A DNA stretch of 64,000 nt from Candidatus Parcubacteria bacterium (GTDB taxonomy: Bacteria > Patescibacteriota > Minisyncoccia > Phycocordibacterales > PALSA-1337). The stretch is from NCBI GenBank assembly GCA_963766795.1, contig CAVYBN010000008.1:32696-96695 (forward strand), read 5' to 3'. Positions 1 through 64,000 of the stretch are shown piece by piece. Within the stretch, counting starts at the first letter, position 1; every line of letters starts with the position of its first letter. A model generated the notes under the pieces. It was not told where the DNA came from, did not search any database, and saw nothing but the letters and a program-made list of their open reading frames with translations. A program made the translations under genes and the position numbers.

Positions 1-1506
1 ATACTCCTTCAGCCGCTCCGGCATGATCGCCTTCACGCCCAATTCATCGTTCAATCTCTGCGCCAAGTGCATCGAAGCGCCCGGCTCGCCCATGACAACG
101 AATACTTCTTTCAATCGGTCGGTAGCAGTCGATACGAATTGCACCAGATGGTCGCCGTCTTTATGGGCCGAATAGCCGTAGAGCGTCTCGATATGCGCTT
201 TGACTTCTACATTCTTGCCTTGGATACGCACTTTTTTGGCTCCGTCGGCCAATTCGCGCCCGAGCGAGCCGGCAGCCTGATAGCCGACAAGCAGGATCGT
301 GCTCCGCGGATCCGGCAGATAATGCTCCTCGTGGCCGACCACGCGCCCGCCGACCGACATGCCCGAGCCGGCTAGGATGATCTTGGCGCCTTTCCAATGC
401 TCGATGCCGCGCGACTCGCCTTGCGAGAGCACGTATTCCAAGTGCGGGAACTTGAAGATGTCATTACCGGCCTTGATCTCCGCCAGTGCGCGTTCGTTGA
501 ATAGATCTTCATTGGACTTGTATATCTCCGTGGCCTTGATGGCCATAGGCGAATCCACAAAGACTTTGACCGAAGGGATCCTCTTTTGCTTCACAAGCAG
601 GTCGAGCTCATACAATAGCACTTGGGTGCGGTCGATCGAGAATGTCGGGATGACCAGCGTGCCGCCGCGCGCCAGAGCCGCTTTGATGATGCTCTCGAGC
701 TTGGCCTCGCGCTCTTCCTTGGGCTCGTGATTGCGGTCGCCGTAAGTGCTTTCCATCACCAGATAATCGACGTCGCCGACCGGCTCGGCATCGCGCAGGA
801 GCGGTGACCGGTGAATTGCCGAGATCGCCGGTGAAGAGGAGCTTCAAGGGTTCAGAGTGCAGGGTGCAGGGTACAGTCTGTGATCCAGTTTTGGCTTTAT
901 TCTGACCTCCGAAGTCTTGGTGTAGGAAGTGGCGAAGGAGGTTGGGTTTTGTGTCTTAAGATCCTCTGTACCCTGTCCCCTGTACCCTGTCCCCTGTACT
1001 GTCACTTCAATCATCGCTGACCCCAAAATGTGGCCCGCGTCTTTCAAAAATATCGAGATATCGTCGTTCAATTTGAATGCCTGATGATATTCAATCGTCT
1101 TCCATAGCGGAAAGACTCTTTGTACGTCTTCGATGCCATAGAGCGCCGCCGCGCCTTCATGTGCGGCTTCAGCAGTCATGATCGAGACCGCGTCATTCAA
1201 GACTAACTCAGCCAGTGCCTTTGTTTGCGGAGTCGAGTAGATCGTGCCTTTGAAGCCTTCCTTGACCAGCTTGGGGATGCGGCCGACGTGGTCGAGATGC
1301 GCGTGCGTCACGAACAGGGCTTGGATCGAAGCCGGCGCATACGGGAATGCCTCGCTGTTCTCCGGCAGAGCCACCTTCTCGCCTTGAACCAGTCCGCAGT
1401 CGATCAGGATCTTGGTGCCAGCCGGCGATTCCAATAAGAAGTTAGCGCCGGTAACTGTGCCAACGCCTGCGGCAAAAGTGATCTTTGCCTTTGAAGGATC
1501 ATCCAT
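1..1506 (-). pseudogene. MBL-fold beta-CASP hydrolase (RNase J/CPSF-like); 3' end lies outside the window; reading frame interrupted
   Basis: The ORF from 1506 down to 844 carries the HAHLDH metal motif. Manual translation downstream gives LLFTGDLGN, DYLVMESTYGDRNH and YSAHKDGDH. A roughly 150-nt hairpin element (848-999) brings an in-frame TGA at 844-846. A further 1-nt frame change lies near 812. Confidence 0.6.
848..999. repeat. Heptad-word hairpin element (GGGTACA/GGGGACA words) inserted inside the beta-CASP gene
   Basis: Arm 848-876 (gggttcagagtgcagggtgcagggtacag) opposes arm 966-999 (ctgtaccctgtcccctgtaccctgtcccctgtac). The loop contains a CCTCC...GGAGG sub-stem. Confidence 0.7.
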
Positions 1507-1528
1507 GGCTCTATTGTAGCATCCAATC

Positions 1529-1560
1529 GAAAACGTCCCGATGTACATCGGGACGTTTTC
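1529..1560 (-). terminator. Perfect hairpin with flanking A and T tracts, downstream of ndk; possibly bidirectional
   Basis: The sequence gaaaacgtcccgatg-ta-catcgggacgttttc gives a 15-bp perfect stem with A4 and T4 flanks. Confidence 0.6.
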
Positions 1561-1816
1561 AATGGGTCGCGAGAGATATACCCGCTTGCGCAGGTGGGAC
1601 GTCTCACACCCAATGCCGATGGCACGGATGAATTTGAACAGCCGAACTGTTCGTCGATGTCCCGTATATATTTATTTTGTTGGATTTATGCTCTCGCAAC
1701 CTGTATACATTTTAGTCCGTGAATCGACAGGCGCAAGGGGGATAACGAGTTGTGCCATGATTTTTCGCATCGTGGCAAAGTTGACAAAAGAATCTTGGAG
1801 GAGTATGCGGAGACCT

Positions 1817-2428
1817 CTAGCCGAGCAAGCCTTCGAGCTCCGGCGCGTATGTGATCGCTTCTTGCACGAGCTTGTAGTCGATGATCTCCCCTTTTTTGAA
1901 CCAATGCGCGATCTCGTCCTCGGCTTCCTTGACCGAGCCCGAGGCATGGACCAAGTTACGGATGGCGCGGCCGTCGGCGTCGCTCATCGAATACGAATCG
2001 AGCACGAAATCCCCGCGGATGGTGCCGACATCGGAAGTGCGAGGCTCAGTGCCGCCAGTGAGCTTCCTCACCGTTTCCACCGCGTGCGCCCCTTGCCAAA
2101 CCATGACGAGCACAGGGCCCTTGGTCATGTACTTGACCAGATTCTTGAGGATGATGCCAGTGATGACGACCGGATCGGTATGCGGGGGCTTGAGGCCTTT
2201 GTCCGTATAGCCCTTGATGGTCTTCAAGCCAGTCTTCACCCGCCATTCCGGATCAAGCGTGTAATGCTTTTCGACAAGCTCCGCAGTCGGGACCATCATC
2301 TTCGCCGCGACGAGCTTCAATCCGATCTGCTCATAGCGCTTGATGATCTCGCCGATGAGGCCCCGCTGGATTCCGTCGGGCTTGATGATGACTAGCGTGC
2401 GCTCATGCTTGGGGTGGGTAGGTTTCAT
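1817..2428 (-). CDS. ndk: Nucleoside diphosphate kinase (long form)
   Basis: Motifs ERTLVIIKPDG, GTIRGDF and NLVHASGS. Intact 203-aa ORF. Confidence 0.85.
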   Translation of the reverse strand: MKPTHPKHERTLVIIKPDGIQRGLIGEIIKRYEQIGLKLVAAKMMVPTAELVEKHYTLDPEWRVKTGLKTIKGYTDKGLKPPHTDPVVITGIILKNLVKYMTKGPVLVMVWQGAHAVETVRKLTGGTEPRTSDVGTIRGDFVLDSYSMSDADGRAIRNLVHASGSVKEAEDEIAHWFKKGEIIDYKLVQEAITYAPELEGLLG

Positions 2429-2758
2429 AGAGGTGAATGATAGCGAAAAAGAATTTTAACTGGCATTAATCGCCTAGATCTTTTAGACTGTCAATGACTG
2501 TAATACGACCGGCATTTATATCGCGTTCCGCCCTATCAAGGCTCTGAATAAAATGCTCGTTAAACATGGCGATATTCTATCAAAAAATCGGGGATATGCA
2601 ACTATCTCACGCGCTACAATGTGAAGCTATTCAGGATTCCGTCAATGACACTTTTGGTACTTACGGTATCCGCCAGTCCTATGGAATAGAGATCGCCATC
2701 TTTCTCAAAGAAATAAGTTCTTTTACCAAGCCAATTACATTGCATATTTTTGAAATCC

Positions 2759-3526
2759 TTACGCCGTCAAAATCTCCGCGCCGCTCTTGGTGATGAGGAC
2801 GGTGTGCTCGAAATGCGCCGAGGGCTTGCCATCGGCGGTGCGGTAGGTCCACTCATCGGCGGCAAGGGCGATGCGGCGCGTGCCCAGATTGAACATCGGT
2901 TCGATGGCGATGACCAAGCCGGGAGAGAGGACTTCGCCTTGGCCGGCTTCGCCGTAATTCGGGACATAGGGATCCTCGTGGACGCGGAAACCGACTCCGT
3001 GGCCTGCCAATTCCTCGACAATGCCGTACTTCCCCGCTATGCCGATCAATTCGATGGCGCTAGAGATGTCGCCGACGCGCCGGCCGGCTTTGGCGGCTTT
3101 GATGCCTGCCATCAAGGCTTCCTTGGTGACGGAAAGCAGCTTCTCGAGCTCCGGAGAGATCGTGCCGACGCCCACGGTCACGGCCGCGTCGGTGATCAGG
3201 CCTTTGTGTACCAGGCCGAGGTCGAGCGAGACGATGTCGCCTTCTTGCAGGATCTTCTCGTCCTCGTTGGGTATGCCGTGGACGATCTCGTCATTCACGG
3301 AAACGCACAAAGACGCCGGGAATGGTCGGCTGGCTCCGCGCGGCTTGTAATTCAAGAACGCCGACTGGTCGCCGCCATTGGCGATCATCTCTTCGGCGCA
3401 AGCGTTCAATTCCGAGGCGGAAACGCCCGGTTGGACCAGTTTGACTAGCTCGCGCAATATAGCGGCATGGCGATGCCCACCTTCTCGCAAGATTGTGATA
3501 TCTTTCTTTGTTTTGAGAGTAATCAT
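2759..3526 (-). CDS. map: Methionine aminopeptidase type I
   Basis: 255-aa ORF with pita-bread fold motifs (GDIVSLDLG, GHGVG, AHFEHTV). It sits in the usual position after adk. Confidence 0.9.
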   Translation of the reverse strand: MITLKTKKDITILREGGHRHAAILRELVKLVQPGVSASELNACAEEMIANGGDQSAFLNYKPRGASRPFPASLCVSVNDEIVHGIPNEDEKILQEGDIVSLDLGLVHKGLITDAAVTVGVGTISPELEKLLSVTKEALMAGIKAAKAGRRVGDISSAIELIGIAGKYGIVEELAGHGVGFRVHEDPYVPNYGEAGQGEVLSPGLVIAIEPMFNLGTRRIALAADEWTYRTADGKPSAHFEHTVLITKSGAEILTA

Positions 3527-3618
3527 CTATTAAGGCGGACGAGGTAGAGATTCTGAAAGCCCGAGAACCTGTTTGAGCGAGCTGAGATCGCGTTGGTCCG
3601 GAGAATGCGGGAATTTGT

Positions 3619-3711
3619 GTCATCCCCGCGAAAGCGGGGATCTAGTGTCTTTGCTGTATGACCCTGGATTCCCGCTTGCGCCTTCGCTTCGCTCCGGCTT
3701 GCGGGAATGAC
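3619..3711. repeat. GC-rich palindromic element, composite copy (93 nt) in the adk-map spacer
   Basis: gtcatccccgcgaaagcggggatctag ... ctggattcccgc[expanded loop]gcgggaatgac. Same ends as the 84-bp copies at 49591, 55962 and 62487. Confidence 0.75.
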
Positions 3712-3768
3712 AACAGCATTCTTTACAGAGCTCTTCAATAGCTGCTGTCTCGTCCGCCGCCATTCAGA

Positions 3769-4362
3769 TTACCCCAAACCGACCTGCTTCACAATATCCG
3801 CGTGGATTGCTTCGACAGATCGTTCGCCATCGATCTTGAGGAAGCGATAATTCTTGTTGGTGCGGAAAAATTCCACGGCAGGCGCCACATCTGTCTCATA
3901 CCAGGCCAGACGCCTCTTGACGTCTTCGACGGTGTCATCGAAGCGCTTGCGCAGCAACAATCGCTTCAAGGCTTCTTCCGGACTGATGTCGATATTCAAA
4001 ACCCAAACAGTTTCGATGTTGTAGAATCCGAAAACTGAATCGAGCACGCCGGCTTCGTGGTACTTGCGAGGCGTGCCGTCGAAGATGATGTGCTCGTCGC
4101 CGGTGCAATTCTGAATGAGCGGATTTTCCCACATCTTTATGGCCAAAAATTCGGGTTGGAGCCCTCCGACATCGTTGACATCGCGGGACTTCTTCTGCGT
4201 GAATGATTCGCCTTTGACGAAGTCACGGAATTCTTGGCCAGTCTGGATGTAGAGGATGTCGCGCTTCGGATCCGCTTTTTTCAGATCTTCCATGAGGAGC
4301 TTCACCTGCGTCCCTTTGCCGCAGCCAGAACGGCCGATGAAGATGAAGGCTTGAGGTTTCAT
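3769..4362 (-). CDS. adk: Adenylate kinase family protein
   Basis: P-loop GRSGCGKGTQ; operon position between secY and map. Confidence 0.8.
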   Translation of the reverse strand: MKPQAFIFIGRSGCGKGTQVKLLMEDLKKADPKRDILYIQTGQEFRDFVKGESFTQKKSRDVNDVGGLQPEFLAIKMWENPLIQNCTGDEHIIFDGTPRKYHEAGVLDSVFGFYNIETVWVLNIDISPEEALKRLLLRKRFDDTVEDVKRRLAWYETDVAPAVEFFRTNKNYRFLKIDGERSVEAIHADIVKQVGLG

Positions 4363-4450
4363 TGGGGATAGTTTACAGTGAAAAGGGCAAAGTGCAAAGT
4401 GACAGTCAGCTTAAAATTCTAGAAGCAACATCTCCTTTTCGTCAGAAAAT

Positions 4451-5438
4451 CAGAGGTATCCCCGCACGGCCTAATTTGCTGAATTGATATATACTTTGTT
4501 GCGTGAAGAGAGCGGAATTTCTTGCGCTTTTGAGGCGCGTAATACGATATCAAGCAAGGTCAGGAAGCGTTTCCTGTCGTTGCTCCGGTTGTTGTAGTGG
4601 AAAACAAAGCCGTTTAGGTACTCCTCCAAATGCTGTTTCGAAACGCCCTTGTGCGTCCCGGCAACGCTCCGCTTGACGTGCGACCAGAACGATTCGACCG
4701 TGTTGACGTGAACGTCCCCGCGGACATACTCCTTCCGGTGATGGTCCACGGCATGATGATCATACAGCCTTCCGACTTTGACGAATGTGTTGCTCTTGTC
4801 GGTCATGAGGCGCGTTCCGGGCTCGATATGACGGAGAACGAAATCGCCGGTCGGCGCCGTTCCCATTCCAATGACCGTCTTGGCTCGCATGTCCCCGCCT
4901 CGTTCGACGGCTGCCATGGCCTTGGATTTCCTCTCGAAGGCCTCCCTGAGCCGCTTTCCGTCTTTTGGACCGGTCTTTCTGCCGCCAAAGTACGCCCCAT
5001 CGGTTTCAACATCACCGACAAGCCTTTTAATGCCTTGCTTCAGCGAGGTTCTGATCTCGTGGAGGATCCTCCATGCGCACTTGTATGTGACGGCCAAGTG
5101 ACGCTCCAATTGCTTGGCCGAGACGCCGCTTTTGGCATTGGAGAAAACCATGAGAGCGTGGAACCAGAGCACGAACGGAGTCGATGATTTCTCGAATACC
5201 GTACCGACGGCCGGGGCGATCTCGGAACGGCACCTGCCGCATTGAAATTTTTTGCGCTCATTGCGAAGAGCATAGGTACCGCCGCATGAACATCTGCGGG
5301 TATGAAGCGAATCAAATATGAATTCGAGACAGGCCTTGTTCGTCGGAAAATCGCGGTGAAGCTCGCGGATCCCGTATTTGGATGACCTGGCCATGCGGTA
5401 ATTCTATCAGCAAATTAGGCCGTGCGGGGATACCTCTC
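4451..5438 (-). mobile_element. IS1595-family insertion sequence (988 bp) between secY and adk
   Basis: Terminal inverted repeats cagaggtatccccgcacggcctaatttgctga and tcagcaaattaggccgtgcggggatacctctc. The 8-bp direct repeat cagaaaat occurs at 4443-4450 and 5439-5446. Confidence 0.85.
4471..5394 (-). CDS. IS1595/ISXO2-like DDE transposase with N-terminal zinc ribbon
   Basis: Cys clusters (CSCGG...CGRC) and the C-terminal signature NTVESFWSHVKR...HLEEYLNGFVFHYNNR. Confidence 0.85.
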   Translation of the reverse strand: MARSSKYGIRELHRDFPTNKACLEFIFDSLHTRRCSCGGTYALRNERKKFQCGRCRSEIAPAVGTVFEKSSTPFVLWFHALMVFSNAKSGVSAKQLERHLAVTYKCAWRILHEIRTSLKQGIKRLVGDVETDGAYFGGRKTGPKDGKRLREAFERKSKAMAAVERGGDMRAKTVIGMGTAPTGDFVLRHIEPGTRLMTDKSNTFVKVGRLYDHHAVDHHRKEYVRGDVHVNTVESFWSHVKRSVAGTHKGVSKQHLEEYLNGFVFHYNNRSNDRKRFLTLLDIVLRASKAQEIPLSSRNKVYINSAN

Positions 5439-5620
5439 CAGAAAATTCTAAGTCAAAACCACAAAAGCATGGTCTAGTAACATAGGCGGCATAAGGCTCA
5501 TTGGGGACGAGAAAATATTGTATGACAAATAAGTGCCCTTCAGTTTTTTCGAGGAAAAGGATAGTATTTCGCCCGCCGACGTAAAACAAGCCTCATTAAA
5601 AGGCTGTTCTATTAGTATTC

Positions 5621-6913
5621 TTAATACTCCCTCATCGCTACTTGAGCATCGATCTTTTTGAGCAAATCAAGAACCACGGAAACCACGATCAATAGCGCGG
5701 TGCCGCCAACGGCGAAGGATTGGGTGCTGTCGGGCGAGAGGCTTTGGATGATGAGAGGCAGTATGGCCACACAACCGAGGAAGATGGCGCCGACCAGCGT
5801 GATGCGCGTGACGATGTTGGCCAGATAGTCGCGGGTATGCTCGCCGGGACGCACGCCGGGGATGAAGGCGCCGCTTTGCTGGAGATTTTCGGAGATCATC
5901 TGGGGATCAAAGGTCACGGCCGTGTAGAAATAAGTGAACAAGACGACCATCAGGAAATAGAAGACGCCGTAGAACCACGACGGCGGCGTGAGGAGGAGCG
6001 CCAAGGATTGCGACCAGGAAGCGATCAGCGGATACGCCGCCCATTTAGCCAGAGCATTGAAGATGATCTGCGGGAACAAGAGGATCGAAAGGGCGAAGAT
6101 GATAGGGATGACGCCAGACTGATTCAAGCGGAGCGGCAGATAGGTCGAGGCGCCGCCGTAGACTTTGTTGCCGCGGACCTGTTTGGCGTAAGTCACGGGC
6201 ACGGAGCGCTCAGCCTCGGTGACATAGACCACGCCGGCCACGGCAAGGACCGCCACGGCAAGGACGATGATGTAGAAAGGCAGATTGGCGAAGCCGGAGC
6301 TGGCCAGCTTCTGGTAATTCTGGACGAAGCCCACGGGCAGGCGCGCCACGATGCCGGCGAAGATGATCAGCGAGACGCCGTTCCCGATGCCGAATTCAGA
6401 GACCAATTCGCCCAGCCACATAAGGAGGATCGAGCCGCCGACGACGATGATGACGTTCTCGGCAAAAGCGAAGGCCGAGAGGTGCGGCAGGACGTTCTGC
6501 GTCTCGAAGAGGATCAGGTAGCCGATGCCTTGCAGGATGCCCAAGGGCACTGATAGCAGGCGCGAATATTGCGAGAGCTTGTTGCGGCCGGCCTCCCCTT
6601 CCTCATGCATCAAGGCTTTCCATTTCGGGAAGACCATGGTGAGAACTTGGATGATGATCGAGCCGGTGATGAAAGGGCCGACTCCGAGCATCACGATCGA
6701 GAGGTTCGACAAGCCGCCGCCCGAGAAGATGTTCAGGAATCCGAAGAGCTGGCTGGAATTGAGCAGGTTCGACAAAGTCGCCGGATTGACGCTCGGGATG
6801 GGGATAGCTGCCAGAACGCGGAATATGATCAGCGCCAATATCGTGAAGCCGATCCTTTTCCGCAGGATCGGATCCTTGAATATGACTGTGATCTTTTGGA
6901 TGAGGTTCTGCAT
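5621..6913 (-). CDS. secY: Preprotein translocase subunit SecY
   Basis: 430-aa polytopic ORF directly after rplO, with typical SecY sequence. Confidence 0.95.
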   Translation of the reverse strand: MQNLIQKITVIFKDPILRKRIGFTILALIIFRVLAAIPIPSVNPATLSNLLNSSQLFGFLNIFSGGGLSNLSIVMLGVGPFITGSIIIQVLTMVFPKWKALMHEEGEAGRNKLSQYSRLLSVPLGILQGIGYLILFETQNVLPHLSAFAFAENVIIVVGGSILLMWLGELVSEFGIGNGVSLIIFAGIVARLPVGFVQNYQKLASSGFANLPFYIIVLAVAVLAVAGVVYVTEAERSVPVTYAKQVRGNKVYGGASTYLPLRLNQSGVIPIIFALSILLFPQIIFNALAKWAAYPLIASWSQSLALLLTPPSWFYGVFYFLMVVLFTYFYTAVTFDPQMISENLQQSGAFIPGVRPGEHTRDYLANIVTRITLVGAIFLGCVAILPLIIQSLSPDSTQSFAVGGTALLIVVSVVLDLLKKIDAQVAMREY

Positions 6914-6916
6914 GGT

Positions 6917-7495
6917 CTAGGAAGATTTCTTGTTGGCTTTCTTATTTGAATCCTTGGAAGCTTCCGCCTTTCCTTTAGGCCCATTCGAATCAGTCGTTCC
7001 CGCCTTCGGCCCGGTCCTCTCGGCAACGATCTTAGTCTTGGCCTTGGGCTTCACAAGCGTGACCGTACCACCAGCCTTTTCTATAGCAGCCTTGGCAGAT
7101 TCCGAGACGGCGCAACCCGAGACCTTGAATGATTTGGTGAGCGCATCACCGCCGAGGATCTTGACCTCGAGGATGCGGCCTGACAGCGTCGAGACAATGC
7201 CCTTCTCTGCGAGGATAGCCGGGTTGATCATGTCGCCCGAAGCGAAGGCGTTCTCGAGCAGATCCAAACCTACCGGGATCGGCCTCTTATAGAAAGAGAT
7301 GTTGGAATTCTTGCCGCGGCCGCGGAGCTTCGGAAGCTTCTTGATGATGTCGCGCCATTCCGGGCGGCGCTTGTTGCCGGCGCGGGCAGTCTGACCCTTG
7401 CCGCCGCGGCCGGAGGTCTTGCCGCGCTTGCCGCCGCGGGCGACGATCATGCGTTTGGTATTGGGGTGATTGCGTTGTAATTGATTGGTTTGCAT
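6917..7495 (-). CDS. rplO: 50S ribosomal protein L15 with Lys/Ala-rich C-terminal extension
   Basis: GGKRGKTSGRGGKGQTARAG motif. It follows rpsE directly, with no rpmD between them. Confidence 0.9.
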   Translation of the reverse strand: MQTNQLQRNHPNTKRMIVARGGKRGKTSGRGGKGQTARAGNKRRPEWRDIIKKLPKLRGRGKNSNISFYKRPIPVGLDLLENAFASGDMINPAILAEKGIVSTLSGRILEVKILGGDALTKSFKVSGCAVSESAKAAIEKAGGTVTLVKPKAKTKIVAERTGPKAGTTDSNGPKGKAEASKDSNKKANKKSS

Positions 7496-7636
7496 GATGA
7501 TTAGAATTCAAAACTCAAATCACAAATTCCAGAGAAGCTCCAGAATTCAAATTCCAAAGGATCATCCCTATTCTTTGAGATTTGAATTTTGGGATTTATC
7601 TGGGATTTGGATTTTGAAATTTGGATTTTCATATTA
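7496..7636. repeat. Heptad-word hairpin spacer, family A
   Basis: The core tcaaatcacaaattccagagaagctccagaattcaaat opposes tttgaattttgggatttatctgggatttggattttgaaatttgg. It fills the whole rpsE-rplO gap. Confidence 0.8.
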
Positions 7637-8431
7637 TTATTTGGTGCTCCTATATTCTTTTTTGGGAGTTTTAATCAGTTGTTCAAGAGCGGCGATCGCG
7701 ACTCTGGCGTTGTTCAAACGGTTCTTCGAGCCGGAAAGATATTTGGCGCAGACGTCCTTGATGCCGGCGAGCTCGATCACGGCGCGGGCCGACGAGCCGG
7801 CGACTACGCCGCGGCCGCGAGCCGGGAAGATCTTGATCATGGCGCTGCCCCATTTGGCTTCGACGGCGTGCGGTATGGTTTGAGCCGGAGAGAGCGGCAC
7901 TCTGATGAGATGCTTCTTGGCTTCGCGAGTGGCCTTTTCGACGGCTCCCGCCGTGTCCGAGCCTTTGCCCAAGCCCACTCCGACGCGGCCCTTATGGTCG
8001 CCGGCCACCACGGCCACGCTGAAATTCATGCGCCGGCCGCCGGCAGTCACGCGGGTGACGCGACGGATGTCGATGATCTTGGAATCGAATTCGGGCTTGA
8101 CGCGCTCGCGGCTGTCGCCGCCCCTGCCTCCTCTGCCGCCGCGCGAGCTACCGCGTCCCAGCCCCTGACCTCCGGCTCCGGGGCCGCTGCCTCGTCCGCC
8201 GCGCCGGGCATTGTCCTGGACTCCGCGCAGCTTACGCCCGGGAGTGACTTTGCCGACAGGCGCAGCCATGGGAGCGGCCGCCGGAACACCGGCCGGGGCT
8301 TCAGCTTTGACAACGGATTCGTCTTCGAGAATGGCCGCGACGTCTACGCCGGTCGCCGGAATCGCGACCTTCAAGGCCGCCTCGTCGGCTCCGTTCATGT
8401 CTGCATTGGTTTTTATCTCTTTGGCTGTCAT
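7637..8431 (-). CDS. rpsE: 30S ribosomal protein S5 with roughly 100-aa N-terminal extension
   Basis: The C-terminal two thirds is canonical S5 (RRMNFSVAVVAGD...GVVAGSSARAVIELAGI). Confidence 0.9.
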   Translation of the reverse strand: MTAKEIKTNADMNGADEAALKVAIPATGVDVAAILEDESVVKAEAPAGVPAAAPMAAPVGKVTPGRKLRGVQDNARRGGRGSGPGAGGQGLGRGSSRGGRGGRGGDSRERVKPEFDSKIIDIRRVTRVTAGGRRMNFSVAVVAGDHKGRVGVGLGKGSDTAGAVEKATREAKKHLIRVPLSPAQTIPHAVEAKWGSAMIKIFPARGRGVVAGSSARAVIELAGIKDVCAKYLSGSKNRLNNARVAIAALEQLIKTPKKEYRSTK

Positions 8432-8443
8432 GTTTTTTGGATA

Positions 8444-8794
8444 TTAAAATTCGAGTCCTCCGGCGCGCGCCGCATCCGCCACCATGGCGATCTTGCCGCC
8501 GTAGATGTAGCCGCCGCGGTCGAAGACCACTTTGGTGATCTTGGCCGCCTTGGCCATCTTGGCGATCTCGATGCCGACTTCCTTGGCGCGATCCACGGGC
8601 TTGGCGCCTTTGACCTTGCGTGAATCGACCGATGCCAGAGTATGGCCCTTGTCGTCATCGATGATCTGGGCGTAGAGATAGCGGTGCGACTTGAAGATCG
8701 CCAATCGCGGCCGCTCGGCCGTGCCTTTGATCTTGGCGCGGATCCTGGCCCGGCGCCGTTCGAAGTTAGCTTGTTTTTTCTGGATGATCTTCAT
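8444..8794 (-). CDS. rplR: 50S ribosomal protein L18
   Basis: The start is set at MKIIQKK (ATG 8794). The longer ORF to 8842 translates the hairpin spacer. Confidence 0.9.
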   Translation of the reverse strand: MKIIQKKQANFERRRARIRAKIKGTAERPRLAIFKSHRYLYAQIIDDDKGHTLASVDSRKVKGAKPVDRAKEVGIEIAKMAKAAKITKVVFDRGGYIYGGKIAMVADAARAGGLEF

Positions 8795-8922
8795 GATAGT
8801 AAATTCAAAAGGCAAAAGGCAAAAGGCAAAATTGAAATTCAAAATTTAAAATTGAATTTGCGACAGAACTTTTGACTTTTGACTTTAACTTTTGCATTTT
8901 GATTTTTGAATTTTGACTTATA
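8795..8922. repeat. Heptad-word hairpin spacer, family B
   Basis: The left arm, (aaaggca)x3 then aaattga aattcaa aatttaa, opposes ttttgac ttttgac tttaac ttttgca ttttgat. Near-identical copy at 13285-13404. Confidence 0.8.
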
Positions 8923-9456
8923 TTACGCCGCCTTTTTGCCTTGCTTTCTCCTGATGATCTCGTCAGAGTAACGCACTCCTTTACCCAGGTACGGCTCCGG
9001 CTTCTTCTTGGAACGGATCTCGGCGGCGAACTGCCCGACCTTCTCGCAATCGATGCCCGTAACAGTTATGCCAGTCTTGTCCGAGACGACTTTCAAGTCA
9101 GCCGGGATCGGCATGACGACCGGATGCGAGAAGCCGAGCGCCATGACCAGATCCTTGCCTTTGACGTCGGCCTTGAAGCCGATGCCTTCGACGATCAGCT
9201 TCTTCTCGTAAGCCTTGTTGACGCCGGCGATCATGTTCTTGATATGCGAAACATAGGTGCCGAGTAGGACCGGCGTCTCGGGAGCTTCATGGGCGGCGGT
9301 CGAGAGTGACCAAGCCGGGCTCGATCGTGACCTTCACGTTCGGGCGAAAGGCTTTCGAAAGCGTGCCGAGCGGGCCTTTGACAGTCAGCGTGCCAGCCGA
9401 ATATGTGACTTCGGTCTTGGCCGGTATGACGATGGGTTTTTTGGCGAGTCTTGACA
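8923..9456 (-). CDS. rplF: 50S ribosomal protein L6, with a single frame break near 9298-9310
   Basis: The N-terminal part MSRLAKKPIVIPAKTEV...EPGLVTL (from ATG 9456) stops prematurely. The rest (TAAHEAPETPVLLGTYVSHIKNMIAGV...) continues in the +1 frame as ORF 8923-9234. Confidence 0.8.
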
Positions 9457-9602
9457 TAGTAATTAAATTCCAGATTTCAAATCACAAATTCCAGAGAAGC
9501 TCCAGAATTCAAATCTCAAAACATCCTTCAAATTCCTTGAAATTTGGACTTTGGAATTTTTCTGTAATTTGGACTTTGAATTTTGGATTTTCATGATAGT
9601 GA
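9457..9602. repeat. Heptad-word hairpin spacer, family A
   Basis: Same core as 7496-7636 (tcaaatcacaaattccagagaagctccagaattcaaat). Confidence 0.8.
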
Positions 9603-9998
9603 TTACCAGATTTTGAACAATACCTCTCCCCCGACCTTATGCTTCCTGGCTTCCGCGCCGGTCAAGATCCCCTTTGGCGTCGAAAGGATGATGTCGCCGA
9701 AACCGCTCTTATATGTGCGGATATCGGAGACGCGCTGGTATATGCGGCGCGAGGGCTTGGAGACGCGTTCGAGATCGTGGATGCGCGCGCCGTTCGTGCC
9801 ATAGACCATGGCGACTTCGAGGGTCTTCCCGACGATCTCCTTGCCTTTCTTCTCAATGGCGGCGACATAGCCGGCTTTCTTCAAGGCGTGGACGACATTG
9901 TCGGCGAATTTCGTGTACGGGATGGTCACGACCGCCTTGCGCGCGTTGGAACCGTTCTTGAGACGGGTGACGAGATCGGAGATTGGGTCGGTAATCAT
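9603..9998 (-). CDS. rpsH: 30S ribosomal protein S8
   Basis: MITDPISDLVTRLKNG...; operon position. Confidence 0.95.
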   Translation of the reverse strand: MITDPISDLVTRLKNGSNARKAVVTIPYTKFADNVVHALKKAGYVAAIEKKGKEIVGKTLEVAMVYGTNGARIHDLERVSKPSRRIYQRVSDIRTYKSGFGDIILSTPKGILTGAEARKHKVGGEVLFKIW

Positions 9999-10143
9999 GG
10001 TAATTAGATCTCAAATTTCAAATCACAAATTCCAGAGAAGCTCCGGAATTCAAATCCAAAAACATCATCCCCATTCCTTGAAATTTGGAACTTGGAATTT
10101 TTCTGTAATTTGGATTTTGGAATTTGGAATTTCATATTGTTCG
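9999..10143. repeat. Heptad-word hairpin spacer, family A
   Basis: Same core as 7496-7636 and 9457-9602. Confidence 0.8.
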
Positions 10144-10329
10144 TTACCACGATGACTTCTTAATTCCCGGTATGGCTCCCTCATTCGCGAATTCACGGAA
10201 GCAGATGCGGCAGAGATCAAAATCGCGCATATAGCCGTGCTTGCGTCCGCAACGGAAACAACGCCGAACCACGCGCGACTTGAATTTCGGCTTCCTTTTC
10301 GACCTGACGATGACTGATGTTTTTGCCAT
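10144..10329 (-). CDS. rpsN: 30S ribosomal protein S14 type Z (zinc-binding)
   Basis: 61 aa with CFRCGR...CRIC. Confidence 0.9.
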
Positions 10330-10598
10330 AATGCAAATGGGATTGGTTAGCGCCGACAGGCCGCTTCCAATCGCTATTTCCCTGAAATACTTCGAAACTA
10401 CTGGGTATTTGAAGGTGTCCTGATACTAACAAAGAGGCAGGATGAAGTCAAATGCATCTGGTGCTTCGAGGAAACTGCGAGCCGGTTCGTCAAAACCGAC
10501 ATCGAATCCCTTCAGGAGAAATGGCGTGGGATGATGGCGAAGGAAGCGATGCTGGTAGTGGCCCTGGCGTAAAACCCTGACACTTCAAAATTTCAGGT

Positions 10599-10625
10599 AA
10601 GCCCGGTCTCAAAAAGGCCGGGCTT
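10599..10625 (+). terminator. GC hairpin (aagcccgg...ccgggctt) followed by a T-rich run
   Basis: An 8-bp GC stem with a 10-11-nt loop, abutting the left target duplication of the second IS. Confidence 0.35.
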
Positions 10626-10635
10626 CTTCATTTAT

Positions 10636-11673
10636 GGCTTAATGGTACTTTTGTGAGGCTGTGATGATACAATCAGCTTCTAGTAAAGCCATATTTAACA
10701 AATATTAATGAATATGCGTAAAAAAAACGATTTCTTGCCCAAATTGCGCTTCCAAAGCGGTAAAAAAGAACGGCCGGTTTAGAGGGATCCAGAGATACAA
10801 ATGCACCGGCTGTTCCGTTCAATTTCAGATATCAAAGAAAAGAGACCCGTCTCAGATCAGAAAGAAGCTCTGGTTTGATTTTTGTTTTCGATACGCGACC
10901 GTCGAGACGCTCACGGAGAAATACCGCAAGTCCGAGAAGTGGGTCCGCAATCAGCTCAAGCTCTACGAGCTTCCGGACGCGAAGCCAGTTCCTCGCGCCA
11001 TGGTCGCGGTCATGGACGCGAGCAAGGTCGGGAACGAGTGGATCTTCGTGGTACGCGATCCGCATACGAAAGAGAACGTGTACATGGAGACGATCCAATT
11101 TGAAAGCACGTTCTGCTACCAGACGGCGCTTCGGGAGCTGAAAGAGAAAGGTTTTACGATCAAAGCCATCGTGGGAGACGGAAAAGTGGCCGTATCGTGG
11201 CTTTTCAAGGGAATACCGTCGCAGATGTGCCACTTCCACCAGAAGCAGATCGTCGTGAGACGGATCACGCTCAACCCTCTCTTGCCAGCCGGCGTGGAGC
11301 TTCTGGCAATCGTGAATACCTTGACTGCGAGCACTGAAGCGGAATTCACCTTGAAGTTCAAGGAATGGTGCGAAAAGTGGGACGCGTTCTTGAAAGAAAA
11401 AAGCTTGAACGAAAAAACCGGAAGATACGCTTACACGCATCGGAAGCTTCGAGGCGCTCGAGACAGCATTAAAAGGCATTTGCCGAACCTGTTCACTTTT
11501 GAAAGATACCCGGAACTCCATATCCCGAACACCACGAATTCTCTTGACGGTTCATTCACCAAGATCAAGAACTCGATAGCCATTCACGCCGGGCTCGCGC
11601 GCGAACAGAAGATCAAAATGGTCAAAACATTGCTTGGAGGGAAAGTCTAGCCTCACAAAAGTACCATTAAGCC
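10636..11673 (+). mobile_element. Insertion sequence (1038 bp); family unresolved (zinc finger plus DDE, with an IS256/ISL3/IS1-like C-terminal signature)
   Basis: Perfect 24-bp terminal inverted repeats ggcttaatggtacttttgtgaggc and gcctcacaaaagtaccattaagcc. The 8-bp direct repeat tcatttat occurs at 10628-10635 and 11674-11681. Confidence 0.85.
10714..11650 (+). CDS. Transposase; the ATG (10714) is out of frame with the body across an A8 tract
   Basis: ATGCGT-A8 is followed, in the +1 frame, by TISCPNC...CTGC and then ORF 11000-11650 (MDASKVG, IVGDGK, TTNSLDGSFTKIKN). An A7 tract would be in frame. Confidence 0.7.
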
Positions 11674-11754
11674 TCATTTATTGAAATATGCTCCAATCGC
11701 CCCGATGTCGCCGCAAGACGGCTCTTCGGGGCGATTTTTGTTGGGGGAAATCGC

Positions 11755-12144
11755 TTACTCTGCGCACAATTTCAAGAGATATCCTTTCAAGACCCTTACA
11801 TAATCGTTGTATTTCTCCTTATCTCTAGGATGTTCAGCGCCAAATCCGAGGCTCTTCCTCTCTTCGATAAAATCAAGATTGATCGACCCTTCCAGAAGAT
11901 CGAGAAAATATACGACCCGATACCCACCGCGTTTTCCGCGATTGCTCTCGGGATCGGGTATGCCGGCATTCCAAGCTTCATAGCGATTATTCGGCGAACG
12001 GTATACGAGCTTCAAACGAGGAGCCTCGCTCTTATTCGAAACAGTCTGCGCCCAGTTTTTGATCGCCGCGCGCAGCTCAACGGAGATCCGCAATCTCTCG
12101 CACATACGGACGAACTGTTCGCGTTCGACGTAGATCCATGCCAT
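11755..12144 (-). CDS. Putative RelE-superfamily toxin (GKRGGYRVVYF motif)
   Basis: The K-x-GGYRV-hydrophobic-Y motif is typical of RelE/HigB-like toxins. It lies 13 nt downstream of a DUF4065 gene. Confidence 0.5.
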   Translation of the reverse strand: MAWIYVEREQFVRMCERLRISVELRAAIKNWAQTVSNKSEAPRLKLVYRSPNNRYEAWNAGIPDPESNRGKRGGYRVVYFLDLLEGSINLDFIEERKSLGFGAEHPRDKEKYNDYVRVLKGYLLKLCAE

Positions 12145-12157
12145 GTCAGTAGCTGAA

Positions 12158-12664
12158 TTACTTCCTGAAGAAATCTATGTCCTCGGCATATTTGTAATCG
12201 ACTATCTCAAATGGCTTAGAGAAAAACCATGGTGCCTCAAGATGGGTCTGGGTCACGATCTTATCAGTCGACCAGCTGCCAAACTCATCACAAATCTCTT
12301 TCAATAATATCTTTTGAGTCGGAGAAAATACGGCTTCATCCAGAGCGTTGGGATTCTTTATCTGGAAACGGATCATCTCTCCGTCTTTGTACGGCATAGA
12401 TTCAGTATCAATAGCTCCTTTTGTCTTCAACCCAGTCAGTATTTGATCCATGTGCGCGGGAACAGGGCCGTATTCCTGATGTACGTATACGTCGGCGCTG
12501 ACTGTTTTGGCCGTGTCTCTAAATGAAATGAAGTCCAGATAATACAGGAGCTTGTTAAGCTTGGTCTTGCCGAGGTATTGATTGTTACAGTATTTGATGA
12601 AATACAAAACTGCGCTTTCATATAAACGCTCATTGGGAAGCGGCTGGGATGCAGTCTTAGCCAT
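12158..12664 (-). CDS. DUF4065 (SocA/Panacea) antitoxin-domain protein
   Basis: KLNKLLYYLDFISF...YVHQEYGPVP matches the DUF4065 core pattern. Confidence 0.7.
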   Translation of the reverse strand: MAKTASQPLPNERLYESAVLYFIKYCNNQYLGKTKLNKLLYYLDFISFRDTAKTVSADVYVHQEYGPVPAHMDQILTGLKTKGAIDTESMPYKDGEMIRFQIKNPNALDEAVFSPTQKILLKEICDEFGSWSTDKIVTQTHLEAPWFFSKPFEIVDYKYAEDIDFFRK

Positions 12665-12720
12665 ATTCAGCCCTAGTATACTACAAAAATGTCAATAGCA
12701 AAAATCAAAAAGAAAAAGAT

Positions 12721-13284
12721 TTATTTCTTCTCCTCCTCCCTCTTCAACGGAAATCCCAGATGTTCGAGGAACGCCAGCGTATGCTTCTTGTCGTTCGAGG
12801 TGGTGACGATGGTGATGGACATGCCGAAGACGTCCTTGAGGTCTTCGTCGGAAGTCTCCGCGAAGATTGTATGCTCCTTGATGCCGAGGGTGTAATTGCC
12901 CATGTCGTCCACCGAAGCGCGCGAGAGGCCGCGGAAGTCCTTGGTCCTGGGAAGCGCGATGTGGATGAGACGGTCGAGGAATTCGGTCATGCGGCGGCCG
13001 CGCAGGGTGATCTGATAGCCGACAGGGTCGCCTTCGCGGGTCTTGAAGGTGGCGATGGCTTTCTTGGTGACGCGCAAGGCCGGCTTTTGGCCGGTGATGC
13101 GAGCCAACCGCTCGGCGATGAGCTCGATCTTCTTCTTGTCCTTGACCGAACCGAAGCCGCTCGAGATGACGACCTTGACCAGACGCGGCGCTTGCATCGG
13201 ATTCTTGAGCGCCAAAGGAGCCTGCAGGGACTTGAATGAGTCCTTGGCGAGATCAAAGGTGTTTTTTGGGGTGATGGTGGTCAT
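12721..13284 (-). CDS. rplE: 50S ribosomal protein L5
   Basis: The start is set at MTTITPK (ATG 13284). The residues before it in the ORF track translate the hairpin. Confidence 0.9.
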   Translation of the reverse strand: MTTITPKNTFDLAKDSFKSLQAPLALKNPMQAPRLVKVVISSGFGSVKDKKKIELIAERLARITGQKPALRVTKKAIATFKTREGDPVGYQITLRGRRMTEFLDRLIHIALPRTKDFRGLSRASVDDMGNYTLGIKEHTIFAETSDEDLKDVFGMSITIVTTSNDKKHTLAFLEHLGFPLKREEEKK

Positions 13285-13404
13285 GGTAATTAAAGGCAAA
13301 AGGCAAAAGGCAAAATGCAAAATTGAAATTCAAAATTTAAAATTGAATCTGCGACGGAACTTTTGATTTTTGACTTTAACTTTTGCATTTTGATTTTTGA
13401 CTTT
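13285..13404. repeat. Heptad-word hairpin spacer, family B
   Basis: Near-identical to 8795-8922. Confidence 0.8.
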
Positions 13405-13623
13405 TTAATTAGTTTTTTTCACCTTCGACGCGTAGATCGGCATAGCTCTCTCGACGGTCTGACCTTTAGCGCCTTGCTGACGGGGTCGCTCATGCTTCTT
13501 GGTCATATTCACACCCTCGACCAATACTTTGCCGAGAGCCGGAAAAGCCTTGACGACCTTGGCGGTCTTGCCTTTGTCTTCGCCGGATAAGATTGTAACC
13601 GTGTCTCCTGTTTTGATATGCAT
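13405..13623 (-). CDS. rplX: 50S ribosomal protein L24
   Basis: KOW motif IKTGDTVTILSGEDKGK. Confidence 0.9.
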   Translation of the reverse strand: MHIKTGDTVTILSGEDKGKTAKVVKAFPALGKVLVEGVNMTKKHERPRQQGAKGQTVERAMPIYASKVKKTN

Positions 13624-13722
13624 GGTAGTGATTACTTTACTTAAATTGATTCAGGATTCAAGATTCATGATTCAGGAATTTTTGTGTTCTTCTTGAATCG
13701 TGAATCCTGAATCTTGAATCTC
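13624..13722. repeat. Heptad-word hairpin spacer, family D (gattcag/gattcaa words)
   Basis: gattcaggattcaagattcatgattcagg opposes cttgaatcgtgaatcctgaatcttgaatc. Confidence 0.8.
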
Positions 13723-14094
13723 TTACACAATCTCCGCCGCCCTCGACGCTATCGTCTTGAAGCCCGCCTCTCCGACTTCGCGCGGGATCGGTCCGAAGAT
13801 GCGGCCGGCGATTGGCTCTTTCTTACCCTTCTCGATGATGACCACGGCATTCTCGTCGAAACGCACGTACGAGCCATCCTTGCGGCGGGTCGGCTTGACC
13901 TGGCGCACCACGACCGCGTGCAGGACGTCCTTCTTCTTGACGGCCTTCCTGGGCTCGGCCTTTTGAACGGAAAGCACCACGACTTCGCCGAGCTCGGCAT
14001 AGCGCTTCTTGGAGGCGCCGAGCACTTTGAAGATGCGGCCGATCTTGGCGCCGGAGTTGTCTGCGATATTCACGATTGTTCTTGGCTGTATCAT
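13723..14094 (-). CDS. rplN: 50S ribosomal protein L14
   Basis: MIQPRTIVNIADNSGAK... Confidence 0.95.
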   Translation of the reverse strand: MIQPRTIVNIADNSGAKIGRIFKVLGASKKRYAELGEVVVLSVQKAEPRKAVKKKDVLHAVVVRQVKPTRRKDGSYVRFDENAVVIIEKGKKEPIAGRIFGPIPREVGEAGFKTIASRAAEIV

Positions 14095-14168
14095 GTTTTA
14101 CTTGAATCAAGATTCAAGATTCATGATTCAAGAGGTTTTTCTTGAATCCTGAATCCTGCATCCTGAAT
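14095..14168. repeat. Heptad-word hairpin spacer, family D
   Basis: cttgaatcaagattcaagattcatgattcaag opposes cttgaatcctgaatcctgcatcctgaatc. Confidence 0.8.
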
Positions 14169-14426
14169 CTATGCGATGATTTTAAACGCCTTCCTCTTCG
14201 AGATCGGCCGACAGGCCAGGACGGTGGCCTTGTCCCCTTCCTTCTTGGTGTTACCCGCATCATGCGCCATGATCTTGGTCTGCTTATTCTGATACTTGCC
14301 GTACTTCGAATGCTTGATGTAGCGCTTGACCAGGACGACGGCCGTGTCTTTCATCTTCGTCGAAACCACGACGCCGGTGAATGTCTGCGGCTTTGTGTTA
14401 TTCGCGGTTGTTTGGGCGGCTGTCAT
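14169..14426 (-). CDS. rpsQ: 30S ribosomal protein S17
   Basis: Operon position; FTGVVVSTKMKDTAVVLV. Confidence 0.9.
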   Translation of the reverse strand: MTAAQTTANNTKPQTFTGVVVSTKMKDTAVVLVKRYIKHSKYGKYQNKQTKIMAHDAGNTKKEGDKATVLACRPISKRKAFKIIA

Positions 14427-14469
14427 GTGAGTTTGGATACTACTTGAAAATCGAGGATTTGTCTAGGAT

Positions 14470-14658
14470 TTAAGCCTTCTTCGCATTCATCGCCGTCAAA
14501 GTGCGGGCGATATCTTTGCGGATGGCTCTGCCTTCTTTGACATTCTTGGTCTTGGAACCGGCCGCGCCGAATCGGAAGACGCGCAAGGCCTCGCGCTTGT
14601 CGGCGAGCATCTTGGACATATCAGCGGCGGTCTTGGTTTTGGTGTCGATCTTTTTCAT
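14470..14658 (-). CDS. rpmC: 50S ribosomal protein L29
   Basis: 62 aa; operon position; LREALRVFRF-like core. Confidence 0.85.
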   Translation of the reverse strand: MKKIDTKTKTAADMSKMLADKREALRVFRFGAAGSKTKNVKEGRAIRKDIARTLTAMNAKKA

Positions 14659-14732
14659 GATCGGAATGGATCGCGTCTCAGAATGAAAGTAAAAAGCTCC
14701 AGAGAGCTATAAAAACATCTTAACAAAGCCGC

Positions 14733-14760
14733 TTGACAAAGTCAATCGAAGCGCTATACT
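14733..14760 (+). promoter_or_regulatory. Sigma70-like promoter: TTGACA, 16-nt spacer, TATACT
   Basis: TTGACA at 14733-14738 and TATACT at 14755-14760, on the strand opposite to all neighbouring genes. Confidence 0.45.
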
Positions 14761-14766
14761 TGCTTT

Positions 14767-14837
14767 GTAAGAAGTAAGTCCTCTTCGCGTTGGGTTACCG
14801 GATGGCGGCCCGTTAAAGCGAGGGGGCTTTCTTTTTT
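14767..14837 (+). ncRNA. Candidate small RNA of about 70 nt (promoter plus structured stem plus U-tract); function unknown
   Basis: Stem 14778-14788 pairs with 14818-14827 (10 bp, including 3 G-U pairs that exist only on the + strand). It encloses an inner GGG/CCC and CCG/CGG stem and is followed by tttctttttt. No ATG lies downstream of the promoter. Confidence 0.35.
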
Positions 14838-14844
14838 AATCTGA

Positions 14845-15472
14845 TCATTCGACCCTGCTTTCAACGATTATTTTGGGCCTGATGCGCTCATAAAACTTAT
14901 CGTCTCCGTATTCATATTTACGAAAGATCGACCATGCGATAAAATCAGCCGCTTGAAGCGATTTTTCATTGTGCGATTCCCTGAATGTAACGCTGACATA
15001 CGATTCGTCCGAAGCAGTGAGAAGCTTTTTGAGACGGTCGCGCAGATCTCCCTCTTGCTCTTTCTTCATATTCCTCTTGTCAATGACAACGGTCGTGTCT
15101 GCCGCACCAAATCCACGATCTTCGCCGAAGCAAACTTTTATTAGTAACTCGCAAGCAACGCAGTATCTTTCGTGCGATGTCTGTCTCCTATCGAACCGCC
15201 TTCCTGTTTTATCCAGAATGATGCAATAAATCGATAGGTCATCAACGGCGTTCAGTTTCTTTAGCATTCGCACGCGCGTGAGATCGCTTGCGTGGTATGC
15301 GTGCAATTCGTTCGGAACAAAGCTCTTCTTGCCCAAGATCTTCCTTGTCTTCTTGACCGCATGCTCCAGCGAGCGCTTACTGGAGATAACTAGCATGGCC
15401 AAAACAAACCATCTGCTCGATGATTTCTTGACTCCCGAGATCTCCGCTTTCGTCTATGAACGCGTATAGCAT
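14845..15472 (-). CDS. DUF3800 domain protein, with a frame break near 15431-15440
   Basis: MLYAFIDESGDLG from ATG 15472 is the DUF3800 N-terminal hallmark. The body continues in another frame (VKKSSSRWFVLAMLVISS...) as ORF 14845-15402. Confidence 0.65.
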
Positions 15473-15589
15473 GGATTAAAAAAATGCCCTCCGCGAATTG
15501 AAGTCTTCGACTCCAGCCGCGGGGCTTTTACAGTTAGAAGTTTAGCAGAAAGTATCAGGCGGTCAAGCGATGCCTTGTAGCTTTATGTA

Positions 15590-16813
15590 TCAATTTGTAA
15601 ATTGGCTGCTGTATTTTTCGTGAAATGCATCAGACTGTGAACACAATGTCGTAGTAACGCCATATTTAATTGTTCCTGCGAAACCGCTTGTATCCTGGCA
15701 CCACCAAGCCCCATTCGAAAGCTGAACCGACTCCGCGTCACTATTCGCGTCGCATTGAGCGCCTATCGGTATCCGAGCATCAACCGCCGTGCGAATATCA
15801 GTCGCGTTAAATGAATTCCCGATGCACGAACCGGAATATGTACCTTTGACGGCATAAAACTTTTTGCTGTCCGAGATAAGCGCAGAAATCAAAGCTTTCA
15901 ATTGATCATCGGTGAATGGTCCGAATGCTGGAAAAGTCGGGGCTGATTGCGTTTGAACAATAGGCATAACGCTTACTGGTGAAGTGCTTGCCGGAGAACA
16001 ATCGTATTTGTTCGCGGAAACGAATCGAGCCGGGATAGTCTGCATGGATTGACCGAAATTATTGTCACCGCCGAGGAAAGCCATCGAAAAGGCTAAGGTG
16101 GAACAATAATAGACGGTTGGATTGACGCAAGACCTTCCAAAGACAGCGACTTGAGTCCCATCGGGAGAAATATTCTCGACTAAAGAACCGCTGCATTTCG
16201 GTGCTTCATTTAAAAGAGCGGGCTGATATCCCGTGAAATTATTCTGACGGCTTACGGCATATTCCATTGCACCGGCAAGATTATCAGTGATGGCAGTCTG
16301 AATGAAAGTCTCATTATTTTGAGGGGTAAAATAAAAGTCGATCAAGATCGTCGGAAGGATCGCCATGGCAACTATGACAAGCGCGAGTAGTTTCATACTA
16401 GTAGCGTTCGTAACGGGTTGTGGCGCATCTACGGTAGCTAATATATTTTTTATTGACCTGTGGATTCCCGTCCATATTCCCGCAAAAATGATGAGAGCGA
16501 AGATGAGATGAGATATTATATTTTGCGCTCCCAGTGCGCTTGAATCCGCGATCAAAATAAGGCCTATGTATAAAAGATACACGAGAGAGACCGAGATTAG
16601 AGCGGTAGTAGCCCACACAAGAGCATCTTTCCTGGAAAAATAGACTTTGTACGCTGATACGAGAAAAAGTAAGATACTGGGGATAGCGATGATGATCTGG
16701 ATTGGATTAATCTCAACCTTGCCTGTGATAGAGGCAAATATCGTGATTATGGAAGCCAGCACCGGAGCTAAGAGTATAGCGACGACCGGATAGACGCGAG
16801 GATTTCTTTGCAT
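15590..16813 (-). CDS. Polytopic membrane protein with a large extracytoplasmic C-terminal domain; function unknown
   Basis: About 5 hydrophobic helices in the first 160 aa. Start set at MQRNPRVY (ATG 16813). Lower GC than its neighbours. Confidence 0.55.
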   Translation of the reverse strand: MQRNPRVYPVVAILLAPVLASIITIFASITGKVEINPIQIIIAIPSILLFLVSAYKVYFSRKDALVWATTALISVSLVYLLYIGLILIADSSALGAQNIISHLIFALIIFAGIWTGIHRSIKNILATVDAPQPVTNATSMKLLALVIVAMAILPTILIDFYFTPQNNETFIQTAITDNLAGAMEYAVSRQNNFTGYQPALLNEAPKCSGSLVENISPDGTQVAVFGRSCVNPTVYYCSTLAFSMAFLGGDNNFGQSMQTIPARFVSANKYDCSPASTSPVSVMPIVQTQSAPTFPAFGPFTDDQLKALISALISDSKKFYAVKGTYSGSCIGNSFNATDIRTAVDARIPIGAQCDANSDAESVQLSNGAWWCQDTSGFAGTIKYGVTTTLCSQSDAFHEKYSSQFTN

Positions 16814-16841
16814 GATTAGAATTGTACCACACCACAAACGC

Positions 16842-17267
16842 CTACGCCCTGCTTATGATCTTAGTCGTCATCGGCAATTTGGTGCCGGCCTTGCGGAGCG
16901 CTTCGGCGGCGATGGCTGGCTCGACGCCGTCGATCTCGAACATGATGCGGCCCGGCTTGACCTCGGCGATGAAGCCCTGCGGGTCGCCTTTGCCTTTGCC
17001 CATCTTGACCTCGGCCGGCTTCTGCGTGAATGGGTGGTCGGGATATATGCGGATCCAGACTTTGCCGGTCTTGCCGGCGTGGTGCATGATGGCCTTGCGG
17101 GCGGCTTCGATCTGGTTCGAGGTCACGCGGCCGTATTTCATGGCCTTGATGCCGAACGAACCGAATGCGAGCGCGATGCCGCGCGTATCGGCGTGCGCCG
17201 CTTCCTTAACGCGGTTCATGCGCATGGTGAACCACTTGCGGTGTTTTACTTTTTTGGGGTATAGCAT
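16842..17267 (-). CDS. rplP: 50S ribosomal protein L16
   Basis: MLYPKKVKHRKWF... Confidence 0.95.
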   Translation of the reverse strand: MLYPKKVKHRKWFTMRMNRVKEAAHADTRGIALAFGSFGIKAMKYGRVTSNQIEAARKAIMHHAGKTGKVWIRIYPDHPFTQKPAEVKMGKGKGDPQGFIAEVKPGRIMFEIDGVEPAIAAEALRKAGTKLPMTTKIISRA

Positions 17268-17381
17268 GGTAGTTTACAGTTTACAGTGCAAAGTGAAAAG
17301 TTTTAGTTGGAAATTTGAAGTTGAATCTGATACGTGATCATTGATTTGCGACTAAAATTTTGCACTTTGCACTTTGCACTT
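17268..17381. repeat. Heptad-word hairpin spacer, family C (agtgcaa words)
   Basis: tttacagtttacagtgcaaagtgaaaag opposes ttttgcactttgcactttgcactttt. Confidence 0.8.
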
Positions 17382-18059
17382 TTAACTTCGTTCTTTGACA
17401 TCCTTCTTGAATATTTCCCCTTTGTAGACCCAGACCTTGATGCCGAGGTCGCCGTATGTCATGTGGGCCTTGTCGCGGGCGAAATCGATGTCGGCGCGCA
17501 GGGTCTGCAGAGGGACGCGGCCGCGCTTCATCTCCTCGGAACGGGCGATCTCCGCGCCGCCCAATCGGCCGCCCAGATATACGCGAACGCCTTTGACTTC
17601 CTTGTTGGCCATGACTTTCTCCAAGGTCTGCTTCATGACGCGGCGGAACGGCAAGCGCTTCTCGAGCGATTCGGCGATCATGAGCGCGATGATGGCAGCG
17701 TTGGATTCTGGGCTGCGGATCTCTTCGACGTCGAGCTTGAGCTCTTGTCCGCCCAGGCTGATCTTCTCCGCGGCCAAGAGCTTCATGATCTTTGCGCGCA
17801 GCTTGACGATGCCATCCCCCGCCTTGCCGATGAGCATGCCGGGGCGCGAGGTCTTGATGATGACGCGGATGACTTTCTGGTTGCGCTCGATGTCGATGCC
17901 GCCCAAGAAGAACGGCCGGAGCTCCTTGGTCAGGAACTCACGGATGGTGAGATCGGCCTTTAGGGCATTCCGGTAATTCTTGTCCGTGGCGAACCAGCGG
18001 CTCTTCCAGTCGCGGATGATCCCAAGCCTGTGAGAATATGGATGGACGGTGTGAGACAT
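17382..18059 (-). CDS. rpsC: 30S ribosomal protein S3
   Basis: Start set at MSHTVHPYSHRLG (ATG 18059). Confidence 0.95.
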   Translation of the reverse strand: MSHTVHPYSHRLGIIRDWKSRWFATDKNYRNALKADLTIREFLTKELRPFFLGGIDIERNQKVIRVIIKTSRPGMLIGKAGDGIVKLRAKIMKLLAAEKISLGGQELKLDVEEIRSPESNAAIIALMIAESLEKRLPFRRVMKQTLEKVMANKEVKGVRVYLGGRLGGAEIARSEEMKRGRVPLQTLRADIDFARDKAHMTYGDLGIKVWVYKGEIFKKDVKERS

Positions 18060-18199
18060 GTTATTAGAAAATTCCAAAACCCAAATTACAAAGTCCAAAT
18101 AAATCATAAGCTCCAAAATTCAAAGCTGCCGTTCCTTTTGGAATTTGAGCTTTGAGATTTATTTGGAATTTGAGCTTTGAACTTTGGATTTTTTTCATG
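18060..18199. repeat. Heptad-word hairpin spacer, family A variant
   Basis: aaattccaaaacccaaattacaaagtccaaat opposes atttggaatttgagctttgaactttggattt. Confidence 0.75.
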
Positions 18200-18559
18200 T
18201 TATTTGTTCATTCTTTTCGATTCTTTTACAACAATAGGTGCCAAGACAACCAATACATTACTGGTGCGCTTCTTGATCGGGAATGCCGAGCCGCGAGACA
18301 TCGGCCTCGAGCGCTTGAGGGTGACGCCTTGATCCACTCGGATCTCTTTGACGTACAGGGTCTCGGCCTCGATCTTGTGGTCATGCTTGGCGTTGGATAT
18401 CGCCGAATCGATCAGGTCGCCCAGAGGATGCCGGGCCTTCTTGGCAGCATTCGTGAGGATGAGCTTGGCTTCCGAGACCTTCTTGCCGCGGACCATGTCG
18501 GCCACGATGCGGACCTTGCGCGGCGAGATGCGGTAGTTTTTGAGAGAGGCAGTGATCAT
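18200..18559 (-). CDS. rplV: 50S ribosomal protein L22
   Basis: Start set at MITASLKNYRISPRKV (ATG 18559). Confidence 0.9.
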   Translation of the reverse strand: MITASLKNYRISPRKVRIVADMVRGKKVSEAKLILTNAAKKARHPLGDLIDSAISNAKHDHKIEAETLYVKEIRVDQGVTLKRSRPMSRGSAFPIKKRTSNVLVVLAPIVVKESKRMNK

Positions 18560-18682
18560 GATATTAAATGCAAAGTGCAAAGTGCAAAGTGCAAAGTTTC
18601 AATTCAAAACTTGAAATTAGATTCGTGCTGGAACATTTGACTTTTGCGTTGAAGTTTTGCATTTTGAGTTATGAGTTTTGAC
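18560..18682. repeat. Heptad-word hairpin spacer, family C
   Basis: The left arm, aaatgca then (aagtgca)x3, opposes ttttgcgttgaagttttgcattttgag. Confidence 0.8.
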
Positions 18683-19033
18683 TTACTTCTTCGTAGAAGC
18701 AGTTTCAGCTGCAGCCTTCGCGGCTTGGGCCGAAGCGACCTCGGCTTCCTTGGCCTTGAGCTCGATCTCCTTCTGCATCTTGCCGCCGTGGCGCACGAAT
18801 TTGCGCGTGGGCGAGAATTCACCGAGGCGGTGTCCTACCATGTCCTCGGTGACCAGCACGTCTATATGCATCTTGCCGTTGTGGACCCCGAAGGTGAAGC
18901 CTACCATCTCCGGAGAGATCTGCGAGCGGCGCGCCCACGTCTTGATAGACGCGGTGGTGGCAGGCTTTTTGCCGGCGATCTTTTTGAGGAGGTTCGCTTC
19001 GACGTACGGGCCCTTTTTGAGCGATCGTGCCAT
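18683..19033 (-). CDS. rpsS: 30S ribosomal protein S19 with Ala/Lys-rich C-terminal extension
   Basis: [11 protein letters not shown]...GHRLGEF. Confidence 0.95.
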
Positions 19034-19131
19034 GTTGTTTGGTCTCGTAAGAAAGAAAATCAGCTCCGGGGAGCTTCAAAGCATAGTAGCAGAGCCGTAT
19101 TTTTAAGTCAATGGGCTGTTCGGAACCGGCT

Positions 19132-20520
19132 CTACCTCGTGAACTGAAAAGTTGCGAGGATCGATTTGAGCTTGGACTGCATCATCGCCGAGAAATCAGG
19201 ACTAATCCCCTTTTCCGATGCGCCACGGCCAGAAGCAATCTTCAGATCGACCGTATAGCATGCTCCCGTATGATATGTCCGGTATGAGTCTGTAGACAGG
19301 TAATGCCCCAAGCCCGCATCGCCGAGTTCGACCTCATTGAAAATGATGCCGTTTATCGTCACGGGGGTCGGGATAGGTGAGGAGCTCTCCTTCGGTTCCG
19401 GCTGGGCACAATTTTGTATGCTCATGGTCGTGCTCGCTGTGACATCAATAGCAGCCGCCTCGAATCCATCGTCTTTCAGATTTCCTATATAGCAAAAACC
19501 TATCTCTCCTGCCGGATAAGCAAAGCTGGAAAGGGGGCATGCTCCCATATATGAGCCTGCAGATGTCTGTTGCTGGGAATTCAAGCTGCTTGCAAGAGCG
19601 AAATCTGACGGATAAGAAAGCGTGTAAGGAAATGTGGGATCGCTGTAAGAATGTGTGACCATAGCTGAAGGCGCTCCTCCCCCAGGTTGAGCCCAAGTGC
19701 CTGATTCCAAACCGGAGTAAGCTGCCAATTCTGCTTGAATCGTCTGCGTCTGCTTCAACTGGCTGACTGGCGTTGCAACAGAGGGATCAGTGGCAACGAT
19801 CGTTTTTGCCAGAGCTTGAGAATCACCGCTACCCGTGGCAATTGTCGCATCAACAGAAACTATGAGGAAATCCTTGGCACTCAATGGAATGATGGTATTG
19901 GCACCGAACCGCATCGAACCAGCAAGCATATGAAGGCCGCCCATAGTATTGTTAGACACATTCGCCGCTACAGAAACGCCAGCTGGAGTAATCCCTGAAT
20001 CGGTGCCATTTGGATACATGACCATCCATGTATGCAGGCTTGGGTTGAAATAATAATTTGTCGTATTACAAACGGGACATGCTCCGACTCCAGTGCTGTC
20101 GGTGATCGAGTCCGTTGGAGAGACGAATTCCTCTATCGTTATATTTTCATGGCCGTCAGTGACATTCAGCTGTTTCAATACCGTACCGCCTGGATATTTA
20201 TTTTGGTTCATGACTGGCGCTTCCGTCACCTGCAGCCAGTTCGGATACCAGAACGAGAATCCGAATTCCTGATCGGTATATTGTGACATACCGGCCACGG
20301 CAATCTGGCCGCTATTATTTACGCTTGAAGGAGCGGCTGATTGAGTCTGGACCGCAGGCTGTTGACCCTGTCCCGATGGTTGTGCGTCATTATTGATAAC
20401 TTCCGTAACACCTATCTTTTGATTCTCGTACATGTAGACACCACCCGCTATCACGAGAATAAGCACAACGATGATGATCGCGAGGATCGTAGTAACCGAG
20501 CCTTTTTGAGAGTTTTTCAT
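19132..20520 (-). CDS. Membrane-anchored extracellular protein; function unknown
   Basis: N-terminal TM helix (TTILAIIIVVLILVIAGGVYMY) followed by a Ser/Thr/Gln-rich ectodomain with Cys pairs. Confidence 0.55.
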   Translation of the reverse strand: MKNSQKGSVTTILAIIIVVLILVIAGGVYMYENQKIGVTEVINNDAQPSGQGQQPAVQTQSAAPSSVNNSGQIAVAGMSQYTDQEFGFSFWYPNWLQVTEAPVMNQNKYPGGTVLKQLNVTDGHENITIEEFVSPTDSITDSTGVGACPVCNTTNYYFNPSLHTWMVMYPNGTDSGITPAGVSVAANVSNNTMGGLHMLAGSMRFGANTIIPLSAKDFLIVSVDATIATGSGDSQALAKTIVATDPSVATPVSQLKQTQTIQAELAAYSGLESGTWAQPGGGAPSAMVTHSYSDPTFPYTLSYPSDFALASSLNSQQQTSAGSYMGACPLSSFAYPAGEIGFCYIGNLKDDGFEAAAIDVTASTTMSIQNCAQPEPKESSSPIPTPVTINGIIFNEVELGDAGLGHYLSTDSYRTYHTGACYTVDLKIASGRGASEKGISPDFSAMMQSKLKSILATFQFTR

Positions 20521-20553
20521 ATGCCGTAAGTATACCAGAAAATCTGCGCGGAT

Positions 20554-21429
20554 TTACCGCGGCTTATCCACCCGGCCTTGATCGTCTTTCTCGATCATGT
20601 CTTTTGCGTATTTTATGAGATAGCCGTACAAAGGCTCGCCTTCTTTGACGAAGGTATCGAGGAGCGCGAACCTAAGATCGAGATATTCATGGACGAGAAG
20701 ATTCCTCATGTCGGAAAAACGGGCGATCTTGGAAGCGACGCTCTCGTCGAATCCGTCCAAAAACGCCAGCTCTTTCAGTATCGCTTTGTAGGTCTGTGGT
20801 ATAGGCCTTTTTCTTGAAGCAATCAATATCTTCCCGATATCGATCGAGGCGTTGGCGAGAGTCTCGGCCCAACGCTCGAGGTTGCGCTTGACGGAGATAT
20901 CCCTCTCGTATTCTTTTTGAGACATTCCTGCAAACTTTTTGAAATCCGGCATCTGATCTTGGACAAAATCGATCAACCTCTCGAGCCTGACTCTGTCGTT
21001 CGCCGACAATGATCTTGAGCGTTCTTTTATCTTCACGAAGTCAGAGATAAAATACCTGAAATCATCCGCCAGATCATTCACGGCAGCCGATAATCTGGAA
21101 AGAAGCCCTTCGTCGGCTGAAAAGACCTTATTCCCCTCCTCGATGACGGCGGAGAACAGCGTTGATGGAGCGCGATTCAAGACGACCATGTCCGTCTGTC
21201 GTCCAGTCAGACGCTCCAAGTCGCTCCCGATATCGTCCTCGCCGGGATAACGATTCTCTGATTCGTATTCCAGTGCCTTGGTTCCGGGCCTGAAATATAC
21301 CCCGATATCGACATCGGATTCGCCGTGAGAAGTGCCTTTGGCGACTGAACCAAACAGATACGCGAAAGCTACATCCGTCCGTCCGCGGAAATATTCTCGC
21401 AATTTGGCGATCAGAGCATCTTTGTCCAT
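20554..21429 (-). CDS. Fused minimal nucleotidyltransferase (MNT) and HEPN/DUF86 protein
   Basis: The N-terminus has LFGSVAKG...SDVDIGV (pol-beta NTase GS...DxD). The C-terminus has RNLLVHEY (the R-x4-H HEPN motif). Confidence 0.65.
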   Translation of the reverse strand: MDKDALIAKLREYFRGRTDVAFAYLFGSVAKGTSHGESDVDIGVYFRPGTKALEYESENRYPGEDDIGSDLERLTGRQTDMVVLNRAPSTLFSAVIEEGNKVFSADEGLLSRLSAAVNDLADDFRYFISDFVKIKERSRSLSANDRVRLERLIDFVQDQMPDFKKFAGMSQKEYERDISVKRNLERWAETLANASIDIGKILIASRKRPIPQTYKAILKELAFLDGFDESVASKIARFSDMRNLLVHEYLDLRFALLDTFVKEGEPLYGYLIKYAKDMIEKDDQGRVDKPR

Positions 21430-21578
21430 AAGGGAATATTAGCACATTTTGAATGCTATAATTAACTGGCAATGATACTTATGGACTACCAAACATCATT
21501 TCAAGCGTTTCCTCCTGGCTCTCCCAGATTCTTCGACCAAAGCTGGACAGCCGCGGACACGGTCTGATCGTCATCGCC

Positions 21579-22312
21579 GTGATATTGACGACCATCATCG
21601 TCCTCCTTCTGATCCACAGCCGGAACGAGCAGCGGCGCTACGAATTCATCACCATCATGGCCCATAAGTTCCGCACTCCCCTCACGCACATCAAATGGTC
21701 TACGGAGAACATCCTCGAAGGCAATCTCGACGCTTACCAGAAGCAGAGCTTCGCCGACATCCGGAACGCCAATGAGAAGCTGATCAAGCTAACCGGCACA
21801 TTGATCGAGCTCACTGATTCCGAGAGCGGCGCCAAGGCGGCGTACAAGTTCGAGCGCGTCAATGCCTGCGAGGTCATGCGCGAAGCCGCGACCGAGGCCA
21901 AGAGGGACTTCCGCGAGAAGAACCTCTTCATAACGGCCGAATGCGCCGATCCGGCGCTATTCGTGCGCGCCGACCGCGCGCGCTTGAGGTTCGTGATAGA
22001 CACTGCTCTGGAGAATGCCTGCCTGTATTCCCCGGCGGGGCGGAACGTGATCTCAAGCTGGAACGCCGCGGCCGGAAGTGCGCCATCTCCGTGACAGATC
22101 ACGGCATCGGCATCGATCCGCGCGACCAATCGAGAGTCTTCGAGAAATTCTTCCGGGCCAAGAACGCCCGCGCCATGAATGTCGAAGGTCTCGGCATCGG
22201 CCTGTATCTGGCGCGTTCGGTGGTCAAGCGCCACGGCGGCAAGATCAAAGCCTTCTCGGAAGGCACAGGCAAAGGTACGACTGTGAGCGTGATATTGCCG
22301 AGAGTGAAATAA
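21579..22312 (+). CDS. Sensor histidine kinase (short form), with a frame break near 22046 and an uncertain start
   Basis: HisKA H-box MAHKFRTPL is in ORF 21579-22094. The HATPase part (SVTDHGIGI, GLGIGLYLA) is in ORF 21941-22312, in another frame. Confidence 0.7.
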
Positions 22313-22313
22313 G

Positions 22314-22616
22314 TCAGCCTTTCTTATTATTGCGCTTATAGAAATTCTTCGATTCTCGCGTCAAAGCCAGGATACCGATGACGCCGATGTACGAGGCGCT
22401 GACCTCGGCCGGCATGTGATAAGGAGTGGCGTAGAACACGGTTCCGACGATCAAAGCTATGATAAGAATGGTCCAAAGGATGGCATAGACTTCGCCGGGA
22501 TGGAGGAAGCTGTGCATGTGATGCCAACGGCGGAATTCTTTCTCGGCGCTGTAAATGGCTAGGAAGGCCGTGTAGATCGCGGCGATGGCCAGCAGGATCT
22601 CATTCTGGAAAGACAT
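22314..22616 (-). CDS. Small membrane protein; may continue upstream to 22722 through an overlapping 40-aa ORF
   Basis: Three predicted hydrophobic helices. An upstream ORF (22600-22722, MKGLKKIGSFKTW...) overlaps it by 17 nt in another frame. Confidence 0.4.
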   Translation of the reverse strand: MSFQNEILLAIAAIYTAFLAIYSAEKEFRRWHHMHSFLHPGEVYAILWTILIIALIVGTVFYATPYHMPAEVSASYIGVIGILALTRESKNFYKRNNKKG

Positions 22617-22772
22617 TGTCGTTGAAAAAGTCGTAAATGATCGCGATGAAGAAAAGGACCGTCCAAAAATTCACGACATGCCGCCAGGTCTTGAATGAGC
22701 CAATTTTCTTGAGGCCTTTCATCACTCTATATTCTAGCATCCTTTGCTACAAGACTTCTAATCAACCCTTAA

Positions 22773-23810
22773 TCAACTCATCGATGCAATCCTCAACTTG
22801 TGACCATTACCGTGGCTTATCAGACCGAGGTACGACTGTATAACTTCGGACTTGCCTTCGCTGTCCTTTAATCTTCTGAACATCCTACGCTTTGTGGCTG
22901 TCCTCAATACTCGATGGTCGGGAAAATTGACCCAACCGAGATAGTCGACGCCAGAAGCTATGGTACTGATCGATATTTTATTGGGGTGAAGTTGGAGCTT
23001 TAATCTGTCAGATAAGAATACTCGGATAAGAGGCAGAACCGAACACAACCATTCTCTATCAGATGACAAGATGACAAAATCGTCGGCATATCTTATATAG
23101 TATCTGGCTTTCAGTGAATGCTTCACGAATTGCTCGAATTCGTTCATGTAGATGTTCACGAATAATTGCGAGGTCAGATTGCCTAGGGGCAAGCCGACCC
23201 CTTTTCCCGTCGAAGAAAAGCTGTGAATGATTTCGGAGATCAATACGAGAATATCTTTGTCCGGAATGTATTCAGCCAAGATTGCAAGCAGCGTCGCCTG
23301 ATCAATCGAAGCGAAGAATTTACGTATGTCGCATTTGAGCACCCAAGCCGTTTTGGTGTGATTTAGGGTCACTTTATATGCAAATGAGCGGAATCGATTT
23401 ACAGCCTTATGCGTTCCTTTTTCAAGCCTGCACGACGAGGAATCCGACACGAATGTCCTGTCGAAGAATGGATACAGCATTCTATAGACGGCATGGTGAA
23501 TTAATCGATCTCGTACGGCGGCTTTATGGATATCCCTTTCCTTTGGATCGTGGATCCTGAAGAATTCATATGGCGAATGCTTGTAACTTTTAGTCGCCAG
23601 ATCGTCGTGAAGATAAATGATGTTAGCCATGAGGTCGCGTTCGAATTCTTGGACATCCTTGCGAGAGCGTTTTCCTCTTACGAATTCTTTCCATGCGGCA
23701 AGCAGATTTTCAAGCGAGATGATATCATGATACGCATGTTTGAATCGGATCCGTCGCAGACAATGAAGACCCCCCCCCCACGCAATTTTGCCGGTTTTGA
23801 CCAAGGTCAA
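22773..23810 (-). CDS. Diversity-generating retroelement reverse transcriptase
   Basis: LPLGNLTSQLFVNIYMNEF (the DGR-type GxxxSQ motif) and YIRYADDFVIL (YxDD). A TR/VR pair lies adjacent. Confidence 0.85.
   Translation of the reverse strand: MTLVKTGKIAWGGGLHCLRRIRFKHAYHDIISLENLLAAWKEFVRGKRSRKDVQEFERDLMANIIYLHDDLATKSYKHSPYEFFRIHDPKERDIHKAAVRDRLIHHAVYRMLYPFFDRTFVSDSSSCRLEKGTHKAVNRFRSFAYKVTLNHTKTAWVLKCDIRKFFASIDQATLLAILAEYIPDKDILVLISEIIHSFSSTGKGVGLPLGNLTSQLFVNIYMNEFEQFVKHSLKARYYIRYADDFVILSSDREWLCSVLPLIRVFLSDRLKLQLHPNKISISTIASGVDYLGWVNFPDHRVLRTATKRRMFRRLKDSEGKSEVIQSYLGLISHGNGHKLRIASMS
23770..23779. repeat. C10/G10 homopolymer in the overlapping 5' ends of the RT and avd-like genes
   Basis: Ten consecutive C on the + strand. 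They encode WGGG in the RT frame and separate ATG 23763 from the avd-like frame by 1 nt. Confidence 0.9.
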
Positions 23811-24150
23811 AGACGCTTATCTGTTGTGGCATGGATTTTATAGAGAATTACCAAAATTTCACAGGAATTCTTTCGGGTTTCGCGTTGACTCATTGTTCGT
23901 TGAGATCATCGAGGCGATCGCGGCCGCCGGTTTCCTGTCGCCGCAGGAGAAGCATCCGTATGTACGCGTCGCCATACGCAAGCTCGACGCTCTCAAGGTA
24001 TTACTGATGATCCTCTGGGAAGCCAAGTCGCTCGACGACAAGAAGTATATCGCATTGTCAGTGAAGCTCGATGAGATCGGCAGAGATCTTGGCGGCTGGA
24101 ACGGAAAGCTAACAAAACAAAACTCCCCCGCCAAAGCAGGAGAGAAATGA
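23788..24150 (+). CDS. avd: Avd-like four-helix-bundle protein (DGR accessory variability determinant family)
   Basis: Helical heptad pattern with PKFHRNSFGFRV and C-terminal KLDEIGRDLGGWNGKL. It lies on the strand opposite to the RT, TR and target. It has only a TTG start as sequenced. Confidence 0.6.
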   Translation: MPVLTKVKDAYLLWHGFYRELPKFHRNSFGFRVDSLFVEIIEAIAAAGFLSPQEKHPYVRVAIRKLDALKVLLMILWEAKSLDDKKYIALSVKLDEIGRDLGGWNGKLTKQNSPAKAGEK

Positions 24151-24156
24151 AGTGAG

Positions 24157-24253
24157 TTGCGAGGCCGGCGAACCACCAGTTGTCGTTCCAGTCGTTGTCG
24201 TTCCGGTTGACGTTCACGTTGCGCTCGTCATCGTTCCAACGGTTGAAGGCGGC
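24157..24253 (-). repeat. DGR template repeat (TR)
   Basis: The 97 bp are 81/97 identical to 24608-24704. All 16 differences fall at TR adenines on the - strand. The TR reads as an AAC-rich frame (NRWNDDERNVNVNRNDNDWNDNWWFAGLA). Confidence 0.85.
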
Positions 24254-24525
24254 CGATATGTGCAAAGTGCCATCCATGCCACCACCCCTCGAATCCTCAG
24301 TTGGCGGATCTCGGGGTTGAATCGTATTCGGCATCGTAATGCCCTAGCACTCTGCACCAAGTAGCTTCATTTTTTGAAGTGTCTGCATGCGCCCTCTGTC
24401 TGAAGCCGTGACCGCTGATCGCTCTCAGCGCATGGATACTGGATTCGGCCGCAGGAAGCCCGAAGATTTAATGGCCGCCCGCATGATTCGCCTACTACCG
24501 AGATCATTGTAGCATGACGAAAATG

Positions 24526-24551
24526 CTCCGCGCTTTTGTAAAAGCGCGGAG
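24526..24551 (-). terminator. Rho-independent terminator after the DGR target gene
   Basis: ctccgcgctttt-gt-aaaagcgcggag forms a perfect 12-bp stem, followed on the - strand by cattttcg. Confidence 0.6.
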
Positions 24552-24602
24552 CAAGGGCAAAGGCCAAAGTGCACAGAGTGCAAAGTGACCAAGGCTTGAG
24601 AG

Positions 24603-25244
24603 CTAACTTGCGAGGCCGGCGAACCACCAGAAGTCGAGCCAGTCGTGGTCGTCCCGGCGGACGCCCACGACGCGCCCGTCACCGCTCCAACGGATGAAGG
24701 CGGCATAGCACCACTTGCCACTGGAATCCTTCCAGTGAGTGGCGTTGGGACGCTCGTCGGCAAACTCCGGATCATCTTCATTTACCTTGGCGAGAGAATA
24801 CGGATCGGCGGGTTTGAGACCGCGCAATAAGTATTGCTTTTCCAAGTCATCGTCGCTGATCCAGCCATTCTCGTTGTACGCATACGCATCAGGCTTGAAG
24901 AAGACCACCTTGGCTTCCCCGCCGGTGCCCTTCGGCATGGCGGCAACGACATCTTTGTCGGTGTATTGCTTCCGGCCGGTAGCGGTCAGAGCCTGCTCTG
25001 GAGTCAGGCTACGATTAACACTAACGAGTCTGACGATCATGTTGACGAAGCGCTCGACATATCCGCGAAAGACCGCGAACATGTCTGGAACTAATTCCTT
25101 GGAACCGAGCGCTTGTTGAACAGCATCTTTGTTGAATTCCGGACAGTGTTTTTCGAGAAGCGCCCGGAAATTACCGACAGCCTTGTTGATTTGATCGGCG
25201 GTAACGGTTTCTGATTCTGCTGATGGGGTCATGGTTTTATTCAT
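24603..25244 (-). CDS. DGR target protein with a C-terminal variable region (putative C-type-lectin-like fold)
   Basis: The C-terminal residues ...AAFIRWSGDGRVVGVRRDDHDWLDFWWFAGLAS are encoded by the VR. Confidence 0.75.
   Translation of the reverse strand: MNKTMTPSAESETVTADQINKAVGNFRALLEKHCPEFNKDAVQQALGSKELVPDMFAVFRGYVERFVNMIVRLVSVNRSLTPEQALTATGRKQYTDKDVVAAMPKGTGGEAKVVFFKPDAYAYNENGWISDDDLEKQYLLRGLKPADPYSLAKVNEDDPEFADERPNATHWKDSSGKWCYAAFIRWSGDGRVVGVRRDDHDWLDFWWFAGLAS
24608..24704 (-). repeat. DGR variable repeat (VR)
   Basis: Counterpart of the TR. Its 3' 23 nt (ctggtggttcgccggcctcgcaa) are identical to the TR, resembling an IMH. Confidence 0.85.
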
Positions 25245-25319
25245 GGCGTCATCCTTTCATATATACGTTGTTTATTTACGCTGGACTCTTCGCCACAGCA
25301 TTCAAAGAACTACTTTACA

Positions 25320-25348
25320 AGTATACACCTATTATTCCACAGTGTCAA
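25320..25348 (-). promoter_or_regulatory. Sigma70-like promoter (TTGACA, 17-nt spacer, TATACT) for the DGR target gene
   Basis: Read on the - strand: ttgacactgtggaataataggtgtatact. An AAAGGA Shine-Dalgarno-like element lies 8 nt before the ATG. Confidence 0.5.
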
Positions 25349-25375
25349 TAGCACAGAATATGGCCTGTAATAAGG

Positions 25376-26614
25376 CTATTCATATCTCAACGCCTCTATC
25401 GGGCTCTTCTTGGAAGCCTGACGGGCCGGATAGCCGCCGAAGATGAGGCCGATCGCGGCCGAGACGAAGAAGCCGAGGGCCGCGCCGCTCCACGGGAAGA
25501 CGAAGGTCCAATTCACGCCGAGACCTTGCGACAGCACCAATGCGATGATGAACGCCAATCCTGCTCCGAGGACGATGCCGACCACGCCGCCGATGACCGT
25601 CAGGAGGACGGCTTCGAGCAGGAATTGCGAGAGGATGTCGCGCTCGCGCGCGCCCAGAGCCTTGCGCAGACCGATCTCGCGGGTGCGCTCGGTCACCGAG
25701 ACCAGCATGATGTTCATGATGCCGACGCCGCCGACGAAGAGCGCGATCGAGGCCACGGCCACAAGGAAATAGGTGAGCGCGCTGGTGATAGTCGAGAGGC
25801 GGTTGGCCAGGTCCTGCTGAGTCTGGACAGTGAAATCGTCCTTGGTCGGATCAGTGATGTTGTGCGATTCCTCGAGGGTGAGCCGGATATCAGCGGCCGC
25901 CACCGGCACGACTGCGTCGGAGGTAGCCTGGATGATCAGGCGGTTAAAATATTTCTGGCCGGTGACATAGGTCATCACCGTCGTATAAGGCATGATGACC
26001 ATGCCGTCGAAATTGAAGAGCGATCCGCCGCCGGACTTCGCCAAGACGGCGACCACACGGAAGTTGCGGCCTTTGATCTTGATCTGCTGATTCAGAGGAT
26101 CCTGTGTATCGAAAAGATGAGTGGCGACGTCAGCGCCGATGACTGCGATATTGGCGAATGATGAGACATCGCTCGAATCGAAGAATACGCCTTCAGTCGG
26201 CTGGAGATCGAAGATACTGGCCATGAGGTCGGTGCCTCCGAAGATCGAGACTTGGTAATCATTAGAGCCGTACGAGGCGCTCGAGGCGCCGATGACCGTC
26301 GGCATGATCGACTGGAGATCCGGCACATTGGCCTTATTCTGGAGAGCTGTGAGGTCTTTCGGCTTCAATGAATCGCTGTAAAGAGCGCTCACGTCCGTCG
26401 GACCGGTCGGCTCCCTGCCGGGAATGATCGCGATGGTATTCGTGCCGAGCCCTTGGACTTCGCCCAGGATGAGATTCTGTGCACCGGCTCCCAGGGATAC
26501 CACCAGCATGATGGCGGTGATGCCTATCACGATGCCCAGAATGGTCAGGAACGACCGCGAGCGGTTGGTGGTCAGGCCGGTCAGAGAGGTTTTGAGAAGG
26601 TGGCGGTAGGTCAT
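25376..26614 (-). CDS. MacB-like ABC transporter permease (FtsX domain)
   Basis: 412 aa with an N-terminal TM helix, a periplasmic domain, and a C-terminal FtsX-type 3-TM bundle (REIGLRKALGA). Confidence 0.85.
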   Translation of the reverse strand: MTYRHLLKTSLTGLTTNRSRSFLTILGIVIGITAIMLVVSLGAGAQNLILGEVQGLGTNTIAIIPGREPTGPTDVSALYSDSLKPKDLTALQNKANVPDLQSIMPTVIGASSASYGSNDYQVSIFGGTDLMASIFDLQPTEGVFFDSSDVSSFANIAVIGADVATHLFDTQDPLNQQIKIKGRNFRVVAVLAKSGGGSLFNFDGMVIMPYTTVMTYVTGQKYFNRLIIQATSDAVVPVAAADIRLTLEESHNITDPTKDDFTVQTQQDLANRLSTITSALTYFLVAVASIALFVGGVGIMNIMLVSVTERTREIGLRKALGARERDILSQFLLEAVLLTVIGGVVGIVLGAGLAFIIALVLSQGLGVNWTFVFPWSGAALGFFVSAAIGLIFGGYPARQASKKSPIEALRYE

Positions 26615-26620
26615 GGGGTA

Positions 26621-27045
26621 AGTTCAAAAGTTAAAACTCAAAATGCAAAACTTATCATTTGGACTTCAATGTGATAATGCTCTTGCCAAGCATTCTGGAA
26701 ATCTCATCCGTCTCGGCAATAAGCAGATTAATCTTATCAGACGGACCAAGTTTGCTCATTTTAAGCAAGCTTAACCAATACATGGATTCATGCGCGCTTT
26801 TGAGAGCAATCTCATAATATCTTTTGAACTCCAATCTGGAACTGCTAGATTTTGCTTCAGTTATGTTTGCCCCGATTGACATCGATGAGCGAAGCAACTG
26901 ATCAGTAATGATCCAAACTGCTCTTTTATTCGGCAAGTTTCTGCACAGATCGATTACGTTCAAACTCAATACAAAAGCCCTTGCTTTGACGTCTGTTTTG
27001 AGTTTTTCATTTAAGTTTTGCATTTTGAGTTTTGACTTTTGAATT
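26621..27045. repeat. Hairpin-bracketed cassette: 34-bp inverted arms (32/34 match) enclosing one ORF
   Basis: Arm 26621-26654 is agttcaaaagttaaaactcaaaatgcaaaactta. The reverse complement of arm 27012-27045 is aattcaaaagtcaaaactcaaaatgcaaaactta. Confidence 0.85.
26655..27023 (-). CDS. Four-helix-bundle protein of the 23S rRNA intervening-sequence (IVS)/Avd superfamily
   Basis: NLPNKRAVWIITDQLLRSSMSIGANITEAKSSSSRLEFKRYYEIALKSAHES matches the IVS-protein pattern. The ATG lies inside the right arm. Confidence 0.7.
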   Translation of the reverse strand: MQNLNEKLKTDVKARAFVLSLNVIDLCRNLPNKRAVWIITDQLLRSSMSIGANITEAKSSSSRLEFKRYYEIALKSAHESMYWLSLLKMSKLGPSDKINLLIAETDEISRMLGKSIITLKSK

Positions 27046-27763
27046 ATTTTTTGAACTCATCATTGGCCGTCAGCCTATTCTTGACCTTCATGTCGCTCTC
27101 TACACGGCCGTCCATGAGGTGGATGATGCGCTCGGCATGCTCGGCCGTGACGGTCTCGTGGGTGATGAGGACGATGGTCTTGCCGTGCTCCTGATTCAGG
27201 CGCTGGATGATGCCCATGACGTTCTTGCCGGACTTGCTGTCGAGGTTGCCGGTCGGCTCGTCGGCGAAGATGACCTCCGGGTCGTTGACCAGGGCGCGCG
27301 CGATGGCCACGCGCTGGCGCTCGCCGCCCGAAAGCTCTGCTTGCTTGTGATACATGCGATGGCCCAAACCGACCGATTCGACGGCTTTCATGGCGCGCTC
27401 GTCCCATTCGCGTTCGGAAACGTCGGAGTACACGAGGGGCAGCTTGACGTTATCAAGTACGGAAGTGCGCGAGAGCAGGTTGAAAGACTGGAAGATGAAG
27501 CCGAGCTCGCGATTGCGCAGGTCGGCCAGCTCATTCCCCGTGAACGAAGTGACATTCTTGCCGTTGAAATGGTAGCTGCCGGAAGTCGGCACATCCAAAA
27601 GTCCCAGCAAATGGAGCAATGTCGATTTGCCGGAGCCGGACGGTCCCATGATGGCCAGGAATTCGCCTTTTCTCACGTCGAACGAAACGCCATTCAAAGC
27701 GACAGTCTTGGTATCGCCTTCCTGATAGGATTTGTGCAGGTTTTTGACGGAGATGATGTTCAT
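27044..27763 (-). CDS. ABC transporter ATP-binding protein (MacB/LolD type)
   Basis: Walker [10 protein letters not shown], signature LSGGERQR and Walker [13 protein letters not shown]. Start set at MNIISVK (ATG 27763). Confidence 0.9.
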
Positions 27764-28842
27764 AAAAAAATTAAAACTCAAAATTCAAAAGTCAAAACTT
27801 CGGAAGCAGACCTTTGATACCGTCGGCAAACAAAGTATATGCCCTCACGAATGAGTCGTCGACATGGGCGTACAGGATCCCCTCTCCGGGCCCAGTCTCG
27901 ACGAATTGGCTGGCGAAGGTGATCGTCTTGGCTTCGCTGTCTTGAATGAGCGGCTCCGGCGACACCCAGTCGATTTTGCCTTTTTCATAGTCGTATATGA
28001 ATAAGCCGACGGAGAACGTGCCGTATTTGATCTTGCCGTTGATCTTTTGATTCGCTTCGCGGCCATTCATGATTCCCAGCAATTTGTTTTCGCCGACGTC
28101 GATAAAAGATTTCGGCAACAGCGGCCCCGGCGAGGCATGACCGCCGATCCAGGGGATCCCATGCTCTTTTGGATGGAAGACTGTCTCGCCGAATTTCCAC
28201 GGTTTGCCCATGTCTTCGGCAATCGCGATTTTGACTATCGAATAAGTATCATCGGGCCTTCGATCGCGGGATTCAATCAAATTAAATCTGATACCGTTTG
28301 AATTCATTGGAGGGATTGAGACCTCTTTTGCGCTTTCATCGGCAACTCCCTTATCCAAAAGCGCCGGCATCGTCATCTCTAACGAATCGATGCTTTTTCC
28401 AAATGCGTGGCCAAGGTGAATCTTGATCTTTTCCGTATCTTTCGGAGGCTTTATCGGGATAGTGAAGTAAATGTGCGTCAGCCCAGTCTTGCCATCAATG
28501 AAAATATCGGGATCTTCAAGTCCGATGAAATCCCAGCCTTTCTCCGTAAGAGAGCCGATCACCTTATCCTCATTTTTAATTTGTAGCCGCTCACCGATCT
28601 CAAACAGCTCCAATGACTCGCCGGTGAACAAATGGAGCTCGCTTCGATCAAGATTGCCTTTTACCCCGATTTCGCCGCTTCTAGAAGTGATGCAACGGAT
28701 GATGCCTCTGGGAATCTTTGAGGATGGATCCAAAGTCACCGCCATGACATGTTTGAAACGGCCGTCGGCCGCGACCACTTTGCCGGCATGTTGTATATAT
28801 GCGGCGTCATTTTGACTTTTGCCTTTTGAATTTTGCATTTAC
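27764..28842. repeat. Second hairpin-bracketed cassette (same word family, one heptad indel between arms) enclosing one ORF
   Basis: The left arm aaaactcaaaattcaaaagtcaaaactt opposes the reverse complement of the right arm, aaatgcaaaattcaaaaggcaaaagtcaaaatg. The ORF start and stop both fall inside the arms. Confidence 0.7.
27792..28838 (-). CDS. Beta-propeller glycosidase/phosphorylase-like protein (GH130/DUF377-like, tentative)
   Basis: GLEDPDIFIDGKTGLTHIYFT resembles the G-x-EDPR motif. 348 aa. It is inserted between the adaptor and ATPase genes of the macAB-like operon. Confidence 0.35.
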   Translation of the reverse strand: MQNSKGKSQNDAAYIQHAGKVVAADGRFKHVMAVTLDPSSKIPRGIIRCITSRSGEIGVKGNLDRSELHLFTGESLELFEIGERLQIKNEDKVIGSLTEKGWDFIGLEDPDIFIDGKTGLTHIYFTIPIKPPKDTEKIKIHLGHAFGKSIDSLEMTMPALLDKGVADESAKEVSIPPMNSNGIRFNLIESRDRRPDDTYSIVKIAIAEDMGKPWKFGETVFHPKEHGIPWIGGHASPGPLLPKSFIDVGENKLLGIMNGREANQKINGKIKYGTFSVGLFIYDYEKGKIDWVSPEPLIQDSEAKTITFASQFVETGPGEGILYAHVDDSFVRAYTLFADGIKGLLPKF

Positions 28843-30360
28843 TTCACGTAAGTGACGACCTTATCTCCCGGATTGAGTCCCGAGACGATCTCGATCGTGC
28901 CGTCGGAGCCCTTAAGGCCGGTTACGACGGGAACAACCGAATAGGTTTTACCGTCAAGGCTTACCACGCGCACGGTCGTCGAAGTGGCCGTCGAAGTCAG
29001 GGCACGATAAGGGATCTCTATCACGCCATCTGCCTCATGCGTGTGGATCTCCAGATTGGCAGTCATGCCTGGACGGATGCGGCTGTCTGGCGACACGAAC
29101 GCCAGCGTGACTTTATAGGTCGGCACGCCTTCGAGGACGGTCTCGGCCGGGTCGATCATGGCCACGCGCTCGGGGAAATCGACGTATGAGCCGTAGGCGT
29201 CGAGCGTGCTCAGAAGCCAGATCTCCGACGGCGACCTTGGCGATGTCGGCCTCCGGGACGAAGGCTTCCACCTTGAATCCGCCGCTCTCTACCGCGAAGC
29301 CGGACTGGCCCGGCGCGGCGTATTCGCCGGCATTCGGGTCTTCCTGCGTGACGATGCCGTCGATCGGCGAGCGCAAAGTGTCTTCGTCGAGCAAAGCCTG
29401 TGCCTGCGCGACCTTGGCGGCTTGCGCGGCGACCGATTGCGAGGAATCCCCTGAAAGCTTGAGATTGTAATTCGAGACGGCTTGATCGTATGCCGATCGG
29501 GCGGCGGAAAGCTCGCTCTGGGCGGCAGTCACGGAATCGACGGCCGTATTCAAGGCGGTCATGCCGGAATTCATGGCGGCCACATAAGCATTGATGGCAG
29601 ACTGCGTCAGACCGGAATTGCCGGGGTTCAAGGCGTTGACTATGGGGGCAAGGCCGCTCATGAATGCCTTCATCGTCAAGAGATAGCCGTGGGCATCGCC
29701 GATGATCCCGGTGGCGTTGCTTGTAGAAGCGCTCACGAGCTCGGCCGACCAGCCGTTCAATACGTCAGTGATCAAGACCCGTTCGGAATCTATGGAATTC
29801 TGCTGGACGGACGATTCGGTCCTCACATTGATGGTCGGATTGGCGCTCTGTGGATTGGTGAATAAGGAATCCGCGTAGTTGACGATCGCGCCTTGGGCTT
29901 TGACATAGCCGTCGTGGAAAGCGTTGACCGCGTCTTTCATGGCGTTGTCCAGAGAGGCTTTGGCCGTGGCGAGGCTGGCTTGTTGCACCGCCAATTCCTG
30001 CGGCGAGAGGCTGCGCGACATGTCAGCCAATGTGGCCTGCGCGCTTGCCAGAGCCGCCCGGTCATTGGCATTGTCGAGCGAGGCGATAGGATCGCCGGCT
30101 CTGACGGCATCGCTGACTTTGACGTAGATCTTGGTGATGACTCCGCCCTTCTCGAAAGACAGGCTGGCCTTGCCGACCGGAGAGACGGTGCCGGTCACGG
30201 AGACCGTCTCGACGACATTGCCGAGCGCCGCCTGCGTCCATTCGAATGCCGGCGCCGTGCCGCCTCGGCGGTACCAGACGAATATGACTATGATCACGAC
30301 TATAGCGATCGTCGTAAGCACCCACTTATTCTTGAGATGTCGCCAACGAGATTTCTTCAT
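28839..30360 (-). CDS. MacA/HlyD-family periplasmic adaptor, with a frame break near 29205-29218
   Basis: ORF 29113-30360 has an N-terminal TM helix, coiled coil and RSPIDGIV lipoyl motif. It continues in another frame as ORF 28839-29165 (VAMIDPAETVLEGVPTYKV...). Confidence 0.75.
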
Positions 30361-30476
30361 GTTTCAATGATTATTATAGCCGCAAGCGAGGGTGCGTGGC
30401 AACTAGTTGACACGGCATCCGAGCGCAGCGGATATATGAGCGAAGCGAATATAGCACGAATCGGAGCAGGCGCGGC

Positions 30477-30637
30477 AAAATCTCAAAATTCAAATCACAA
30501 ATTCCAGAAAAATCTCAGAATTCAAATCTCAAAGGACATGTGTCATTTGATCACTGGAATTTGGAGCTTTTCTGGAATTTGAATTCTGGGATTTGGAGCT
30601 TTTTTAGAAATTAAGTAATTAGGTCAATTAGAAATTT
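30477..30637. repeat. Heptad-word hairpin spacer, family A, with an extra outer arm
   Basis: tcaaatcacaaattccagaaaaatctcagaattcaaat opposes ggaatttggagcttttctggaatttgaatt. The outer arm aattaggtcaattagaaatt resembles 60745-60975. Confidence 0.75.
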
Positions 30638-30647
30638 TAATGCCGCT

Positions 30648-30767
30648 TCACTTCCAACCCTGCACGATCAAGAGCGCGAAGGCTTCCACCAAAGTCTTGA
30701 TGCCTTTCGAGATGAACTCGAATACCGGGAATCCCTCTTCTTCGATCTTTGCCTTATCTTCTGCCAT
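30648..30767 (-). CDS. Small ORF (39 aa) abutting the rplB stop; function unknown
   Basis: The ATG lies 1 nt after the rplB TAG. Sequence MAEDKAKIEEEGFPVFEFISKGIKTLVEAFALLIVQGWK. No homology recognised. Confidence 0.25.
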   Translation of the reverse strand: MAEDKAKIEEEGFPVFEFISKGIKTLVEAFALLIVQGWK

Positions 30768-30768
30768 G

Positions 30769-31623
30769 CTAATCGCCCTTCCTCATCAGCCTGCCGGGCT
30801 CGCGGCGAGAGATGACGAAGACGTTGGAATATTTCTTGGGAGTGCGCGTCTTCTGGCCCTTGCCGGCCGGCTTGCCCCAGCGGGTCTTCAAACGGCGCAA
30901 GCCGCGGCCCTGGCGCTGTTCACCGCCGCCGTACGGATGGTCGACGGGATTCTGGGCGGTGCCGCGCACGGTCGGACGGATCCCCATCCAGCGGGAGCGG
31001 CCGGCCTTGCCGATGACGACCAGGCGATTTTCCTCATTAGAAACGGCGCCTACGCTCGCCCACGCGTCCTGGTGGACTTTGCGGACTTCGGTCGAAGGCA
31101 TCTTGATGTGCGTATAGCCGGCGTCGTTAGCGACGACCTGGGCGAAGGAACCAGCCGAACGCACCAGCTTGGCTCCGGAACCGGGCTTGATCTCGATGTT
31201 ATAGATGAAAGTGCCGACCGGGATATTCTTCAAAGGCAGGCGATTGCCGGCTTCGATCGGGGCTTTTTCAGATACGATGAATGAGCTGCCGACCTTCAAG
31301 GTCTTCGGCAGGAGGACATAGCGCTTGGCGCCGTCCTTGTAAGCGACCAGGCCGATGTAGCCGGTGCGGAAAGGATCGTATTCGACGGTCTGGACATATG
31401 CCGGGATATCGCGCTTCTCGTATAGGAAATCTATCTCGCGGTAGAGCTTCTTGTGTCCGGCGCCTTTGTGGCGGACGGTGACGCGGCCGTGCGCGTTCCT
31501 GCCGACGTCGCGCTTGAAGCCGGAGGTCAGCGGCTTGTACGGTTCAGAGGCAGTCAGATACTGCTTGAACGGCAAAGTCGTCATGTGACGGCGGGATTTT
31601 GATGTTGGTCGGTATGATTTCAT
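30769..31623 (-). CDS. rplB: 50S ribosomal protein L2
   Basis: 284 aa; GRNAHGRVTVRHKGAGHKK and VDHPYGGGEQR. Confidence 0.95.
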   Translation of the reverse strand: MKSYRPTSKSRRHMTTLPFKQYLTASEPYKPLTSGFKRDVGRNAHGRVTVRHKGAGHKKLYREIDFLYEKRDIPAYVQTVEYDPFRTGYIGLVAYKDGAKRYVLLPKTLKVGSSFIVSEKAPIEAGNRLPLKNIPVGTFIYNIEIKPGSGAKLVRSAGSFAQVVANDAGYTHIKMPSTEVRKVHQDAWASVGAVSNEENRLVVIGKAGRSRWMGIRPTVRGTAQNPVDHPYGGGEQRQGRGLRRLKTRWGKPAGKGQKTRTPKKYSNVFVISRREPGRLMRKGD

Positions 31624-31768
31624 TTGAATGTGGGTTATTGATGTTTCAGCTCTTGAACAATTTTTAATTCTTAATTTTTGAATTTTTAAATAATTTCTAA
31701 TGAGCTAATTTTTAATGTTAAAAATTAATGCATTATTTATAAATTAAAAATTGAAAAATTAAAAATTA
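31624..31768. repeat. AT-rich heptad-word hairpin spacer (aaaaatt words)
   Basis: aatttttaattcttaatttttgaattttt opposes aaaaattgaaaaattaaaaatt. Confidence 0.7.
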
Positions 31769-32281
31769 TTAAACAAAATCGATCTTTTCGCCAGCCTTGA
31801 CCGTGACCATCGCCTTCCTCATACCCGGGACTACTCCCCTCTTTCCGCGGACGAAGACCCTCTTCGACGGCAGGTTGATCATGGCGACCCTGACCGGAGT
31901 GACGTTGTAGAGCACGGCCATGGCTTTGGCGACCGACGACTTTGTGGCATTCGGCGAGATCTGGAAAGTGTAGACGCCGCTCTGGCTCAAAAGGCCGGAC
32001 TTCTCGGTTACATGCGGGCGAATGATGACGCTGGCGGCGTCAGAAGGGGCGCCTTGAAGGACACTCGGCGTGATCGCTTTGGCGATTGGTTTCAAAGATT
32101 GCTTTCCAGAAACCGCGATATCAGAGGCCTTCTTATCCGCGGCCGGAGTCTTTTCAATGGCTGTCTTCTTGGCTCCTTTTACGAGCGCGCCTTTCGCCGA
32201 AACCGGCGCGCCTTTAACAGGCCAGGCGGCTTGCTCGTAGATCTTCTCGGATTTCGACTTTTTTGACCAGAACATCGGCAT
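31769..32281 (-). CDS. rplW: 50S ribosomal protein L23 with roughly 75-aa N-terminal extension
   Basis: The C-terminal 95 aa is a canonical L23 core (IIRPHVTEKS...YTFQISPNATK). Confidence 0.85.
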   Translation of the reverse strand: MPMFWSKKSKSEKIYEQAAWPVKGAPVSAKGALVKGAKKTAIEKTPAADKKASDIAVSGKQSLKPIAKAITPSVLQGAPSDAASVIIRPHVTEKSGLLSQSGVYTFQISPNATKSSVAKAMAVLYNVTPVRVAMINLPSKRVFVRGKRGVVPGMRKAMVTVKAGEKIDFV

Positions 32282-32318
32282 GATAGTAAAGTTAAAAGTT
32301 AAAATTCAAAAGGCAAAA

Positions 32319-32987
32319 TTAAACGCTTTGAGTCTTGGCTGTTAATGTCTTCAAGGATTCTGCCGGATTTGAAATTATCAAAAACGTGTGATTCATGATC
32401 GAAACCGGGTTGACATTGCGGAACTCTTCGACCGAGATGTTGCCGAAATTGCGGAAGCTCTTAGAGACGGCTTCGGTCTTCTTATCCAGAGCGATGATGG
32501 CGGCGTTGGCTTTCTTGGTGGCGAGCCTCTCATAGCCCTTGATCTTGGAAAGCGAATACATGACTATCTTGGCCTCCTTGGCCTTCGGGCCTTTGAATGA
32601 GAGCGAATCGAGGAACAGCATCTCGCCATCCTTGAATTTGCGCGAGAGGATGGCGTAAAAAGCCTTGGCTCGGGCTTTCTTATTGATCTTGCGCGCGAAA
32701 TTCTTGTCGGCGCGCGGACCGTGGGCGATGCCGCCGCCGACCCAGATCGGCGAGCGTCGGGAGCCGTGACGGGCGCGGCCGGTGCCCTTCTGCTGCCAAG
32801 GCTTCTTGCCGGTGCCGGAGACTTCGCCGCGAGTCTTTGTATTGGCGATCGCCCGGCGCGAATTGGAATTCATCAGGCGCACGACCTCATGGACCAGGTC
32901 GGCATTCCATTTCACGTTGAAAACGCCTTCCGGCAATTTGATCTTGCCTGTCGATTTGCCTGCCTGATTGTATATTGGGGCTTCCAT
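32319..32987 (-). CDS. rplD: 50S ribosomal protein L4
   Basis: KPWQQKGTGRARHGSRRSPIWVGGG. Confidence 0.95.
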   Translation of the reverse strand: MEAPIYNQAGKSTGKIKLPEGVFNVKWNADLVHEVVRLMNSNSRRAIANTKTRGEVSGTGKKPWQQKGTGRARHGSRRSPIWVGGGIAHGPRADKNFARKINKKARAKAFYAILSRKFKDGEMLFLDSLSFKGPKAKEAKIVMYSLSKIKGYERLATKKANAAIIALDKKTEAVSKSFRNFGNISVEEFRNVNPVSIMNHTFLIISNPAESLKTLTAKTQSV

Positions 32988-33029
32988 GAAGATAATTGAA
33001 GATTGAAGATTGAAGATTACGATTGAAAA
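32988..33029. repeat. Heptad-word spacer (gattgaa words), short
   Basis: The sequence is gaagataattgaagattgaagattgaagattacgattgaaaatt. Confidence 0.6.
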
Positions 33030-33653
33030 TTAACGCGCAACGATCTCCACGAGCGTGCCCCGACGGCCAGGTATGGCTCCGGAAACATACAGGACGCTCT
33101 CCTCGGGATCAACATGGACGACCTTGAGGCCACGCACCGTGACGCGATCGGAGCCCATGCGTCCGGCCATGCGCATGCCTGTCGGAACCTTATTGCGCAA
33201 TCCGCCGCCGATCGATCCTGGCTCGCGCTCGCTATGCTTCTGACCGTGGGAACGCGGACCGCCGTGGAATCCGTGGCGCTTGACCACGCCCTGGAATCCT
33301 TTGCCTTTGGAGATGGCGCTGACCTCGACGGCATCGCCGGCCTTGAATTGCGAGAGCTCGACTTTGTCGCCGACTTTAAAGGGTACAGGGTTCAGGGTGG
33401 AGGGTACAGTACGAAATTCTTTCACGGCTGCGAAACTGCCGAGATCCTTCCATTGGCCTTTCTGGGGTTTGGCGATGCGATTGGCGTTTCGAACGCCTTC
33501 ACCGACTTGGATGGCCTCATATCCATCGGCATCCTTGGTGCGGATCTGCGTGACGACGTTGCCGCGCACGGCTACGGCGGTAGCCGGAACAGCGGCACCG
33601 TTGTCGGCGTAGATCTGGGTCATATTGAGCTTTCTTCCGATGATGAATTTCAT
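33030..33653 (-). CDS. rplC: 50S ribosomal protein L3
   Basis: Start set at MKFIIGRKLNMTQIY (ATG 33653); SKGKGFQGVVKRHGF. Confidence 0.95.
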   Translation of the reverse strand: MKFIIGRKLNMTQIYADNGAAVPATAVAVRGNVVTQIRTKDADGYEAIQVGEGVRNANRIAKPQKGQWKDLGSFAAVKEFRTVPSTLNPVPFKVGDKVELSQFKAGDAVEVSAISKGKGFQGVVKRHGFHGGPRSHGQKHSEREPGSIGGGLRNKVPTGMRMAGRMGSDRVTVRGLKVVHVDPEESVLYVSGAIPGRRGTLVEIVAR

Positions 33654-33661
33654 TTGATTAT

Positions 33662-33791
33662 CGCTACGAATGGTAGCGGATGTAGGCTTCAGAACACGCG
33701 TCCGGCCTTGCAAGGCCCGGCGCTACATCTCGTAAATTCCCTGCTGGGAATTTCCTGCGAGGTGTTCTTCAACCTACATCCGCTACCATTC
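33662..33791 (-). promoter_or_regulatory. Structured RNA element of about 130 nt between rpsJ and rplC; not of the heptad type
   Basis: A 19-bp perfect outer stem (33668-33686 with 33773-33791) is extended by 7 more pairs. There are two inner hairpins. CGCTAC occurs three times against one GTAGCG, which allows alternative pairings. Confidence 0.45.
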
Positions 33792-33821
33792 TGTCAAAAA
33801 CCTCAATTGAACTGGTCCCTC

Positions 33822-34259
33822 CTACATCATCTTGACGTCGATGTTAACCCCCGACGGCAATGAGAGGTTCGTCAGAGCCTCGATGACCTTGGGGTTCGGG
33901 TTCACTATGTCGATCAGGCGCTTGTGAACGCGCATCTCGAACTGCTCGCGGGCGTTCTTGTCGATGAATGACGAGCGGTTGACGGTGTATTTCTTGATCT
34001 CCGTTGGCAATGGAACCGGACCGTGGATCTCTGCATCGTAGCGCGAAGCGGTATCCATGATCTGCCGCAGGCTGGCATCGAGGATCTTGTGCTCGTAGGC
34101 GCGGACCCGGATGCGCAGATGAGGCATAGCGCCTTCGCCCGCTCCGCCAGCTGGCGGATGGCGGGTGGCTTTGCGGGAGCGCTTCACGGCAATCGGCTTT
34201 GAAGCCGCCTCTGGCTTGGCGTGAGCTTCCTTTTTTGCTGTGGTTTCTTTGGTTGCCAT
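33822..34259 (-). CDS. rpsJ: 30S ribosomal protein S10 with roughly 45-aa N-terminal extension
   Basis: Start set at MATKETTAKK (ATG 34259). The core is LRIRVRAYEHKILD...HKRLIDI. Confidence 0.9.
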   Translation of the reverse strand: MATKETTAKKEAHAKPEAASKPIAVKRSRKATRHPPAGGAGEGAMPHLRIRVRAYEHKILDASLRQIMDTASRYDAEIHGPVPLPTEIKKYTVNRSSFIDKNAREQFEMRVHKRLIDIVNPNPKVIEALTNLSLPSGVNIDVKMM

Positions 34260-34315
34260 GGTAATTACGATTGAAGATTGAAGATTGATAATTTTCAATA
34301 GTAATCTTCAATTCT
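34260..34315. repeat. Heptad-word hairpin spacer (gattgaa words)
   Basis: attacgattgaagattgaagattga opposes tcaatagtaatcttcaat. Confidence 0.65.
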
Positions 34316-35501
34316 CTATGCGACTATTTTGGTTACGACACCCGACCCTACTGTCTTGCCTCCCTCACGGACGGCGAAGCGCATCTGGGCTTCGAGGGCG
34401 ACCGGCGCGACCAGCTTGACCTTGAAGGTCACGGTATCGCCGGGCATGACCATCTCGACCTTCTCCGGCAAAGTGACTTCGCCGGTGACATCGGTGGTGC
34501 GGATGTAGAACTGAGGCTTGTAGCCGGTAAAGAACGGGGTGTGGCGGCCGCCTTCCTCCTTCTTCAAGACGTAGACTTCAGACTCGAATTCGGTATGAGG
34601 CTTTACGGAACCCGGCTTGGCCAGGACTTGGCCGCGGGAGACGTCTTCTTTGGCGGTGCCGCGCAGGAGCAATCCGGCGTTGTCTCCGGCGATGCCTTCC
34701 TTAAGCGACTTGTTGAACATCTCGATGCCGGTGATGACGGTCTTGGCGGCATCACGGAAGCCGACGATCTCGACTTCGTCGCCGACCTTGACCTTGCCGC
34801 GCTCGATCCTGCCGGTCACGACTGTGCCGCGTCCTTCGATCGAGAAGATGTCCTCGATCGGCATCAGGAACGGCTTGTCGACTTCGCGCACTGGCTCCGG
34901 GATGTAATTGTCCAGAGCATCCATGAGCTCGTCGATCTTGAGTTGTCCAGGCAGCATCGCCTTCGAGGGCCTTCAGGGCCGAGCCGCGGATGACCGGGGC
35001 ATTCTTGCCGTCGAAGCCGTTCTTGGTGAGGAGCTCGCGCACTTCCTCCTCCACGAGATCGATGAGGTCCTTCTCCTCGACCATGTCGCACTTGTTGAGG
35101 AATACGAGGACTTTCGGCACGCCGACCTGGCGGGCCAGGAGGATGTGCTCGCGGGTCTGCGGCATGACGCCGTCGGTGGCGGACACGACCAGGATGGCTC
35201 CGTCCATCTGGGCGGCGCCGGTGATCATGTTCTTGACGAAGTCCGCGTGGCCGGGACAGTCGATGTGGGCGTAGTGGCGCTTGGCCGTCTCGTACTCGAC
35301 GTGCGAGAGCGAGATGGTGACGGTCTTGGTGGCGTCACGGACGGTGCCGCCCTTGGTAATGTCGGCGTAGGCTTTGACCTGTGCCATGCCCTTCTTGGCC
35401 TGGACGGCCAGAATAGCGGCGGTCAAAGTGGACTTGCCGTGGTCGATGTGGCCGATGGTGCCGACGTTGACGTGCGGCTTGGTGCGATTGAAATCTGCCA
35501 T
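34316..35501 (-). CDS. tuf: Elongation factor Tu, with one frame break near 34946
   Basis: ORF 34752-35501 (GHIDHGKST...[12 protein letters not shown]) and ORF 34316-34957 ([18 protein letters not shown]...) join if one extra base after the TGG codon is ignored. Confidence 0.85.
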
Positions 35502-35729
35502 AGTATTTGCTTAGTGCTTTGGCCTTTAGCGTTTGGGCGTGATGCCAAGCGTCAAAAGCCAAAGATAATTTTGTTAATAGTTTCGACTTATAAAACGCCA
35601 AACGGCGCGTGGAAACTAGCATAGCATAGTGGTTAAAAAGGCGCAACCAATTTTTTTCGCCTCCGACGAAAAACCGCCCTGAGCGAAGTCGAAGGACGGC
35701 TTTTCAAAACCCTGATCTGGAAATCGGAA

Positions 35730-38511
35730 TCACAATCCGGTGCATCCCGGCCAATGCGTGGTGGCGCATAGCTGTCTGACCGCTTCCCAGCCGGCGGCTT
35801 CATTCGGATTTGAAGAGGCGTCGGAAGTCGGCGCCGTCAACGTGAAGTTGGCCGCGTTGGCATAATCGTTGCCGTAGCTATTCTGGACATAGACTTTGTA
35901 GACCCCGGGAGTCTGTGAATATGTGGTCGGTAAGGTGAGCTTCATAGTGGTCCCGTCAGTCGAGATGGCGCCGAGCACGGTGAACATATGATCGTCGTCC
36001 AGCTTGAAATAGCGTCATTCGCGTTGCCGCCTGACCCGAAGCTGCCGGTGCCGACCGTGAAGTTGCTGCCGTGGATGGTCACTGAAGCGCCGAGAGACGC
36101 CGACGAAGGCGTTATGTAATTGATTACGGGACCGGTGGGAGCGGGACTGACTTTGAATGTCACAGGATTGCTCAAGCCGTTCGCATTTCTGACAGTGATC
36201 GAATGATTCCCGACTGACAAGGTGGACGGGAGCGTGAAGGTGATCATTGATCCTCCAGACGAGAGGTTGCCGACATTGGAGCCGCCCATACCTGCGCTCG
36301 TGCCGTCTATCATCACATTGTTGCCGGTCGGGGTGAAGTTGGTGCCGTAGATGGCCACATTCGACTGTGTCATCGCGGTAGTGTTGGTATCCAAGGGACC
36401 TTGGGTGATGGTGGGAGGCTGACTGGTTGAAGATTGCTGCGTCGTCGCATTCCCCACCTGCACCGTCGAGCTCCACGTTGACGTGAAGCCGGCGCTGTCC
36501 GTGACCGTGAAGGTCACCGTGTATGTGCCAGGATTGGCATACGAGTGAGAGAAAGTCTCGATCTGGGTGAAGCTGTTGGCCGCCGTGGCACGAGACTGGA
36601 TGGCGGTATCGCCCCAATTCTCCAAGTAAGTCAATGAGGCGTACTGCGGATCGCTGACATTGAAGCTCCACGTGCCGGCCTGGCCGACGTTGAGCGTGGT
36701 CGGAGCAGTGCCGCCGGAGATGACTGGGGGTTGATTCGTGCTGGAACCGGACGGAATTATCGTGAACGAAGCGCTGTTTGCTCCTGTCGCGCCCTTGCCA
36801 CTGAACTGTATCTGATAACCCTTTCCGCCAAGTACGCCGCCAGACGCATACTGCGACTGGACAGTCCATGAGAATGAAGTCTGTGACGGATACACGCTGC
36901 CAAGATAGATGGAACCCGAAGAACCCAGCGAACTTCCTACGAGATAGACCGAATAACCGCTGACTCCCTGATCCCATCCTGTCCAAGTGATATTGTAGGT
37001 CTGCCCTGATTGCAATACAGAGTTGGTGGTTGGATAAGTGATAGTGAGTGGACCTGTGTTAGGAGTATAGATCACGCACGAATACCCCGAAGGACAATTC
37101 GATGTCACAGTCGTGCATGTGTATCCGTTAGGACAGATATTGGTTGAGCCGGGCAAGTTGCAAATATAGCCAGCAGGACAAGTCTGGGCCGCACCGCTAG
37201 AAACTATGGTGAAGTAGGAATCGCTGCCGTCATAGACACCGTTGGCGGTTATAGGATCGGCAGAACCTGAAGTATTGCAATAAACATTCGGATCCAAGCA
37301 AGTCCCGACTCTAAGCCAATAATTTCCAGGCTGAATAGTAGAAGGAATCGTCCAATTTACGCTTCCGGGATTTCCGGTGACATTGACCAGATTTTTTACC
37401 ACCAAAGCACCCGTGTTTGGATTGTACAGGTCAAGAGATACTCGAGAGACATTGGAAGAAGCCCAGCTGATGGTATATGTCTGGCCTATTTGCCAATTTT
37501 CTCCCCCATTCGGGCTCAAGACGGTGATGGAAGGTTGGGTACGTCGATACCGCCGCCATTGAAGTTTGCTGAGACCTTCAAATTATCCAAACCCGAAGTG
37601 ATCCAAGAACCTTGAGGATTGCTCGGACTGGTGCCATAGTCGATTCCGACGATCTGAGCGATATTAATTCCGTTCACAGATGCGCCTGCATTGCTTATTG
37701 AACCGTTGAAGACAAGCTGACGTGAAGAACCGGCAGGAATTATGTAATAATTCGATGAATCACCAGCCAAGGTAGCCGGGCTGACTGTTATACCGCCCTT
37801 ATCTGGACTCACATTCCCATTCTTGCTTCCAAATTCAAGAACAATGGCCGGAATAAAATATATAGAGGTATTCCCAGCCGTTAGGGTGAAGCTGAATGAA
37901 ACCGGATAATAACTAGTCGCTCCGCTGGAATTGGTAACTGCCGCGCCAAGCGAAGCTGAAGTGTTGCTAATTTGGACTTGACTAGAAACAGGAGTAGGAC
38001 TCGTTATGCCGCAGGACAATGTGATAGTCCTGCGCGTTATTGCGTCAAGAACGCCAGTCGCGGGCAATCCGACGCTGGTCTGATAGCTTTGGAGAGCAGT
38101 CACCGTCTGACTTCCGAAGTATCCCCTAGCCGTTCGGCCAGCGGATACGGCTGAAATATCAAAACCGTTAGTCATCAGCCAATTCTGGAGAGCGACGACA
38201 TCAGCACCGGTACTACCAATGGTGAGAGTCGTGGTGAATTGATAGCAGTTACCTTTTGTGCCGGTATAACCATTGCCGCCTCCGTTAAAACCGCCGCCGG
38301 AAGAACCGCCGCCGGTTGAGACTGGAGTGTTCGGCGTGCAGACATATCCCGCGGGACAATTAACGGGCTGGGTCGGATTTATCGGCGTACAGGTATAACC
38401 AGCCGGACAAGCGACCGTAGTCTGCGCCTGCGCGACGACTGGGATAAAAGCCACGACGCCGAATGCGGCAATGGAGAGCGCGAGACTGAACGAAACTAAT
38501 GACTTTTTCAT
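35730..38511 (-). CDS. Large secreted surface protein (PG-binding-like, PKD-like and Ig-like repeats), with two frame breaks
   Basis: Three colinear ORFs (37516-38511, 35942-37519, 35730-35987). The first has a signal peptide. The breaks, near 37536-37542 (C run) and 36005-36010 (T run), look like 1-nt deletions. Confidence 0.6.
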
Positions 38512-38626
38512 AATGATAAGTTAGAGTAAATTATTAATCTGCCAGGTTCGCCTGGCTTTGATTCCTGGACACATGATAGCACCCCCCCCACATTCACAAT
38601 AGGGGGTTGTGAACAGGCCTCCACGA

Positions 38627-39454
38627 TCACATCCTGCCAATCTCGGCCTTCAGAATGTCGCGCAGGTTCGCGCTGACGTCATTCACATACCGATCATCGG
38701 CAATCAGCGCCTCAAGATCAAGCTTGATGCTCGCCGGATCGGCCTCTTCTACCGCGGACAAAAGCAGGCGTTTGAGCTCATCCTTGTCCTCCGCTTCTTT
38801 GATGCACGCCATATTCGGAGAAACGCCTTTGCGGAGATACCACATGAGATCGAAATAGTCGCGCCCTTTGACGGTCGCCAGGACTTCGCCGCTCTTGCTC
38901 GTCTTTTTCCATTTCCTGTGGAGGACCGCCCTCACTTTCGTAGCCATCAACGTCGGAAGATCGAATGTCCTCACGATGATGGACCGATTGGCCTTGAAAA
39001 GCGGCACCGCTTCGACTTTGCAACCGCGCAAGAGACCGTCATCATTGAACACTTCGACCTTCAGCATGAGAATATCGGAATCCGCGGTGCCGGCCAAGCC
39101 CAATTCTCTAAGGATCGGGAACTTGAGCATGACGCGGAATTTCTGCGTTGAAACGGCGGCTTTGACGTCCGTGTGCTTATTGAAATAATCAGCAAGATCT
39201 CGGCCGAGCTTGGCTATGTCGAAATTCCCTCCGATATTGACGAAATCCAGATCCTCGGAAAGCCGCGGCAACCCATAGCACTGCGCTAGGCTCGATCCGC
39301 CGTAGAATACCAATGCGCCGTAAACCGGATCGGAATATAGATAATCCAAGACGACTATCTGCAAGTATTCTTTCAAGATATTGCGCCGAAACAGCGCATT
39401 AGATGAGGGTGCTTCCGTCACTAGCCTTTTAAGCGCAGGTTTTAATTCTTCCAT
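38627..39454 (-). CDS. abiEii: AbiEii/AbiGii-family nucleotidyltransferase toxin (DUF1814)
   Basis: LVFYGGSSLAQCYGLPRLSEDLDF is an N-terminal NTase motif. It overlaps the upstream AbiEi-like gene by 13 nt. Confidence 0.7.
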   Translation of the reverse strand: MEELKPALKRLVTEAPSSNALFRRNILKEYLQIVVLDYLYSDPVYGALVFYGGSSLAQCYGLPRLSEDLDFVNIGGNFDIAKLGRDLADYFNKHTDVKAAVSTQKFRVMLKFPILRELGLAGTADSDILMLKVEVFNDDGLLRGCKVEAVPLFKANRSIIVRTFDLPTLMATKVRAVLHRKWKKTSKSGEVLATVKGRDYFDLMWYLRKGVSPNMACIKEAEDKDELKRLLLSAVEEADPASIKLDLEALIADDRYVNDVSANLRDILKAEIGRM

Positions 39455-40092
39455 AGTGTTTTAAGCATATCTCTCATTCGCACCGAGCCTTCCAACTCGA
39501 CGTATCCCGCCAATTCTGTCTTATCTTCCCTCTTCAGCGCCCCAAGATTCAATCGTAACTCTCCGATGGCTGCTTTGTCCGACAACTGGTTCTTTCTAAA
39601 ATACAAAAAATCAAACAGAGCTTTTGCCGGACTGGCGCGGAATATGAGGTAATCACCGTCCCGCACCGGCTTAAAACCGATGAAGAGCGGCTGCTTGATG
39701 CTGTGATATTTGTAGGTTCCGAACGGCGGCGCGAATGAAGCGGTTTTTTTCCGAGTGACCATAGTCACGCCAACGGGCATTTCGGTGATAATGCCGTGCC
39801 GATGCAGCTCATATTCAAGGCTTAGATATGAAGGTCCGTACAATAAACAGGCGAGGCATTCGGCATACGCGCCGGTGCGGCCGGATTTCTCCACCTGGTC
39901 GAGATAATCCCGCGTCACATACATACCCCTTTTCAAACGGACGACATTGCCGGATCTGACACGGCGCGATAATAATACTGTCAGATATTTTCTATCCGTT
40001 TCAATGCTTGCCAGATCATCCAGAGTAAAAACCGGCAAATGTCTTGCCGTTTCAAGGATCTTACTGATTTTTGAATTTCCTCTGTTTCTCAT
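39442..40092 (-). CDS. abiEi: AbiEi-family antitoxin / transcriptional regulator
   Basis: N-terminal wHTH pattern (VFTLDDLASI...LSRRVRSGNVVRLKRGMYV). Confidence 0.6.
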   Translation of the reverse strand: MRNRGNSKISKILETARHLPVFTLDDLASIETDRKYLTVLLSRRVRSGNVVRLKRGMYVTRDYLDQVEKSGRTGAYAECLACLLYGPSYLSLEYELHRHGIITEMPVGVTMVTRKKTASFAPPFGTYKYHSIKQPLFIGFKPVRDGDYLIFRASPAKALFDFLYFRKNQLSDKAAIGELRLNLGALKREDKTELAGYVELEGSVRMRDMLKTLWKN

Positions 40093-40103
40093 AATATACA
40101 GTT

Positions 40104-40115
40104 ATAGTATACTAT
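40104..40115. promoter_or_regulatory. 12-bp perfect palindrome ATAGTATACTAT upstream of abiEi; possible operator
   Basis: It begins 12 nt upstream of the abiEi start codon (ATG at 40092). Confidence 0.3.
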
Positions 40116-40211
40116 CGGAAACAAGAAGTCAAGCAAAAAAGGCTTTTTCCGCAATATTCTTTGGTGTTTCAGATCTATGACGAAATCGTATTAAATGTGA
40201 AATACGGTTTA

Positions 40212-42393
40212 TTACTTCCTCTTTTCCTTGATCTCCAGCGCAACATTGGCCGGCACGACTTCATAGTGGTCGAATTCCATCTGGGCAGAGCCTTGGCCGG
40301 AAGTCATGGAGCGGAGCTGATGTGGTGTAGCCGAACATCTCGGAGAGCGGAACTTTGGCGATGATGGAGACGACTTGGCCCTTTGGATTCTGGCCTTCGA
40401 TTAGGCCGCGCTTTGAGGCGATGCGAGCCGTTGACGTCGCCCATGTATTTCTCCGGACAGACGACTTCGAGCTTCATGATAGGTTCGAGGATGACCGGCT
40501 TGGCGCGCTTGGCGGCATCTTGGAAAGCCTGGCGAGGCGGCGATTTTGTAGGCGATTTCGGACGAGTCGACATCGTGGTAGGAGCCGAAGGTCAGCTCGC
40601 AGGAGATGTTGACCATCTTGAAACCGGCCACGATGCCGCGGTCCATGGCTTCGTGCACGCCTTTTTCGACGGCCGGAATGAATTCCTGCGGGATGACGCC
40701 GCCTTTGATGGAGTTGATGAATTCGAAATCGTCGTAGCGCTTGACGTTCTTCGGGATCTTCTCGCCTTCGGACCAGCGGCTTCATCGGGCTTAATGGTCA
40801 GGCGGACGTGGCCGTACTGGCCCTTGCCGCCGGTCTGCTTGATGTATTTGTGTCTCGGCCTCGGCCTCGCCGAAAGGATCGTCTCGCGATAAGCCACTTG
40901 CGGTTCGCCGACATTGGCCTCGACGCCGAATTCGCGCTTCATGCGGTCAACCATGATCTCGAGATGCAGCTCGCCCATGCCGGAGATGATGGTCTCGCCG
41001 GTTTCGCTGATTGGTGGAGATGCGGAAGGTCGGGTCTTCGTTGCCGAGCTTGCGGAGAGCCATGCCCATCTTCTCCTGGTCGGCTTTGGTCTTCGGCTCG
41101 ATGCGCAGCGACACGACCGGATCCATGAATTTGATGACTTCGAGCACGATCGGGTTGCTCTTCGTCGCAGAAAGTGTTGGAAGTCAGGGCGTCCTTCAGT
41201 CCGACGGCCGCGGCGATTTCTCCGGCAAAGACTTTCTTGACCTCTTCGCGCTTGTCGGCTTGGAGACGGACGATGCGGCCGAGGCGCTCTTTCTTGCCGG
41301 TCGTGGAATTGTAGATATAAGTGCCGGCTTCGATGGTGCCGGAATAGACGCGGAAGAAGGTCAGCTGCGCCGACGAACGGGTCGTTCTGGAGTTTGAAAG
41401 CCAGAGCGGCAGAAAGGCTCGTCGTCGGAAGCGTGGCGGAAAATCTCTTCGCCGGTGTTCGGATCGATGCCTTGGATCGGCGGCATGTCGAGAGGCGACG
41501 GCAGGTAGTCCACGACGGCGTCGAGGACGAGCTGCACGCCTTTATTTTTCAAGGCCGAGCCGGTGAAGACCGGGAACATCTTGTTGTCTATGACGGCTTT
41601 GCGCGATGATCTTCTTGAGTTCGTCGATCGACGGCTCTTTGCCTTCGAGATAATGCTGCATCGCGGTATCGTCATGTTCAACGATCTTCTCGATAAGTTC
41701 GGCGCGATATTTCTTGGCGTCTTCGAGCAAGATCGGCCGGAATCTCCTTTTCGATGACTTTGTCGCCCATCTCGCCTTCGAAGTAATAGGCCTTCATTTT
41801 GAGCAGATCAACGACGCCGTCGAATGTTCGCCTTCAAGCCCGATCGGAATCTGGAATCTGCACGGCATTCTTGTTCAAACGCTCGAGAATGGACTTGATA
41901 TGAGCGCTCGAATGAGGCGCCCATGCGGTCCATCTTGTTGATGAAGCAGAGGCGCGGCACATTGCCATCGTCGGCATAGCGCCAGTTGGTCTCCGATTGC
42001 GGTTCGACGCCAGCGACGCCGTCGAAGACGACCACCGCTCCGTCGAGTACGCGCAGAGACCTCTTCACTTCGACCGTGAAGTCGATGTGTCCCGGCGTGT
42101 CGATGATATTGAAACGGACCTTTTTTGAGATGTCGTCTTACCGTCAGCGCCTTTCAAGCCGGCATGTATGTCGGATTCCAGAAACAAGTGATGGCCGCGG
42201 CGGTGATGGTGATGCCGCGCTCGCGCTCCTGTTCCATCCAGTCGGTGACCGTGTCGCCCTCGTGCACTTCGCCGATCTTGTGGGTCATGCCGGTATAGAA
42301 AAGGATGCGCTCGCTGGTCGTGGTCTTGCCCGCGTCGATATGGGCGATGATGCCGAAGTTTCGGACTTGCTCGAGTGGATAGTCGCGGTTCAT
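40212..42393 (-). pseudogene. fusA: Elongation factor G, with about 15 frame breaks
   Basis: EF-G-homologous segments appear in all three minus frames (ORFs 42154-42393, 41808-42068, 41542-41730, 41361-41681, 40947-41147, 40592-40978, 40401-40658, 40304-40573). Manual stitching gives a colinear full-length EF-G ending ...[21 protein letters not shown]. Confidence 0.85.
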
Positions 42394-42455
42394 TTTAATA
42401 TAATACGAATTTACGAATGGATCCGAATGCTACGAATTTCGAATCTACGAATAAT
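42394..42455. repeat. Single arm of the tacgaat-word family upstream of fusA
   Basis: tacgaatttacgaatggatccgaatgctacgaattt nearly equals the left arm of 46637-46745. No opposing arm lies nearby. Confidence 0.65.
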
Positions 42456-42526
42456 AAAAAGCAGAGACTGCTTAATGCCCATAAGATACAGGAAAAGCCC
42501 AAGAAAAGCAAAACTCTGTAAGTACC

Positions 42527-43024
42527 TTATGAGAATACGGAACCTGACGACAAATGCTCATCTGAGTTTGTTAAAGCATCCCTTTTCCTCTTTAATGAAG
42601 CAATCTTCTCGTCGATTATCATGAGCTTCTTCTGAAGATTGTCTGAGGAATTTATGATCCTGTGTCTATGAACATTATTTTCTCTATAACTAACCCATTC
42701 CAAATTGCTAGCAGCATTATTAGATATATCACCATCCTTATGATTCACGAGAGGGAGATTCATTGGATTCTCAATAAAAGTTCTGGCCACAATTCTGTGG
42801 ACTTTAGTAGTATGACGCCTTATAGCCAAGTCTTTACTGTACAATACCACCATGGCATATTCTCCTGGACTCACGTAAGGGCGTAAGACTCTACAGAGTC
42901 TTTTGTTTCTTACTTTACCCAGATTACTCACCTCATACTTATCTTCCCAACCAGGAATATTGACTGGTCTCCATTCTTCGATATTACCATCTTGTGTTCC
43001 ACCATCAGTGTTCATAATGACCAT
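42527..43024 (-). CDS. HNH homing endonuclease (NUMOD4 plus HNH_3 type)
   Basis: YEVSNLGKVRN, VHRIVARTFIENP and VNHKDGDISNNAASNLEWVS. Confidence 0.75.
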   Translation of the reverse strand: MVIMNTDGGTQDGNIEEWRPVNIPGWEDKYEVSNLGKVRNKRLCRVLRPYVSPGEYAMVVLYSKDLAIRRHTTKVHRIVARTFIENPMNLPLVNHKDGDISNNAASNLEWVSYRENNVHRHRIINSSDNLQKKLMIIDEKIASLKRKRDALTNSDEHLSSGSVFS

Positions 43025-43048
43025 TTAAGCATGAGAAGATTACATTTT

Positions 43049-43579
43049 CTATAAAAATATTTTATTGGCGTTTGCAGTTCTGATCCATCGTTCAAACATC
43101 CGACAGAAAATCATAATGCACTCTTTTTCTGTAAGATTTTCATTAGACCAATCGATTTGCCAATCTCCATGAACAATCTTGTTTCTTATTTCGTAAATAA
43201 GAGCAATCATATCTCCAGCAATATTTTTTGGTTCAATGAACGACCGTTCTTTTCTAGACTTATTTAAATCATCTGCAGAGCAAATATATACCTTGGTAGC
43301 TTTTGCGATATTGTATAGACCTTCAAAGTCATTTTTAGTAACTACGCTCGAATAGATACTCGAAAATGAATTCTCGTTTTTTCTAAAATTGACTAAAGCA
43401 TCCGTTATATTTCTAAAATTTCCTTGTGTATCCATCCAAGTTTCAAAAAGTGACCAAAGAAAAACAAGTTTTATGTAATCATAATCCCGATAACCTTTCC
43501 GGGGAAGATTTAATTTATCCAAATCAATAAGAATTTTGTCTACATATCCTTGATTAAGTTTTGTTTTTTCATATTTCAT
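43049..43579 (-). CDS. Putative HEPN-domain protein
   Basis: YEIRNKIVHGDW contains the R-x4-H motif. Helical and low GC. A 4-nt overlap with the upstream gene suggests co-transcription. Confidence 0.35.
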   Translation of the reverse strand: MKYEKTKLNQGYVDKILIDLDKLNLPRKGYRDYDYIKLVFLWSLFETWMDTQGNFRNITDALVNFRKNENSFSSIYSSVVTKNDFEGLYNIAKATKVYICSADDLNKSRKERSFIEPKNIAGDMIALIYEIRNKIVHGDWQIDWSNENLTEKECIMIFCRMFERWIRTANANKIFL

Positions 43580-44577
43580 TCATTCTGACCATATTCAGTC
43601 TGCGATGTTTCTGTCTCTGCTTGTAGTTTAGGGAAATCTGTACCAAAATATTTTATATTTGCTTGTCCGATTGCTGTTCCTTCAGTTTGTTGGTCGGCTG
43701 ATGCCTTATCCGCATTTTGTTGATAGGTAGTCATCTGATTAAGGGTGTTTATTATCGGCGTACCAAACATTCCATTTTGCTGGTTAGTACAGACTGATTC
43801 CCACGCCATTGCTATTGATTTTTCATTAGTAATAATATCTCTGTAATCATTACTGTACATGAAAAGTGGTACATTTATCTCCATAGGAATATTTGAGGGG
43901 ATAGTATTTTCAAGATTCATTTGGTTTGCAGTGTCGAAAGCACTTTCTGCTGATTTGGCCTCTGCAATACATAAAGAATTATTGTTGCCGCTTGATACAT
44001 CGGCTGCCTTGACGATATATTGCAGGGCAGTATTTATCTGGGTGCCAACAGAGAGGTTTTTGTGCCAAAAATCATGAAGCGAGATTAAGACAGCTTTTTT
44101 TGCCTCATATTCACCGCTTGAAGATGCCGTAACCGCTGACTGATCTTGCGGTTGTGTTGGATTTAAAACACTTTGCGGTATTTGCGGGACCTGACAATAT
44201 GCATTACCAATCTGCGGACAAATAAGATTTTGTCCTACGGGACATTCGCTAAAATAAGTACCATTACAAAGAGTGCCTGCTGGTGTAGGAGAAATAGTCA
44301 CAGGCGGAGAAACTTTTTGAACAACTTTTTTGACTGGCTGACTTGCTGGAGGTGTTGAATTCGCCGCCATATTTATTGAAGTTGTAGCAATAATCGAGGT
44401 TGAAGTACTTATAAAATTATTTGATGAAGTCGTCGTGCCAACAATCTGCACCTGTAAAGAGCTAGGATTATTGAACAAGGCCGACCAATTCCATGAAAGC
44501 GGATTCCACCATGAAGCAAAAGCAACCGATGGGACGATAAGTAATAATGTAGTGATTATTGGAAGATATTTTTTCAT
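43576..44577 (-). CDS. Secreted protein; function unknown
   Basis: Signal peptide MKKYLPIITTLLLIVPSVAFA (start chosen at 44577), followed by a Ser/Thr-rich linker and a Cys-containing domain. Confidence 0.5.
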   Translation of the reverse strand: MKKYLPIITTLLLIVPSVAFASWWNPLSWNWSALFNNPSSLQVQIVGTTTSSNNFISTSTSIIATTSINMAANSTPPASQPVKKVVQKVSPPVTISPTPAGTLCNGTYFSECPVGQNLICPQIGNAYCQVPQIPQSVLNPTQPQDQSAVTASSSGEYEAKKAVLISLHDFWHKNLSVGTQINTALQYIVKAADVSSGNNNSLCIAEAKSAESAFDTANQMNLENTIPSNIPMEINVPLFMYSNDYRDIITNEKSIAMAWESVCTNQQNGMFGTPIINTLNQMTTYQQNADKASADQQTEGTAIGQANIKYFGTDFPKLQAETETSQTEYGQNE

Positions 44578-44634
44578 AACTTGATAATACCACTTATGGC
44601 TCATTTCCACCATTTGAGCTACGAACAAAGTATC

Positions 44635-45027
44635 TTAGTCGTGGTGGACTTCTCCATCTGCGTCAATATGGGTGATACAAAATAATTGTTCTCTCTGATA
44701 GCCGAACACTCGAAACTTATCGATCGGAACGCGGAAATGAAAATAATATTGTTGCATCAACTTTTGAGCAGAACTGTTCTGCAGGTCGATCATTTTAAAG
44801 CTATCGGACCCATGCTTTTCGGAAGTGATTCCATTCTCTCGGGGCAAGGCTCCGAATTGGCTCCACGTAAGCTGTTCAAAATGTCTTAATCTTTTTAAGA
44901 ACTTATCCGCTTGTTCCCTGCTTAAAGTGTAAAAAGACATATTCTTGACTAGAGTGCAGTCACAAATAGAAAAAATCACCTTGGATTCGGCGTAAGCAAG
45001 ATCTATTTTGCTAGGTGTCGTATCCAT
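44635..45027 (-). CDS. Uncharacterised protein; candidate toxin partner of the DUF4065 gene
   Basis: It lies 23 nt downstream of the DUF4065 ORF, in the same arrangement as 11755-12664. No family recognised. Confidence 0.35.
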   Translation of the reverse strand: MDTTPSKIDLAYAESKVIFSICDCTLVKNMSFYTLSREQADKFLKRLRHFEQLTWSQFGALPRENGITSEKHGSDSFKMIDLQNSSAQKLMQQYYFHFRVPIDKFRVFGYQREQLFCITHIDADGEVHHD

Positions 45028-45050
45028 ATCAACCGACCTAGTTTTCTAGG

Positions 45051-45527
45051 TTATTTATTTAATAGAGGTGCGTAGTACTCACTTATCGACTTGTGCGAGA
45101 TCACCTTGTTATTGGAAGCGTAGGCCTCTTTCCATGGAGAGTGCGCGTGTGCAATATCAACTAATCTTCCAGCAGAATAACCGCCAAAGAGATCCCAGAC
45201 TCTCTTGAGATTTTCCCTATCTTCATCAGAAAGCGTTGCCTCATCTTTTTCATGGATAATGCTGTCACTCACATATTCACGATATTTTTTGTACACGGAA
45301 GGAACGACTGGGCCGTATTCCCAGGCCTCGATCGCATCGCTAAACAAAGGCTTCCCCAGTTTTGACAGATAATAAGCCTGCGCGAAATAGAGAATCTTCT
45401 GAAGCTTTAGATTTGTGATGCCTTCTCGTTCTTTGTTATCACCTACAAAGACCTGTGAGGCCAAGTAAATGAAGTGTTTAGCCACATTTTCAGCGCTGTA
45501 TGGAGATTTGAGTTGTGTAGTAGTCAT
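45051..45527 (-). CDS. DUF4065 (SocA/Panacea) antitoxin-domain protein
   Basis: LKLQKILYFAQAYYL...IEAWEYGPVVPSVY. Confidence 0.7.
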   Translation of the reverse strand: MTTTQLKSPYSAENVAKHFIYLASQVFVGDNKEREGITNLKLQKILYFAQAYYLSKLGKPLFSDAIEAWEYGPVVPSVYKKYREYVSDSIIHEKDEATLSDEDRENLKRVWDLFGGYSAGRLVDIAHAHSPWKEAYASNNKVISHKSISEYYAPLLNK

Positions 45528-45656
45528 AGCTGGTCATATTGTACTCCTCAACAGAAAAGTCAACAATGCGTGCGTAGTCCAATTTTAGACCAAAAAGAAA
45601 GCGAGTCAATATTGACGCGCTACTTTTAGTATTCTAGAGAAAATTCGTGTCGCAAC

Positions 45657-46127
45657 TTACCACGCGAAGTGAGCGAAGGCCTTATTCGCCTCGGCCATCT
45701 TGTGCATGTTCTCGCGCTTCTTGATGGCTTCGCCTTCATTCTTGGAAGCGGCGATGATCTCGTCGGCCAGCTTCTCGGCGATCGGCTTGCCTTTCTTGTT
45801 GCGGGCGGCTTCGATGATCCACTTCATGCAGAGCGCGTTCTGGCGCTGGGGACGCACCTCGCGCGGGACCTGATAGTTGGCTCCGCCGACGCGGCGCGAA
45901 CGGACTTCCATGGCCGGAGTGGTGTTCTTTAGGGCGAGCTCGAAGACTTCGAGCGGATTCTCGACTTTGGCTTTCTCCTTGATGGTATTCATGCAGTCCG
46001 CCACGATACCGCGGGCGGTAGTCTTCTTGCCGGACTCCATGATGTAGTTCGTGAATTTGGCCAGCTTCAATGACTGATATGTCATGTCCGGCTTCAGCTC
46101 GCGTTTGATGTTTATTTTTCTGCGCAT
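45657..46127 (-). CDS. rpsG: 30S ribosomal protein S7
   Basis: 156 aa; NTTPAMEVRSRRVGGANYQVP. Confidence 0.95.
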   Translation of the reverse strand: MRRKINIKRELKPDMTYQSLKLAKFTNYIMESGKKTTARGIVADCMNTIKEKAKVENPLEVFELALKNTTPAMEVRSRRVGGANYQVPREVRPQRQNALCMKWIIEAARNKKGKPIAEKLADEIIAASKNEGEAIKKRENMHKMAEANKAFAHFAW

Positions 46128-46213
46128 GATAGTTGATTAGATTCTAGATTTGAGATTCTAGATTCTAGAATAATTGCTTCATTCTCGAATCTCGAATCTA
46201 GAATCTTTATTCT
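46128..46213. repeat. Heptad-word hairpin spacer (ttctaga words)
   Basis: gattagattctagatttgagattctagattctagaat opposes attctcgaatctcgaatctagaatc. Confidence 0.8.
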
Positions 46214-46636
46214 TTAGGCTGTCTTAGCGGCCTTCGGCCTCTTGTTGCCGTATTGACTTCGACCTTTCCTGCGGGCTTCGACGCCGGCGCAGTCCAGAAC
46301 GCCACGGACGATGGAATAACGCAGACCGACGTCCTTGACGCGGCCGCCGCGGAGCAAGACTACGGAGTGTTCCTGGAGATTGTGGCCCATGCCCGGGACG
46401 TACGCGGTCACTTCGACGCCGTTGGTCAGGCGCACGCGGGCGATCTTGCGGATGGCGGAGTTAGGCTTCTTAGGCGTCTTGGTGGTGACTTTGACGCAGA
46501 CGCCGCGCTTGAATGGTGCCGGGAAGAAGCTCGGGCGGTTGGCGATCGTATTGAAAGTGCGCGTCAAAGCCACGGACTTCGACTTTGCCTTGAAGCGCTT
46601 GCGATGGGACTTGGTGAGCTGATTGATGGTTGGCAT
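46214..46636 (-). CDS. rpsL: 30S ribosomal protein S12
   Basis: MPTINQLTK...[10 protein letters not shown]. Confidence 0.95.
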
Positions 46637-46745
46637 GTTTATAATACGAATTTACGAATGTATCCGAATGCTACGAATTACGAATTTTACGAATATTCGT
46701 AGATTCGATATTTGTAGCATTCGAATCAGATTCGTAGATTTGGAT
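46637..46745. repeat. Word-repeat hairpin upstream of rpsL (tacgaat words, 7-10-nt period)
   Basis: atacgaatttacgaatgtatccgaatgctacgaattacgaattttacgaat opposes attcgtagattcgatatttgtagcattcgaatcagattcgtag. Confidence 0.8.
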
Positions 46746-46896
46746 TTTGTCGTTTCCGCTTGAATTTTTTCACCGTTTTCGGCCGAGCCGGCCTGAACGA
46801 TTACTCACGCGGAGCTGGTAATGTGGTTTTTAATGCCTACAAAGGCAGTGGGAAGACTGTAGCATAGATGGTTCGAGGAATCAAACCTATTAAAAA

Positions 46897-47241
46897 CTAG
46901 AGACCTTTCATTCCAAGAGCAATCATAAGACCAAAAATTGTGAGCAATGAACCAATGATTCCAAGGACAATCAAGACAGAGGCAGTTATTCGTGAAAAAG
47001 AAGTTTTACAACCTAATGTCCCAGCTCTTTTGTTTACCGCTCTTCCCCAAACGGAGAGTATCGTAACTACAAACGGAAAGAATGTTACAATCCCTGAAAT
47101 AGTCTGCCAAAAAGAATCGTACCTGCAAGATCCTTGGTATATTGATGGGCAGAAAAAGGAGAGAATGTATTGATAAGCAAGATAAAAGATAGCGAGGATA
47201 AGAGCCACGAACACCATGGGTTGAATTTTTTCTTTTTTCAT
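46897..47241 (-). CDS. Small membrane protein; function unknown
   Basis: 114 aa with 3-4 hydrophobic helices; low GC. Confidence 0.45.
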   Translation of the reverse strand: MKKEKIQPMVFVALILAIFYLAYQYILSFFCPSIYQGSCRYDSFWQTISGIVTFFPFVVTILSVWGRAVNKRAGTLGCKTSFSRITASVLIVLGIIGSLLTIFGLMIALGMKGL

Positions 47242-47287
47242 ATTGAAAGTATAGCAAACCAGTTATTAATTCACATCCCCACCACCG

Positions 47288-47551
47288 TCACTTCCCGAAC
47301 AACTGATGGTGGGTGCCGATTCTGTGAAGTAGAATATACTTATCATCTATCTTACGGAACACGATACGCCAATCTCCCGTCAGATTGATGCTCCTGAACC
47401 CTTCGTATTCATATTTCAATTTGTGATTATTCAAGAGAGGATCAAACTCATTCACTGAAAAAAGCTCCAACCGCTGATACACCTTCAATGTCAATTCCCG
47501 AGTAAGCCTCTTATAGTCCTTCTCGTAGGCTGTAGTGCGTATAAATAGCAT
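47288..47551 (-). CDS. RelE/YafQ-family type II toxin
   Basis: NNHKLKYEYEGFRSINLTGDWRIVFRKIDDKYILLHRIGTHHQLF. Confidence 0.7.
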   Translation of the reverse strand: MLFIRTTAYEKDYKRLTRELTLKVYQRLELFSVNEFDPLLNNHKLKYEYEGFRSINLTGDWRIVFRKIDDKYILLHRIGTHHQLFGK

Positions 47552-47566
47552 GGTAAGAAATTCATG

Positions 47567-47848
47567 CTAGGAATTCAGTTCCGCGGTAAGCTCATCCAGA
47601 GTCATCGGCTTCGGCAAACGGCCTTCCGCATATTCCTTCTCTCCTTTGCGAAGTGACGCAATAAGTTTTTTATTTGGGACATATTCATCTATGGAAACTT
47701 TCACTTCCTTGGTCCGCACGAACTGCCTCAATAGCGCGTTGACGAGAGTGCCCAGAGAGAAGCCGAGCTCTCCGGCGACTTCTTGAGCCGCCAGTTTAAG
47801 GCTTTTATCGGTCTTCACGGTCAGAAGCGTTTTGGTGTTGGTAATCAT
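47567..47848 (-). CDS. RelB/DinJ-like antitoxin
   Basis: Start set at MITNTKTLLTVKTDKSLK (ATG 47848), with a ribbon-helix-helix-like N-terminus. It lies 15 nt upstream of the toxin. Confidence 0.55.
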   Translation of the reverse strand: MITNTKTLLTVKTDKSLKLAAQEVAGELGFSLGTLVNALLRQFVRTKEVKVSIDEYVPNKKLIASLRKGEKEYAEGRLPKPMTLDELTAELNS

Positions 47849-47872
47849 ATACCAAAGTATATACTTTGGTAT
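47849..47872. promoter_or_regulatory. 24-bp perfect palindrome ATACCAAAGTATATACTTTGGTAT abutting the antitoxin ATG; possible operator
   Basis: Exact dyad symmetry, checked base by base. Confidence 0.4.
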
Positions 47873-47972
47873 GGTGTTGTCAACTGCATTTTCTACATCC
47901 CCACCCCGGTGAAGAGCTTTGCCTTGTACACAACCTAGCCGCATGCTAAAGTTTAGGTAAGGCCTATCGCGT

Positions 47973-48905
47973 TTACGCGGTAGGGTCCCCAAATAGACCG
48001 ATCGGCTTTATATTCGCCAGAAGCTCGGTAAATTTGGAAACCCTATCCCCCGCCAGCTTATTGAGCTTTGTCCGCGTGATATCTTCAACCTCGTTCCTCA
48101 TCAGGGCTTCTTTCATGATGTCTTCGACCTTCTTCAGGCGGGCATCGACTCTTTGATTTTTAGCTCGCGAAGAGAATGTTCGGGTCTTGCCATAATGATT
48201 GTTGAAATGGGCCCACGCGAACAGATCTGCCAATTCGAGCCCAAAGCTTAAGCCTTTTTTATTTTGGAACACCAAGCTGTAGATCCTTTTGAAACTTGAG
48301 ACCGACCATGAGCGATAATGCGTATGTTCTTGGAACTTTGATAATTGAGTGCTATCGACGAATGCTCTGAGCATCGCGCCATCGTCCTGTCTGCGTGATT
48401 CTGCGACTACTTCCCCGCAAGCATCATTCTCTTCCAGAAAATGCCCGAATTGAAGTATCAACTTCCGCGCCAGAGTTTCATATAAAAAGTCATGCAGGTT
48501 TTCCTTTTTAAGCCGATTCGTGATGTTCTTCTCCGTTATGCCTAGCTTTTTAGCCCTTTTTGTTATCAAACGCTTATACTCAAGCTTGCTGATCCTCATA
48601 ATGAGACATTGAATATCAGCTCCTTGGACTAGAGCGCATAGTCGATCAAAGAAAGTCTTAACATATTGGTGTTTATGGTGGATATCTTTGACTTTCTCTG
48701 ATTCAAAAAGATCAAATGCGTGGATATTCTCATCCGATGATATGCCGCTCTTCTCTTTGAGGGAAAGCATGTAATGAGAGAGCGCTGAATTGAGATCTTT
48801 GTTTATGATGATCCCCGCCAATAAGAAATGATCCCCGAGATCGGAGAGCTTCGACTTGCCAGACTCATCGATGAACAAAATATAATTTTCTATCTTCCTT
48901 ACCAT
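47973..48905 (-). CDS. DUF3800 domain protein
   Basis: The N-terminal YILFIDESGKS hallmark; 310 aa; low GC. Confidence 0.65.
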   Translation of the reverse strand: MVRKIENYILFIDESGKSKLSDLGDHFLLAGIIINKDLNSALSHYMLSLKEKSGISSDENIHAFDLFESEKVKDIHHKHQYVKTFFDRLCALVQGADIQCLIMRISKLEYKRLITKRAKKLGITEKNITNRLKKENLHDFLYETLARKLILQFGHFLEENDACGEVVAESRRQDDGAMLRAFVDSTQLSKFQEHTHYRSWSVSSFKRIYSLVFQNKKGLSFGLELADLFAWAHFNNHYGKTRTFSSRAKNQRVDARLKKVEDIMKEALMRNEVEDITRTKLNKLAGDRVSKFTELLANIKPIGLFGDPTA

Positions 48906-48940
48906 CCGCGAAATATATCATATTTCTTAGGAGAATAGGC

Positions 48941-49567
48941 CTATATCCCCACCCCGGTGAAGAGCCGGAACACCCACGGGATAATCGGCTCGACGACTTG
49001 CCAGAGGAAGAAGACGACGATCAAGACGAAGATCGGCGCGTAGCGTTCGAGCGTTAGGCGGAAGCGACCATATTGATTCGGCAGAATCGAGAAAAGGATC
49101 TTGGAACCGTCGAGCGGAGGCAGTGGAATGAGATTGAAGATGGCGAGGACGATGTTGATTATGACGATGGTCGAAACGATCTCAAAAAATGGGGCGTATG
49201 CCGTGGCAGTAGCAACATCGGTGATCCCGGCGACAGTGAAACGCAAGATGGTGCCGAATATCAATGCCAGCAGAAGATTGGAAGCCGGACCGGCCAGAGA
49301 GATCAGCAATTCGCCTTGGCGCTTGTTCTTCAGGTTATAAGGATTGTACGGCACCGGTTTGGCCCAGCCGAACGTGAAGCCGAATATTGAAGTGATCAAT
49401 GGCACGAGAATGGAACCGATGGGATCGATGTGCTTCAAGGGATTCAGGGTCAATCGGCCAGCCAATCGCGCGGTCGGATCGCCAAGTCGGTCAGCCATGA
49501 AGCCGTGAGAGACCTCGTGGAGGATCACGGAGAAGATTAGGATTATGATAGATAAGATTATTAGCAT
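48941..49567 (-). CDS. Site-2 protease family (M50) zinc metalloprotease
   Basis: HEVSHG (HExxH) lies in the first TM helix; polytopic. Confidence 0.75.
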   Translation of the reverse strand: MLIILSIIILIFSVILHEVSHGFMADRLGDPTARLAGRLTLNPLKHIDPIGSILVPLITSIFGFTFGWAKPVPYNPYNLKNKRQGELLISLAGPASNLLLALIFGTILRFTVAGITDVATATAYAPFFEIVSTIVIINIVLAIFNLIPLPPLDGSKILFSILPNQYGRFRLTLERYAPIFVLIVVFFLWQVVEPIIPWVFRLFTGVGI

Positions 49568-49590
49568 GGGATTGAAAAAGTAATCTGCTT

Positions 49591-49674
49591 GTCACCCCCG
49601 CGGAAGCGGGGGTCCAGTGTAATACAACTAATGTTATTGGTATTACTCTGGATTCCCGCTTTCGCGGGAATGAC
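49591..49674. repeat. GC-rich palindromic element, 84-bp composite, intergenic copy
   Basis: gtcacccccgcggaagcgggggtccag, a 30-nt spacer, then ctggattcccgctttcgcgggaatgac. Confidence 0.85.
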
Positions 49675-49717
49675 ATAATTTTGACTTTTGCTTTAGTCAT
49701 GATAGCATACTAGGCCT

Positions 49718-49963
49718 ATGGCAAAGATATGCGACATCACCAAGCGTGGCTCCGTCTCGGGCGGCCGGTATTCCAACCGGACTCGCGCGACGCAATTCAA
49801 TCCCTGCGGCACCATCCGCCGGTATCCGAATCTGCAGAAGAAGACCATATATGTGCCTGAATTGAAGAAATCCTTCGCCCTCACCGTCTCCGCTCGCGGC
49901 TTGCGCACCATCCAAAAGAACGGCGCATTCAAGGCTCTCCGCGACGCCGGGATCATAAAGTAA
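49718..49963 (+). CDS. rpmB: 50S ribosomal protein L28
   Basis: MAKICDITKRGSVSGGRYSNRTRATQ... Confidence 0.85.
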   Translation: MAKICDITKRGSVSGGRYSNRTRATQFNPCGTIRRYPNLQKKTIYVPELKKSFALTVSARGLRTIQKNGAFKALRDAGIIK

Positions 49964-49967
49964 GGCT

Positions 49968-50984
49968 TCACTCTGAGATTTTTATACTCGTTCCATCCGA
50001 AACGATCTTCACCATCCCCTTTTCCCTGACATTGAAACGATTGCTGTTCAGGATGCCGCCTCCGCCAGCTGGCGGAGGGTCGGTTTTTGGTTTTGCCTTT
50101 GAAGAAGCTGACGATTTTTTCTGCGTCGATTGATCAGTATTGGCGGCAGTGCTTTTCAATACCTGTGCCGAGTAAATCAAATAATCCGGTGTCAACGAAT
50201 CTATCAATTGAATTGCGATGTTCGATGCGATAGCGCTATTCGAGATGATCAATGCGTCAGCCGGCAATTCGTTATTCACCGAGATGAATTTCTGCACTTT
50301 GATGCTGGCATCGCTCATTAACATGAATGAAGTCGAACCGTAATTGATCCTCATGATGATTTGAGGACTGCTGGCTTTTGAATATTGAAAAGCTTTGGTA
50401 GTTGTCGAATTCGGCGCATTCGAATCAGTGCCCACCGGGAACAAGACGTCGGCAATGACCGGACTATTTGAATTCGAATCATTGCTGATGCTTCCCTTCG
50501 TCAGCTGGTCAAAAACCAACCGCTGGCCAGCCTCGACTTCACTGACTGGAATCTTATGAGAATCGACTGCCGCCATGAATGTCTCGTAAATGGGACCGCT
50601 CGAGCTGGCCAGACCGAGACTTTGTAGTGAAACCGCTGGCAAAACGACTTTATCGACGGAATAGCGATCGATCACATCAATTAACCCCGTCACATTCTTT
50701 GGATCGTCATTCGTGGCAATGACGACATCAATGCGTCGCGAATAAAACGGTAATATTCCGCTTATCCGTTCGATGATCTCCGAATTGGAGCCTCCGTTGA
50801 TCAGGATCCGCTTGTCATTCGGGGTACGGATGAAGATAGCGGGATTGCCGGGCGTATTGAAAATGAACAGCTCCAAGACTGCCGGCCTATGGGATTCGAC
50901 GAAGGCATAACCGCCTATTCCGGCCAGCGTGGCGGCCGTGGCCAGAGCGGCGATGATGAACGGTTTGGTTGCACCCGTGGACAT
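49968..50984 (-). CDS. ComEC-associated MBL-like domain protein (stand-alone, degenerate)
   Basis: An N-terminal TM helix, then a fold resembling the ComEC C-terminal beta-lactamase-like domain. It shares a 5' leader with comEC. Confidence 0.45.
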   Translation of the reverse strand: MSTGATKPFIIAALATAATLAGIGGYAFVESHRPAVLELFIFNTPGNPAIFIRTPNDKRILINGGSNSEIIERISGILPFYSRRIDVVIATNDDPKNVTGLIDVIDRYSVDKVVLPAVSLQSLGLASSSGPIYETFMAAVDSHKIPVSEVEAGQRLVFDQLTKGSISNDSNSNSPVIADVLFPVGTDSNAPNSTTTKAFQYSKASSPQIIMRINYGSTSFMLMSDASIKVQKFISVNNELPADALIISNSAIASNIAIQLIDSLTPDYLIYSAQVLKSTAANTDQSTQKKSSASSKAKPKTDPPPAGGGGILNSNRFNVREKGMVKIVSDGTSIKISE

Positions 50985-51004
50985 AGGCGCACAGTATAAA
51001 GAGC

Positions 51005-51082
51005 GGGTGTTAAAGAAACCTATAAGAAAAGTTAAAATAATCGTGAAGAAAAGTTAAAATTTTCATTAAGAAATGTTAAAAT
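51005..51082 (-). promoter_or_regulatory. Shared upstream element: a 34-mer identical to 53818-53851, plus GTTAAAAT repeats at 22-nt spacing
   Basis: gggtgttaaagaaacctataagaaaagttaaaat is identical at both loci. GTTAAAAT occurs at 51031, 51053 and 51075. Confidence 0.5.
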
Positions 51083-51134
51083 AATCTTAAGGTTCAGTGT
51101 TTATCCGTTAATCGCGCTAATTTTAATCAACGCC

Positions 51135-51740
51135 ATGCAACAATTCACCGCGAAAAAGTTCGACATTCCAGCTCTCAAAGGCATTTCGGCCAAGACCATT
51201 GAAGAGCATTTGAAGTTATACGAGGGCTATGTCAAGAATGCGAACGGCATCAACGACATGCTCGGCAAATTAAGCGCCGACTTTACAACCAATTCGTACC
51301 TAATTGGTGAATTGAACCGCCGATTCAGCTTCGAATACGACGGCATGCGCAATCATGAGATCTATTTCAGCTCATTCAAAGGCGGCTCCAAACCATTGGC
51401 GTCAGGCAGCACGCTCAAGAAAGCCATCGAAGCAGTAGGGGTCTCATTCGACGGTTTCCTGGCCGCATTCAAATCATTGGCGCTGACCCGCGGCATCGGC
51501 TGGGCCGTGCTGTGGTACGACCCCAAAGATAAGCGGCTGATCGGTTCATGGGTGGACGAGCAGCATCTCGGACAATTGAACGGCTGCCAGATGATCCTGG
51601 CTCTCGACATGTGGGAGCACTCGTATGTCGCCGACTATCAGCCGTCCGGCAAGAAACAGTATGTCGAGGATTTCTTCGCGAATTTGAATTGGGAGGTCAT
51701 TGAGGAGAATTTTAAGAAAGCACAACGGACATCATCTTGA
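51135..51740 (+). CDS. Fe/Mn superoxide dismutase family protein (divergent N-terminal metal-ligand region)
   Basis: DMWEHSYVADY and RNHEIYF are conserved. The usual HHxKHH is replaced by EHLKLY. Confidence 0.7.
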   Translation: MQQFTAKKFDIPALKGISAKTIEEHLKLYEGYVKNANGINDMLGKLSADFTTNSYLIGELNRRFSFEYDGMRNHEIYFSSFKGGSKPLASGSTLKKAIEAVGVSFDGFLAAFKSLALTRGIGWAVLWYDPKDKRLIGSWVDEQHLGQLNGCQMILALDMWEHSYVADYQPSGKKQYVEDFFANLNWEVIEENFKKAQRTSS

Positions 51741-51887
51741 CTTTTCGCCATCGCTCGCACTATAATTAGCGTCGAAATACCTTGAGAGTTTCTAGATTCG
51801 GTTTCGAACGCCGTGAGCTGTTCTAAGAGCAGAAAATCGGCTCAACTGCCAGCGTGCCGAAAGGCATACGCAGATGGAGGGAGCGTA

Positions 51888-52333
51888 TCATACGATGCCC
51901 GCCGTCCTCCAGAGCAGCTCATAGTGTTCGAGATATCCTTCGTCGGTCTGAAAAATGGTGACGATCATCCCGTAGCCATTTTTCATACGCTCGATGACGA
52001 TCGAATGCAAACGGCCATCCTTATAATCCTTGGATGAGGAGATGACTTGGAAACGGTTGCTCTCCTTTGCGGTCCTTATCTCTATATCTCTATCGGCCGA
52101 GAAAGCATGACGGGCAATACAGACAGAAGCCGTCGGCCCTCTTTTCCCTTCTCTGCAACATGCTTCAAGGACAACCTAGAAAATACAAGGCATTTTTCAT
52201 TAACACCGGTAATCTCTCTGGTCTCACGAGACAATCTAAATGTCGTTGGAATCAATTCATCCGGTCTATCAATTAGAATGCCCTTGGGAAGCTTCTGCAA
52301 AGCCATGAATTGTGAAAGGAGATTCTTATTCAT
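51888..52333 (-). CDS. Hypothetical protein, with a frame break near 52085
   Basis: An ATGA overlap with the comEC stop. MNKNLLSQFMALQKLPKG... ends at 52082, then continues in another frame (EIRTAKESNRFQVISSSKDYKDGRLHS...) to a TGA at 51888. Confidence 0.35.
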
Positions 52334-53805
52334 GTTTTTTCGAAGGAACCTGTCCTCCTCTTCCACCACAAGAACCCGCCGATGAATGCGGCGTAGAAAC
52401 CGACGACCCACCAAATAGAGAATGGCGGGAAGTAGGCTGCGGCGAACGGCAACTTGGCGAACCATTCGACGATGAAGAGCTCGTATGACAGTAATAGATG
52501 CGCGGACCAGCCGATGACGATCGAGATTGGATGCCAGATGAAGCCAAGAGCGCCAGTCAAGAATACGGCTAGCATTGTGATCGGAATGAATGGCAGGACT
52601 AGAATATTCACGAGCACGCCAACAATCGAGATCTGGCCCATCATATAGAGGATGAAGGGCGCGACGAATATCTGCGTGGCCAGACAAGAAGCGATCGTTC
52701 CACGCATCCCGAACTTATCCGGGATCCATTCGAGCTTGTTTTCTATCGGGCCGGCCAGAAGAACTAGACCGATCGTGGCCAGGAATGAGAGCTGGAATGA
52801 CGGGTCATGCATCAGGATGAGCGGATTGGCGATGAGCATGATGAGCGCCGCGAACGCCAGGGCTCGTTCGACGCTGTAATCGCGGCGGATGAGGTCAGCG
52901 ATCAAAGCGATTCCCGCCATGAAACAGGAACGGATGACGGTGGCTCCCCCGCCGACGAGAATGCCGAATAAGCCGATGCCGATTCCTCCGATCAAGATGC
53001 CCCAAATGCGCGGCAATCTTGAAAGCATTCGCCTTAGAGCTATGCCGACGATCGTGATATTGAATCCAGATAGGACGACAATGTGGATGAGCCCGACGAT
53101 CCTGAAATCATTCAGGAGGTCTTTGCCAAGCGCAGCCTTGTCGCCGACGACCAAGCCGCCTGCCAGAGCGGCCTGCGGCTCGCCGAGAGCAGATTCCAGA
53201 TTTCCGACGAAGCCACGCTTGATTGCATAAAGCGTCGAAGTGATCGATGTATTCGGATCATCCGTCGCCAAAACCACGACTGCGCTTTTTATTTGATAGT
53301 AAACATCATCTTTTGCCAGATAGCCGGCGTAATCGAAGCTGCGACCGTTGTCGCTGGAGAAATTAAAGGGCTTCGAAAGGTTGCCGGTGAATTCAATCTG
53401 GTCGCCGTAAGAAAATCTCGGGTAGAACTTGGTTTTAATTTGAATGCGAATGTTTTCAGCGCAGATCCCATTAAGAACATCTGATTGAAGTGCGGCTGTC
53501 GTCGATAGGCTGCTGCTTGAGCTCGTACTGGCATGGCTCGCAATTAAATCACTGCTGGAACTGACCTTATTTGAATGAGGTGCAGTTAAATCATCGCTGA
53601 CGATCAATCGCTCCGCGTCAACGTTAAAAACTTGGCCGGTCGCCGTCCGTGAAGGGTCGTCAGCGACTATTCCAACGCCTTTAAGAGGATGGCCGAGACA
53701 GCCGGCGGCGTCAGGCGCGCTTTGGCTGAACGACAAGAACACGCGGACGATGGCGGCCGCGCCGAATAGGCTCCAGAAAGCGAAAGTGCCCCGTTTCATG
53801 GGCAC
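52330..53805 (-). CDS. comEC: ComEC/Rec2 competence channel (OB/DUF4131 plus competence domain), lacking a fused MBL domain
   Basis: 491 aa and polytopic, with the typical ComEC TM core (HIVVLSGFNITIV). Confidence 0.8.
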   Translation of the reverse strand: MPMKRGTFAFWSLFGAAAIVRVFLSFSQSAPDAAGCLGHPLKGVGIVADDPSRTATGQVFNVDAERLIVSDDLTAPHSNKVSSSSDLIASHASTSSSSSLSTTAALQSDVLNGICAENIRIQIKTKFYPRFSYGDQIEFTGNLSKPFNFSSDNGRSFDYAGYLAKDDVYYQIKSAVVVLATDDPNTSITSTLYAIKRGFVGNLESALGEPQAALAGGLVVGDKAALGKDLLNDFRIVGLIHIVVLSGFNITIVGIALRRMLSRLPRIWGILIGGIGIGLFGILVGGGATVIRSCFMAGIALIADLIRRDYSVERALAFAALIMLIANPLILMHDPSFQLSFLATIGLVLLAGPIENKLEWIPDKFGMRGTIASCLATQIFVAPFILYMMGQISIVGVLVNILVLPFIPITMLAVFLTGALGFIWHPISIVIGWSAHLLLSYELFIVEWFAKLPFAAAYFPPFSIWWVVGFYAAFIGGFLWWKRRTGSFEKT

Positions 53806-53817
53806 AGCTTACTCGCA

Positions 53818-53875
53818 GGGTGTTAAAGAAACCTATAAGAAAAGTTAAAATTTGTATGAATTTTTGTTAAAATTT
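53818..53875 (-). promoter_or_regulatory. Second copy of the shared comEC upstream element
   Basis: The identical 34-mer is followed by two GTTAAAAT repeats. Confidence 0.5.
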
Positions 53876-53987
53876 TTATTAAGAAAAATACGATGGCCTA
53901 CGGCCATCGTTTTGACTTCGACTCGGACGCCGTGAATGCGAGCATTCACGCGTCCTCGCTCGTCAGAAGAAAATTTCCTTAATAACT

Positions 53988-54776
53988 TCAAATCGCCTCG
54001 AATTCAGCCATTATTTTCGCTTCGTCGTCGGCGCTTTCGGCTTTTCTGAACTTGGCTCCAGCGACGCCTTTGACGCGCTTCTCGCATTCCGCCCAAGTGT
54101 GATGGGTCTCGATGACGCCTTGGACCATGCTCACATAGGAATAGGCTTTTGCCCGTGAATGCGCCGAGTCAGAGCTCTTTTTGCTTTGCAATGCTTCGTC
54201 GAGCGAGATGTTCAGGATATCCGGCAGATCGTAGTCAGCCAGCGAGCCTTGATAGAGCTTGATCTTCATGCCGTCCGCGAATGCTGTGGCGATGTGGTCG
54301 CAACGCTCGTTGCCGAGAATGCCGACATGTCCGCCGACATAATTCCATTTGACCGAGAGCTTCGAATTCAATTCGTCCAACTCCTCCCAAAGGTCGCGAT
54401 TGAGCACGCTTTGTTTCGTCTTGGTCTGCCAGCCGTTGCGCTTCCAACTCTTGACCCACTTTGTAATACCATTGATCACATAGGAAGAATCTGTGAAGAG
54501 AGTGATTTGAGTATTTAAACCCTGGATTCCCGCTTTCGCGGGAATGACACGGCTGGCTTGAATCTTTTTGAGCCCCCCAATCGCCGCTGTCAATTCCATC
54601 CGATTATTCGTCGTGTTCTTCTCGCCTCCGCCAAGCTCGATGACTGTCGCATTTTCATCTCGTCCTTTAATCGTTGCTTTTTCACTTTGCACTATTACAG
54701 TTCCCCAACCGCCTGGACCAGGATTGTTGCGCGACGAGCCGTCGGTGAAGATGGTGATTGGGTCCGGTTGATTCAT
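53988..54776 (-). CDS. rnhA: Ribonuclease HI with a C-terminal hybrid-binding-domain-like module and an in-frame palindromic-element insert
   Basis: The RNase H core has TDGSSRNNPGPGGWG, NNRMEL and GNERCD. The C-terminus has YSYVSMVQGVIETHHTWAECEKRVKGVAGAKFRK. Start set at MNQPDP (ATG 54776). Confidence 0.8.
   Translation of the reverse strand: MNQPDPITIFTDGSSRNNPGPGGWGTVIVQSEKATIKGRDENATVIELGGGEKNTTNNRMELTAAIGGLKKIQASRVIPAKAGIQGLNTQITLFTDSSYVINGITKWVKSWKRNGWQTKTKQSVLNRDLWEELDELNSKLSVKWNYVGGHVGILGNERCDHIATAFADGMKIKLYQGSLADYDLPDILNISLDEALQSKKSSDSAHSRAKAYSYVSMVQGVIETHHTWAECEKRVKGVAGAKFRKAESADDEAKIMAEFEAI
54522..54548. repeat. 27-bp half palindromic element, in frame inside rnhA
   Basis: ctggattcccgctttcgcgggaatgac is translated as VIPAKAGIQ. 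Confidence 0.85.
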
Positions 54777-54872
54777 GACAACATAGTAGCATATGTAAGA
54801 AATCGGGATAAAAAATGGCGCCCCGACTTCGGAGCGCAGTGACACTTGCAATAATTCCAACGACCAAAGAAT

Positions 54873-55445
54873 TTAACCATTAACTTTGGCTTGAAACAGG
54901 GGGCTTTCCTTGAGCAGTTCCGCGAACCTGCCGGAGACTCTTTCGCGCCGCTCAATACATTCAATGAGCCACCTATCTATTTCCTCGCGTACGCAAGAAG
55001 CAAGGTCCGCATCGTGGCTAGCGACAAGAACCGTTTCATCGTTTGTCTTCCTGATCACTGATTCCTGTGAAAGGAAGATGTATTTACCCCGTAAGGTGCA
55101 TTTGCCCTGATTGACAAAAATTGTCCTCCACAGAAACCAGTCTCCTTCTCTGTTCAGGAAAAGCAAATTCTTCCTGACTTCCTTGGCCTGAGTGAGATCG
55201 TGCATACAATCGTATGCGAGATGATTACACCTAGCCACGACCCGAAGATAAGTATTGTCAGTGAAACCGAATGGGACCAGCAAGCTATCCTTACGGATTT
55301 CAAATAAGCACCTCTTCCTTCCCGCACAAGTAATCTCCTCTTTGAGGAAGTAATCAGGAACTCGCTTGAAGATAAGATATTCCAAGAGAGGCTTAATCCT
55401 TTGGGACTCTGCAGTTAACGAGAATTTGGACGCATCCGCATTCAT
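54873..55445 (-). CDS. Hypothetical protein
   Basis: 190-aa ORF with lower GC; no family recognised. Confidence 0.4.
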   Translation of the reverse strand: MNADASKFSLTAESQRIKPLLEYLIFKRVPDYFLKEEITCAGRKRCLFEIRKDSLLVPFGFTDNTYLRVVARCNHLAYDCMHDLTQAKEVRKNLLFLNREGDWFLWRTIFVNQGKCTLRGKYIFLSQESVIRKTNDETVLVASHDADLASCVREEIDRWLIECIERRERVSGRFAELLKESPLFQAKVNG

Positions 55446-55529
55446 ATGTTTTTCTATTTATTTTGTTTTTGTTGAACTCTTGCTCTTTGGGACGCATCCC
55501 GCCAAGCAGAACCGAGATTGAATCTAGGC

Positions 55530-57674
55530 CTATTTAGGAACAATGTCAACCACCCTCAACCTCAATTCCGGCCTGCCACGATACATGGATTTCTCGACGG
55601 AAGCGATGAGGTCGAGCGGCTGACCGGCTTTGGCCTTGTCGGCCCACTCGTTATTCACGCCGAAGAATGAGATGGCGGAGACTTTCTTATTGGCACCGAG
55701 ATCAAACGACAATTCGATGTGCTCATTCCCCTTCCCGAACCGTCGCACGCTGGATGGCTTCACGCTTTTGAAAAGAAATGCCGGCTTGCGATTGCCGATG
55801 CCGAACGGCGCCAGCTTATTGATCTCGTCGTGAAGACGATATGTTATTTGGCTCAATTGGAGCTCGGCGTCGATGAAGCTGGCTTCGGAGGCAGAAGATT
55901 CTTCATCAGCCTTGGAAGTGTCGCTCTCTAGATTATCGTTATCGCCATTGCCTGTCATTTTGTCATTCCCGTGCAAACGGGAATCCAGTGTCTTTCCGCT
56001 AGACTTAATCGTTTCACCCTGGACCCCCGCTTTCGCGGGGGTGACAGAAGCGTCTGGCTTCCTGGTCTCAATCTCTGCATCCTTCGCCAATCCTTCTGCA
56101 GCTTCATTCAATCGTTGCTCCAGATAATGGACGGCGTCATTGCTGACGGTGAATCCGCCGGAATGATGATGGCCGCCAAATTGCGTGAGCGTGCCGACCG
56201 GCATGGCGCGCATGAGTTCGACGACATGGGTCTTGCCTTCGGAGCGGCACGAGCCTTTGATGAGATCGTCGCCGTCGCGGCCCCACAGGAAGACCGGCCG
56301 ATGGAATTCTTCGGCGCAGGAATTCGCGGCCAGACCCAGCAATGAAGGCCTCCATTGCGGATTGCCTAGCACGATGACGCTTGGTAAGCCAGATTTTACA
56401 TGCTCGATCTCTGTGATGCTTTCACCTCCAATCGTTGGACCCTGGATTCCCGCTTTCGCGGGAATGACAACACTATTGTCCTTAACTTTTGAGTTTTGAC
56501 TTGCAATTTTGACTTTTGACTTTTGACTTTTGACTTTGCTTGGTTCTTCGCCGTATCTCTCTCTGATCGTCTTTTTTACCTCCTTGACGAGAGACGCCAC
56601 CACGCCTTTCCTTTCATTATTGATCTCATCCAGATGAGCAGCGGCGATGGCACCGGCCTCGTCGGTATCGGCGGCCAGAAGATCGAATGCGTCCATAGGC
56701 ACGCCCATGCGCGAGGCGGCGTTGATGCGCGGCGTGATCATGAAGGCGATATCGTCCTCGGTCAAGTGTTCCTGCGCGATCCGCAATCTCGAGAGGAGTT
56801 GGCGTAGGCCTTTGCGCGGGCTCTTGCGCAAGACCGTGAGGCCATAGTGCGCGAAGACGCGATTCTCGCCTGTAAGCGGCACCATATCCGAGAGCGTGGC
56901 CATGCCGACCAGATCCAAGAACCACTTCTCGTGTCCTTCCTTGAAGCCGGCCGCGGCAAAAAGCGATGAAAGACTTTTGTCGTCTTTCGACTTCTTGATG
57001 ATCGCCTGGATCAGTTTGTAAGCCACACCGGTACCGCAAAGATTTTTGTCGGGATATTTGCAATCAGCCTGCTTGTGATCGACGATAGCGAAGGCTGGCG
57101 GCTTTTCTTCACATCCGGTCTTCTGAGATATCGGCGCTTCATGGTGATCGGTGATGATGACATCCATTTCCAATTCATTGGCGCGCTCGACAGGCTTTAC
57201 GTCAGTTATGCCGCAATCGACCGTGATAAGCAGCTTCACGCCTTGGCTCGCCAATTCTTCTACAGCTTCGATATTCAATCCGAATCCCTCATTATGGCGA
57301 TGTGGGATGTAGATGACGAAATCCTTGAATCCGATGCGCTTGAAGAAGTCATTCCACATGGCGGCGCCGGGAATGCCGTCGGCGTCATAGTCGGCGTATA
57401 TGGCCATCTTTTCGCTGGAAATAAGCGCCTGAATGATCCGTTCGGCCGCTTTCTCGGCGTCTTTCAACAGGAATGGGTCGTGCGTGTCGCGCTCGTAATC
57501 TGGCACCAGGAATCTTTCGGCAGTCTCGGCATCGCTTATCCCGCGGTGGAACAACAGATGCGCGGTAAGGTCAGGCACGCCGGAAAGCGCGTTCCTTTCG
57601 TCTGGGGTCAAGACTCGTCGGATGGAATAGCTCATAAGGCTGAGTATAGCATTTGCTAGAGAATAAAATTTCAA
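55530..57674 (-). CDS. recJ: Single-stranded-DNA-specific exonuclease RecJ with repeat-derived in-frame insertions
   Basis: DHH motifs (ADYDADG, VIITDHH) and DHHA1. Three repeat elements are translated in frame in the linker region. Confidence 0.85.
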   Translation of the reverse strand: MKFYSLANAILSLMSYSIRRVLTPDERNALSGVPDLTAHLLFHRGISDAETAERFLVPDYERDTHDPFLLKDAEKAAERIIQALISSEKMAIYADYDADGIPGAAMWNDFFKRIGFKDFVIYIPHRHNEGFGLNIEAVEELASQGVKLLITVDCGITDVKPVERANELEMDVIITDHHEAPISQKTGCEEKPPAFAIVDHKQADCKYPDKNLCGTGVAYKLIQAIIKKSKDDKSLSSLFAAAGFKEGHEKWFLDLVGMATLSDMVPLTGENRVFAHYGLTVLRKSPRKGLRQLLSRLRIAQEHLTEDDIAFMITPRINAASRMGVPMDAFDLLAADTDEAGAIAAAHLDEINNERKGVVASLVKEVKKTIRERYGEEPSKVKSQKSKVKIASQNSKVKDNSVVIPAKAGIQGPTIGGESITEIEHVKSGLPSVIVLGNPQWRPSLLGLAANSCAEEFHRPVFLWGRDGDDLIKGSCRSEGKTHVVELMRAMPVGTLTQFGGHHHSGGFTVSNDAVHYLEQRLNEAAEGLAKDAEIETRKPDASVTPAKAGVQGETIKSSGKTLDSRLHGNDKMTGNGDNDNLESDTSKADEESSASEASFIDAELQLSQITYRLHDEINKLAPFGIGNRKPAFLFKSVKPSSVRRFGKGNEHIELSFDLGANKKVSAISFFGVNNEWADKAKAGQPLDLIASVEKSMYRGRPELRLRVVDIVPK
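55962..56045. repeat. 84-bp composite palindromic element, in frame inside recJ
   Basis: gtcattcccgtgcaaacgggaatccag, a 30-nt spacer, then ctggacccccgctttcgcgggggtgac. Translated as VTPAKAGVQGETIKSSGKTLDSRLHGND. Confidence 0.85.
56442..56538. repeat. 27-bp half palindromic element plus a single ttttgac heptad arm, in frame inside recJ
   Basis: ctggattcccgctttcgcgggaatgac is translated as VIPAKAGIQ. It is followed by (ttttgac)n, translated as KVKSQKSKVKIASQNSKVK. Confidence 0.8.
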
Positions 57675-57792
57675 AATTCAAATCACAAATTCCAGAAAAG
57701 CTCCAAATTCCAGTAATCAAATGCTGTATGAATTCTGAAGTTTGGATTTTGTGATTTTTCTGGAATTTGGATTTTGAAATTTGGATTTTTCC
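57668..57792. repeat. Heptad-word hairpin spacer, family A
   Basis: tcaaatcacaaattccagaaaagctccaaattcc opposes ggattttgtgatttttctggaatttggattttgaaatttgg. Confidence 0.8.
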
Positions 57793-57832
57793 ATGGTTGA
57801 TGAAAATGACTAGATTGCGTTAAAATATCGAC

Positions 57833-58216
57833 ATGAACGACTGCATCTTCTGTAAGATCGTAAAGAAGGAGATACCCGCGCACATCGTCTATGAAGACGA
57901 CGACTTCATGGCCTTCCTCGACATCCATCCGCATACCGTCGGCCACGTGCAGGTCATCCCCAAGAAGCATTACCGCTGGGTCTGGGACATTCCCGCCGAC
58001 CGTAAGAGCCAGCCAAGCATCGCCTCGTATTTCGAGGCTGTGGCGAAGATCGCTCGCGCGCAACGCAAGGCTTTCGATACCGATTGGATCCTGAGCAAGA
58101 TCGTCGGCGACGAAGTGCCGCACGCCCATATCTGGGTCTTCCCGAGCGACAAGGTCAAAGGCGATAAGATGGATTTTGAAACAAATAAAAAGAAGATCAC
58201 AGAGAATCTGGAGTAG
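57833..58216 (+). CDS. HIT-family (histidine triad) protein
   Basis: CIFCKIV and the HAHIWVFP histidine triad. Confidence 0.85.
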   Translation: MNDCIFCKIVKKEIPAHIVYEDDDFMAFLDIHPHTVGHVQVIPKKHYRWVWDIPADRKSQPSIASYFEAVAKIARAQRKAFDTDWILSKIVGDEVPHAHIWVFPSDKVKGDKMDFETNKKKITENLE

Positions 58217-58317
58217 AGATTAGAGACGCGATAAAAAATCCCGCGGACCGGATATGCATCGGAGCGGCGGGAGTGTGTGATCGATTTAAGCGTGCGGTCA
58301 GGCGGCTAGTGAATGCT

Positions 58318-58686
58318 TCAGCACTTCGGTATCGGAGTGCAGATGACGCTGACTCTGACTTGAAAGTCAGGATCGAGCTTGCGGATCTTCTGATCACCGA
58401 CCAGTTGGAGCGCGCCTTGGATTTCTGCCGCATACAAGAATCGTTTCTTTTCTGTCTCCGCGCGTTCTTTCAGTCGCCCAAGATATTCTTGGTACGCCCT
58501 CCATTTTTCGCCCCTGAATCGTTTGAACCGCTTCCTAAAATCGGCGGGCAACGGTTCATCCAGATATCGCGTGTACCAATCCAACATCCATTGTTTGAGC
58601 TCCTCGCCATAATCCTTGGCACAACCGTCGTGGTCGTGATCGCAGGCGTCATGCCCGCAGAATGCGCATTTGACTATACATGCCAT
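58318..58686 (-). CDS. Hypothetical protein with a Cys/His-rich N-terminus
   Basis: MACIVKCAFCGHDACDHDHDGC...; no family recognised. Confidence 0.4.
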   Translation of the reverse strand: MACIVKCAFCGHDACDHDHDGCAKDYGEELKQWMLDWYTRYLDEPLPADFRKRFKRFRGEKWRAYQEYLGRLKERAETEKKRFLYAAEIQGALQLVGDQKIRKLDPDFQVRVSVICTPIPKC

Positions 58687-58802
58687 AAAAAGTTCCTTTC
58701 ATTTTCGTTGTTGATTGTCTGCCAAGAAGATTACGCCCAATCATAATCAAGTCAAGTGCCAATGACTTTCAATCTTCAATCGTAATCTTCAATATTCAAT
58801 TG

Positions 58803-59957
58803 TCACGCCTGCGAATCTTCCAATGCTTCTATCCCCGGCAGCGTCCCTTTCGCCAGAAAATCCAGCATCGCGCCGCCGGCGGTCGAGACGAAAGAAAATT
58901 TGTCGGCGATGCCGAGCGAGGCGATGGCAGCCAAGGTATCTCCCCCGCCGACGATCGTCTCCGCGCCATGGAATGTAGCTTCGCCGATCATCTCTGCCAA
59001 ATCCAATGTCGGCTGACGAAAGCCGTCTTCGTACATGCCTAAAGGGCCATTCCAGAGGATGAATTTAGAAGCATTAACTTTTTCTTGAAGCATCGCGACA
59101 GTTTTCGACCCTGAATCCGCGATTGCATCATTTGATGTCAGTGAATCGGGCGATTTGACCGTTTTATCTTTTAACTCGACGTCAACCGGTAAAAGAAGCT
59201 TGGGATTGCCGACGAACTTTTCCAGATCGTGAATCGTGAATTTTGAGTCAATTAAATCAGAAACCAATGACTTCCCCGTCTCCCAGCCTTTGGTCTTGAA
59301 GAGATCGCTTGCCAAAGCGCCACCGACGAATACCATATCGGCGATTTCCATGAATTTCGAAAGCAGAGGCAGCTTGGTCTCGAATTTGGCGCCGCCGAGG
59401 ATGAACAGGAATGGATGCGCCGGGTTGAAAACCTTGGAAAGATTCGCGACCTCTTTTTCCAACTCGAATCCGGCATAGCTCGGGATATATTTCGGCAAGC
59501 TGACGATCGAGGCATGCTCGCGATGGCAGACCGAGAAAGCCTCATTCACGAAAATGTCCGCCAGCGAAGCCAATTCTTTCGCGAATTTTTGGTCATTGGC
59601 TTTTTCTCCGTCAAAAGTGCGAAGATTCTCGATCAGCATGCATCCGCTCTCGGGCAATTCGTTCTCGATAAGATCATTGGCCGCGCGGATATTCTTGACG
59701 AACATCACAGGCAGGCCGATCTTCGTCTTCAAATAGTCCGCCACAGGCTGGAGCGAAGGGATGCTCCCGTCGTTCGACTCCAGATGGCTGATCAAGATGA
59801 TCTTTGCTCCTTTGGCGCGCAGGAAATCGATCGTCGGCATAGCGGCTTTGATGCGCGTATCGTCCGCCACCGCGCCATTCTTGATCGGCACGTTCCAATC
59901 CACGCGCACGAGGACCTTCACGCCTTTGAGATGTTCGATGTCGTTGAGGGTTTTCAT
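58803..59957 (-). CDS. pgk: Phosphoglycerate kinase
   Basis: 384 aa; VRVDWNVP, SHL, GGAKFETK and STAGGAMLDFL. Confidence 0.95.
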   Translation of the reverse strand: MKTLNDIEHLKGVKVLVRVDWNVPIKNGAVADDTRIKAAMPTIDFLRAKGAKIILISHLESNDGSIPSLQPVADYLKTKIGLPVMFVKNIRAANDLIENELPESGCMLIENLRTFDGEKANDQKFAKELASLADIFVNEAFSVCHREHASIVSLPKYIPSYAGFELEKEVANLSKVFNPAHPFLFILGGAKFETKLPLLSKFMEIADMVFVGGALASDLFKTKGWETGKSLVSDLIDSKFTIHDLEKFVGNPKLLLPVDVELKDKTVKSPDSLTSNDAIADSGSKTVAMLQEKVNASKFILWNGPLGMYEDGFRQPTLDLAEMIGEATFHGAETIVGGGDTLAAIASLGIADKFSFVSTAGGAMLDFLAKGTLPGIEALEDSQA

Positions 59958-59962
59958 TCGAA

Positions 59963-60730
59963 TTATATATTGTCGACGGCCTTCAACAGTTCCATGAATC
60001 CTGGCATGTTGACGCTCTCGCGGCCGACCAAGAGACCGTCCACGCGGCCGGTCCTGATGATCTCGCCGGCATTCCTGAAATTGACCGCGCCGCCGTAGAG
60101 AACTTTGAGCTTGAGGCCAGCCTCGGCTCCGAAGAGGTCGGCGAAGGTCTTCTTGACGAAGATCGCCATCTCATTGATGTCGGCCGTCGCCATGGCTTCC
60201 TTGGCTCCGACGGCCCAGACCGGCTCGTAAGCGATGATCACGCGCTTGGCCTTGTCCTCGGCTATGCCCTCGAAAGAGCCCTTGATCTGGTTCTTCAGGA
60301 ATTCGAAATGGCCGCCGTTCTCGTCGCGGGCTTTCTCGCCGACGCAGACCACGGCCGTCATGCCTGAATCCAGGATGCGGGCGATCTTTTTTGAGACGAT
60401 CGAGTCGGTCTCGCCGGAAGCCCGCGCCTCGGAATGGCCCGCGATCGCGTATTCCGCGCCGAGGCTCCGGAGCATGGCCGCCGAGACTTCCCCGGTATGC
60501 GCGCCGCCGTCTTCGATCGACACCGATTGCGCGCCGATGTGGAAATTCGCGCCGGGATTGCGCGAGATCGCCGCCGCGATGAACGGGAATGGCGGGCAGA
60601 CTACGGCTTCGGCATGCGCGAGCCGCGCCGCGACCGCCCTCGTCCGCCGGGCGATCCGCTTGGCGTCTTCGAAGCCGGCCGGGTTCATCTTCCAATTGCC
60701 GATGATGAGATGGCGAGATGACATGAGCAT
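59963..60730 (-). CDS. tpiA: Triosephosphate isomerase
   Basis: IIGNWKMN, GHSEAR, AYEPVWAVG and YGGAV. Confidence 0.95.
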   Translation of the reverse strand: MLMSSRHLIIGNWKMNPAGFEDAKRIARRTRAVAARLAHAEAVVCPPFPFIAAAISRNPGANFHIGAQSVSIEDGGAHTGEVSAAMLRSLGAEYAIAGHSEARASGETDSIVSKKIARILDSGMTAVVCVGEKARDENGGHFEFLKNQIKGSFEGIAEDKAKRVIIAYEPVWAVGAKEAMATADINEMAIFVKKTFADLFGAEAGLKLKVLYGGAVNFRNAGEIIRTGRVDGLLVGRESVNMPGFMELLKAVDNI

Positions 60731-60744
60731 TAGTTTAGCATAAA

Positions 60745-60975
60745 TAAGAATTTCTAATTGACCTAATTAATCTAATTCCTAAATAAATCCCAAATCCCAA
60801 AAATCAAGCTCCAGAAAAATTCCAAATTACAATAATCAAAATCGCAAATCTTATTTTGGAATTTGAATTTTGAGATTTCTCTGGAATCTGTGACTTGAAT
60901 TTTGAGATTTTAATTGGTAATTGGGATTTTCTTAGGTCAATTAGATCAATTAGAAATTAGGTCAATTCCAATCGT
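60745..60975. repeat. Heptad-word hairpin spacer, family A, with additional outer arms (about 230 nt)
   Basis: The outer arm aatttctaattgacctaattaatc opposes ggtcaattagatcaattagaaatt. The inner arms are of the family A type. Confidence 0.75.
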
Positions 60976-60977
60976 TC

Positions 60978-62615
60978 TTACTGCACCTGATCCCACGAGA
61001 TCATCTGATATTGGCTCGAGGCTAAGGGGAAAGTCGGCGGCGGCGCGTAGAGCAAGTTGCTATCGTAAGTGATGTTGCGGATCTGATATCCGGTATTGTC
61101 AGTGTAAGCGAAGCCGTAGCGATTATTCGTGGCGATCATGCCATTCAGGTTGATCGTCGATCGGACATGGAAATCCGTGCTATTCACCGTGCAATCGTTG
61201 TCATAATAGAAGCGCCCGATGCGGCCATTCTCGGCGACCAAGGCGGCGTCGACCGTCAGAACGTCTTCGGAGAGCAGGCCGACGTTGATATTCCCTTGGG
61301 CGATGAGACCGATCGTGTCGCGGCCGTCGAAATAGGTGTAGAGCAGATTGCCGCCGGTCGAAGCGTTTCCGTTATCTTGCCCGATCGTGATGTTCGGCTC
61401 ATTGCCGGGACTGTCTGGGAATGTCCCGGCGGCGATCGTCAATCGGCTGCCGCTCACCTGCCCGTCGATCCAGAGATCGTCTTCGACGAAGATGACTCCG
61501 TTCCCCGGATTCGGCCAGGAATGATCGCTATTCGGGCCGTTCACTTGCGTCTGGCTGTTGTTGCCCCCACTACCCGTGGTGATCTGACCAGAGTTGTTGA
61601 CCTTGATGCTCCAAGTCCCCCACTGGGTCTGGTTGTTGCTGTTCGTGCAATTGTTCGGGACCGATTGAAGGCCATTGATCTTGTACATGTTGTAAGTGCC
61701 GTTGGGATTCATGACCATGTGATAGCCCTGCGCGCCGGACGGCGGCCAATCCTTGCCGCCGGATTGCGCGGCGGTCTGCAATTGCTGGAGATTGACGGTC
61801 AGGCCGGGAAAATCGGTGGCCGGCACCGGGAATTGCCTACCCGCGGTGAAAACATCGGGCCGAGGGGATTCTGCCGTCGGCGGATGTGGATCGTCGGTTC
61901 CGACTGAAGTCCAGACTCCCCATTCGGTCAGCCCGGTATCGGGATCAGTGTAAGTATTTTGGGCGCTGGAGATGATGTTGTAAGCCGTGCCGTCGAAGCG
62001 GATGCCATAGTTGGAGGTGACCGGACCATAGACCGCCGTGCCTGCGCCGAAGCGCAGATAATCGTCGGCCACCACTGAATATTGCGCCAAGGACGGGATG
62101 GCCATGGTCGCCTGGACGATGCGCTTGACCGTCGGATTGGCCGTGGTCGTAGCCGTGGAAGTGATGACGACTTTGGTCGAACCCGTCGGAGGAGAAGTGA
62201 TCGACAAGGCGTATGAGCCGAGCAGGTTGCCGTCCTTGTCGTAGAACTTATGATAATAAGGGCCGGAATTATTCGTGCCGTCCTTATAATCAGTCGGCAA
62301 TTGCGCCAAGTGCCAGCGATAATAGTCGATGCCGGCTTCGGCGATCTGGAACGCTTGTTCTCGCGTTTGAACCGTGCGGATGCCGGCGAGCATGGACACT
62401 CCCCAATTGGTCAGGCCTGTCAGGATCGTCACTGCCACAGCCGCGAAGACCAGGACCACCACGAGGATGTCGCCTTTTGAGGCATTGTCACCCCCGCGAA
62501 AGCGGGGGTCCAGGGGATTACCATTAACGTCATCGGTGAAACACTGGATTCCCGCTTCCGCGGGAATGACAAAAACGCTTTTCTCCCTTTCTTCGTTTCT
62601 TCTTTTCTGCTTCAT
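60978..62615 (-). CDS. PilX-like / minor pilin-like large extracellular protein with an in-frame 84-bp element near the N-terminus
   Basis: A hydrophobic N-terminal helix (ILVVVLVFAAVAVTILTGL) follows the repeat-encoded segment. An ATGA overlap joins it to the upstream pilin-like gene. Confidence 0.55.
   Translation of the reverse strand: MKQKRRNEEREKSVFVIPAEAGIQCFTDDVNGNPLDPRFRGGDNASKGDILVVVLVFAAVAVTILTGLTNWGVSMLAGIRTVQTREQAFQIAEAGIDYYRWHLAQLPTDYKDGTNNSGPYYHKFYDKDGNLLGSYALSITSPPTGSTKVVITSTATTTANPTVKRIVQATMAIPSLAQYSVVADDYLRFGAGTAVYGPVTSNYGIRFDGTAYNIISSAQNTYTDPDTGLTEWGVWTSVGTDDPHPPTAESPRPDVFTAGRQFPVPATDFPGLTVNLQQLQTAAQSGGKDWPPSGAQGYHMVMNPNGTYNMYKINGLQSVPNNCTNSNNQTQWGTWSIKVNNSGQITTGSGGNNSQTQVNGPNSDHSWPNPGNGVIFVEDDLWIDGQVSGSRLTIAAGTFPDSPGNEPNITIGQDNGNASTGGNLLYTYFDGRDTIGLIAQGNINVGLLSEDVLTVDAALVAENGRIGRFYYDNDCTVNSTDFHVRSTINLNGMIATNNRYGFAYTDNTGYQIRNITYDSNLLYAPPPTFPLASSQYQMISWDQVQ
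62487..62570. repeat. 84-bp composite palindromic element, in frame in the PilX-like gene
   Basis: gtcacccccgcgaaagcgggggtccag, a 30-nt spacer, then ctggattcccgcttccgcgggaatgac. Translated as VIPAEAGIQCFTDDVNGNPLDPRFRGGD. Confidence 0.85.
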
Positions 62616-63232
62616 AAGTTTGTCTTCAGATTGCGCAATGCCGCTTGCGTCGAATAAGTGCGCGGCTGTGACGGCGGCTTGCCGTTCGGATTGGGGTTGA
62701 GCGTCAAGGCGATCTTGATGAGCGTGACCGACGAGAGGTTCACCGGCTGTGAGAGAGGCGAGCTGGTGCCGGTATAATTCTGATTATAGTACTGAAAGAT
62801 CGGCGATGAGGTGGCGTTGTAGACGCTAGTCAATACGGTGGTGGTCGATTGGTTGGCGGGATTATAAGTAACCGGAGAACCGGATGGCATGATGACGCCA
62901 CGATACAGGGTCGTGCCCTTGAGCGCGTAGGTTATCTCCTCGATGGTGCTGGTTGAGATCGGGCTCGAGAAGAAGGTCAGGGTGCTGGTGCCAGCCGTGA
63001 CCAGCGGGTAGACGCCGTTCGCGGAAAGCGCCATCGAGCGTATCTCCAAGAGCATGGTCTTCAGTATGACCTCGGCGTTCTGCGCCGTCTGCAAAGAATT
63101 AGAAACGGCCTGCTGATTCGACAGCGTGTTCGCATAGAAGGCGAAGATCGCCACCGAAGCTACCGCGAAGATCGCGATGGAGATGAATACTTCCACCAAG
63201 GTGAAGCCGCGAGAGTATGGAAGAGCTTGCAT
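62612..63232 (-). CDS. Type IV pilin-like protein (prepilin N-terminal methylation motif)
   Basis: RGFTLVEVFISIAIFAV. Confidence 0.75.
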   Translation of the reverse strand: MQALPYSRGFTLVEVFISIAIFAVASVAIFAFYANTLSNQQAVSNSLQTAQNAEVILKTMLLEIRSMALSANGVYPLVTAGTSTLTFFSSPISTSTIEEITYALKGTTLYRGVIMPSGSPVTYNPANQSTTTVLTSVYNATSSPIFQYYNQNYTGTSSPLSQPVNLSSVTLIKIALTLNPNPNGKPPSQPRTYSTQAALRNLKTNL

Positions 63233-63290
63233 ATGCCTCTATTGTAATGCCAAAAGAGATATTGAGGAAGCGGACGTTTATAGATGATAA

Positions 63291-63731
63291 TCACAAAGCC
63301 TCCTGTGCGGTTGGTTTGACCATGCGACTGGCTTTTACCCCGTCGACCACTTTCTTGAGAAGACTCTTTTCCAGTACAGGATAATCGCAACTTCCATTGG
63401 ATTCATTGATTAATTCGATCAGTCTCTCTTTGGTGGTGTAGATAAGCCGGTTACAATCAATGCCGGCGTTATCTCTTGATGGCAAAAAGGGACATTCTCC
63501 CTTTTCTATAGCCACGTAAGTATTTATGTTTAACTTTTTTATCCCGATGAACTTCAATACTTTTTCCTTTTTTGTCGTAAAGGGTGCCAAGTTGATCTCA
63601 CTGTCTTTTTGTGGATTCCTGTTAAGGACAACGTAATAGTGATTGACAACGCCGTCTTTCGGAGAAAAGTTATAGACGCGCCCCTGCTCTATGCCTAATG
63701 ACACCTTTATTTCATTTGACATCTCAACCAT
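63291..63731 (-). CDS. Hypothetical protein (weak MazF/PemK-like N-terminal pattern)
   Basis: GRVYNFSPKDG...HYYVVLNRN...INLAPFTT; low GC. It follows a short upstream ORF, as in a toxin-antitoxin pair. Confidence 0.3.
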   Translation of the reverse strand: MVEMSNEIKVSLGIEQGRVYNFSPKDGVVNHYYVVLNRNPQKDSEINLAPFTTKKEKVLKFIGIKKLNINTYVAIEKGECPFLPSRDNAGIDCNRLIYTTKERLIELINESNGSCDYPVLEKSLLKKVVDGVKASRMVKPTAQEAL

Positions 63732-63748
63732 GGTCGGCGTATCAAATG

Positions 63749-64000
63749 TTATACGAGCTGTGTTTTTTGCTCTAGAGACTCAGCAAATAAGTCACGGGAT
63801 AGATCTAACATCGCACTAGATTGAGAGTAGATCTTTTCTAGGATCTTATTCTCTGAAGGCTTAAAGAGGTCCGAAACATCCAAACTCACGACACGGGCAT
63901 CTTCATCTTCGATCTCATATTTATGTCTTTTCCATTCTGGGAGCTCGTGAGTAAGGTCGGCAAGCTCATACTCAGTCTTTTCCCCGACGGCAGCCAGTAC
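63749..64000 (-). CDS. Partial ORF (C-terminal 83 aa; 5' end outside the window); unknown function
   Basis: Open to the window edge, with a TAA stop at 63749-63751. Confidence 0.3.
   Translation of the reverse strand, partial: VLAAVGEKTEYELADLTHELPEWKRHKYEIEDEDARVVSLDVSDLFKPSENKILEKIYSQSSAMLDLSRDLFAESLEQKTQLV

Follow-up and report, generated by a model that had tools for sequence, protein, structure and literature searches.

In the survey by Mrazek et al. (2007, as summarized in PMC4679880), heptanucleotides outnumbered every other category of long simple-sequence repeat in most of the genomes covered, and heptamers are the most expansion-prone repeat size according to the same survey as cited in PMC4679880 and PMC4692102. 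Heterogeneous GGGANTN arrays have been described in Xanthomonas, where 70-75 pairs of them are convergent and could form stem-loops (PMC4692102); in these repeats, as in the spacer families described here, some word positions are invariant and others variable. TAACTGA arrays of Beggiatoaceae lie just upstream of start codons, where ribosome-binding sites are mostly absent, and also occur inside ribosomal-protein operons (PMC4679880); for these repeats MacGregor proposed the idea of a protein-binding array. The spacer elements would be kin both of heptanucleotide repeats such as those known from Xanthomonas, Nostoc and Beggiatoaceae and of REPIN, MITE and RPE elements, but differ from known MITEs and REPINs in showing heptamer periodicity over whole arms. 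An initial annotation of this DNA had recognized no described repeat class. Neither a paper describing matching elements in the literature search nor a matching Rfam family was found, but the kind itself, heptanucleotide repeats, is described.

The window (the whole 64,000-nt stretch analysed) carries the S10/spc ribosomal-protein operon on its minus strand, with the gene order confirmed by Pfam:

5621-6913, minus: secY
6917-7495, minus: rplO
7637-8431, minus: rpsE
8444-8794, minus: rplR
8923-9457, minus: rplF
9603-9998, minus: rpsH
10144-10329, minus: rpsN
12721-13284, minus: rplE
13405-13623, minus: rplX
13723-14094, minus: rplN
14169-14426, minus: rpsQ
14470-14658, minus: rpmC
16842-17267, minus: rplP
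17382-18059, minus: rpsC
18200-18559, minus: rplV

AT-rich spacers of 74-145 nt (GC 0.25-0.34 vs ~0.52 for the window) occupy 10 of the 15 junctions of this operon. Their positions in the initial annotation were exact, each extending from stop codon to ATG, and the lack of a Shine-Dalgarno sequence ahead of rplO, reported there, is correct and general, GGAG, GAGG or AGGA being present upstream of only 5 of 71 predicted starts. The spacers and related elements of the window are as follows (z, folding score against shuffled sequences):

7496-7636, minus: family A hairpin, rpsE/rplO junction; z -2.4 sense, -6.8 antisense
8795-8922, minus: family B element, rplF/rplR junction; 3' arm of AAAGGCA-type words in perfect tandem
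9458-9602, minus: family A element, rpsH/rplF junction; ortholog in L194/L193, last 58 nt identical
9999-10143, minus: family A element, rpsN/rpsH junction
13285-13404, minus: family B element, rplX/rplE junction; degenerate ortholog in L121
13624-13722, minus: family D (GATTCAN words) hairpin, rplN/rplX junction; arms 91% complementary, z -7.9; L083 identical
14095-14168, minus: family D hairpin, rpsQ/rplN junction; arms 83%, z -7.0
17268-17381, minus: family C (AAGTGCA words; B/C superfamily) hairpin, rpsC/rplP junction; z -4.8
18060-18199, minus: family A element, rplV/rpsC junction; z -5.8
18560-18682, minus: family C element, rpsS/rplV junction; weakest hairpin, z -1.5
30477-30637, minus: family A copy outside the ribosomal-protein operon; CTAATTGAC-type 9-nt words in the 5' flank
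31624-31768, minus: aaaaatt-word hairpin; arms 80%, GC 0.16
32988-33029, minus: single-arm heptamer array of sense TCTTCAA words ('gattgaa' family) directly upstream of a start codon; no hairpin
34260-34315, minus: short 'gattgaa'-family array with weak hairpin (-11.4 kcal/mol), ending in TAATTACC ATG
42394-42455, minus: half copy of the tacgaat family
46128-46213, minus: ttctaga-word hairpin; arms 92%
46637-46745, minus: tacgaat-word hairpin; arms 83%, z -7.4
57668-57792, minus: family A copy; z -6.0
60745-60975, minus: composite, family A hairpin nested in an outer hairpin of 9-nt words (CTAATTAAC / TTAGATCAA); -75 kcal/mol, z -7.5

At least eight unrelated word families lie within 64 kb. 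The seven copies assigned to family A do align: CAAA/TTTG recurs unchanged at 7-nt intervals, alongside a single conserved step of 11 nt, and three of the copies have a near-identical 38-nt 3' arm; families B and C, originally separated, form one superfamily. The assignment of 60745-60975 to family A applies to the inner hairpin only, and the gattgaa words are genuine arrays but lack the hairpin design at 32988-33029 and show it weakly at 34260-34315. Indels appear to be present in the window assembly (a split rplF and a frame change in the beta-CASP gene). The spacers are not an assembly artefact, being reproduced in other assemblies: a Logan contig of run ERR11593882 (L083) matches 948 nt at 100% identity, both family D spacers included, and the same family A element is present at the S8/L6 junction of two JGI metagenomes (L193 and L194).

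The 7-nt period is not due to chance. Among 90 rows of Tandem Repeats Finder, 40 gave period 7 and nine gave period 14, and a self-identity scan over lags 3-15 identified nine segments (578 nt) at lag 7, five at lag 14, one at lag 15 and none at any other lag within this range. The inverted arms at 7500-7562 and 7570-7632 are 63 nt long and 73% complementary (the earlier count for 7496-7636 was about 40 paired positions out of 55); those at 18063-18124 and 18137-18198 are 62 nt long and 71% complementary, and family D arms reach 83-91%. Upon comparison with 200 dinucleotide-preserving shuffles on both strands, 15 of 16 elements folded better than the controls (z, -2.3 to -7.9 for sense and -1.9 to -8.7 for antisense), with the exception of 18560-18682 (-1.5 and -1.0, respectively), and the claim that words vary by junction on one shared design was borne out. 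The arms change in word-sized steps. Perfect tandem runs are present in one arm and missing from the opposite arm (AAAGGCA x3-4, TGCAAAG x4) and single-arm arrays occur without any hairpin, both of which support the heptamer-expansion process suggested at the outset.

These runs and single-arm arrays, the variation of words between junctions and between genomes, and the expansion-prone nature of heptamers noted above would all fit an origin in place, in which the heptamer of each junction expands by polymerase slippage, template switching makes the inverted arm, and nothing moves. Such an origin is nevertheless distinctly improbable, because copies of 120-145 nt at different loci share the order of words, irregular steps and loop-proximal sequence (within family A, and B against B), the same families occupy different junctions in different genomes, elements are nested within one another, and the family A core with its 11-nt step is found again in another phylum. 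Copies of families A, B/C, D, ttctaga, tacgaat and others are located at non-orthologous sites, both here and in related Paceibacteria: the tacgaat element at 46637 has an ~84-85% identical copy at a different locus, the adk-map gap of L081; the ttctaga element at 46128 has a copy (84%) at S17/L14 in L084; B/C-like copies are present at L22/S3 in L038 and twice in L042, and A-like copies in L038 and L031; the CAAAATGAAAAATGACAATTC family is found at four different junctions across L019, L023, L024 and L028; and the 9-nt-word family of the outer hairpin at 60745-60975 also fills L29/S17 in L194. A 19-nt core of family A gave 36 metagenome matches, about two thirds of which, as judged by eye, share a design of CCAA-NNN words, the 11-mer CCAGAGAAGCTCC, a loop and then the mirror image. 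The contigs with this core have a GC content of 0.51-0.63 and encode NuoL, an ADOP permease and GspF; the high-GC soil contigs with core and 11-nt step are not from this phylum.

The reading that we favour, with moderate confidence, is that the spacers represent a dispersed, fast-turnover, non-autonomous class of palindromic repeats with arms made of 7-nt word arrays, selfish or near-neutral and filtered by translation, and not regulators of the operon. The class is probably mobile. The heptamer arrays would grow and homogenise through replication slippage, as proposed for heptanucleotide repeats in general, and new copies of the whole palindrome may be placed at further sites by a transposase acting in trans, of REPIN/MITE type, or by recombination between copies. 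No transposase or RAYT-type gene was found among the ~50 window ORFs scanned, and no clear target-site duplication was readable upon comparison of filled and empty sites.

In relatives with 83-89% DNA identity, these junctions are mostly clean spacers of 5-31 nt. Across 802 ribosomal-gene junctions from 80 relatives, spacer length has a median of 15 nt and reaches 60 nt or more in only 71. L24/L5 is an empty site both in L081 (TAA ATACC ATG; ~77-90% identical to the window, by segment) and in L194 (TCAACTACC), and S5/L15 in L081 is TAA-GAAAAAACC-ATG. L194, ~80-91% identical, has spacers of 1-9 nt at L22/S3 (rplV/rpsC, 1 nt), S17/L14 (8 nt), L14/L24 (rplN/rplX, 5 nt), L24/L5 and S14/S8. In L121, mostly 82-90% identical, the S14/S8 spacer measures 9 nt and the S8/L6 spacer 31 nt. 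Across L081, L121 and L194, S14/S8 (rpsN/rpsH) spans just 7-9 nt, and L14/L24 holds a single-arm array in L081. At S17/L14, a different word family is present in each of four relatives; where the window has family D, L084 has ttctaga, L081 a different family and L121 the 5' half of family B. Within ~11-17% DNA divergence, individual junctions gain an element, lose one or exchange it for another. The initial annotation had taken absence from close relatives as a sign of artefact; the absence is real, but since other assemblies reproduce the spacers it reflects turnover, not artefact.

REP/BIME elements of E. coli act inside operons as processing sites, exonuclease barriers or insulators. Functional mRNA hairpins of this type, serving as RNase III or other processing sites, 3' exonuclease barriers or cistron insulators, would agree with the location of the elements in transcribed stop-to-start junctions, their density in one highly expressed operon, folding far better than shuffles, stems long enough for a double-strand-specific RNase, and the unusual conservation of one start-adjacent 3' arm (58/58, window vs L194). 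We consider this unlikely, however, as close relatives lack the elements at most orthologous junctions while the rest of their operon is intact, one and the same junction can hold different families interchangeably, and copies also occur inside genes. No covariation support was obtained in the consensus fold of the seven family A copies (covariation term, +0.74 kcal/mol), and sense folds are slightly less stable than antisense (mean +2.2 kcal/mol; 22 vs 14; Wilcoxon p = 0.049). The elements contain no terminators or T-tracts, and the only promoter-like matches are two weak ones, with the second hexamer overlapping the start codon. The conserved RNA role initially suggested (RNase III processing, insulation or translational control) is not supported, in view of the absence at most orthologous junctions of relatives at 83-89%, the lack of covariation and the weaker sense fold; given these three results, a secondary, opportunistic effect of the hairpins on RNA is possible, but is not what maintains the elements.

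Two observations count against the favoured reading. In the S8/L6 element, the 3' arm is identical at 58 of 58 positions between the window and L194, with the flanking genes at ~86% and the 5' arm clearly more diverged; this would suggest selection at the nucleotide level or a recent gene conversion, neither of which is expected of purely selfish DNA. Every family A copy keeps the phased CAAA/TTTG positions unchanged whereas other positions vary, a pattern that could reflect a binding partner. Each word of ~7 nt might be read by one subunit of a protein, such as a cold-shock/S1-type OB-fold or nucleoid protein, on single-stranded RNA or DNA, the arrays being maintained for that binding; 4-6 positions per word are invariant within a family and 1-3 vary freely, arrays adjoin start codons without Shine-Dalgarno sites, and the 3' arm is conserved while its pairing partner is not. 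The unrelated word families of the 64-kb window, at least eight in number, are too many to be matched by a single reader protein, turnover between relatives is rapid, and no candidate protein is linked to the arrays, all of which leave such a binding array little probability.

Seven of the ten operon elements in the window, including all four family A copies, contain a bridging ORF, a small sense-strand frame from just past the upstream stop to just before the next start. It is ATG-initiated, of 30-44 codons, starting 1-25 nt past the stop and ending in TAA or TGA 4-10 nt before the ATG:

7501-7632, minus: rpsE/rplO, 43 codons; ATG 4 nt past rpsE stop, TAA 5 nt before rplO ATG
8805-8897, minus: rplF/rplR, 30 codons; stop 10 nt before ATG
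9463-9594, minus: rpsH/rplF, 43 codons
10004-10135, minus: rpsN/rpsH, 43 codons
13290-13388, minus: rplX/rplE, 32 codons
18064-18198, minus: rplV/rpsC, 44 codons; ATG 1 nt past stop, TAA 4 nt before ATG
18564-18662, minus: rpsS/rplV, 32 codons

Bridging ORFs are present in 16 of 81 long spacers against one on the antisense strand. Upon deletion of 1-2 nt the number drops to 1-8, while 14-16 stay after deletion of 3 nt, and word shuffles yield a bridging ORF at 0.3-10% per element; as copies within a family are not independent, the effective sample is ~8-9 families. The frame is missing from family D, one family C copy, both L042 copies, the L121 copy and the family A copy at 30477-30637, and in the copy at 57668-57792 an ATG-led frame stops after 24 codons. 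Two bridging ORFs in L194 were annotated by JGI's gene caller. If these frames of 30-44 codons were true genes for small proteins, with the hairpin incidental, their preservation on the sense strand would be accounted for, as would the L194 ortholog of a 43-codon frame, which has the same length and 72% protein identity. This is highly improbable: a search of 5.8 billion proteins yielded a single relative, the reading frame differs among homologous elements from soil, the peptides merely mirror the words and are of low complexity, and the 58-nt identical stretch is without any synonymous change, indicating constraint on nucleotides.

For a dispersed repeat class filtered by translation, accumulation in stop-to-start junctions may follow from these being almost the sole non-coding DNA of a small genome. 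This organism, which lacks Shine-Dalgarno sites, apparently depends on close stop/start coupling, so that an insertion would be tolerated if coupling were kept. The hairpin tails are, in median, 3.5 nt from the stop and 11.5 nt to the ATG, giving an effective spacer of 15.5 nt with the hairpin folded vs 14 nt for native spacers, and the conserved pre-start context (TAATTACC / ACTAYC ATG) is left untouched; folding that leaves an ~15-nt spacer with this context intact would fit a coupling filter. As the bridging ORF starts near the upstream stop and ends near the next ATG, a terminating ribosome could re-initiate twice, unwinding the hairpin en route.

Elements nest inside one another and also occur within coding genes:

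849-1001, minus: GC-rich heptamer hairpin (GGGGACA/GGGTACA ... GTACCCT/GCACCCT) inside a beta-CASP/RNase J-like coding region
56482-56552, minus: heptamer array, sense CAAAAGT (Tandem Repeats Finder, 7.7 copies of ACTTTTG on the plus strand), within the long ORF 55530-57674

In the beta-CASP ortholog of L193, the site of 849-1001 is occupied by another hairpin, different from this one and inserted in frame.

The S10/spc ribosomal-protein operon, from rpsS to secY, is encoded by the window's minus strand, each of its genes being confirmed by Pfam, and S5 is followed by L15 with the L30 gene absent in between. The nearest genomes belong to Patescibacteria that are uncultured and of Paceibacteria / Candidatus Taylorbacteria type, to which the L5 protein shows at most 85% identity in a near-full-length match; an exact-protein look-up with S8 returned no record. 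Among 15 junctions measured, 10 have AT-rich spacers of 74-145 nt that extend from one gene's stop codon to the ATG of the following gene. Their GC is 0.25-0.34, compared with 0.52 in the window as a whole, and every such spacer consists of two opposed arrays of 7-nt words. By the inverted-repeat finder, the arms of two copies of family A (CAAA/TTTG words) are 63 and 62 nt long and 71-73% complementary, and arm complementarity rises to 83-92% in the shorter families. Period 7 accounted for 40 of the 90 rows of Tandem Repeats Finder and period 14 for nine, and in a self-identity scan of lags 3-15 the only lags to yield segments were 7, 14 and, in a single case, 15. The arrays are made of head-to-tail 7-nt units and run longer than expected by chance, as is characteristic of LSSRs, and about 21 of the 58 gaps in the window are rich in period 7. 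Upon folding against dinucleotide shuffles, 15 of 16 elements gave z-scores of about -2 to -9 on both strands, in line with the hairpins proposed by the initial annotation. Arm complementarity, period-7 rows, lag scan and shuffle z-scores altogether indicate that the heptamer hairpins are real and non-random.

The spacers are not an assembly artefact, because the window is matched at 100% over 948 nt, including both spacers of family D (GATTCAN), by a Logan contig from run ERR11593882, and the family-A element at S8/L6 (rpsH/rplF) recurs at the same junction in two JGI metagenomes. The spacer coordinates of the initial annotation proved accurate, with refinements at some loci. The word families that it listed do exist, but its separate families B (AAAGGCA) and C (AAGTGCA) form a single superfamily; the locus 60745-60975 is a family-A hairpin as described, but is enclosed by an outer hairpin whose words are 9 nt long; and of the two gattgaa loci presented as opposed arms, 32988-33029 has an array in one arm only, whereas the folding of 34260-34315 is weak. 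The window seems to hold a few indels, as rplF (L6, 8923-9457) is broken into one frame at 8923-9234 and another at 9287-9457, and there is a change of frame within a beta-CASP gene. Since rplF is essential, its split points to an assembly indel and not to a pseudogene, and arguments that depend on a single-nucleotide frame carry a caveat because of these probable indels. A tRNA/tmRNA scan detected none.

Within the family that they define, CAAA of the 5' arm and TTTG of the 3' arm are invariant in all copies, while the remaining word positions are free to vary and often break pairs. The 3' arm of the S8/L6 element is identical at 58 of 58 positions between the window and L194, a JGI metagenome contig whose flanking genes are about 86% identical, the 5' arm being clearly more diverged; a near-identical 38-nt 3' arm is common to three copies in the window. 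The proposal that the words form a protein-binding array is placed third among the alternatives considered. The pre-start context is also kept in the last 8-12 nt before each ATG (TAATTACC, ACTAYC), the hairpins starting at a median of 3.5 nt after the stop and ending at a median of 11.5 nt before the ATG. The effective spacer of about 15 nt was discarded as proof of hairpin-mediated coupling, because simple insertion into a native spacer of about 15 nt gives the same result. The absence of a Shine-Dalgarno sequence, previously noted at a single junction, turned out to be general, a Shine-Dalgarno-like motif being found at only five of 71 predicted starts. Gene starts in the window favour C at -1 and A at -3 and -6, and in many first genes the ATG is preceded, at 6-13 nt, by a TATACT/TATAAT-like box, suggesting leaderless transcripts. 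Internal cistrons presumably depend on close stop/start coupling.

The first-ranked alternative is that each spacer encodes a functional mRNA hairpin, and the initial annotation had raised RNase III processing and translational control as its possible roles. The strong folding described above fits such a hairpin. No covariation was, however, found across the seven family-A copies, the covariation term being +0.74 kcal/mol, and their consensus fold rests on the invariant CAAA/TTTG anchors with few compensatory pairs. Among 36 hairpin spacers, the sense strand was slightly less stable than the antisense strand (mean +2.2 kcal/mol; 22 versus 14, p = 0.049), which counts against selection for mRNA structure, since such selection predicts the opposite. 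Rfam gave no match in the whole window at the gathering score, and at permissive E-values the operon and eight soil loci matched only generic, miRNA-precursor-like long hairpins, far below threshold. Neither the compensatory change nor the orthologous conservation of a structured RNA was observed, most orthologous junctions having no element. Intrinsic terminators, defined as a GC-rich stem followed by a T-run, were present within none of the elements, and their count equalled the shuffle expectation. Promoter-like matches numbered only two, both weak and both overlapping the 3' end of an element and a start codon; TTGACT-like words were considered as -35 boxes of leaderless transcripts and dropped, as the -10-like TAATTA lies only 2-4 nt from the ATG. 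The proposed processing and control roles are thus countered by the lack of covariation, the sense-strand instability, the Rfam result and the turnover described below, which argue that the hairpins are not kept for processing or regulation. They may nevertheless affect the mRNA secondarily; the RNA hairpin of REP/BIME elements can secondarily affect mRNA stability. Given their rapid gain and loss, annotation of the spacers as regulatory RNAs is unwarranted.

In 80 related genomes, the spacers between ribosomal genes have a median of 15 nt and reach at least 60 nt at only 71 of 802 junctions. Expanded spacers of the same plan but with other words (TTCAATC, GAGAYTR, TAGTAAY, CCATTAA) occur in a patchy subset of the compared genomes (L008, L015, L033, L019, L016 and L002), some being hairpins and some single arms. 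Contigs closer to the window differ from it junction by junction, as do the variable lengths of LSSRs, which are also mostly intergenic. In L081 (about 77-90% DNA identity by segment), L24/L5 is reduced to TAA-ATACC-ATG and S5/L15 to TAA-GAAAAAACC-ATG, and L29/S17 and S17/L14 hold elements of its own. L121 (mostly 82-90%) is missing family A at S14/S8 (9 nt) and S8/L6 (31 nt), retains a degenerate family-B element at L24/L5 and carries only a family-B 5' half at S17/L14. L194 (about 80-91%) has the S8/L6 and S5/L15 elements in common with the window and 1-9 nt at five other junctions.

Purely local expansion of words, the alternative ranked second, is to be read beside the positions that the families occupy. 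The S17/L14 junction contains family D in the window, ttctaga words in the compared contig L084, a third family in L081, half of family B in L121 and nothing in L194. The tacgaat family stands at 46637 in the window and between adk and map in L081, and the ttctaga family at 46128 in the window and at S17/L14 in L084. Copies resembling B/C are found at L22/S3 in contig L038 and twice in L042, a single family occupies four different junctions across L019, L023, L024 and L028, and elements are nested in one another. Both the presence/absence polymorphism and the non-orthologous copies of MITEs are therefore seen, and the elements have inverted repeats along their whole arms. Filled and empty sites are flanked by AT-rich sequence (TAATTA...TAATTA, ATG...ATG) with no consistent target-site duplication. 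Taken together, the spacers behave as dispersed, copy-and-paste DNA.

A search of metagenomes with the exact 19-nt core of family A identified 36 loci, most of which (about two-thirds by eye) show CCAA-NNN heptamers, the irregular 11-mer CCAGAGAAGCTCC within the arm, a loop and the mirror image. These contigs have a GC of 0.51-0.63 and carry genes for subunit L of complex I, for an ADOP permease and for GspF, from which it follows that their hosts are not Patescibacteria. The irregular 11-mer step common to both sets argues for common descent of the element and against convergence. A 15-mer of the core gave 71 matches in viral contigs, essentially all attributable to chance and only one of them in heptamer context, so that there is no sign of phages as carriers. 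Through this common core the elements link a CPR lineage with unrelated soil bacteria, and they may mark horizontal exchange.

The best-supported account is a dispersed and probably mobile class of palindromic repeat built from heptamer arrays. The arrays would be shaped by slippage, the palindromes would be copied to new sites by some mechanism, and selection in a compact operon without Shine-Dalgarno sequences would keep only those insertions that spare the pre-start context and coupling. No RAYT or transposase domain was detected among about 50 scanned ORFs of the 64-kb window. Integron attC sites were considered by reading of the sequences; the scanned ORFs showed no integrase domain, and the elements are flanked by core ribosomal genes. 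The reverse transcriptase at 22773-23810 was rejected as the source of the repeats, as it is part of a diversity-generating retroelement, which has a template repeat and a variable repeat of its own, and is therefore unrelated to them. The retroelement spans 22773-25244 and consists of the following parts.

22773-23810, minus strand: reverse transcriptase
24157-24253: template repeat
24608-24704: variable repeat, at the 3' end of the target gene 24603-25244

Mismatches between template and variable repeat fall without exception at T of the plus strand, which is A of the coding strand. Between the two repeats lies a strongly structured region of 270 nt (24335-24602, -111 kcal/mol) with AAGTGCA heptamers.

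In most of the bacterial genomes surveyed by Mrazek (2007), heptamers outnumber every other category of long simple repeats, as reported in PMC4679880, and they have no established function; the window shows them in an extreme form. Xanthomonas carries 186 and 183 heterogeneous GGGANTN arrays, with 70-75 convergent pairs of stem-loop potential mostly between co-oriented genes (PMC4692102), and GGGGA(T/C)T of Nostoc and the STRR heptamers of Calothrix/Anabaena are further cases (Mrazek 2007 and Mazel 1990, as cited in PMC4692102 and PMC4679880). The present elements resemble these heptanucleotide LSSRs in the 7-nt unit, in heterogeneous words with fixed and free positions, in a mostly intergenic location between co-oriented genes, in frequent inverted pairs with the capacity for stem-loops and in variable length and sequence among close relatives. 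They differ in having at least eight AT-rich word families (CAAAWYY, CAAAAGK, GCAAAGT, GATTCAN, TCTAGAW, TACGAAT and others) instead of one G-rich word per genome, in contiguous arms that together take up the entire gap between stop and start in an essential operon, and in the recurrence of whole palindromes of 120-145 nt as families; the G-quadruplex potential emphasized for Xanthomonas (PMC4692102) is absent here. Arrays of the known words CCCCAGT, TTGGTCA and CAACAGT (cyanobacterial STRR), GGGAATC and TAACTGA were not found in the window. In marine Beggiatoaceae, TAACTGA arrays lie just upstream of starts that mostly have no ribosome-binding site, including those of ribosomal-protein operons, and their patchy cross-phylum distribution suggests horizontal spread (PMC4679880). 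Both the location a few nucleotides before starts within ribosomal-protein operons and the patchy distribution are similar here, but the Beggiatoaceae arrays are direct repeats of a single word in 2-6 copies, with one inverted of 170 (PMC4679880), in contrast to the opposed arms, many words and long hairpins of the window.

As short non-autonomous intergenic palindromes forming inverted doublets and long imperfect hairpins, the elements are also similar to REP/BIME and REPIN (PMC3116915). Many dispersed copies in sequence families, including copies between operon genes, were found as for REP/REPIN, but REP units are 20-40 nt without internal 7-nt periodicity and the RAYT gene is the defining partner of REP/REPIN. 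Correia of Neisseria, ERIC of enterobacteria and RUP/BOX of pneumococcus are MITE-type palindromes co-transcribed with genes. The elements share with them a length of 100-160 nt, imperfect pairing, location between operon genes, presence/absence among strains and transcribed hairpins, but MITE-type palindromes have terminal inverted repeats, a non-repetitive interior and defined duplications (TA for Correia), whereas here the whole arm is periodic and no target duplication was resolved. Rickettsia RPE are reportedly selfish palindromes inserted in frame within protein-coding genes. Similarly, the present palindromes would survive by staying translatable, with copies inside genes and open-framed copies at junctions; RPEs extend host proteins, whereas most copies here form a separate mini-cistron with its own ATG and stop. 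None of the systems compared shows all four of the following: 7-nt periodicity along the entire arm, many word families within one genome, an essential operon saturated with elements, and mini-cistrons running from stop to start. The literature search returned no report of such elements in Patescibacteria, none linking heptamer repeats with Parcubacteria and none for the core strings.

Bridging ORFs, small ATG-led frames on the sense strand that span the spacer, are present in four of four operon copies of family A, two of two of family B and one of two of family C; family D and several B/C copies have none. The frames are of 30-44 codons, start 1-25 nt after the upstream stop and end with TAA or TGA 4-10 nt before the next ATG. 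Their length was rejected as a signal, as shuffles match the observed length in 12-95% of trials, but the placement of start and stop together with frame agreement is unusual, word shuffles giving this configuration in only 0.3-10% of trials per element. Among 81 long spacers (10 from the window and 71 from relatives), bridging ORFs numbered 16 on the sense strand and one on the antisense strand. Upon deletion of 1-2 nt at three positions, 1-8 cases were left, and upon deletion of 3 nt, 14-16; the cases represent about eight or nine families or genomes that are independent of one another. In the aligned B/C superfamily the ATG does not vary, the ATGAAA 5' boundary is also found in several soil homologues, and in L194 two frames of this kind, separated from adjacent genes by 1-9 nt, had been annotated by the JGI gene caller.

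That these are true small-protein genes is the last-ranked alternative. It is countered by a search of 5.8 billion proteins that returned only one homologue of the bridging peptides, by the conserved 58 nt with zero synonymous change and by the soil copies being read in different frames. With moderate confidence, the bridging frames are taken to reflect either a filter for tolerated insertions or adaptation to translational coupling. If real, they offer a concrete system for inter-cistron re-initiation without Shine-Dalgarno sequences and for selfish-DNA adaptation. A bolder proposal, which we consider rather improbable, is that family A (and B/C) are mobile coupling cassettes with a functional 3'-arm core, GGAGCTTCTCTGGAATTTG. 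Such a cassette would bring its own start codon at the 5'-ATGAAA boundary, a frame that stays open across the two arms, and a stop with a 4-5 nt linker (TAA-TTACC) that recreates the native stop-to-ATG junction, and could thereby invade tightly coupled operons lacking Shine-Dalgarno sequences while termination-reinitiation stays unbroken; the strictly conserved, cross-phylum core might serve as a site for mobilisation or ribosome handling. If true, this would be a selfish element adapted to translation itself.

The dispersed repeats also occur inside genes, as listed below.

849-1001: GC-rich heptamer hairpin within a beta-CASP/RNase J-like gene, ending in a stop and frame change, possibly an assembly indel
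56482-56552: heptamer array within the long open frame 55530-57674

At the same beta-CASP site, the ortholog in the JGI metagenome contig L193 carries a different in-frame hairpin insert of 63 residues (18600-18789 of L193). A second dispersed palindromic repeat, CATTCCCGCGAAAGCGGGAATCC, gave five matches against 0.01 expected by chance.

49650-49672: copy of CATTCCCGCGAAAGCGGGAATCC
54524-54546: copy of CATTCCCGCGAAAGCGGGAATCC
55964-55986: copy of CATTCCCGCGAAAGCGGGAATCC
56444-56466: copy of CATTCCCGCGAAAGCGGGAATCC, adjoining the heptamer array
62546-62568: copy of CATTCCCGCGAAAGCGGGAATCC
Near 3600-3700: related copy

Several of these copies lie within long open reading frames. Elements of the heptamer class lead to problems of assembly and gene calling in Patescibacteria, in the form of spurious small ORFs and in-gene inserts. 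Saturation of an essential operon in an uncultured bacterium of tiny genome makes an extreme and easily analysed case, for which relatives supply clean empty sites.

Non-ribosomal genes are also inserted into the operon.

10330-12720, between rpsN and rplE: SocA/Panacea-domain gene and two unknown ORFs
14659-16841, between rpmC and rplP: DUF3800 gene and a 407-residue unknown

Of the relatives examined (L001-L080), the great majority carry foreign DNA, 130-9466 nt long, at the L5/S14 junction, which is a clade-wide insertion hot spot. The L29/S17 spacer (14427-14469, minus strand) is conserved in L121, L008, L033, L019 and L194 as TAGACAAAT...CAAGTAGTATC; it holds a promoter-like pair, TAGACA and TAGTAT separated by 17 nt, and is possibly an internal promoter or regulatory site upstream of rpsQ. 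An intergenic region of 190 nt at 33640-33830 (minus strand) forms a very stable long stem (-86 kcal/mol; z of about -10.6 for the gap 33654-33821) without heptamer periodicity or Rfam match. The single ORF 20554-21429 has matches to MntA and to HepT, the antitoxin and toxin of a type VII system, and is either a fusion or the result of a missed stop. A low-GC island at 42-48 kb carries another SocA/Panacea gene (45051-45527) and another DUF3800 gene (47973-48905), each the second in the window, along with a RelB-like gene.

Follow-up and report, generated by a model that had tools for sequence, protein, structure and literature searches.

What kind of element places a gene between two inverted arms within an operon is the question raised by a macAB-like locus in the window, the whole 64,000-nt stretch of DNA analysed here. 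The operon, as well as the arms, cargo genes and hairpins described below, is read on the minus strand. The initial annotation had given its order as adaptor, ATPase and permease, and Pfam searches upheld both the order and the gene identities. The first gene (28839-30360) encodes a HlyD-type membrane-fusion adaptor (HlyD_3, HlyD_D23 and CusB_dom_1), the second (27044-27763) a MacB-type ABC ATPase (ABC_tran, E = 2.7e-34) with orthologues of 72-75% identity in the relatives L001-L003 and L081, and the last (25376-26614) a MacB/FtsX-type permease (MacB_PCD and FtsX). To this we can add that the adaptor gene is broken by a frameshift near 29165-29210, its reading frame being split into the ORFs 29113-30360 and 28839-29165; in relatives the adaptor is a single protein of 506-509 aa.

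The junction between the ATPase and permease genes is occupied by cassette 1, an IVP gene (26655-27023) encoding a four-helix-bundle protein and enclosed by two arms. The 5' arm, arm C (27012-27045; AAUUCAAAAGUCAAAACUCAAAAUGCAAAACUUA), was identified by an inverted-repeat search; it runs from the ATPase stop codon across the start codon of IVP, forming a 34-nt periodic run equivalent to 4.9 heptads. The 3' arm, arm D (26621-26654), extends from the IVP stop codon to within 6 nt of the permease ATG, and the outer length of the cassette is 425 nt. As had been claimed, the two 34-bp arms are complementary at 32 of 34 positions, and the repeat search recovered 32 nt of them (26623-26654 and 27012-27043) at 97% complementarity. 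The inverted-repeat score of the cassette flanks was 59, compared with 16.3±2.4 for 100 dinucleotide shuffles (z = 17.7). The single enclosed ORF, which had been assigned to the IVS (intervening sequence) protein family by its pattern, matches PF05635 with E = 6e-24 (84.7 bits) and TIGR02436 with 94.8 bits, the cut-off of the latter being 24 bits. Its ATG (27021-27023) falls inside the right arm and the stop codon adjoins the left one, also in agreement with the annotation.

The arm complementarity of cassette 1 is preserved upon folding. The terminal stem was present in both the minimum-energy (MFE) and the centroid fold of cassette 1 (456 nt; MFE -135.7 kcal/mol, z = -7.2), and in the MFE fold of the 2.28-kb transcript arms C and D were joined by 31 pairs; the energy of the C-D duplex is -38.1 kcal/mol. 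Searching the arms and the window against Rfam at gathering and permissive thresholds revealed no family, the sole match being a chance one to a lncRNA (E = 0.41), and exact-sequence look-ups of both cargo proteins, IVP and the orf348 product described below, returned no record.

Empty-site operons, whose existence in related genomes had been proposed as a check, were sought and found. Close relatives possess the same operon with neither insert: in L001-L012 the junctions are tight and lack a hairpin, and the gap between the ATPase and permease genes is 0-27 nt and hairpin-free in these genomes and in L088. The filled site also has counterparts, because in L081-L084 an orthologous IVP gene (83% identity) with heptad arms is found at the same junction. 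The dN/dS of IVP against its L081 orthologue is 0.05 (range 0.04-0.08) with dS saturated, and despite this saturation the arms in the window are still 97% complementary. At the adaptor-ATPase junction, which holds orf348 in the window, L081 carries a heptad hairpin without any ORF (30 nt, 87%, 107-nt loop). In other CPR genomes the same junctions hold other bracketed inserts, namely a GIY-YIG gene (L015) and a 362-aa gene (L041). By inspection of filled and empty sites no target-site duplication was visible, the exact ends of the elements being uncertain.

The adaptor-ATPase junction of the window holds cassette 2. Its 5' arm, arm A (28810-28840; RNA UGCAAAA UUCAAAA GGCAAAA GUCAAAA), came from the inverted-repeat search, follows the adaptor stop codon directly and includes the ATG of orf348 (28836-28838). 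A 22-nt run of this arm, TCAAAAGGCAAAAGTCAAAATG, recurs without a mismatch in the 5' arm of the PF05635 element in L099. The 3' arm, arm B (27764-27800; UUUUGAC UUUUGAA UUUUGAG UUUUAAU), was assigned by its repeats and duplex energy; it provides the orf348 stop codon and finishes just short of the ATPase start. The arms encode the first ~10 residues, the last 2 residues and the stop codon of orf348 (27792-28838), and the N-terminal extension is found only in the window, P0002 and P0007. Both cargo ORFs do begin with ATGCAAAA inside an arm, as the annotation stated. The inverted arms that it placed at this junction were borne out in part: 27773-27797 and 28810-28834 pair over 25 nt at 88%, as well as in a register shifted by 7 nt, and enclose 27792-28838, but the stem is weaker than that of cassette 1 (-24.6 kcal/mol for the A-B duplex), and the arms pair as an isolated duplex while the A-B stem is absent from the minimum-energy fold of the whole transcript.

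The product of orf348 had been called GH130/DUF377-like, a name that holds at the level of the fold and finds no sequence match in Pfam, NCBIfam or PDB. Its AlphaFold model (pLDDT 81) is predicted to be a five-bladed beta-propeller, and the top Foldseek matches were all GH130 structures (4udk, 1vkd, 5ayd and 9fj8; E down to 7e-12, TM 0.60-0.69), mannoside phosphorylases among them (TM 0.63-0.69), with 14-16% sequence identity. Searches of Pfam including PF04041, NCBIfam, PADLOC and PDB profiles gave no sequence assignment; a GH130-like nature, at the fold level only, is therefore what the model supports. The protein is conserved in Paceibacteria (1139 homologues, 66-85% identity). The distant homologues in L085-L087 stand isolated without heptad arms, that in L088 is preceded by arm A but has no 3' arm, and in P0003, judging from gene calls alone, orf348 lies 4 nt past the adaptor and overlaps the ATPase start, thus leaving no room for arms. 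We therefore rejected the idea that the arms are an intrinsic part of orf348.

All four arms A-D belong to one heptad family, of which the window contains 26 sites against 0.3 expected. Because the family is so frequent, the ATPase gene is also bracketed by the opposite-sense arms C and B (score 54). Full heptad hairpins occur at many ribosomal-protein gene junctions of the window, where both halves stand side by side, whereas each cargo junction has one hairpin half. One ORF-less hairpin at the rplR-rplF (L18-L6) junction (8796-8925) has retained the 5' arm together with the ATGCAAAA start motif, as well as heptads similar to the opening codons of IVP; a second, just upstream of rplE (L5; 13286-13416), is its close paralogue, loop included. 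At the rpsS-rplV (S19-L22) junction an orphan 5' arm is followed by about 10 IVP-like codons (18625-18690); it contains TCAAAATGCAAAA exactly, its TCAAAATGCAAAACTTCAAC equals an element of L094 at 20 of 20 positions, and it represents what is left of a decayed element. TCAAAATGCAAAA is exact in all three ORF-less sites and the alignment extends into the 5' codons of IVP. Since the IVP start motif is kept in the ORF-less hairpins, they descend from an ORF-bearing element. No transposase was found in or near the cassettes. The window also harbours an IS1595 element (4471-5394), with terminal inverted repeats (TIRs) unrelated to the arms, and a diversity-generating retroelement (DGR; 22773-25244) with an Avd-like gene of its own (23788-24150), about 3 kb from the IVP gene and matching NF033474.

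A census of PF05635 loci was then used for the family as a whole. The flanks of 33 of 47 loci carried inverted arms scoring above all 100 shuffles, and the other 14 had no significant arm pair; among control ORFs, 7 of 948 (0.7%) scored at least 28. Dinucleotide shuffles and control ORFs served as the null, a mismatched-pair null being inflated by the resemblance between arms of different loci. In 32 loci the arm autocorrelation was 0.67 at lags 7 and 14. An arm has 2.3-5.7 units (median 3.7), and the unit itself varies by lineage (CAAAAGT, GCAATGA, AAAGATA or TATCCTT, and GACAGAT in Coxiella). The termini TAAG...CTTA are common to many loci. A same-strand ORF ends between -14 and +9 nt from the 5' arm in 27 of 32 loci, and one starts between -1 and +37 nt past the 3' arm in 26 of 32. 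Host contexts include nuoF-nuoG and sdhC-sdhA (by Pfam), two tRNA genes (by Rfam) and atpG-atpD (read by eye); Rfam matched no rRNA, either in the window or among the 40 homologue loci scanned. One locus, L039, has two more distant four-helix-bundle genes with arms of other heptads. Taken across phyla, the arms appear to be a property of the PF05635 gene family and not of the macAB-like operon.

Cognate arms pair better than non-cognate ones (mean score 42.8 versus 28.0), and for 24 of 30 loci the cognate arm was among the four best-ranked. Mismatches of the G·U and A·C types on the sense strand are equal in number (32 versus 32 overall, 15 versus 13 internal); thus these counts do not demonstrate selection at the RNA level, and a constraint at the DNA level fits them equally well.

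The likeness to 23S rRNA IVSs drawn in the initial annotation is strongly supported for cassette 1, in protein family, stem, heptamers at the start codon and size; the arms are not a property of orf348. The helix-45 IVS of Coxiella burnetii is 428 nt long, with a 28-bp stem that RNase III cuts at the first heptamer, 3-4 GACAGAT heptamers before the ATG and an S23p ORF (PMC4990558); IVSs of Leptospira were described by Ralph and McClelland (1993, as cited in PMC4990558). The Coxiella IVS shares with cassette 1 a PF05635/TIGR02436 protein, a terminal inverted-repeat stem (28-34 bp), tandem heptamers (3-4 versus about 4-5) just before or over the start codon, a length of ~430 nt, an ORF in the sense of the host transcript and a comparable fold energy (-143 versus -136 kcal/mol). 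The two differ in that the host of cassette 1 is a protein-coding operon (ABC ATPase-permease) instead of 23S or 16S rRNA, that its heptad is CAAAAnn, and that strong purifying selection acts on its ORF (dN/dS 0.05), that of Coxiella being reportedly in decay; RNase III cleavage has been shown in Coxiella and would apply to cassette 1 by analogy. The ORF-less hairpins of the window have their own counterparts. The short ORF-less 23S IVSs of Salmonella, Yersinia and others are hairpins of ~80-150 nt removed by RNase III, and 8796-8925 and 13286-13416 resemble them in size and form, standing to the ORF-bearing element as short IVSs stand to long ones. Unlike short IVSs, they lie between ribosomal-protein genes in mRNA and keep the IVP start motif.

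We consider it rather probable that 26621-27045 is an IVS-type element in an mRNA operon and that cassette 2 and the ORF-less copies derive from the same family. It consists of a TIGR02436/PF05635 gene between 34-nt inverted arms of 4-5 tandem heptamers each (CAAAAnn), inserted exactly between the ATPase stop and the permease start; it would be of the same kind as the ORF-bearing 23S rRNA IVS, living in a messenger-RNA operon, and would belong to a widespread class at the junctions of co-directional genes. Its orientation is that of the operon and no promoter is evident within it, which makes joint transcription with the operon the most likely case. Folding predicts that the arms of such a transcript pair into a ~32-bp stem burying the IVP start codon, and RNase III, by analogy with rRNA IVSs, would cut this stem, thereby freeing the IVP segment and splitting the ATPase and permease messages with both host reading frames intact. 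Cassette 2 (27764-28840) may be a derivative hairpin with a degenerate stem, having a GH130-like cellular gene in its loop instead of IVP, and this cargo would either have been acquired or have replaced the IVP gene; the ORF-less copies would be internally deleted derivatives. Against this explanation, a stem alone does not account for the conserved 7-nt periodicity, and cutting it would detach the permease message from the operon, which seems costly. For cassette 2, the A-B stem is missing from the global fold of the transcript, and, given the single 5' arm of L088 and the lack of room for arms in P0003, either the gene may have entered the hairpin or the arms may have been added around the gene. 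The mismatch counts without a G·U excess and the 14 loci lacking a significant arm pair count against the explanation as well.

Three other readings of the arms were weighed against an IVS-type element. The arms might be DNA terminal inverted repeats of a small, cargo-bearing MITE-like cassette, mobilised either by a transposase or recombinase acting in trans or with IVP as a helper, the RNA hairpin being a by-product; this is compatible with RNA processing, and we hold it to be a possibility worth keeping, though an improbable one. MITEs and the Correia elements of Neisseria are small intergenic repeats bounded by TIRs, and RNase III cuts the hairpins transcribed from them. The present elements likewise have inverted termini and a predicted long dsRNA stem, exist as several ORF-less copies and are inserted where genes meet within transcription units. 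Presence or absence at exact gene boundaries, several ORF-less paralogues spread over different junctions (of which two are much alike even in the loop), the TAAG...CTTA termini, the co-variation of cognate arms, the equal G·U and A·C mismatches expected of a strand-symmetric DNA constraint, and the other bracketed inserts of L015 and L041 all fit this reading, as does an early proposal that IVSs are mobile (Ralph and McClelland 1993, as cited in PMC4990558). Unlike MITE and Correia elements, however, those described here have a conserved non-transposase ORF and heptad-periodic arms, with neither a target-site duplication visible by inspection nor a cognate transposase identified at any of the ~50 loci. 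We know of no catalytic activity of PF05635 proteins. Moreover, the insertion shared by the window and L081 is orthologous and old (dS saturated) instead of recent, the 64-kb window has just one intact IVP copy, and a scan of viral contigs found no IVP relatives. Kinship with integron cassettes, which are likewise promoter-less single-ORF units with imperfect palindromes in co-oriented arrays, was rejected: attC is one complete palindrome 3' of each cassette, whereas here the halves flank the ORF without an attC-like R/L core, and no integrase was found among the ORFs scanned in part of the window.

That the heptads are generic intergenic hairpins (REP, terminator or mRNA stabiliser), with both genes ordinary operon members and the cargo-in-loop arrangement illusory, is very unlikely in our judgement. 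The abundance of heptad arrays in the window, the full hairpins at ribosomal-protein junctions, the equally good bracketing of the ATPase gene by arms C and B and the armless orf348 homologues elsewhere would suit it, but the operon of relatives lacks the hairpins together with both genes, and cargo junctions have one half each where other sites have both halves adjacent. The association of arms with PF05635 across unrelated lineages with different heptads, set against 0.7% of control ORFs, the IVP start codon and N-terminal sequence within ORF-less hairpins, and the largely observed lack of other heptad hairpins at census loci with PF05635 arms also argue against it. The heptamers may instead be binding sites of an oligomeric four-helix-bundle protein, the arms acting as an RNA or DNA operator or packaging site that autoregulates or protects, with pairing secondary; we regard this as quite unlikely. 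It would explain why the 7-nt periodicity is kept while the unit sequence differs between lineages and why an arm has 2.3-5.7 units (median 3.7), and it is in line with the homopentameric S23p of Xanthomonas (as cited in PMC4990558), with the purifying selection on IVP and with the binding of nucleic acid and reverse transcriptase by related Avd proteins in DGRs (PMC10053308). Yet the heptads within a single arm vary at 1-3 positions, ORF-less copies persist although the protein gene is missing from them, and arm complementarity is specifically maintained, which protein sites alone would not require. The fold of IVP is homologous to that of DGR Avd; IVP nevertheless has no adjoining reverse transcriptase or TR/VR pair and matches TIGR02436, not the DGR Avd model, and a link between IVP and the DGR was rejected, because the DGR has its own Avd-type gene and census loci need no nearby reverse transcriptase. 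A broader reading, tentative and on balance doubtful, is that PF05635 elements are cross-phylum cassettes embedded in transcripts, lodged where the genes of strongly expressed operons meet (rRNA, tRNA, ribosomal-protein, nuo, sdh, atp and transporter). They would be self-insulated by an RNase III-cleavable heptad stem, with arms read by their own oligomeric protein and cargo that can be lost or exchanged, the GH130-like gene being a case of this, and might move through an RNA intermediate and a reverse transcriptase in trans.

More than 30 years after rRNA IVSs first became known, where they come from, whether they move and what their conserved ORF does are still unresolved (PMC4990558). Our literature search, with subscription journals mostly outside its reach, found no published account of IVS-type elements in mRNA operons. 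Judged by sequence, the IVS architecture is present at ordinary operon junctions, in CPR bacteria and in metagenome loci beside nuoF-nuoG, sdh, atp and tRNA genes; these ORFs are intact and strongly constrained, and the rRNA cases would be one habitat of a much broader element class. This class offers many independent, comparable instances for working out the roles of heptad arms and four-helix-bundle protein, and a nuoF-IVP-nuoG arrangement, if present in a culturable organism, would provide a route to RNase III dependence, protein binding and mobility. For genome annotation, it would account for the common small 'four helix bundle protein' genes with their flanking repeats, and N-terminal extensions that stem from an arm could be flagged, the opening ~10 residues of orf348 being an example. 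For CPR biology, it adds a further case of essential operons (S10/spc and macAB-like) heavily colonised by inserted genes, and if the cross-phylum cassette reading is true, these elements would offer a natural means of placing genes in essential operons.

The initial annotation gave the gene order of a macAB-like operon on the minus strand, and the same order was found: an HlyD-type adaptor (28839-30360), a 348-aa ORF named orf348 (27792-28838), an ABC ATPase (27044-27763), the 122-aa ORF named IVP, with matches to PF05635 and TIGR02436 (26655-27023), and a MacB_PCD/FtsX permease (25376-26614). A frameshift splits the adaptor gene into ORFs 29113-30360 and 28839-29165; the reading frame changes at 29165-29210, and the relatives have one protein of 506-509 aa, which means that the gene is a pseudogene or that the assembly is wrong here. 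The central observation, an ORF bracketed by inverted arms at both internal junctions, was confirmed. Each of the four arms, A and B (5' and 3' of orf348) and C and D (5' and 3' of IVP), carries a run of about four 7-nt units (heptads) of the type TTTTGAN. Because all four arms are of one family, arms C and B also flank the ATPase gene, in the opposite sense (inverted-repeat pairs I1 and I4). Four exact TTTTGAC heptads in a run, with two more nearby, are also present at 56487-56534, inside the minus-strand ORF 55530-57674, a mechanical gene call that may run too far, through an intergenic arm.

The ORF of the ATPase/permease junction (cassette 1) had been assigned a four-helix-bundle IVS-protein pattern, and database searches bore this out: IVP matched PF05635 (23S_rRNA_IVP) with E = 6e-24 and TIGR02436 ('four helix bundle protein') with 94.8 bits. 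Its arms, 26621-26654 and 27012-27045, enclose this single ORF and are 32/34 complementary, the same values as those originally read; the repeat search returned 32 nt at 97% (pair I2). The ATG lies within the 5' arm and the stop codon adjoins the 3' arm, also as claimed. The cassette is 425 nt in length from arm end to arm end, with 4-5 heptads per arm and the ATG in the stem, and its flank inverted-repeat score was 59, compared with 16.3±2.4 for dinucleotide shuffles (z = 17.7). The terminal stem was predicted in both the MFE and the centroid folds of the 456-nt cassette (MFE -135.7 kcal/mol, z = -7.2), and 31 pairs of this C-D stem were retained in the fold of a 2.28-kb stretch that runs from the end of the adaptor to the start of the permease. 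The arm pairing proposed for both junctions thus stood in the computed folds for IVP and did not for orf348, as the A-B stem was absent from the predicted fold of the same 2.28-kb stretch. The duplex energies were -38.1 kcal/mol for C-D, -24.6 for A-B, -21.6 for C-B and -16.5 for A-D.

Searching metagenomes with IVP as the query gave 50 loci with 35-73% identity. In 33 of the 47 testable PF05635 loci, none of the 100 dinucleotide shuffles scored as high as the flank inverted repeats, and z ranged up to 17. The controls were 948 ORFs of 150 aa or longer from the permease loci L001-L080, and only 7 of them scored 28 or more. We concluded that such arms are characteristic of the PF05635 family. 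The elements have a median arm of 33 nt and an outer length of 413-565 nt. Base autocorrelation within the arms was 0.67 at lags 7 and 14; the remaining lags gave 0.22-0.46, and the ORF interior about 0.24. The 5' arms contain 2.3-5.7 heptads (median 3.7), mostly (C/T/G)AAAAG(T/C), with GCAATGA, AAAGATA and AATTTTT also found, and TATCCTT in the Saccharibacteria locus L039. At 27 of 32 loci a same-strand upstream ORF ends -14 to +9 nt from the 5' arm, and at 26 of 32 a same-strand downstream ORF starts -1 to +37 nt past the 3' arm. The host junctions include nuoF/nuoG, sdhC/sdhA, LexA/methylase, large secreted protein/MurJ, one between two tRNA genes, and one which, from flanks read by eye, looks like atpG/atpD; none of the 40 loci scanned was located in rRNA.

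The IVP genes have dN/dS values of 0.04-0.08, showing that IVP is under strong purifying selection. Between the window and L081, a metagenome contig, synonymous sites are saturated (pS 0.71) and the arms of the window are still 97% complementary; therefore, the arms are actively maintained, by selection or concerted evolution. The two arms of an element co-vary: the mean pairing score was 42.8 for cognate arms and 28.0 for arms of other loci, and the cognate arm ranked first in 10 of 30 loci and within the top four in 24. Among the sense-strand arm mismatches, G·U and A·C were balanced (32 vs 32 overall, 15 vs 13 internal), a symmetry which does not demonstrate selection at the RNA level as opposed to the DNA level.

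The permease query, with one genome per species, yielded 80 loci. In the 12 closest (L001-L012; Paceibacteria, Taylorbacteria and other CPR), adaptor, ATPase and permease are tightly spaced, with junctions of 0-61 nt, and no IVP, orf348 or heptad hairpin was found in these operons. The empty sites that the initial annotation asked for exist, here without any heptad hairpin. A hairpin-only junction was present in L081, where the adaptor/ATPase site that holds orf348 in the window is taken up by a heptad hairpin with no ORF (30-nt arms, 87%, around a 107-nt loop). The metagenome contigs L081-L084 carry an 83% identical IVP at the same ATPase/permease junction, with heptad arms (54 nt, 74%). Other inserts at the two junctions are a metallophosphatase gene on the P0003 contig, a 453-aa gene beside orf348 in L088, a GIY-YIG mini-gene within a perfect 19-24 nt hairpin at the ATPase/permease junction of L015 (6339-6747), and a 362-aa gene with a different repeat family at the adaptor/ATPase junction of L041 (5680-8000). 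The hairpin of L015, another CPR genome, has ACCGAGCACTCAATTTATT in its arms; arms and cargo are unlike those of the window and the layout is alike. The repeat family of L041 recurs past the ATPase gene. In L039 (9220-11480), two more distant four-helix-bundle genes with their own heptad arms follow permease genes, one with TATCCTT heptads and the other with AGTTATCAAG.

The arms around orf348 (cassette 2) are about 25 nt in length and 88% complementary, share the word family of the IVP arms, and pair in two registers 7 nt apart (I7 and I8), in agreement with the 7-nt offset noticed earlier. Arm sequence encodes the ATG, the first ~10 codons, the last two codons and the stop codon of orf348. 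By sequence, orf348 belongs to a highly conserved Paceibacteria family, for which 1139 homologues were retrieved; the 120 best have 66-85% identity. The suggestion that it is GH130/DUF377-like found no sequence match in Pfam, NCBIfam or PDB; the top structural matches of its AlphaFold model (pLDDT 81) are GH130 mannoside phosphorylases (E = 7e-12, TM 0.63-0.69), and the suggestion therefore holds at the level of fold. In close relatives of the window orf348 likewise lies between adaptor and ATPase; in distant genomes (L085-L087) it is solitary, in unrelated contexts and without heptad arms. The orf348 of L088 has a 5' arm identical to that of the window and lacks the 3' arm, and on P0003, represented by gene calls alone, it starts 4 nt past the adaptor and overlaps the ATPase gene. 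Given this variable context and arm content, we rejected the arms as an intrinsic property of orf348. The stretch TCAAAAGGCAAAAGTCAAAATG in the 5' arm of cassette 2 recurs without change in the 5' arm of the L099 IVP element, and its canonical ATG lies in another reading frame than orf348. This fits an IVP-type hairpin whose loop is now occupied by another gene, and we favour the view that cassette 2 is a derivative hairpin that carries a different cargo and whose stem is decaying.

The minus strand of the window carries the S10/spc ribosomal-protein operon, with long heptad hairpins at many junctions. The exact 13-mer TCAAAATGCAAAA occurs five times, and eleven sites match it with at most one mismatch, compared with 0.23 expected. 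The ORF-less hairpins at 8796-8925 and at 13286-13416 are closely paralogous, and their alignment with IVP elements covers the 5' arm, the ATG and the initial IVP-like codons. An orphan 5' arm, at 18625-18690, has about ten IVP codons and matches the L094 element at 20/20 positions over TCAAAATGCAAAACTTCAAC. From these alignments, the ORF-less sites appear to descend from ORF-bearing elements by internal deletion, and to be related to them as short rRNA IVSs or MITEs are to longer forms. A third heptad family, with GGATTCA-type units, forms complete hairpins on both sides of rplN (L14), at 13644-13722 and 14103-14172. A second dispersed hairpin family with the core TTTGAATTCTGGAGCTTCTCTGGAATTTGTGATTTGAATTTTGA is located at 7480-7620, 9480-9620, 9990-10150, 30460-30560, 57640-57720 and 60830-60900, most copies being at junctions of ribosomal-protein genes.

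The S10/spc operon (6900-34000, minus strand) is also broken up by inserted blocks. An insert of ~11 kb between rpsS (18683-19033) and rplB (30769-31623) contains the macAB-like operon, a diversity-generating retroelement (DGR), a fused MNT/HepT gene (20554-21429) and a 462-aa unknown ORF; the adjacency of rplB and the adaptor is common to the window, L001, L088 and the P0003 contig. Further inserts are a SocA/Panacea gene (12158-12664), which separates rpsH from rplE, and a DUF3800 gene with a 415-aa ORF, which separate rplN from rpsC. The DGR (22773-25244) comprises a reverse transcriptase (22773-23810, minus strand), an Avd-like four-helix-bundle gene (23788-24150, plus strand; NF033474 E = 9e-13, below cut-off) and a 213-aa target ORF (24603-25244), whose C-terminus (GVRRDDHDWLDFWWFAGLAS) is matched by an Asn-rich template-like stretch at ~24140-24260 (NVNVNRNDNDWNDNWWFAGL). 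An IS1595-family transposase gene (4471-5394, minus strand) lies within an element at 4440-5430 whose 31-bp terminal inverted repeats, AGAGGTATCCCCGCACGGCCTAATTTGCTGA, are perfect and bear no relation to the heptad arms.

The IVS of Coxiella burnetii, 428 nt long, interrupts 23S rRNA at helix 45. It has an S23p (PF05635) ORF, a 28-bp stem made by its terminal inverted repeats, and three to four tandem GACAGAT heptamers directly 5' of the ATG; RNase III cleaves in the stem, at the first heptamer (PMC4990558), and in vitro cleavage by the enzyme has been carried out for Coxiella. Cassette 1 has this architecture and differs in its host transcript. The initial interpretation by likeness to rRNA IVSs was partly supported: it was borne out for cassette 1, and orf348 has no predicted stem in the 2.28-kb fold and does not own its arms. 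IVP ORFs have been reported within rRNA insertions of CPR (PMC11270868). The literature searched, whose coverage is incomplete and leaves absence unproven, yielded no account of an IVS-type element in an mRNA operon; the family-wide pattern of armed PF05635 elements appears undescribed before.

The arms might also be the ends of a mobile cassette acting at the DNA level, or sites at which a protein binds the heptads. The conserved 7-nt periodicity is not explained by a stem alone, and both explanations are compatible with RNA processing. We consider it highly likely that cassette 1 is an IVS-type element. It is probably co-transcribed with the operon, because it is co-oriented with it and has no evident promoter of its own, and its near-perfect stem of ~32 bp would be an RNase III-type substrate, which may be cleaved as the same design is in rRNA.

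Follow-up and report, generated by a model that had tools for sequence, protein, structure and literature searches.

The fusA gene of this uncultured Paceibacteria (CPR) bacterium is interrupted in the deposited sequence by 18 frame-changing events, and these were probably produced when a single consensus was called over two mixed fusA alleles during metagenome assembly, a reading to which we give a probability of about 0.7. That the breaks are an artefact of consensus calling by one mechanism or another, and are absent from the DNA of any cell, is very probable, and there is almost no doubt that this bacterium possesses a normal EF-G. To call the locus a pseudogene, or to count it as a gene loss within the CPR, would be wrong, and the result is chiefly one of quality control. 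All coordinates given below refer to the window, the whole stretch of 64,000 nucleotides of DNA that was analysed.

The minus strand between positions 40212 and 42393 was translated in its three frames, which revealed no long ORF but a chain of short ORFs that moves across the three frames and encodes consecutive pieces of EF-G. The GTPase motifs G1 (AHIDAGKTT), G3 (DTPGH) and G4 (NKMD) could all be read within these translations. The region was then aligned with P0001, the nearest EF-G of the Paceibacteria (Patescibacteria/CPR), using frame-aware protein-to-DNA alignment, and two locally compensated stretches were resolved by hand on top of this alignment. A colinear EF-G of 721 residues was obtained with 18 changes of frame, and no single uninterrupted ORF for EF-G is present in the deposited DNA. 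The gene measures 2182 nt as deposited compared to an expected 2166 nt, and the net gain of 16 nt is made up of 14 single extra bases, two extras of 2 bases and two missing bases, corresponding to 18 bases added and 2 removed. The first-pass annotation, which had named frame-aware alignment as a test of the interruption, had estimated approximately 15 breaks, of which about 11 were extra bases and about 4 were missing bases. The breaks themselves and the mixture of gains and losses are real; the count was slightly low, and two of the supposed losses proved to be 2-base extras. The gene and the individual events, all on the minus strand, are as follows, with residue counts taken from 120 family members.

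40212 to 42393, minus strand, fusA (canonical EF-G), a single ORF of 721 codons once the 18 events are removed
42161 to 42162, minus strand, one base missing (event at 42162-42161), CC between ATG and GGC, a Pro codon (CCN) lacking its third base; Pro in 78 of 120 family members
42135 to 42136, minus strand, one base missing (event at 42136-42135), AC between AAG and GAC, a Thr codon (ACN) lacking its third base; Thr in 69 of 120
41897 to 41900, minus strand, one extra base (event at 41897), TATC, readable as TAT/TAC (Tyr) or TTC (Phe); column 166, where the family has Phe in 62 and Tyr in 58
41860 to 41863, minus strand, one extra base (event at 41860), GTGC, readable as GTG/GTC (Val)
41819 to 41823, minus strand, two extra bases (event at 41823-41819), TCGAC, TCG (Ser, the P0001 residue) overlapping GAC (Asp)
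41731 to 41734, minus strand, one extra base (event at 41731), GATC, readable as GAT/GAC (Asp)
41604 to 41610, minus strand, one extra base (event at 41607), ATC-A-TCG, readable as Ile (ATC/ATA), or as Thr (ACG, the P0001 residue) against Ser (TCG)
41411 to 41414, minus strand, one extra base (event at 41411), TTCT, readable as TTC/TTT (Phe), or with the next codon as GCC (Ala) or TCC (Ser)
41365 to 41368, minus strand, one extra base (event at 41365), GCAG, GCA (Ala, as in P0001) overlapping CAG (Gln, the majority residue); Gln in 75 and Ala in 45 of the family
41154 to 41157, minus strand, one extra base (event at 41157), CAAC, readable as the P0001 residue His (CAC) or the majority residue Asn (AAC)
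41006 to 41009, minus strand, one extra base (event at 41009), CAGC, CAG (Gln, the family majority) overlapping AGC (Ser, as in P0001)
40869 to 40873, minus strand, two extra bases (event at 40873-40869), TCGGC, TCG (Ser, as in P0001) overlapping GGC (Gly, the family majority)
40850 to 40853, minus strand, one extra base (event at 40853), ACAC, readable as the P0001 residue Asn (AAC) or the majority residue His (CAC)
40786 to 40789, minus strand, one extra base (event at 40789), CCCG, readable as CCC/CCG (Pro)
40770 to 40773, minus strand, one extra base (event at 40770), GTCC, with C duplicated after the Val codon
40532 to 40535, minus strand, one extra base (event at 40532), TCGC, readable as TCG/TCC (Ser)
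40423 to 40426, minus strand, one extra base (event at 40423), TCGC, readable as TCG/TCC (Ser)
40320 to 40323, minus strand, one extra base (event at 40320), ACAT, readable as ACA/ACT (Thr)

The sequence surrounding the events agrees with two statements made earlier from inspection alone, namely that most breaks lie outside homopolymers and that they share no slippery motif. The extra base has no identical neighbour (run length 1) at 12 of the 16 extra-base sites, and at only one does it fall within a run of 3. No 4-mer or 5-mer is common to the 18 shift sites beyond chance, with the most frequent 4-mer occurring at 5 of the 18 sites against a mean of 5.9 in the null, and no stop codon follows closely after any of the fusA shift sites. 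These observations bear on recoding, a further possibility raised by the first-pass annotation, in which the indels would be real and the mRNA decoded through many +1 and −1 ribosomal frameshifts, transcriptional slippage or RNA editing. The perfect conservation of the stitched EF-G is what would be expected of a functional recoded gene. Programmed +1 frameshifting in prfB and the transcriptional slippage at poly(A) tracts of endosymbionts likewise yield a full-length protein from a frameshifted gene; in those systems there is one site per gene, with a conserved slippery or homopolymer motif. In contrast fusA has 18 sites without a motif and outside homopolymers, relatives with 89–94% protein identity have plain ORFs in which the shift sites are not conserved, and the same type of lesion occurs in tuf and rplF. 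Eighteen events decoded at 90% efficiency each would also be expected to give a yield of only about 15% for an essential and abundant factor. We know of no bacterial precedent for recoding at this density of frameshifts, and the probability of recoding is considered practically negligible. It is extremely unlikely, too, that the indels are real in a lineage that tolerates extra wobble bases in fusA, tuf and rplF and yet produces the complete proteins through a motif-independent skipping or editing of bases.

The position of the extra bases within codons is informative. For every single-base insertion in fusA there is a placement between two codons that leaves both of them matching the family. 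At 12 of the 14 single insertions the frame can be repaired in two synonymous ways that differ only in the wobble base, the pairs being TAT/TAC, GTG/GTC, GAT/GAC, ATC/ATA, TTC/TTT, GCA/GCG, AAT/AAC, GAG/GAA, CCC/CCG, TCG/TCC (twice) and ACA/ACT. A null distribution was obtained by simulating 20,000 random insertions in the repaired fusA and scoring them identically. Wobble doubling of this kind was possible at 43% of random insertions (P = 1.4e-3), or at 33% when the composition of the inserted bases was matched (P = 8e-5). At 6 of the 14 insertions the frame could also be restored so as to give another common residue, present in at least 10 of the 120 family members, compared to 8.5% at random (P = 6e-4). 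The sites TATC, GCAG, CAAC, CAGC, TCGGC and ACAC have one reading that gives the P0001 residue and another that gives the residue of other close homologues; the alternative reading is the family majority at five of these six overlap sites, while at TATC the family is divided between Phe and Tyr. The CC and AC remnants of the two −1 events fit four-fold degenerate codons from which the wobble base was dropped. The indels of fusA thus lie at naturally polymorphic positions where both alleles can still be read. The statistical support for this signature is good but not overwhelming, with P values of 1e-3 to 1e-4 for 14 to 17 events.

Some features of the lesions could also be accounted for by a generic local error of sequencing or assembly in a single allele, where a stretch of noisy long-read consensus, thinly covered or never polished, has accumulated random, insertion-biased errors. 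Raw PacBio-type error is dominated by insertions outside homopolymers, and the lesions in fusA resemble it in both respects. Such a stretch might take the form of a gap filled from few reads, or of a region left without its polishing reads, which had been discarded or had been attracted to another contig. Locally unpolished loci with frameshifts are among the cases described in PMC8081667. Random insertions, however, predict wobble doubling at 33–43% of sites rather than at 12 of 14, and a second natural residue at 8.5% rather than at 6 of 14. Substitutions would also be expected in such sequence, as described below, and generic error is regarded as unlikely. The first-pass annotation had proposed a mis-assembled or low-coverage region; an artefact is retained here, and simple low coverage is not, given that the indels are non-random and fall at wobble or polymorphic positions.

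The protein encoded by the locus carries no detectable load of substitutions. The hand-stitched EF-G was 92% identical to P0001 over 100% of its length, and its identity to over 100 EF-G proteins encoded in metagenome-assembled genomes (MAGs) of the Paceibacteria and Taylorbacteria (Patescibacteria/CPR) was 85–90%, which points to an uncultured CPR bacterium, and hence to an assembly of metagenomic origin, as the source of the window. The repaired EF-G of 721 amino acids was 94% identical to P0001 and matched the TIGR00484 equivalog with a score of 1045.9 bits (cutoff 659.4) across profile positions 1–690 of 691. The repaired gene contained no in-frame stops, and the protein contained no changes at the 390 columns that are invariant across 120 homologues. 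Private residues numbered 2–4 in the repaired EF-G compared to 0–7 in intact homologues. Identity to the eight best matches was 0.90–0.94, while those matches shared 0.87–0.92 among themselves, so that the branch leading to the window's EF-G is not lengthened. Simulation showed that 10 random substitutions would introduce a stop or a change at an invariant column with a probability of 0.995, leaving a probability of escape of 0.005. As even this small number would nearly always be visible and none was seen, neutral decay is incompatible with the data, and ordinary noisy sequence is disfavoured as well.

A decaying copy of fusA, with a functional paralogue elsewhere, had been one of three explanations put forward by the first-pass annotation, which made no choice among them. 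In this case the gene would have been inactivated and would be gaining real indels while a functional EF-G was encoded at another position in the genome. The indels are present in the deposited sequence, and fusA is bordered by mobile and defence islands, the HNH endonuclease gene on its upstream side and AbiE on its downstream side, where local disruption is conceivable. Pseudogenes in reduced or host-associated genomes can similarly appear as essential-looking genes with multiple frameshifts. Real pseudogenes, however, also gain substitutions, stops and deletions, and the repaired fusA shows no stop, no change at any invariant column, a normal count of private residues and no lengthening of its branch. 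Bacterial pseudogenes usually show a bias towards deletion, which is opposite to the bias towards insertion observed here. The repaired gene is a canonical EF-G equivalog and not a spare of the EF-G2 type, and a similar lesion is found in both tuf and rplF. The search for a paralogue was run within the 64-kb window and gave no second fusA there, the only other match being the GTPase domain of tuf. The decay of fusA is therefore judged very unlikely. An ORF of 714 amino acids at 55530-57674 was considered as a second fusA and was rejected, as it encodes RecJ.

The fusA genes of relatives were compared with the window at the DNA level, as had been suggested by the first-pass annotation. None of the seven relatives aligned has an interrupted fusA, and the 18 extra bases of the window are absent from all of them; the closest fusA DNA available aligned at only 68–77% identity, which shows that the extra bases are unique and cannot place the indels base-exactly. 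Among the matches listed from the collections of genome and metagenome contigs there was no fusA of the same species, the relatives having protein identities of at most 89% and at most 84%. Some relatives gave matches of 2.6–3.2 kb, suggesting insertions or inteins within fusA. These were rejected, since fusA ends at approximately 700–725 codons throughout and the greater length arose because tblastn had joined the GTPase domain of the downstream tuf.

The background rate of frameshifts was determined by searching the window with ORFs from 80 related loci, which provided homologue coverage of approximately 30.8 kb outside fusA. Four homology-supported frameshifts were identified in these 30.8 kb, and all were +1 events:

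9299 to 9303, minus strand, rplF, CTC-G-ACC, an extra base at the wobble position of Leu (event at 9301)
34937 to 34942, minus strand, tuf, ACT-C-AAG, an extra base at the wobble position of Thr (event at 34940)
22603 to 22613, minus strand, gene for a membrane protein of 142 amino acids, one extra base (at approximately 22611), readable as Val (GTC/GTT) or Pro (CCA/CCG)
overlapping ORFs 28839-29165 and 29113-30360, HlyD-like adaptor, +1 event at approximately 29215, also with a truncated Pfam match

Three of the four are clearly of the wobble type (tuf ACT+C, rplF CTC+G and GTC+T at 22611), and when these three were pooled with the fusA insertions 15 of 17 events were of this type (P = 1.7e-4). 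Two of the four, in tuf and rplF, affect essential single-copy genes, showing that lesions like those of fusA are also found in other genes of this class. The density of frameshifts is one per 121 nt in fusA compared to approximately one per 7.7 kb in the homologue-covered sequence elsewhere, a difference of about 60-fold (Poisson P of approximately 2e-26), which bears out the contrast in density noted at first inspection. The ribosomal protein genes rpsL (46214-46636) and rpsG (45657-46127) were uninterrupted, again as first noted. Other overlapping pairs of ORFs on the same strand were examined as possible frameshifts by a Pfam scan and were rejected, as the second ORFs had no matches and are probably spurious ORFs of high-GC sequence.

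Taken with the wobble and overlap sites of fusA, this background is consistent with a consensus in which reads from two closely related fusA alleles were mixed. The alleles would derive from two strains or from a related co-occurring population, one of them being P0001-like at the diagnostic sites and the other resembling the family majority, and each would be an intact EF-G gene of 721 codons. The P0001-like allele is predicted to encode Phe166, Ala341, His411, Ser460, Ser505 and Asn511, and its counterpart Tyr166, Gln341, Asn411, Gln460, Gly505 and His511. Positions at which the alleles differ would have been aligned as an insertion plus a deletion rather than as a mismatch, and the consensus would then have retained both versions, giving the +1 and +2 events, or on two occasions neither, giving the −1 events. 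The same process may have operated at a low rate along the contig, in tuf, rplF and the other affected genes. Mixing of alleles would explain the lack of substitution load, as all of the variation would have passed selection, together with the bias in codon position and the low density of lesions elsewhere. The mixing of the reads, the software step responsible and the confinement to fusA are proposed here from the sequence of the window.

Several reports describe related behaviour of long-read assemblies. Long-read metagenome assemblers are described as merging strains of 97.6–98.7% identity into one consensus (PMC8302730), and long-read MAGs have been described as chimeric population genomes with rates of polymorphic sites of up to 7.7% (PMC8012365). 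A second haplotype that competes for reads can lead to a local failure of polishing and to frameshifted genes, in the example presented in Extended Data Fig. 11 of PMC8081667. The artefacts described for Strainberry (PMC8302730) and by the VGP (PMC8081667) are similar to fusA in that one consensus represents two related sequences, with a local drop in quality and frameshifts at places where reads are contaminated by, or lost to, a second haplotype. The side-by-side writing of both alleles at wobble positions is a signature that we infer from fusA itself and do not take from the accounts in PMC8302730 and PMC8081667. Small indels are also described as often splitting genes in long-read metagenomes and in long-read or hybrid MAGs (10.1101/2021.08.23.457338, the proovframe preprint; PMC9262707). 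The genes split in the cases given there show the same indels of 1–2 nt in an otherwise perfect protein, with the lesions scattered across essential genes. The split-gene errors of MAGs, as characterized in those accounts, are mainly errors of homopolymer length, whereas in fusA 12 of 16 lie outside runs, insertions dominate and the events are concentrated about 60-fold in one gene.

The combination of indels that double wobble bases or overlap codons with a substitution load of zero provides a reusable test, applicable without reads, that distinguishes a mixed-allele artefact from a pseudogene and from random error. It also suggests that two fusA alleles co-occurred in the sampled community.

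The concentration of the events within fusA can be considered in terms of its neighbours. The str operon is split here by accessory DNA. Between rpsG and fusA there are a SocA/Panacea-type pair, two AT-rich ORFs (GC 0.33–0.41) and the HNH endonuclease gene, while AbiEi/AbiEii and surface proteins lie between fusA and tuf. The endonuclease gene had been recognised in the first-pass annotation, and was found to carry a NUMOD4 domain in addition to HNH_3:

42527-43024, minus-strand fusA lying downstream, free-standing intact ORF of 498 nt, NUMOD4 + HNH_3 endonuclease

The dense zone of frameshifts is limited to fusA, as this HNH ORF and the AbiEi ORF (651 nt) on the other side of fusA are both intact. 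Boundaries as sharp as these are also compatible with the generic local error considered above. Under the preferred reading of two mixed alleles, fusA would form a conserved island of 2.2 kb between accessory flanks that are specific to each strain, and reads from the foreign allele, or a collapsed edge of the assembly graph, would then be expected to align together with the others over fusA alone.

Two observations count against the mixing of alleles. Extra-base events outnumber losses by 16 to 2, where a symmetric coin-flip merging of the alleles predicts no asymmetry, so that some property of the consensus software must be assumed. It is also odd that tuf and the operons of ribosomal proteins, which are equally conserved, contain only single events. 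A related and more tentative possibility, which we consider somewhat unlikely, is that the population is truly dimorphic at this locus, with two diverged fusA alleles, one P0001-like and one majority-like, that could have arisen by recombination or co-conversion associated with the neighbouring free-standing HNH endonuclease and defence islands. The database entry P0121, of 162 amino acids, is 100% identical to the HNH endonuclease protein of the window.

Outside fusA, the gene for elongation factor EF-G, frameshifts supported by homology were located in the following genes of the window.

9301, rplF, single +1 frameshift
~22611, 142-aa membrane-protein gene, single +1 frameshift
~29215, HlyD-like adaptor, single +1 frameshift
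34940, tuf, single +1 frameshift

The frame breaks proposed in the first-pass annotation for tuf, rplF and the adaptor were each confirmed as one +1 change, and the presence of such a change in both tuf and rplF means that these two essential genes are also 'broken' in the deposited sequence. For the frameshift listed in the same annotation for an ORF at 52085, homology support was sought and none was found. The 201-aa ORF at 52082–52687, which gave no match in Pfam, overlaps in another frame the 3' part of a ComEC (Competence/DUF4131) gene at 52330–53805.

The str operon (rpsL-rpsG-fusA-tuf) is interrupted by accessory islands between positions 35942 and 46636.

45051–45527, SocA/Panacea-domain gene, after rpsG
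44635–45027, 130-aa partner of the SocA/Panacea-domain gene, after rpsG
43049–44628, two ORFs of 33–41% GC, neither matching Pfam, between the SocA/Panacea pair and the HNH gene
42527–43024, HNH gene, beyond these ORFs and ahead of fusA
38627–40092, AbiEi/AbiEii, after fusA and before tuf
35942–38511, PG-binding/PKD surface proteins, after AbiEi/AbiEii and before tuf

On the contig encoding P0001, the nearest database EF-G, a SocA_Panacea gene likewise follows rpsG, and an MvaI/BcnI restriction enzyme comes after fusA.

The HNH gene, annotated at first pass as a free-standing endonuclease, contains NUMOD4 and HNH_3 domains and is of the phage homing-endonuclease type, and its remoter matches included HNH endonucleases of Lactococcus phages. 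On another contig (L161, 5133–5606), the gene of the closest distinct relative, database protein P0122 (63% identity), is flanked by scpA and scpB. Given these two locations, the family seems to insert within conserved operons.

Among the matches listed, EF-G matches of 2.6–3.2 kb were obtained in related loci L007, L011, L015, L022, L024, L034, L053 and others. Insertions or inteins in these fusA genes were rejected, as tblastn had fused the fusA match to the homologous GTPase domain of the adjoining tuf; fusA measured ~700–725 codons in every such relative.

MNT/HEPN toxin-antitoxin pairs are normally encoded by two separate genes, while in the window a HepT-like RNase domain shares a single 291-aa ORF (20554–21429) with a Polbeta/NTP_transf_2 nucleotidyltransferase domain. 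This ORF may be a true fusion, or may reflect a consensus error uniting two genes.
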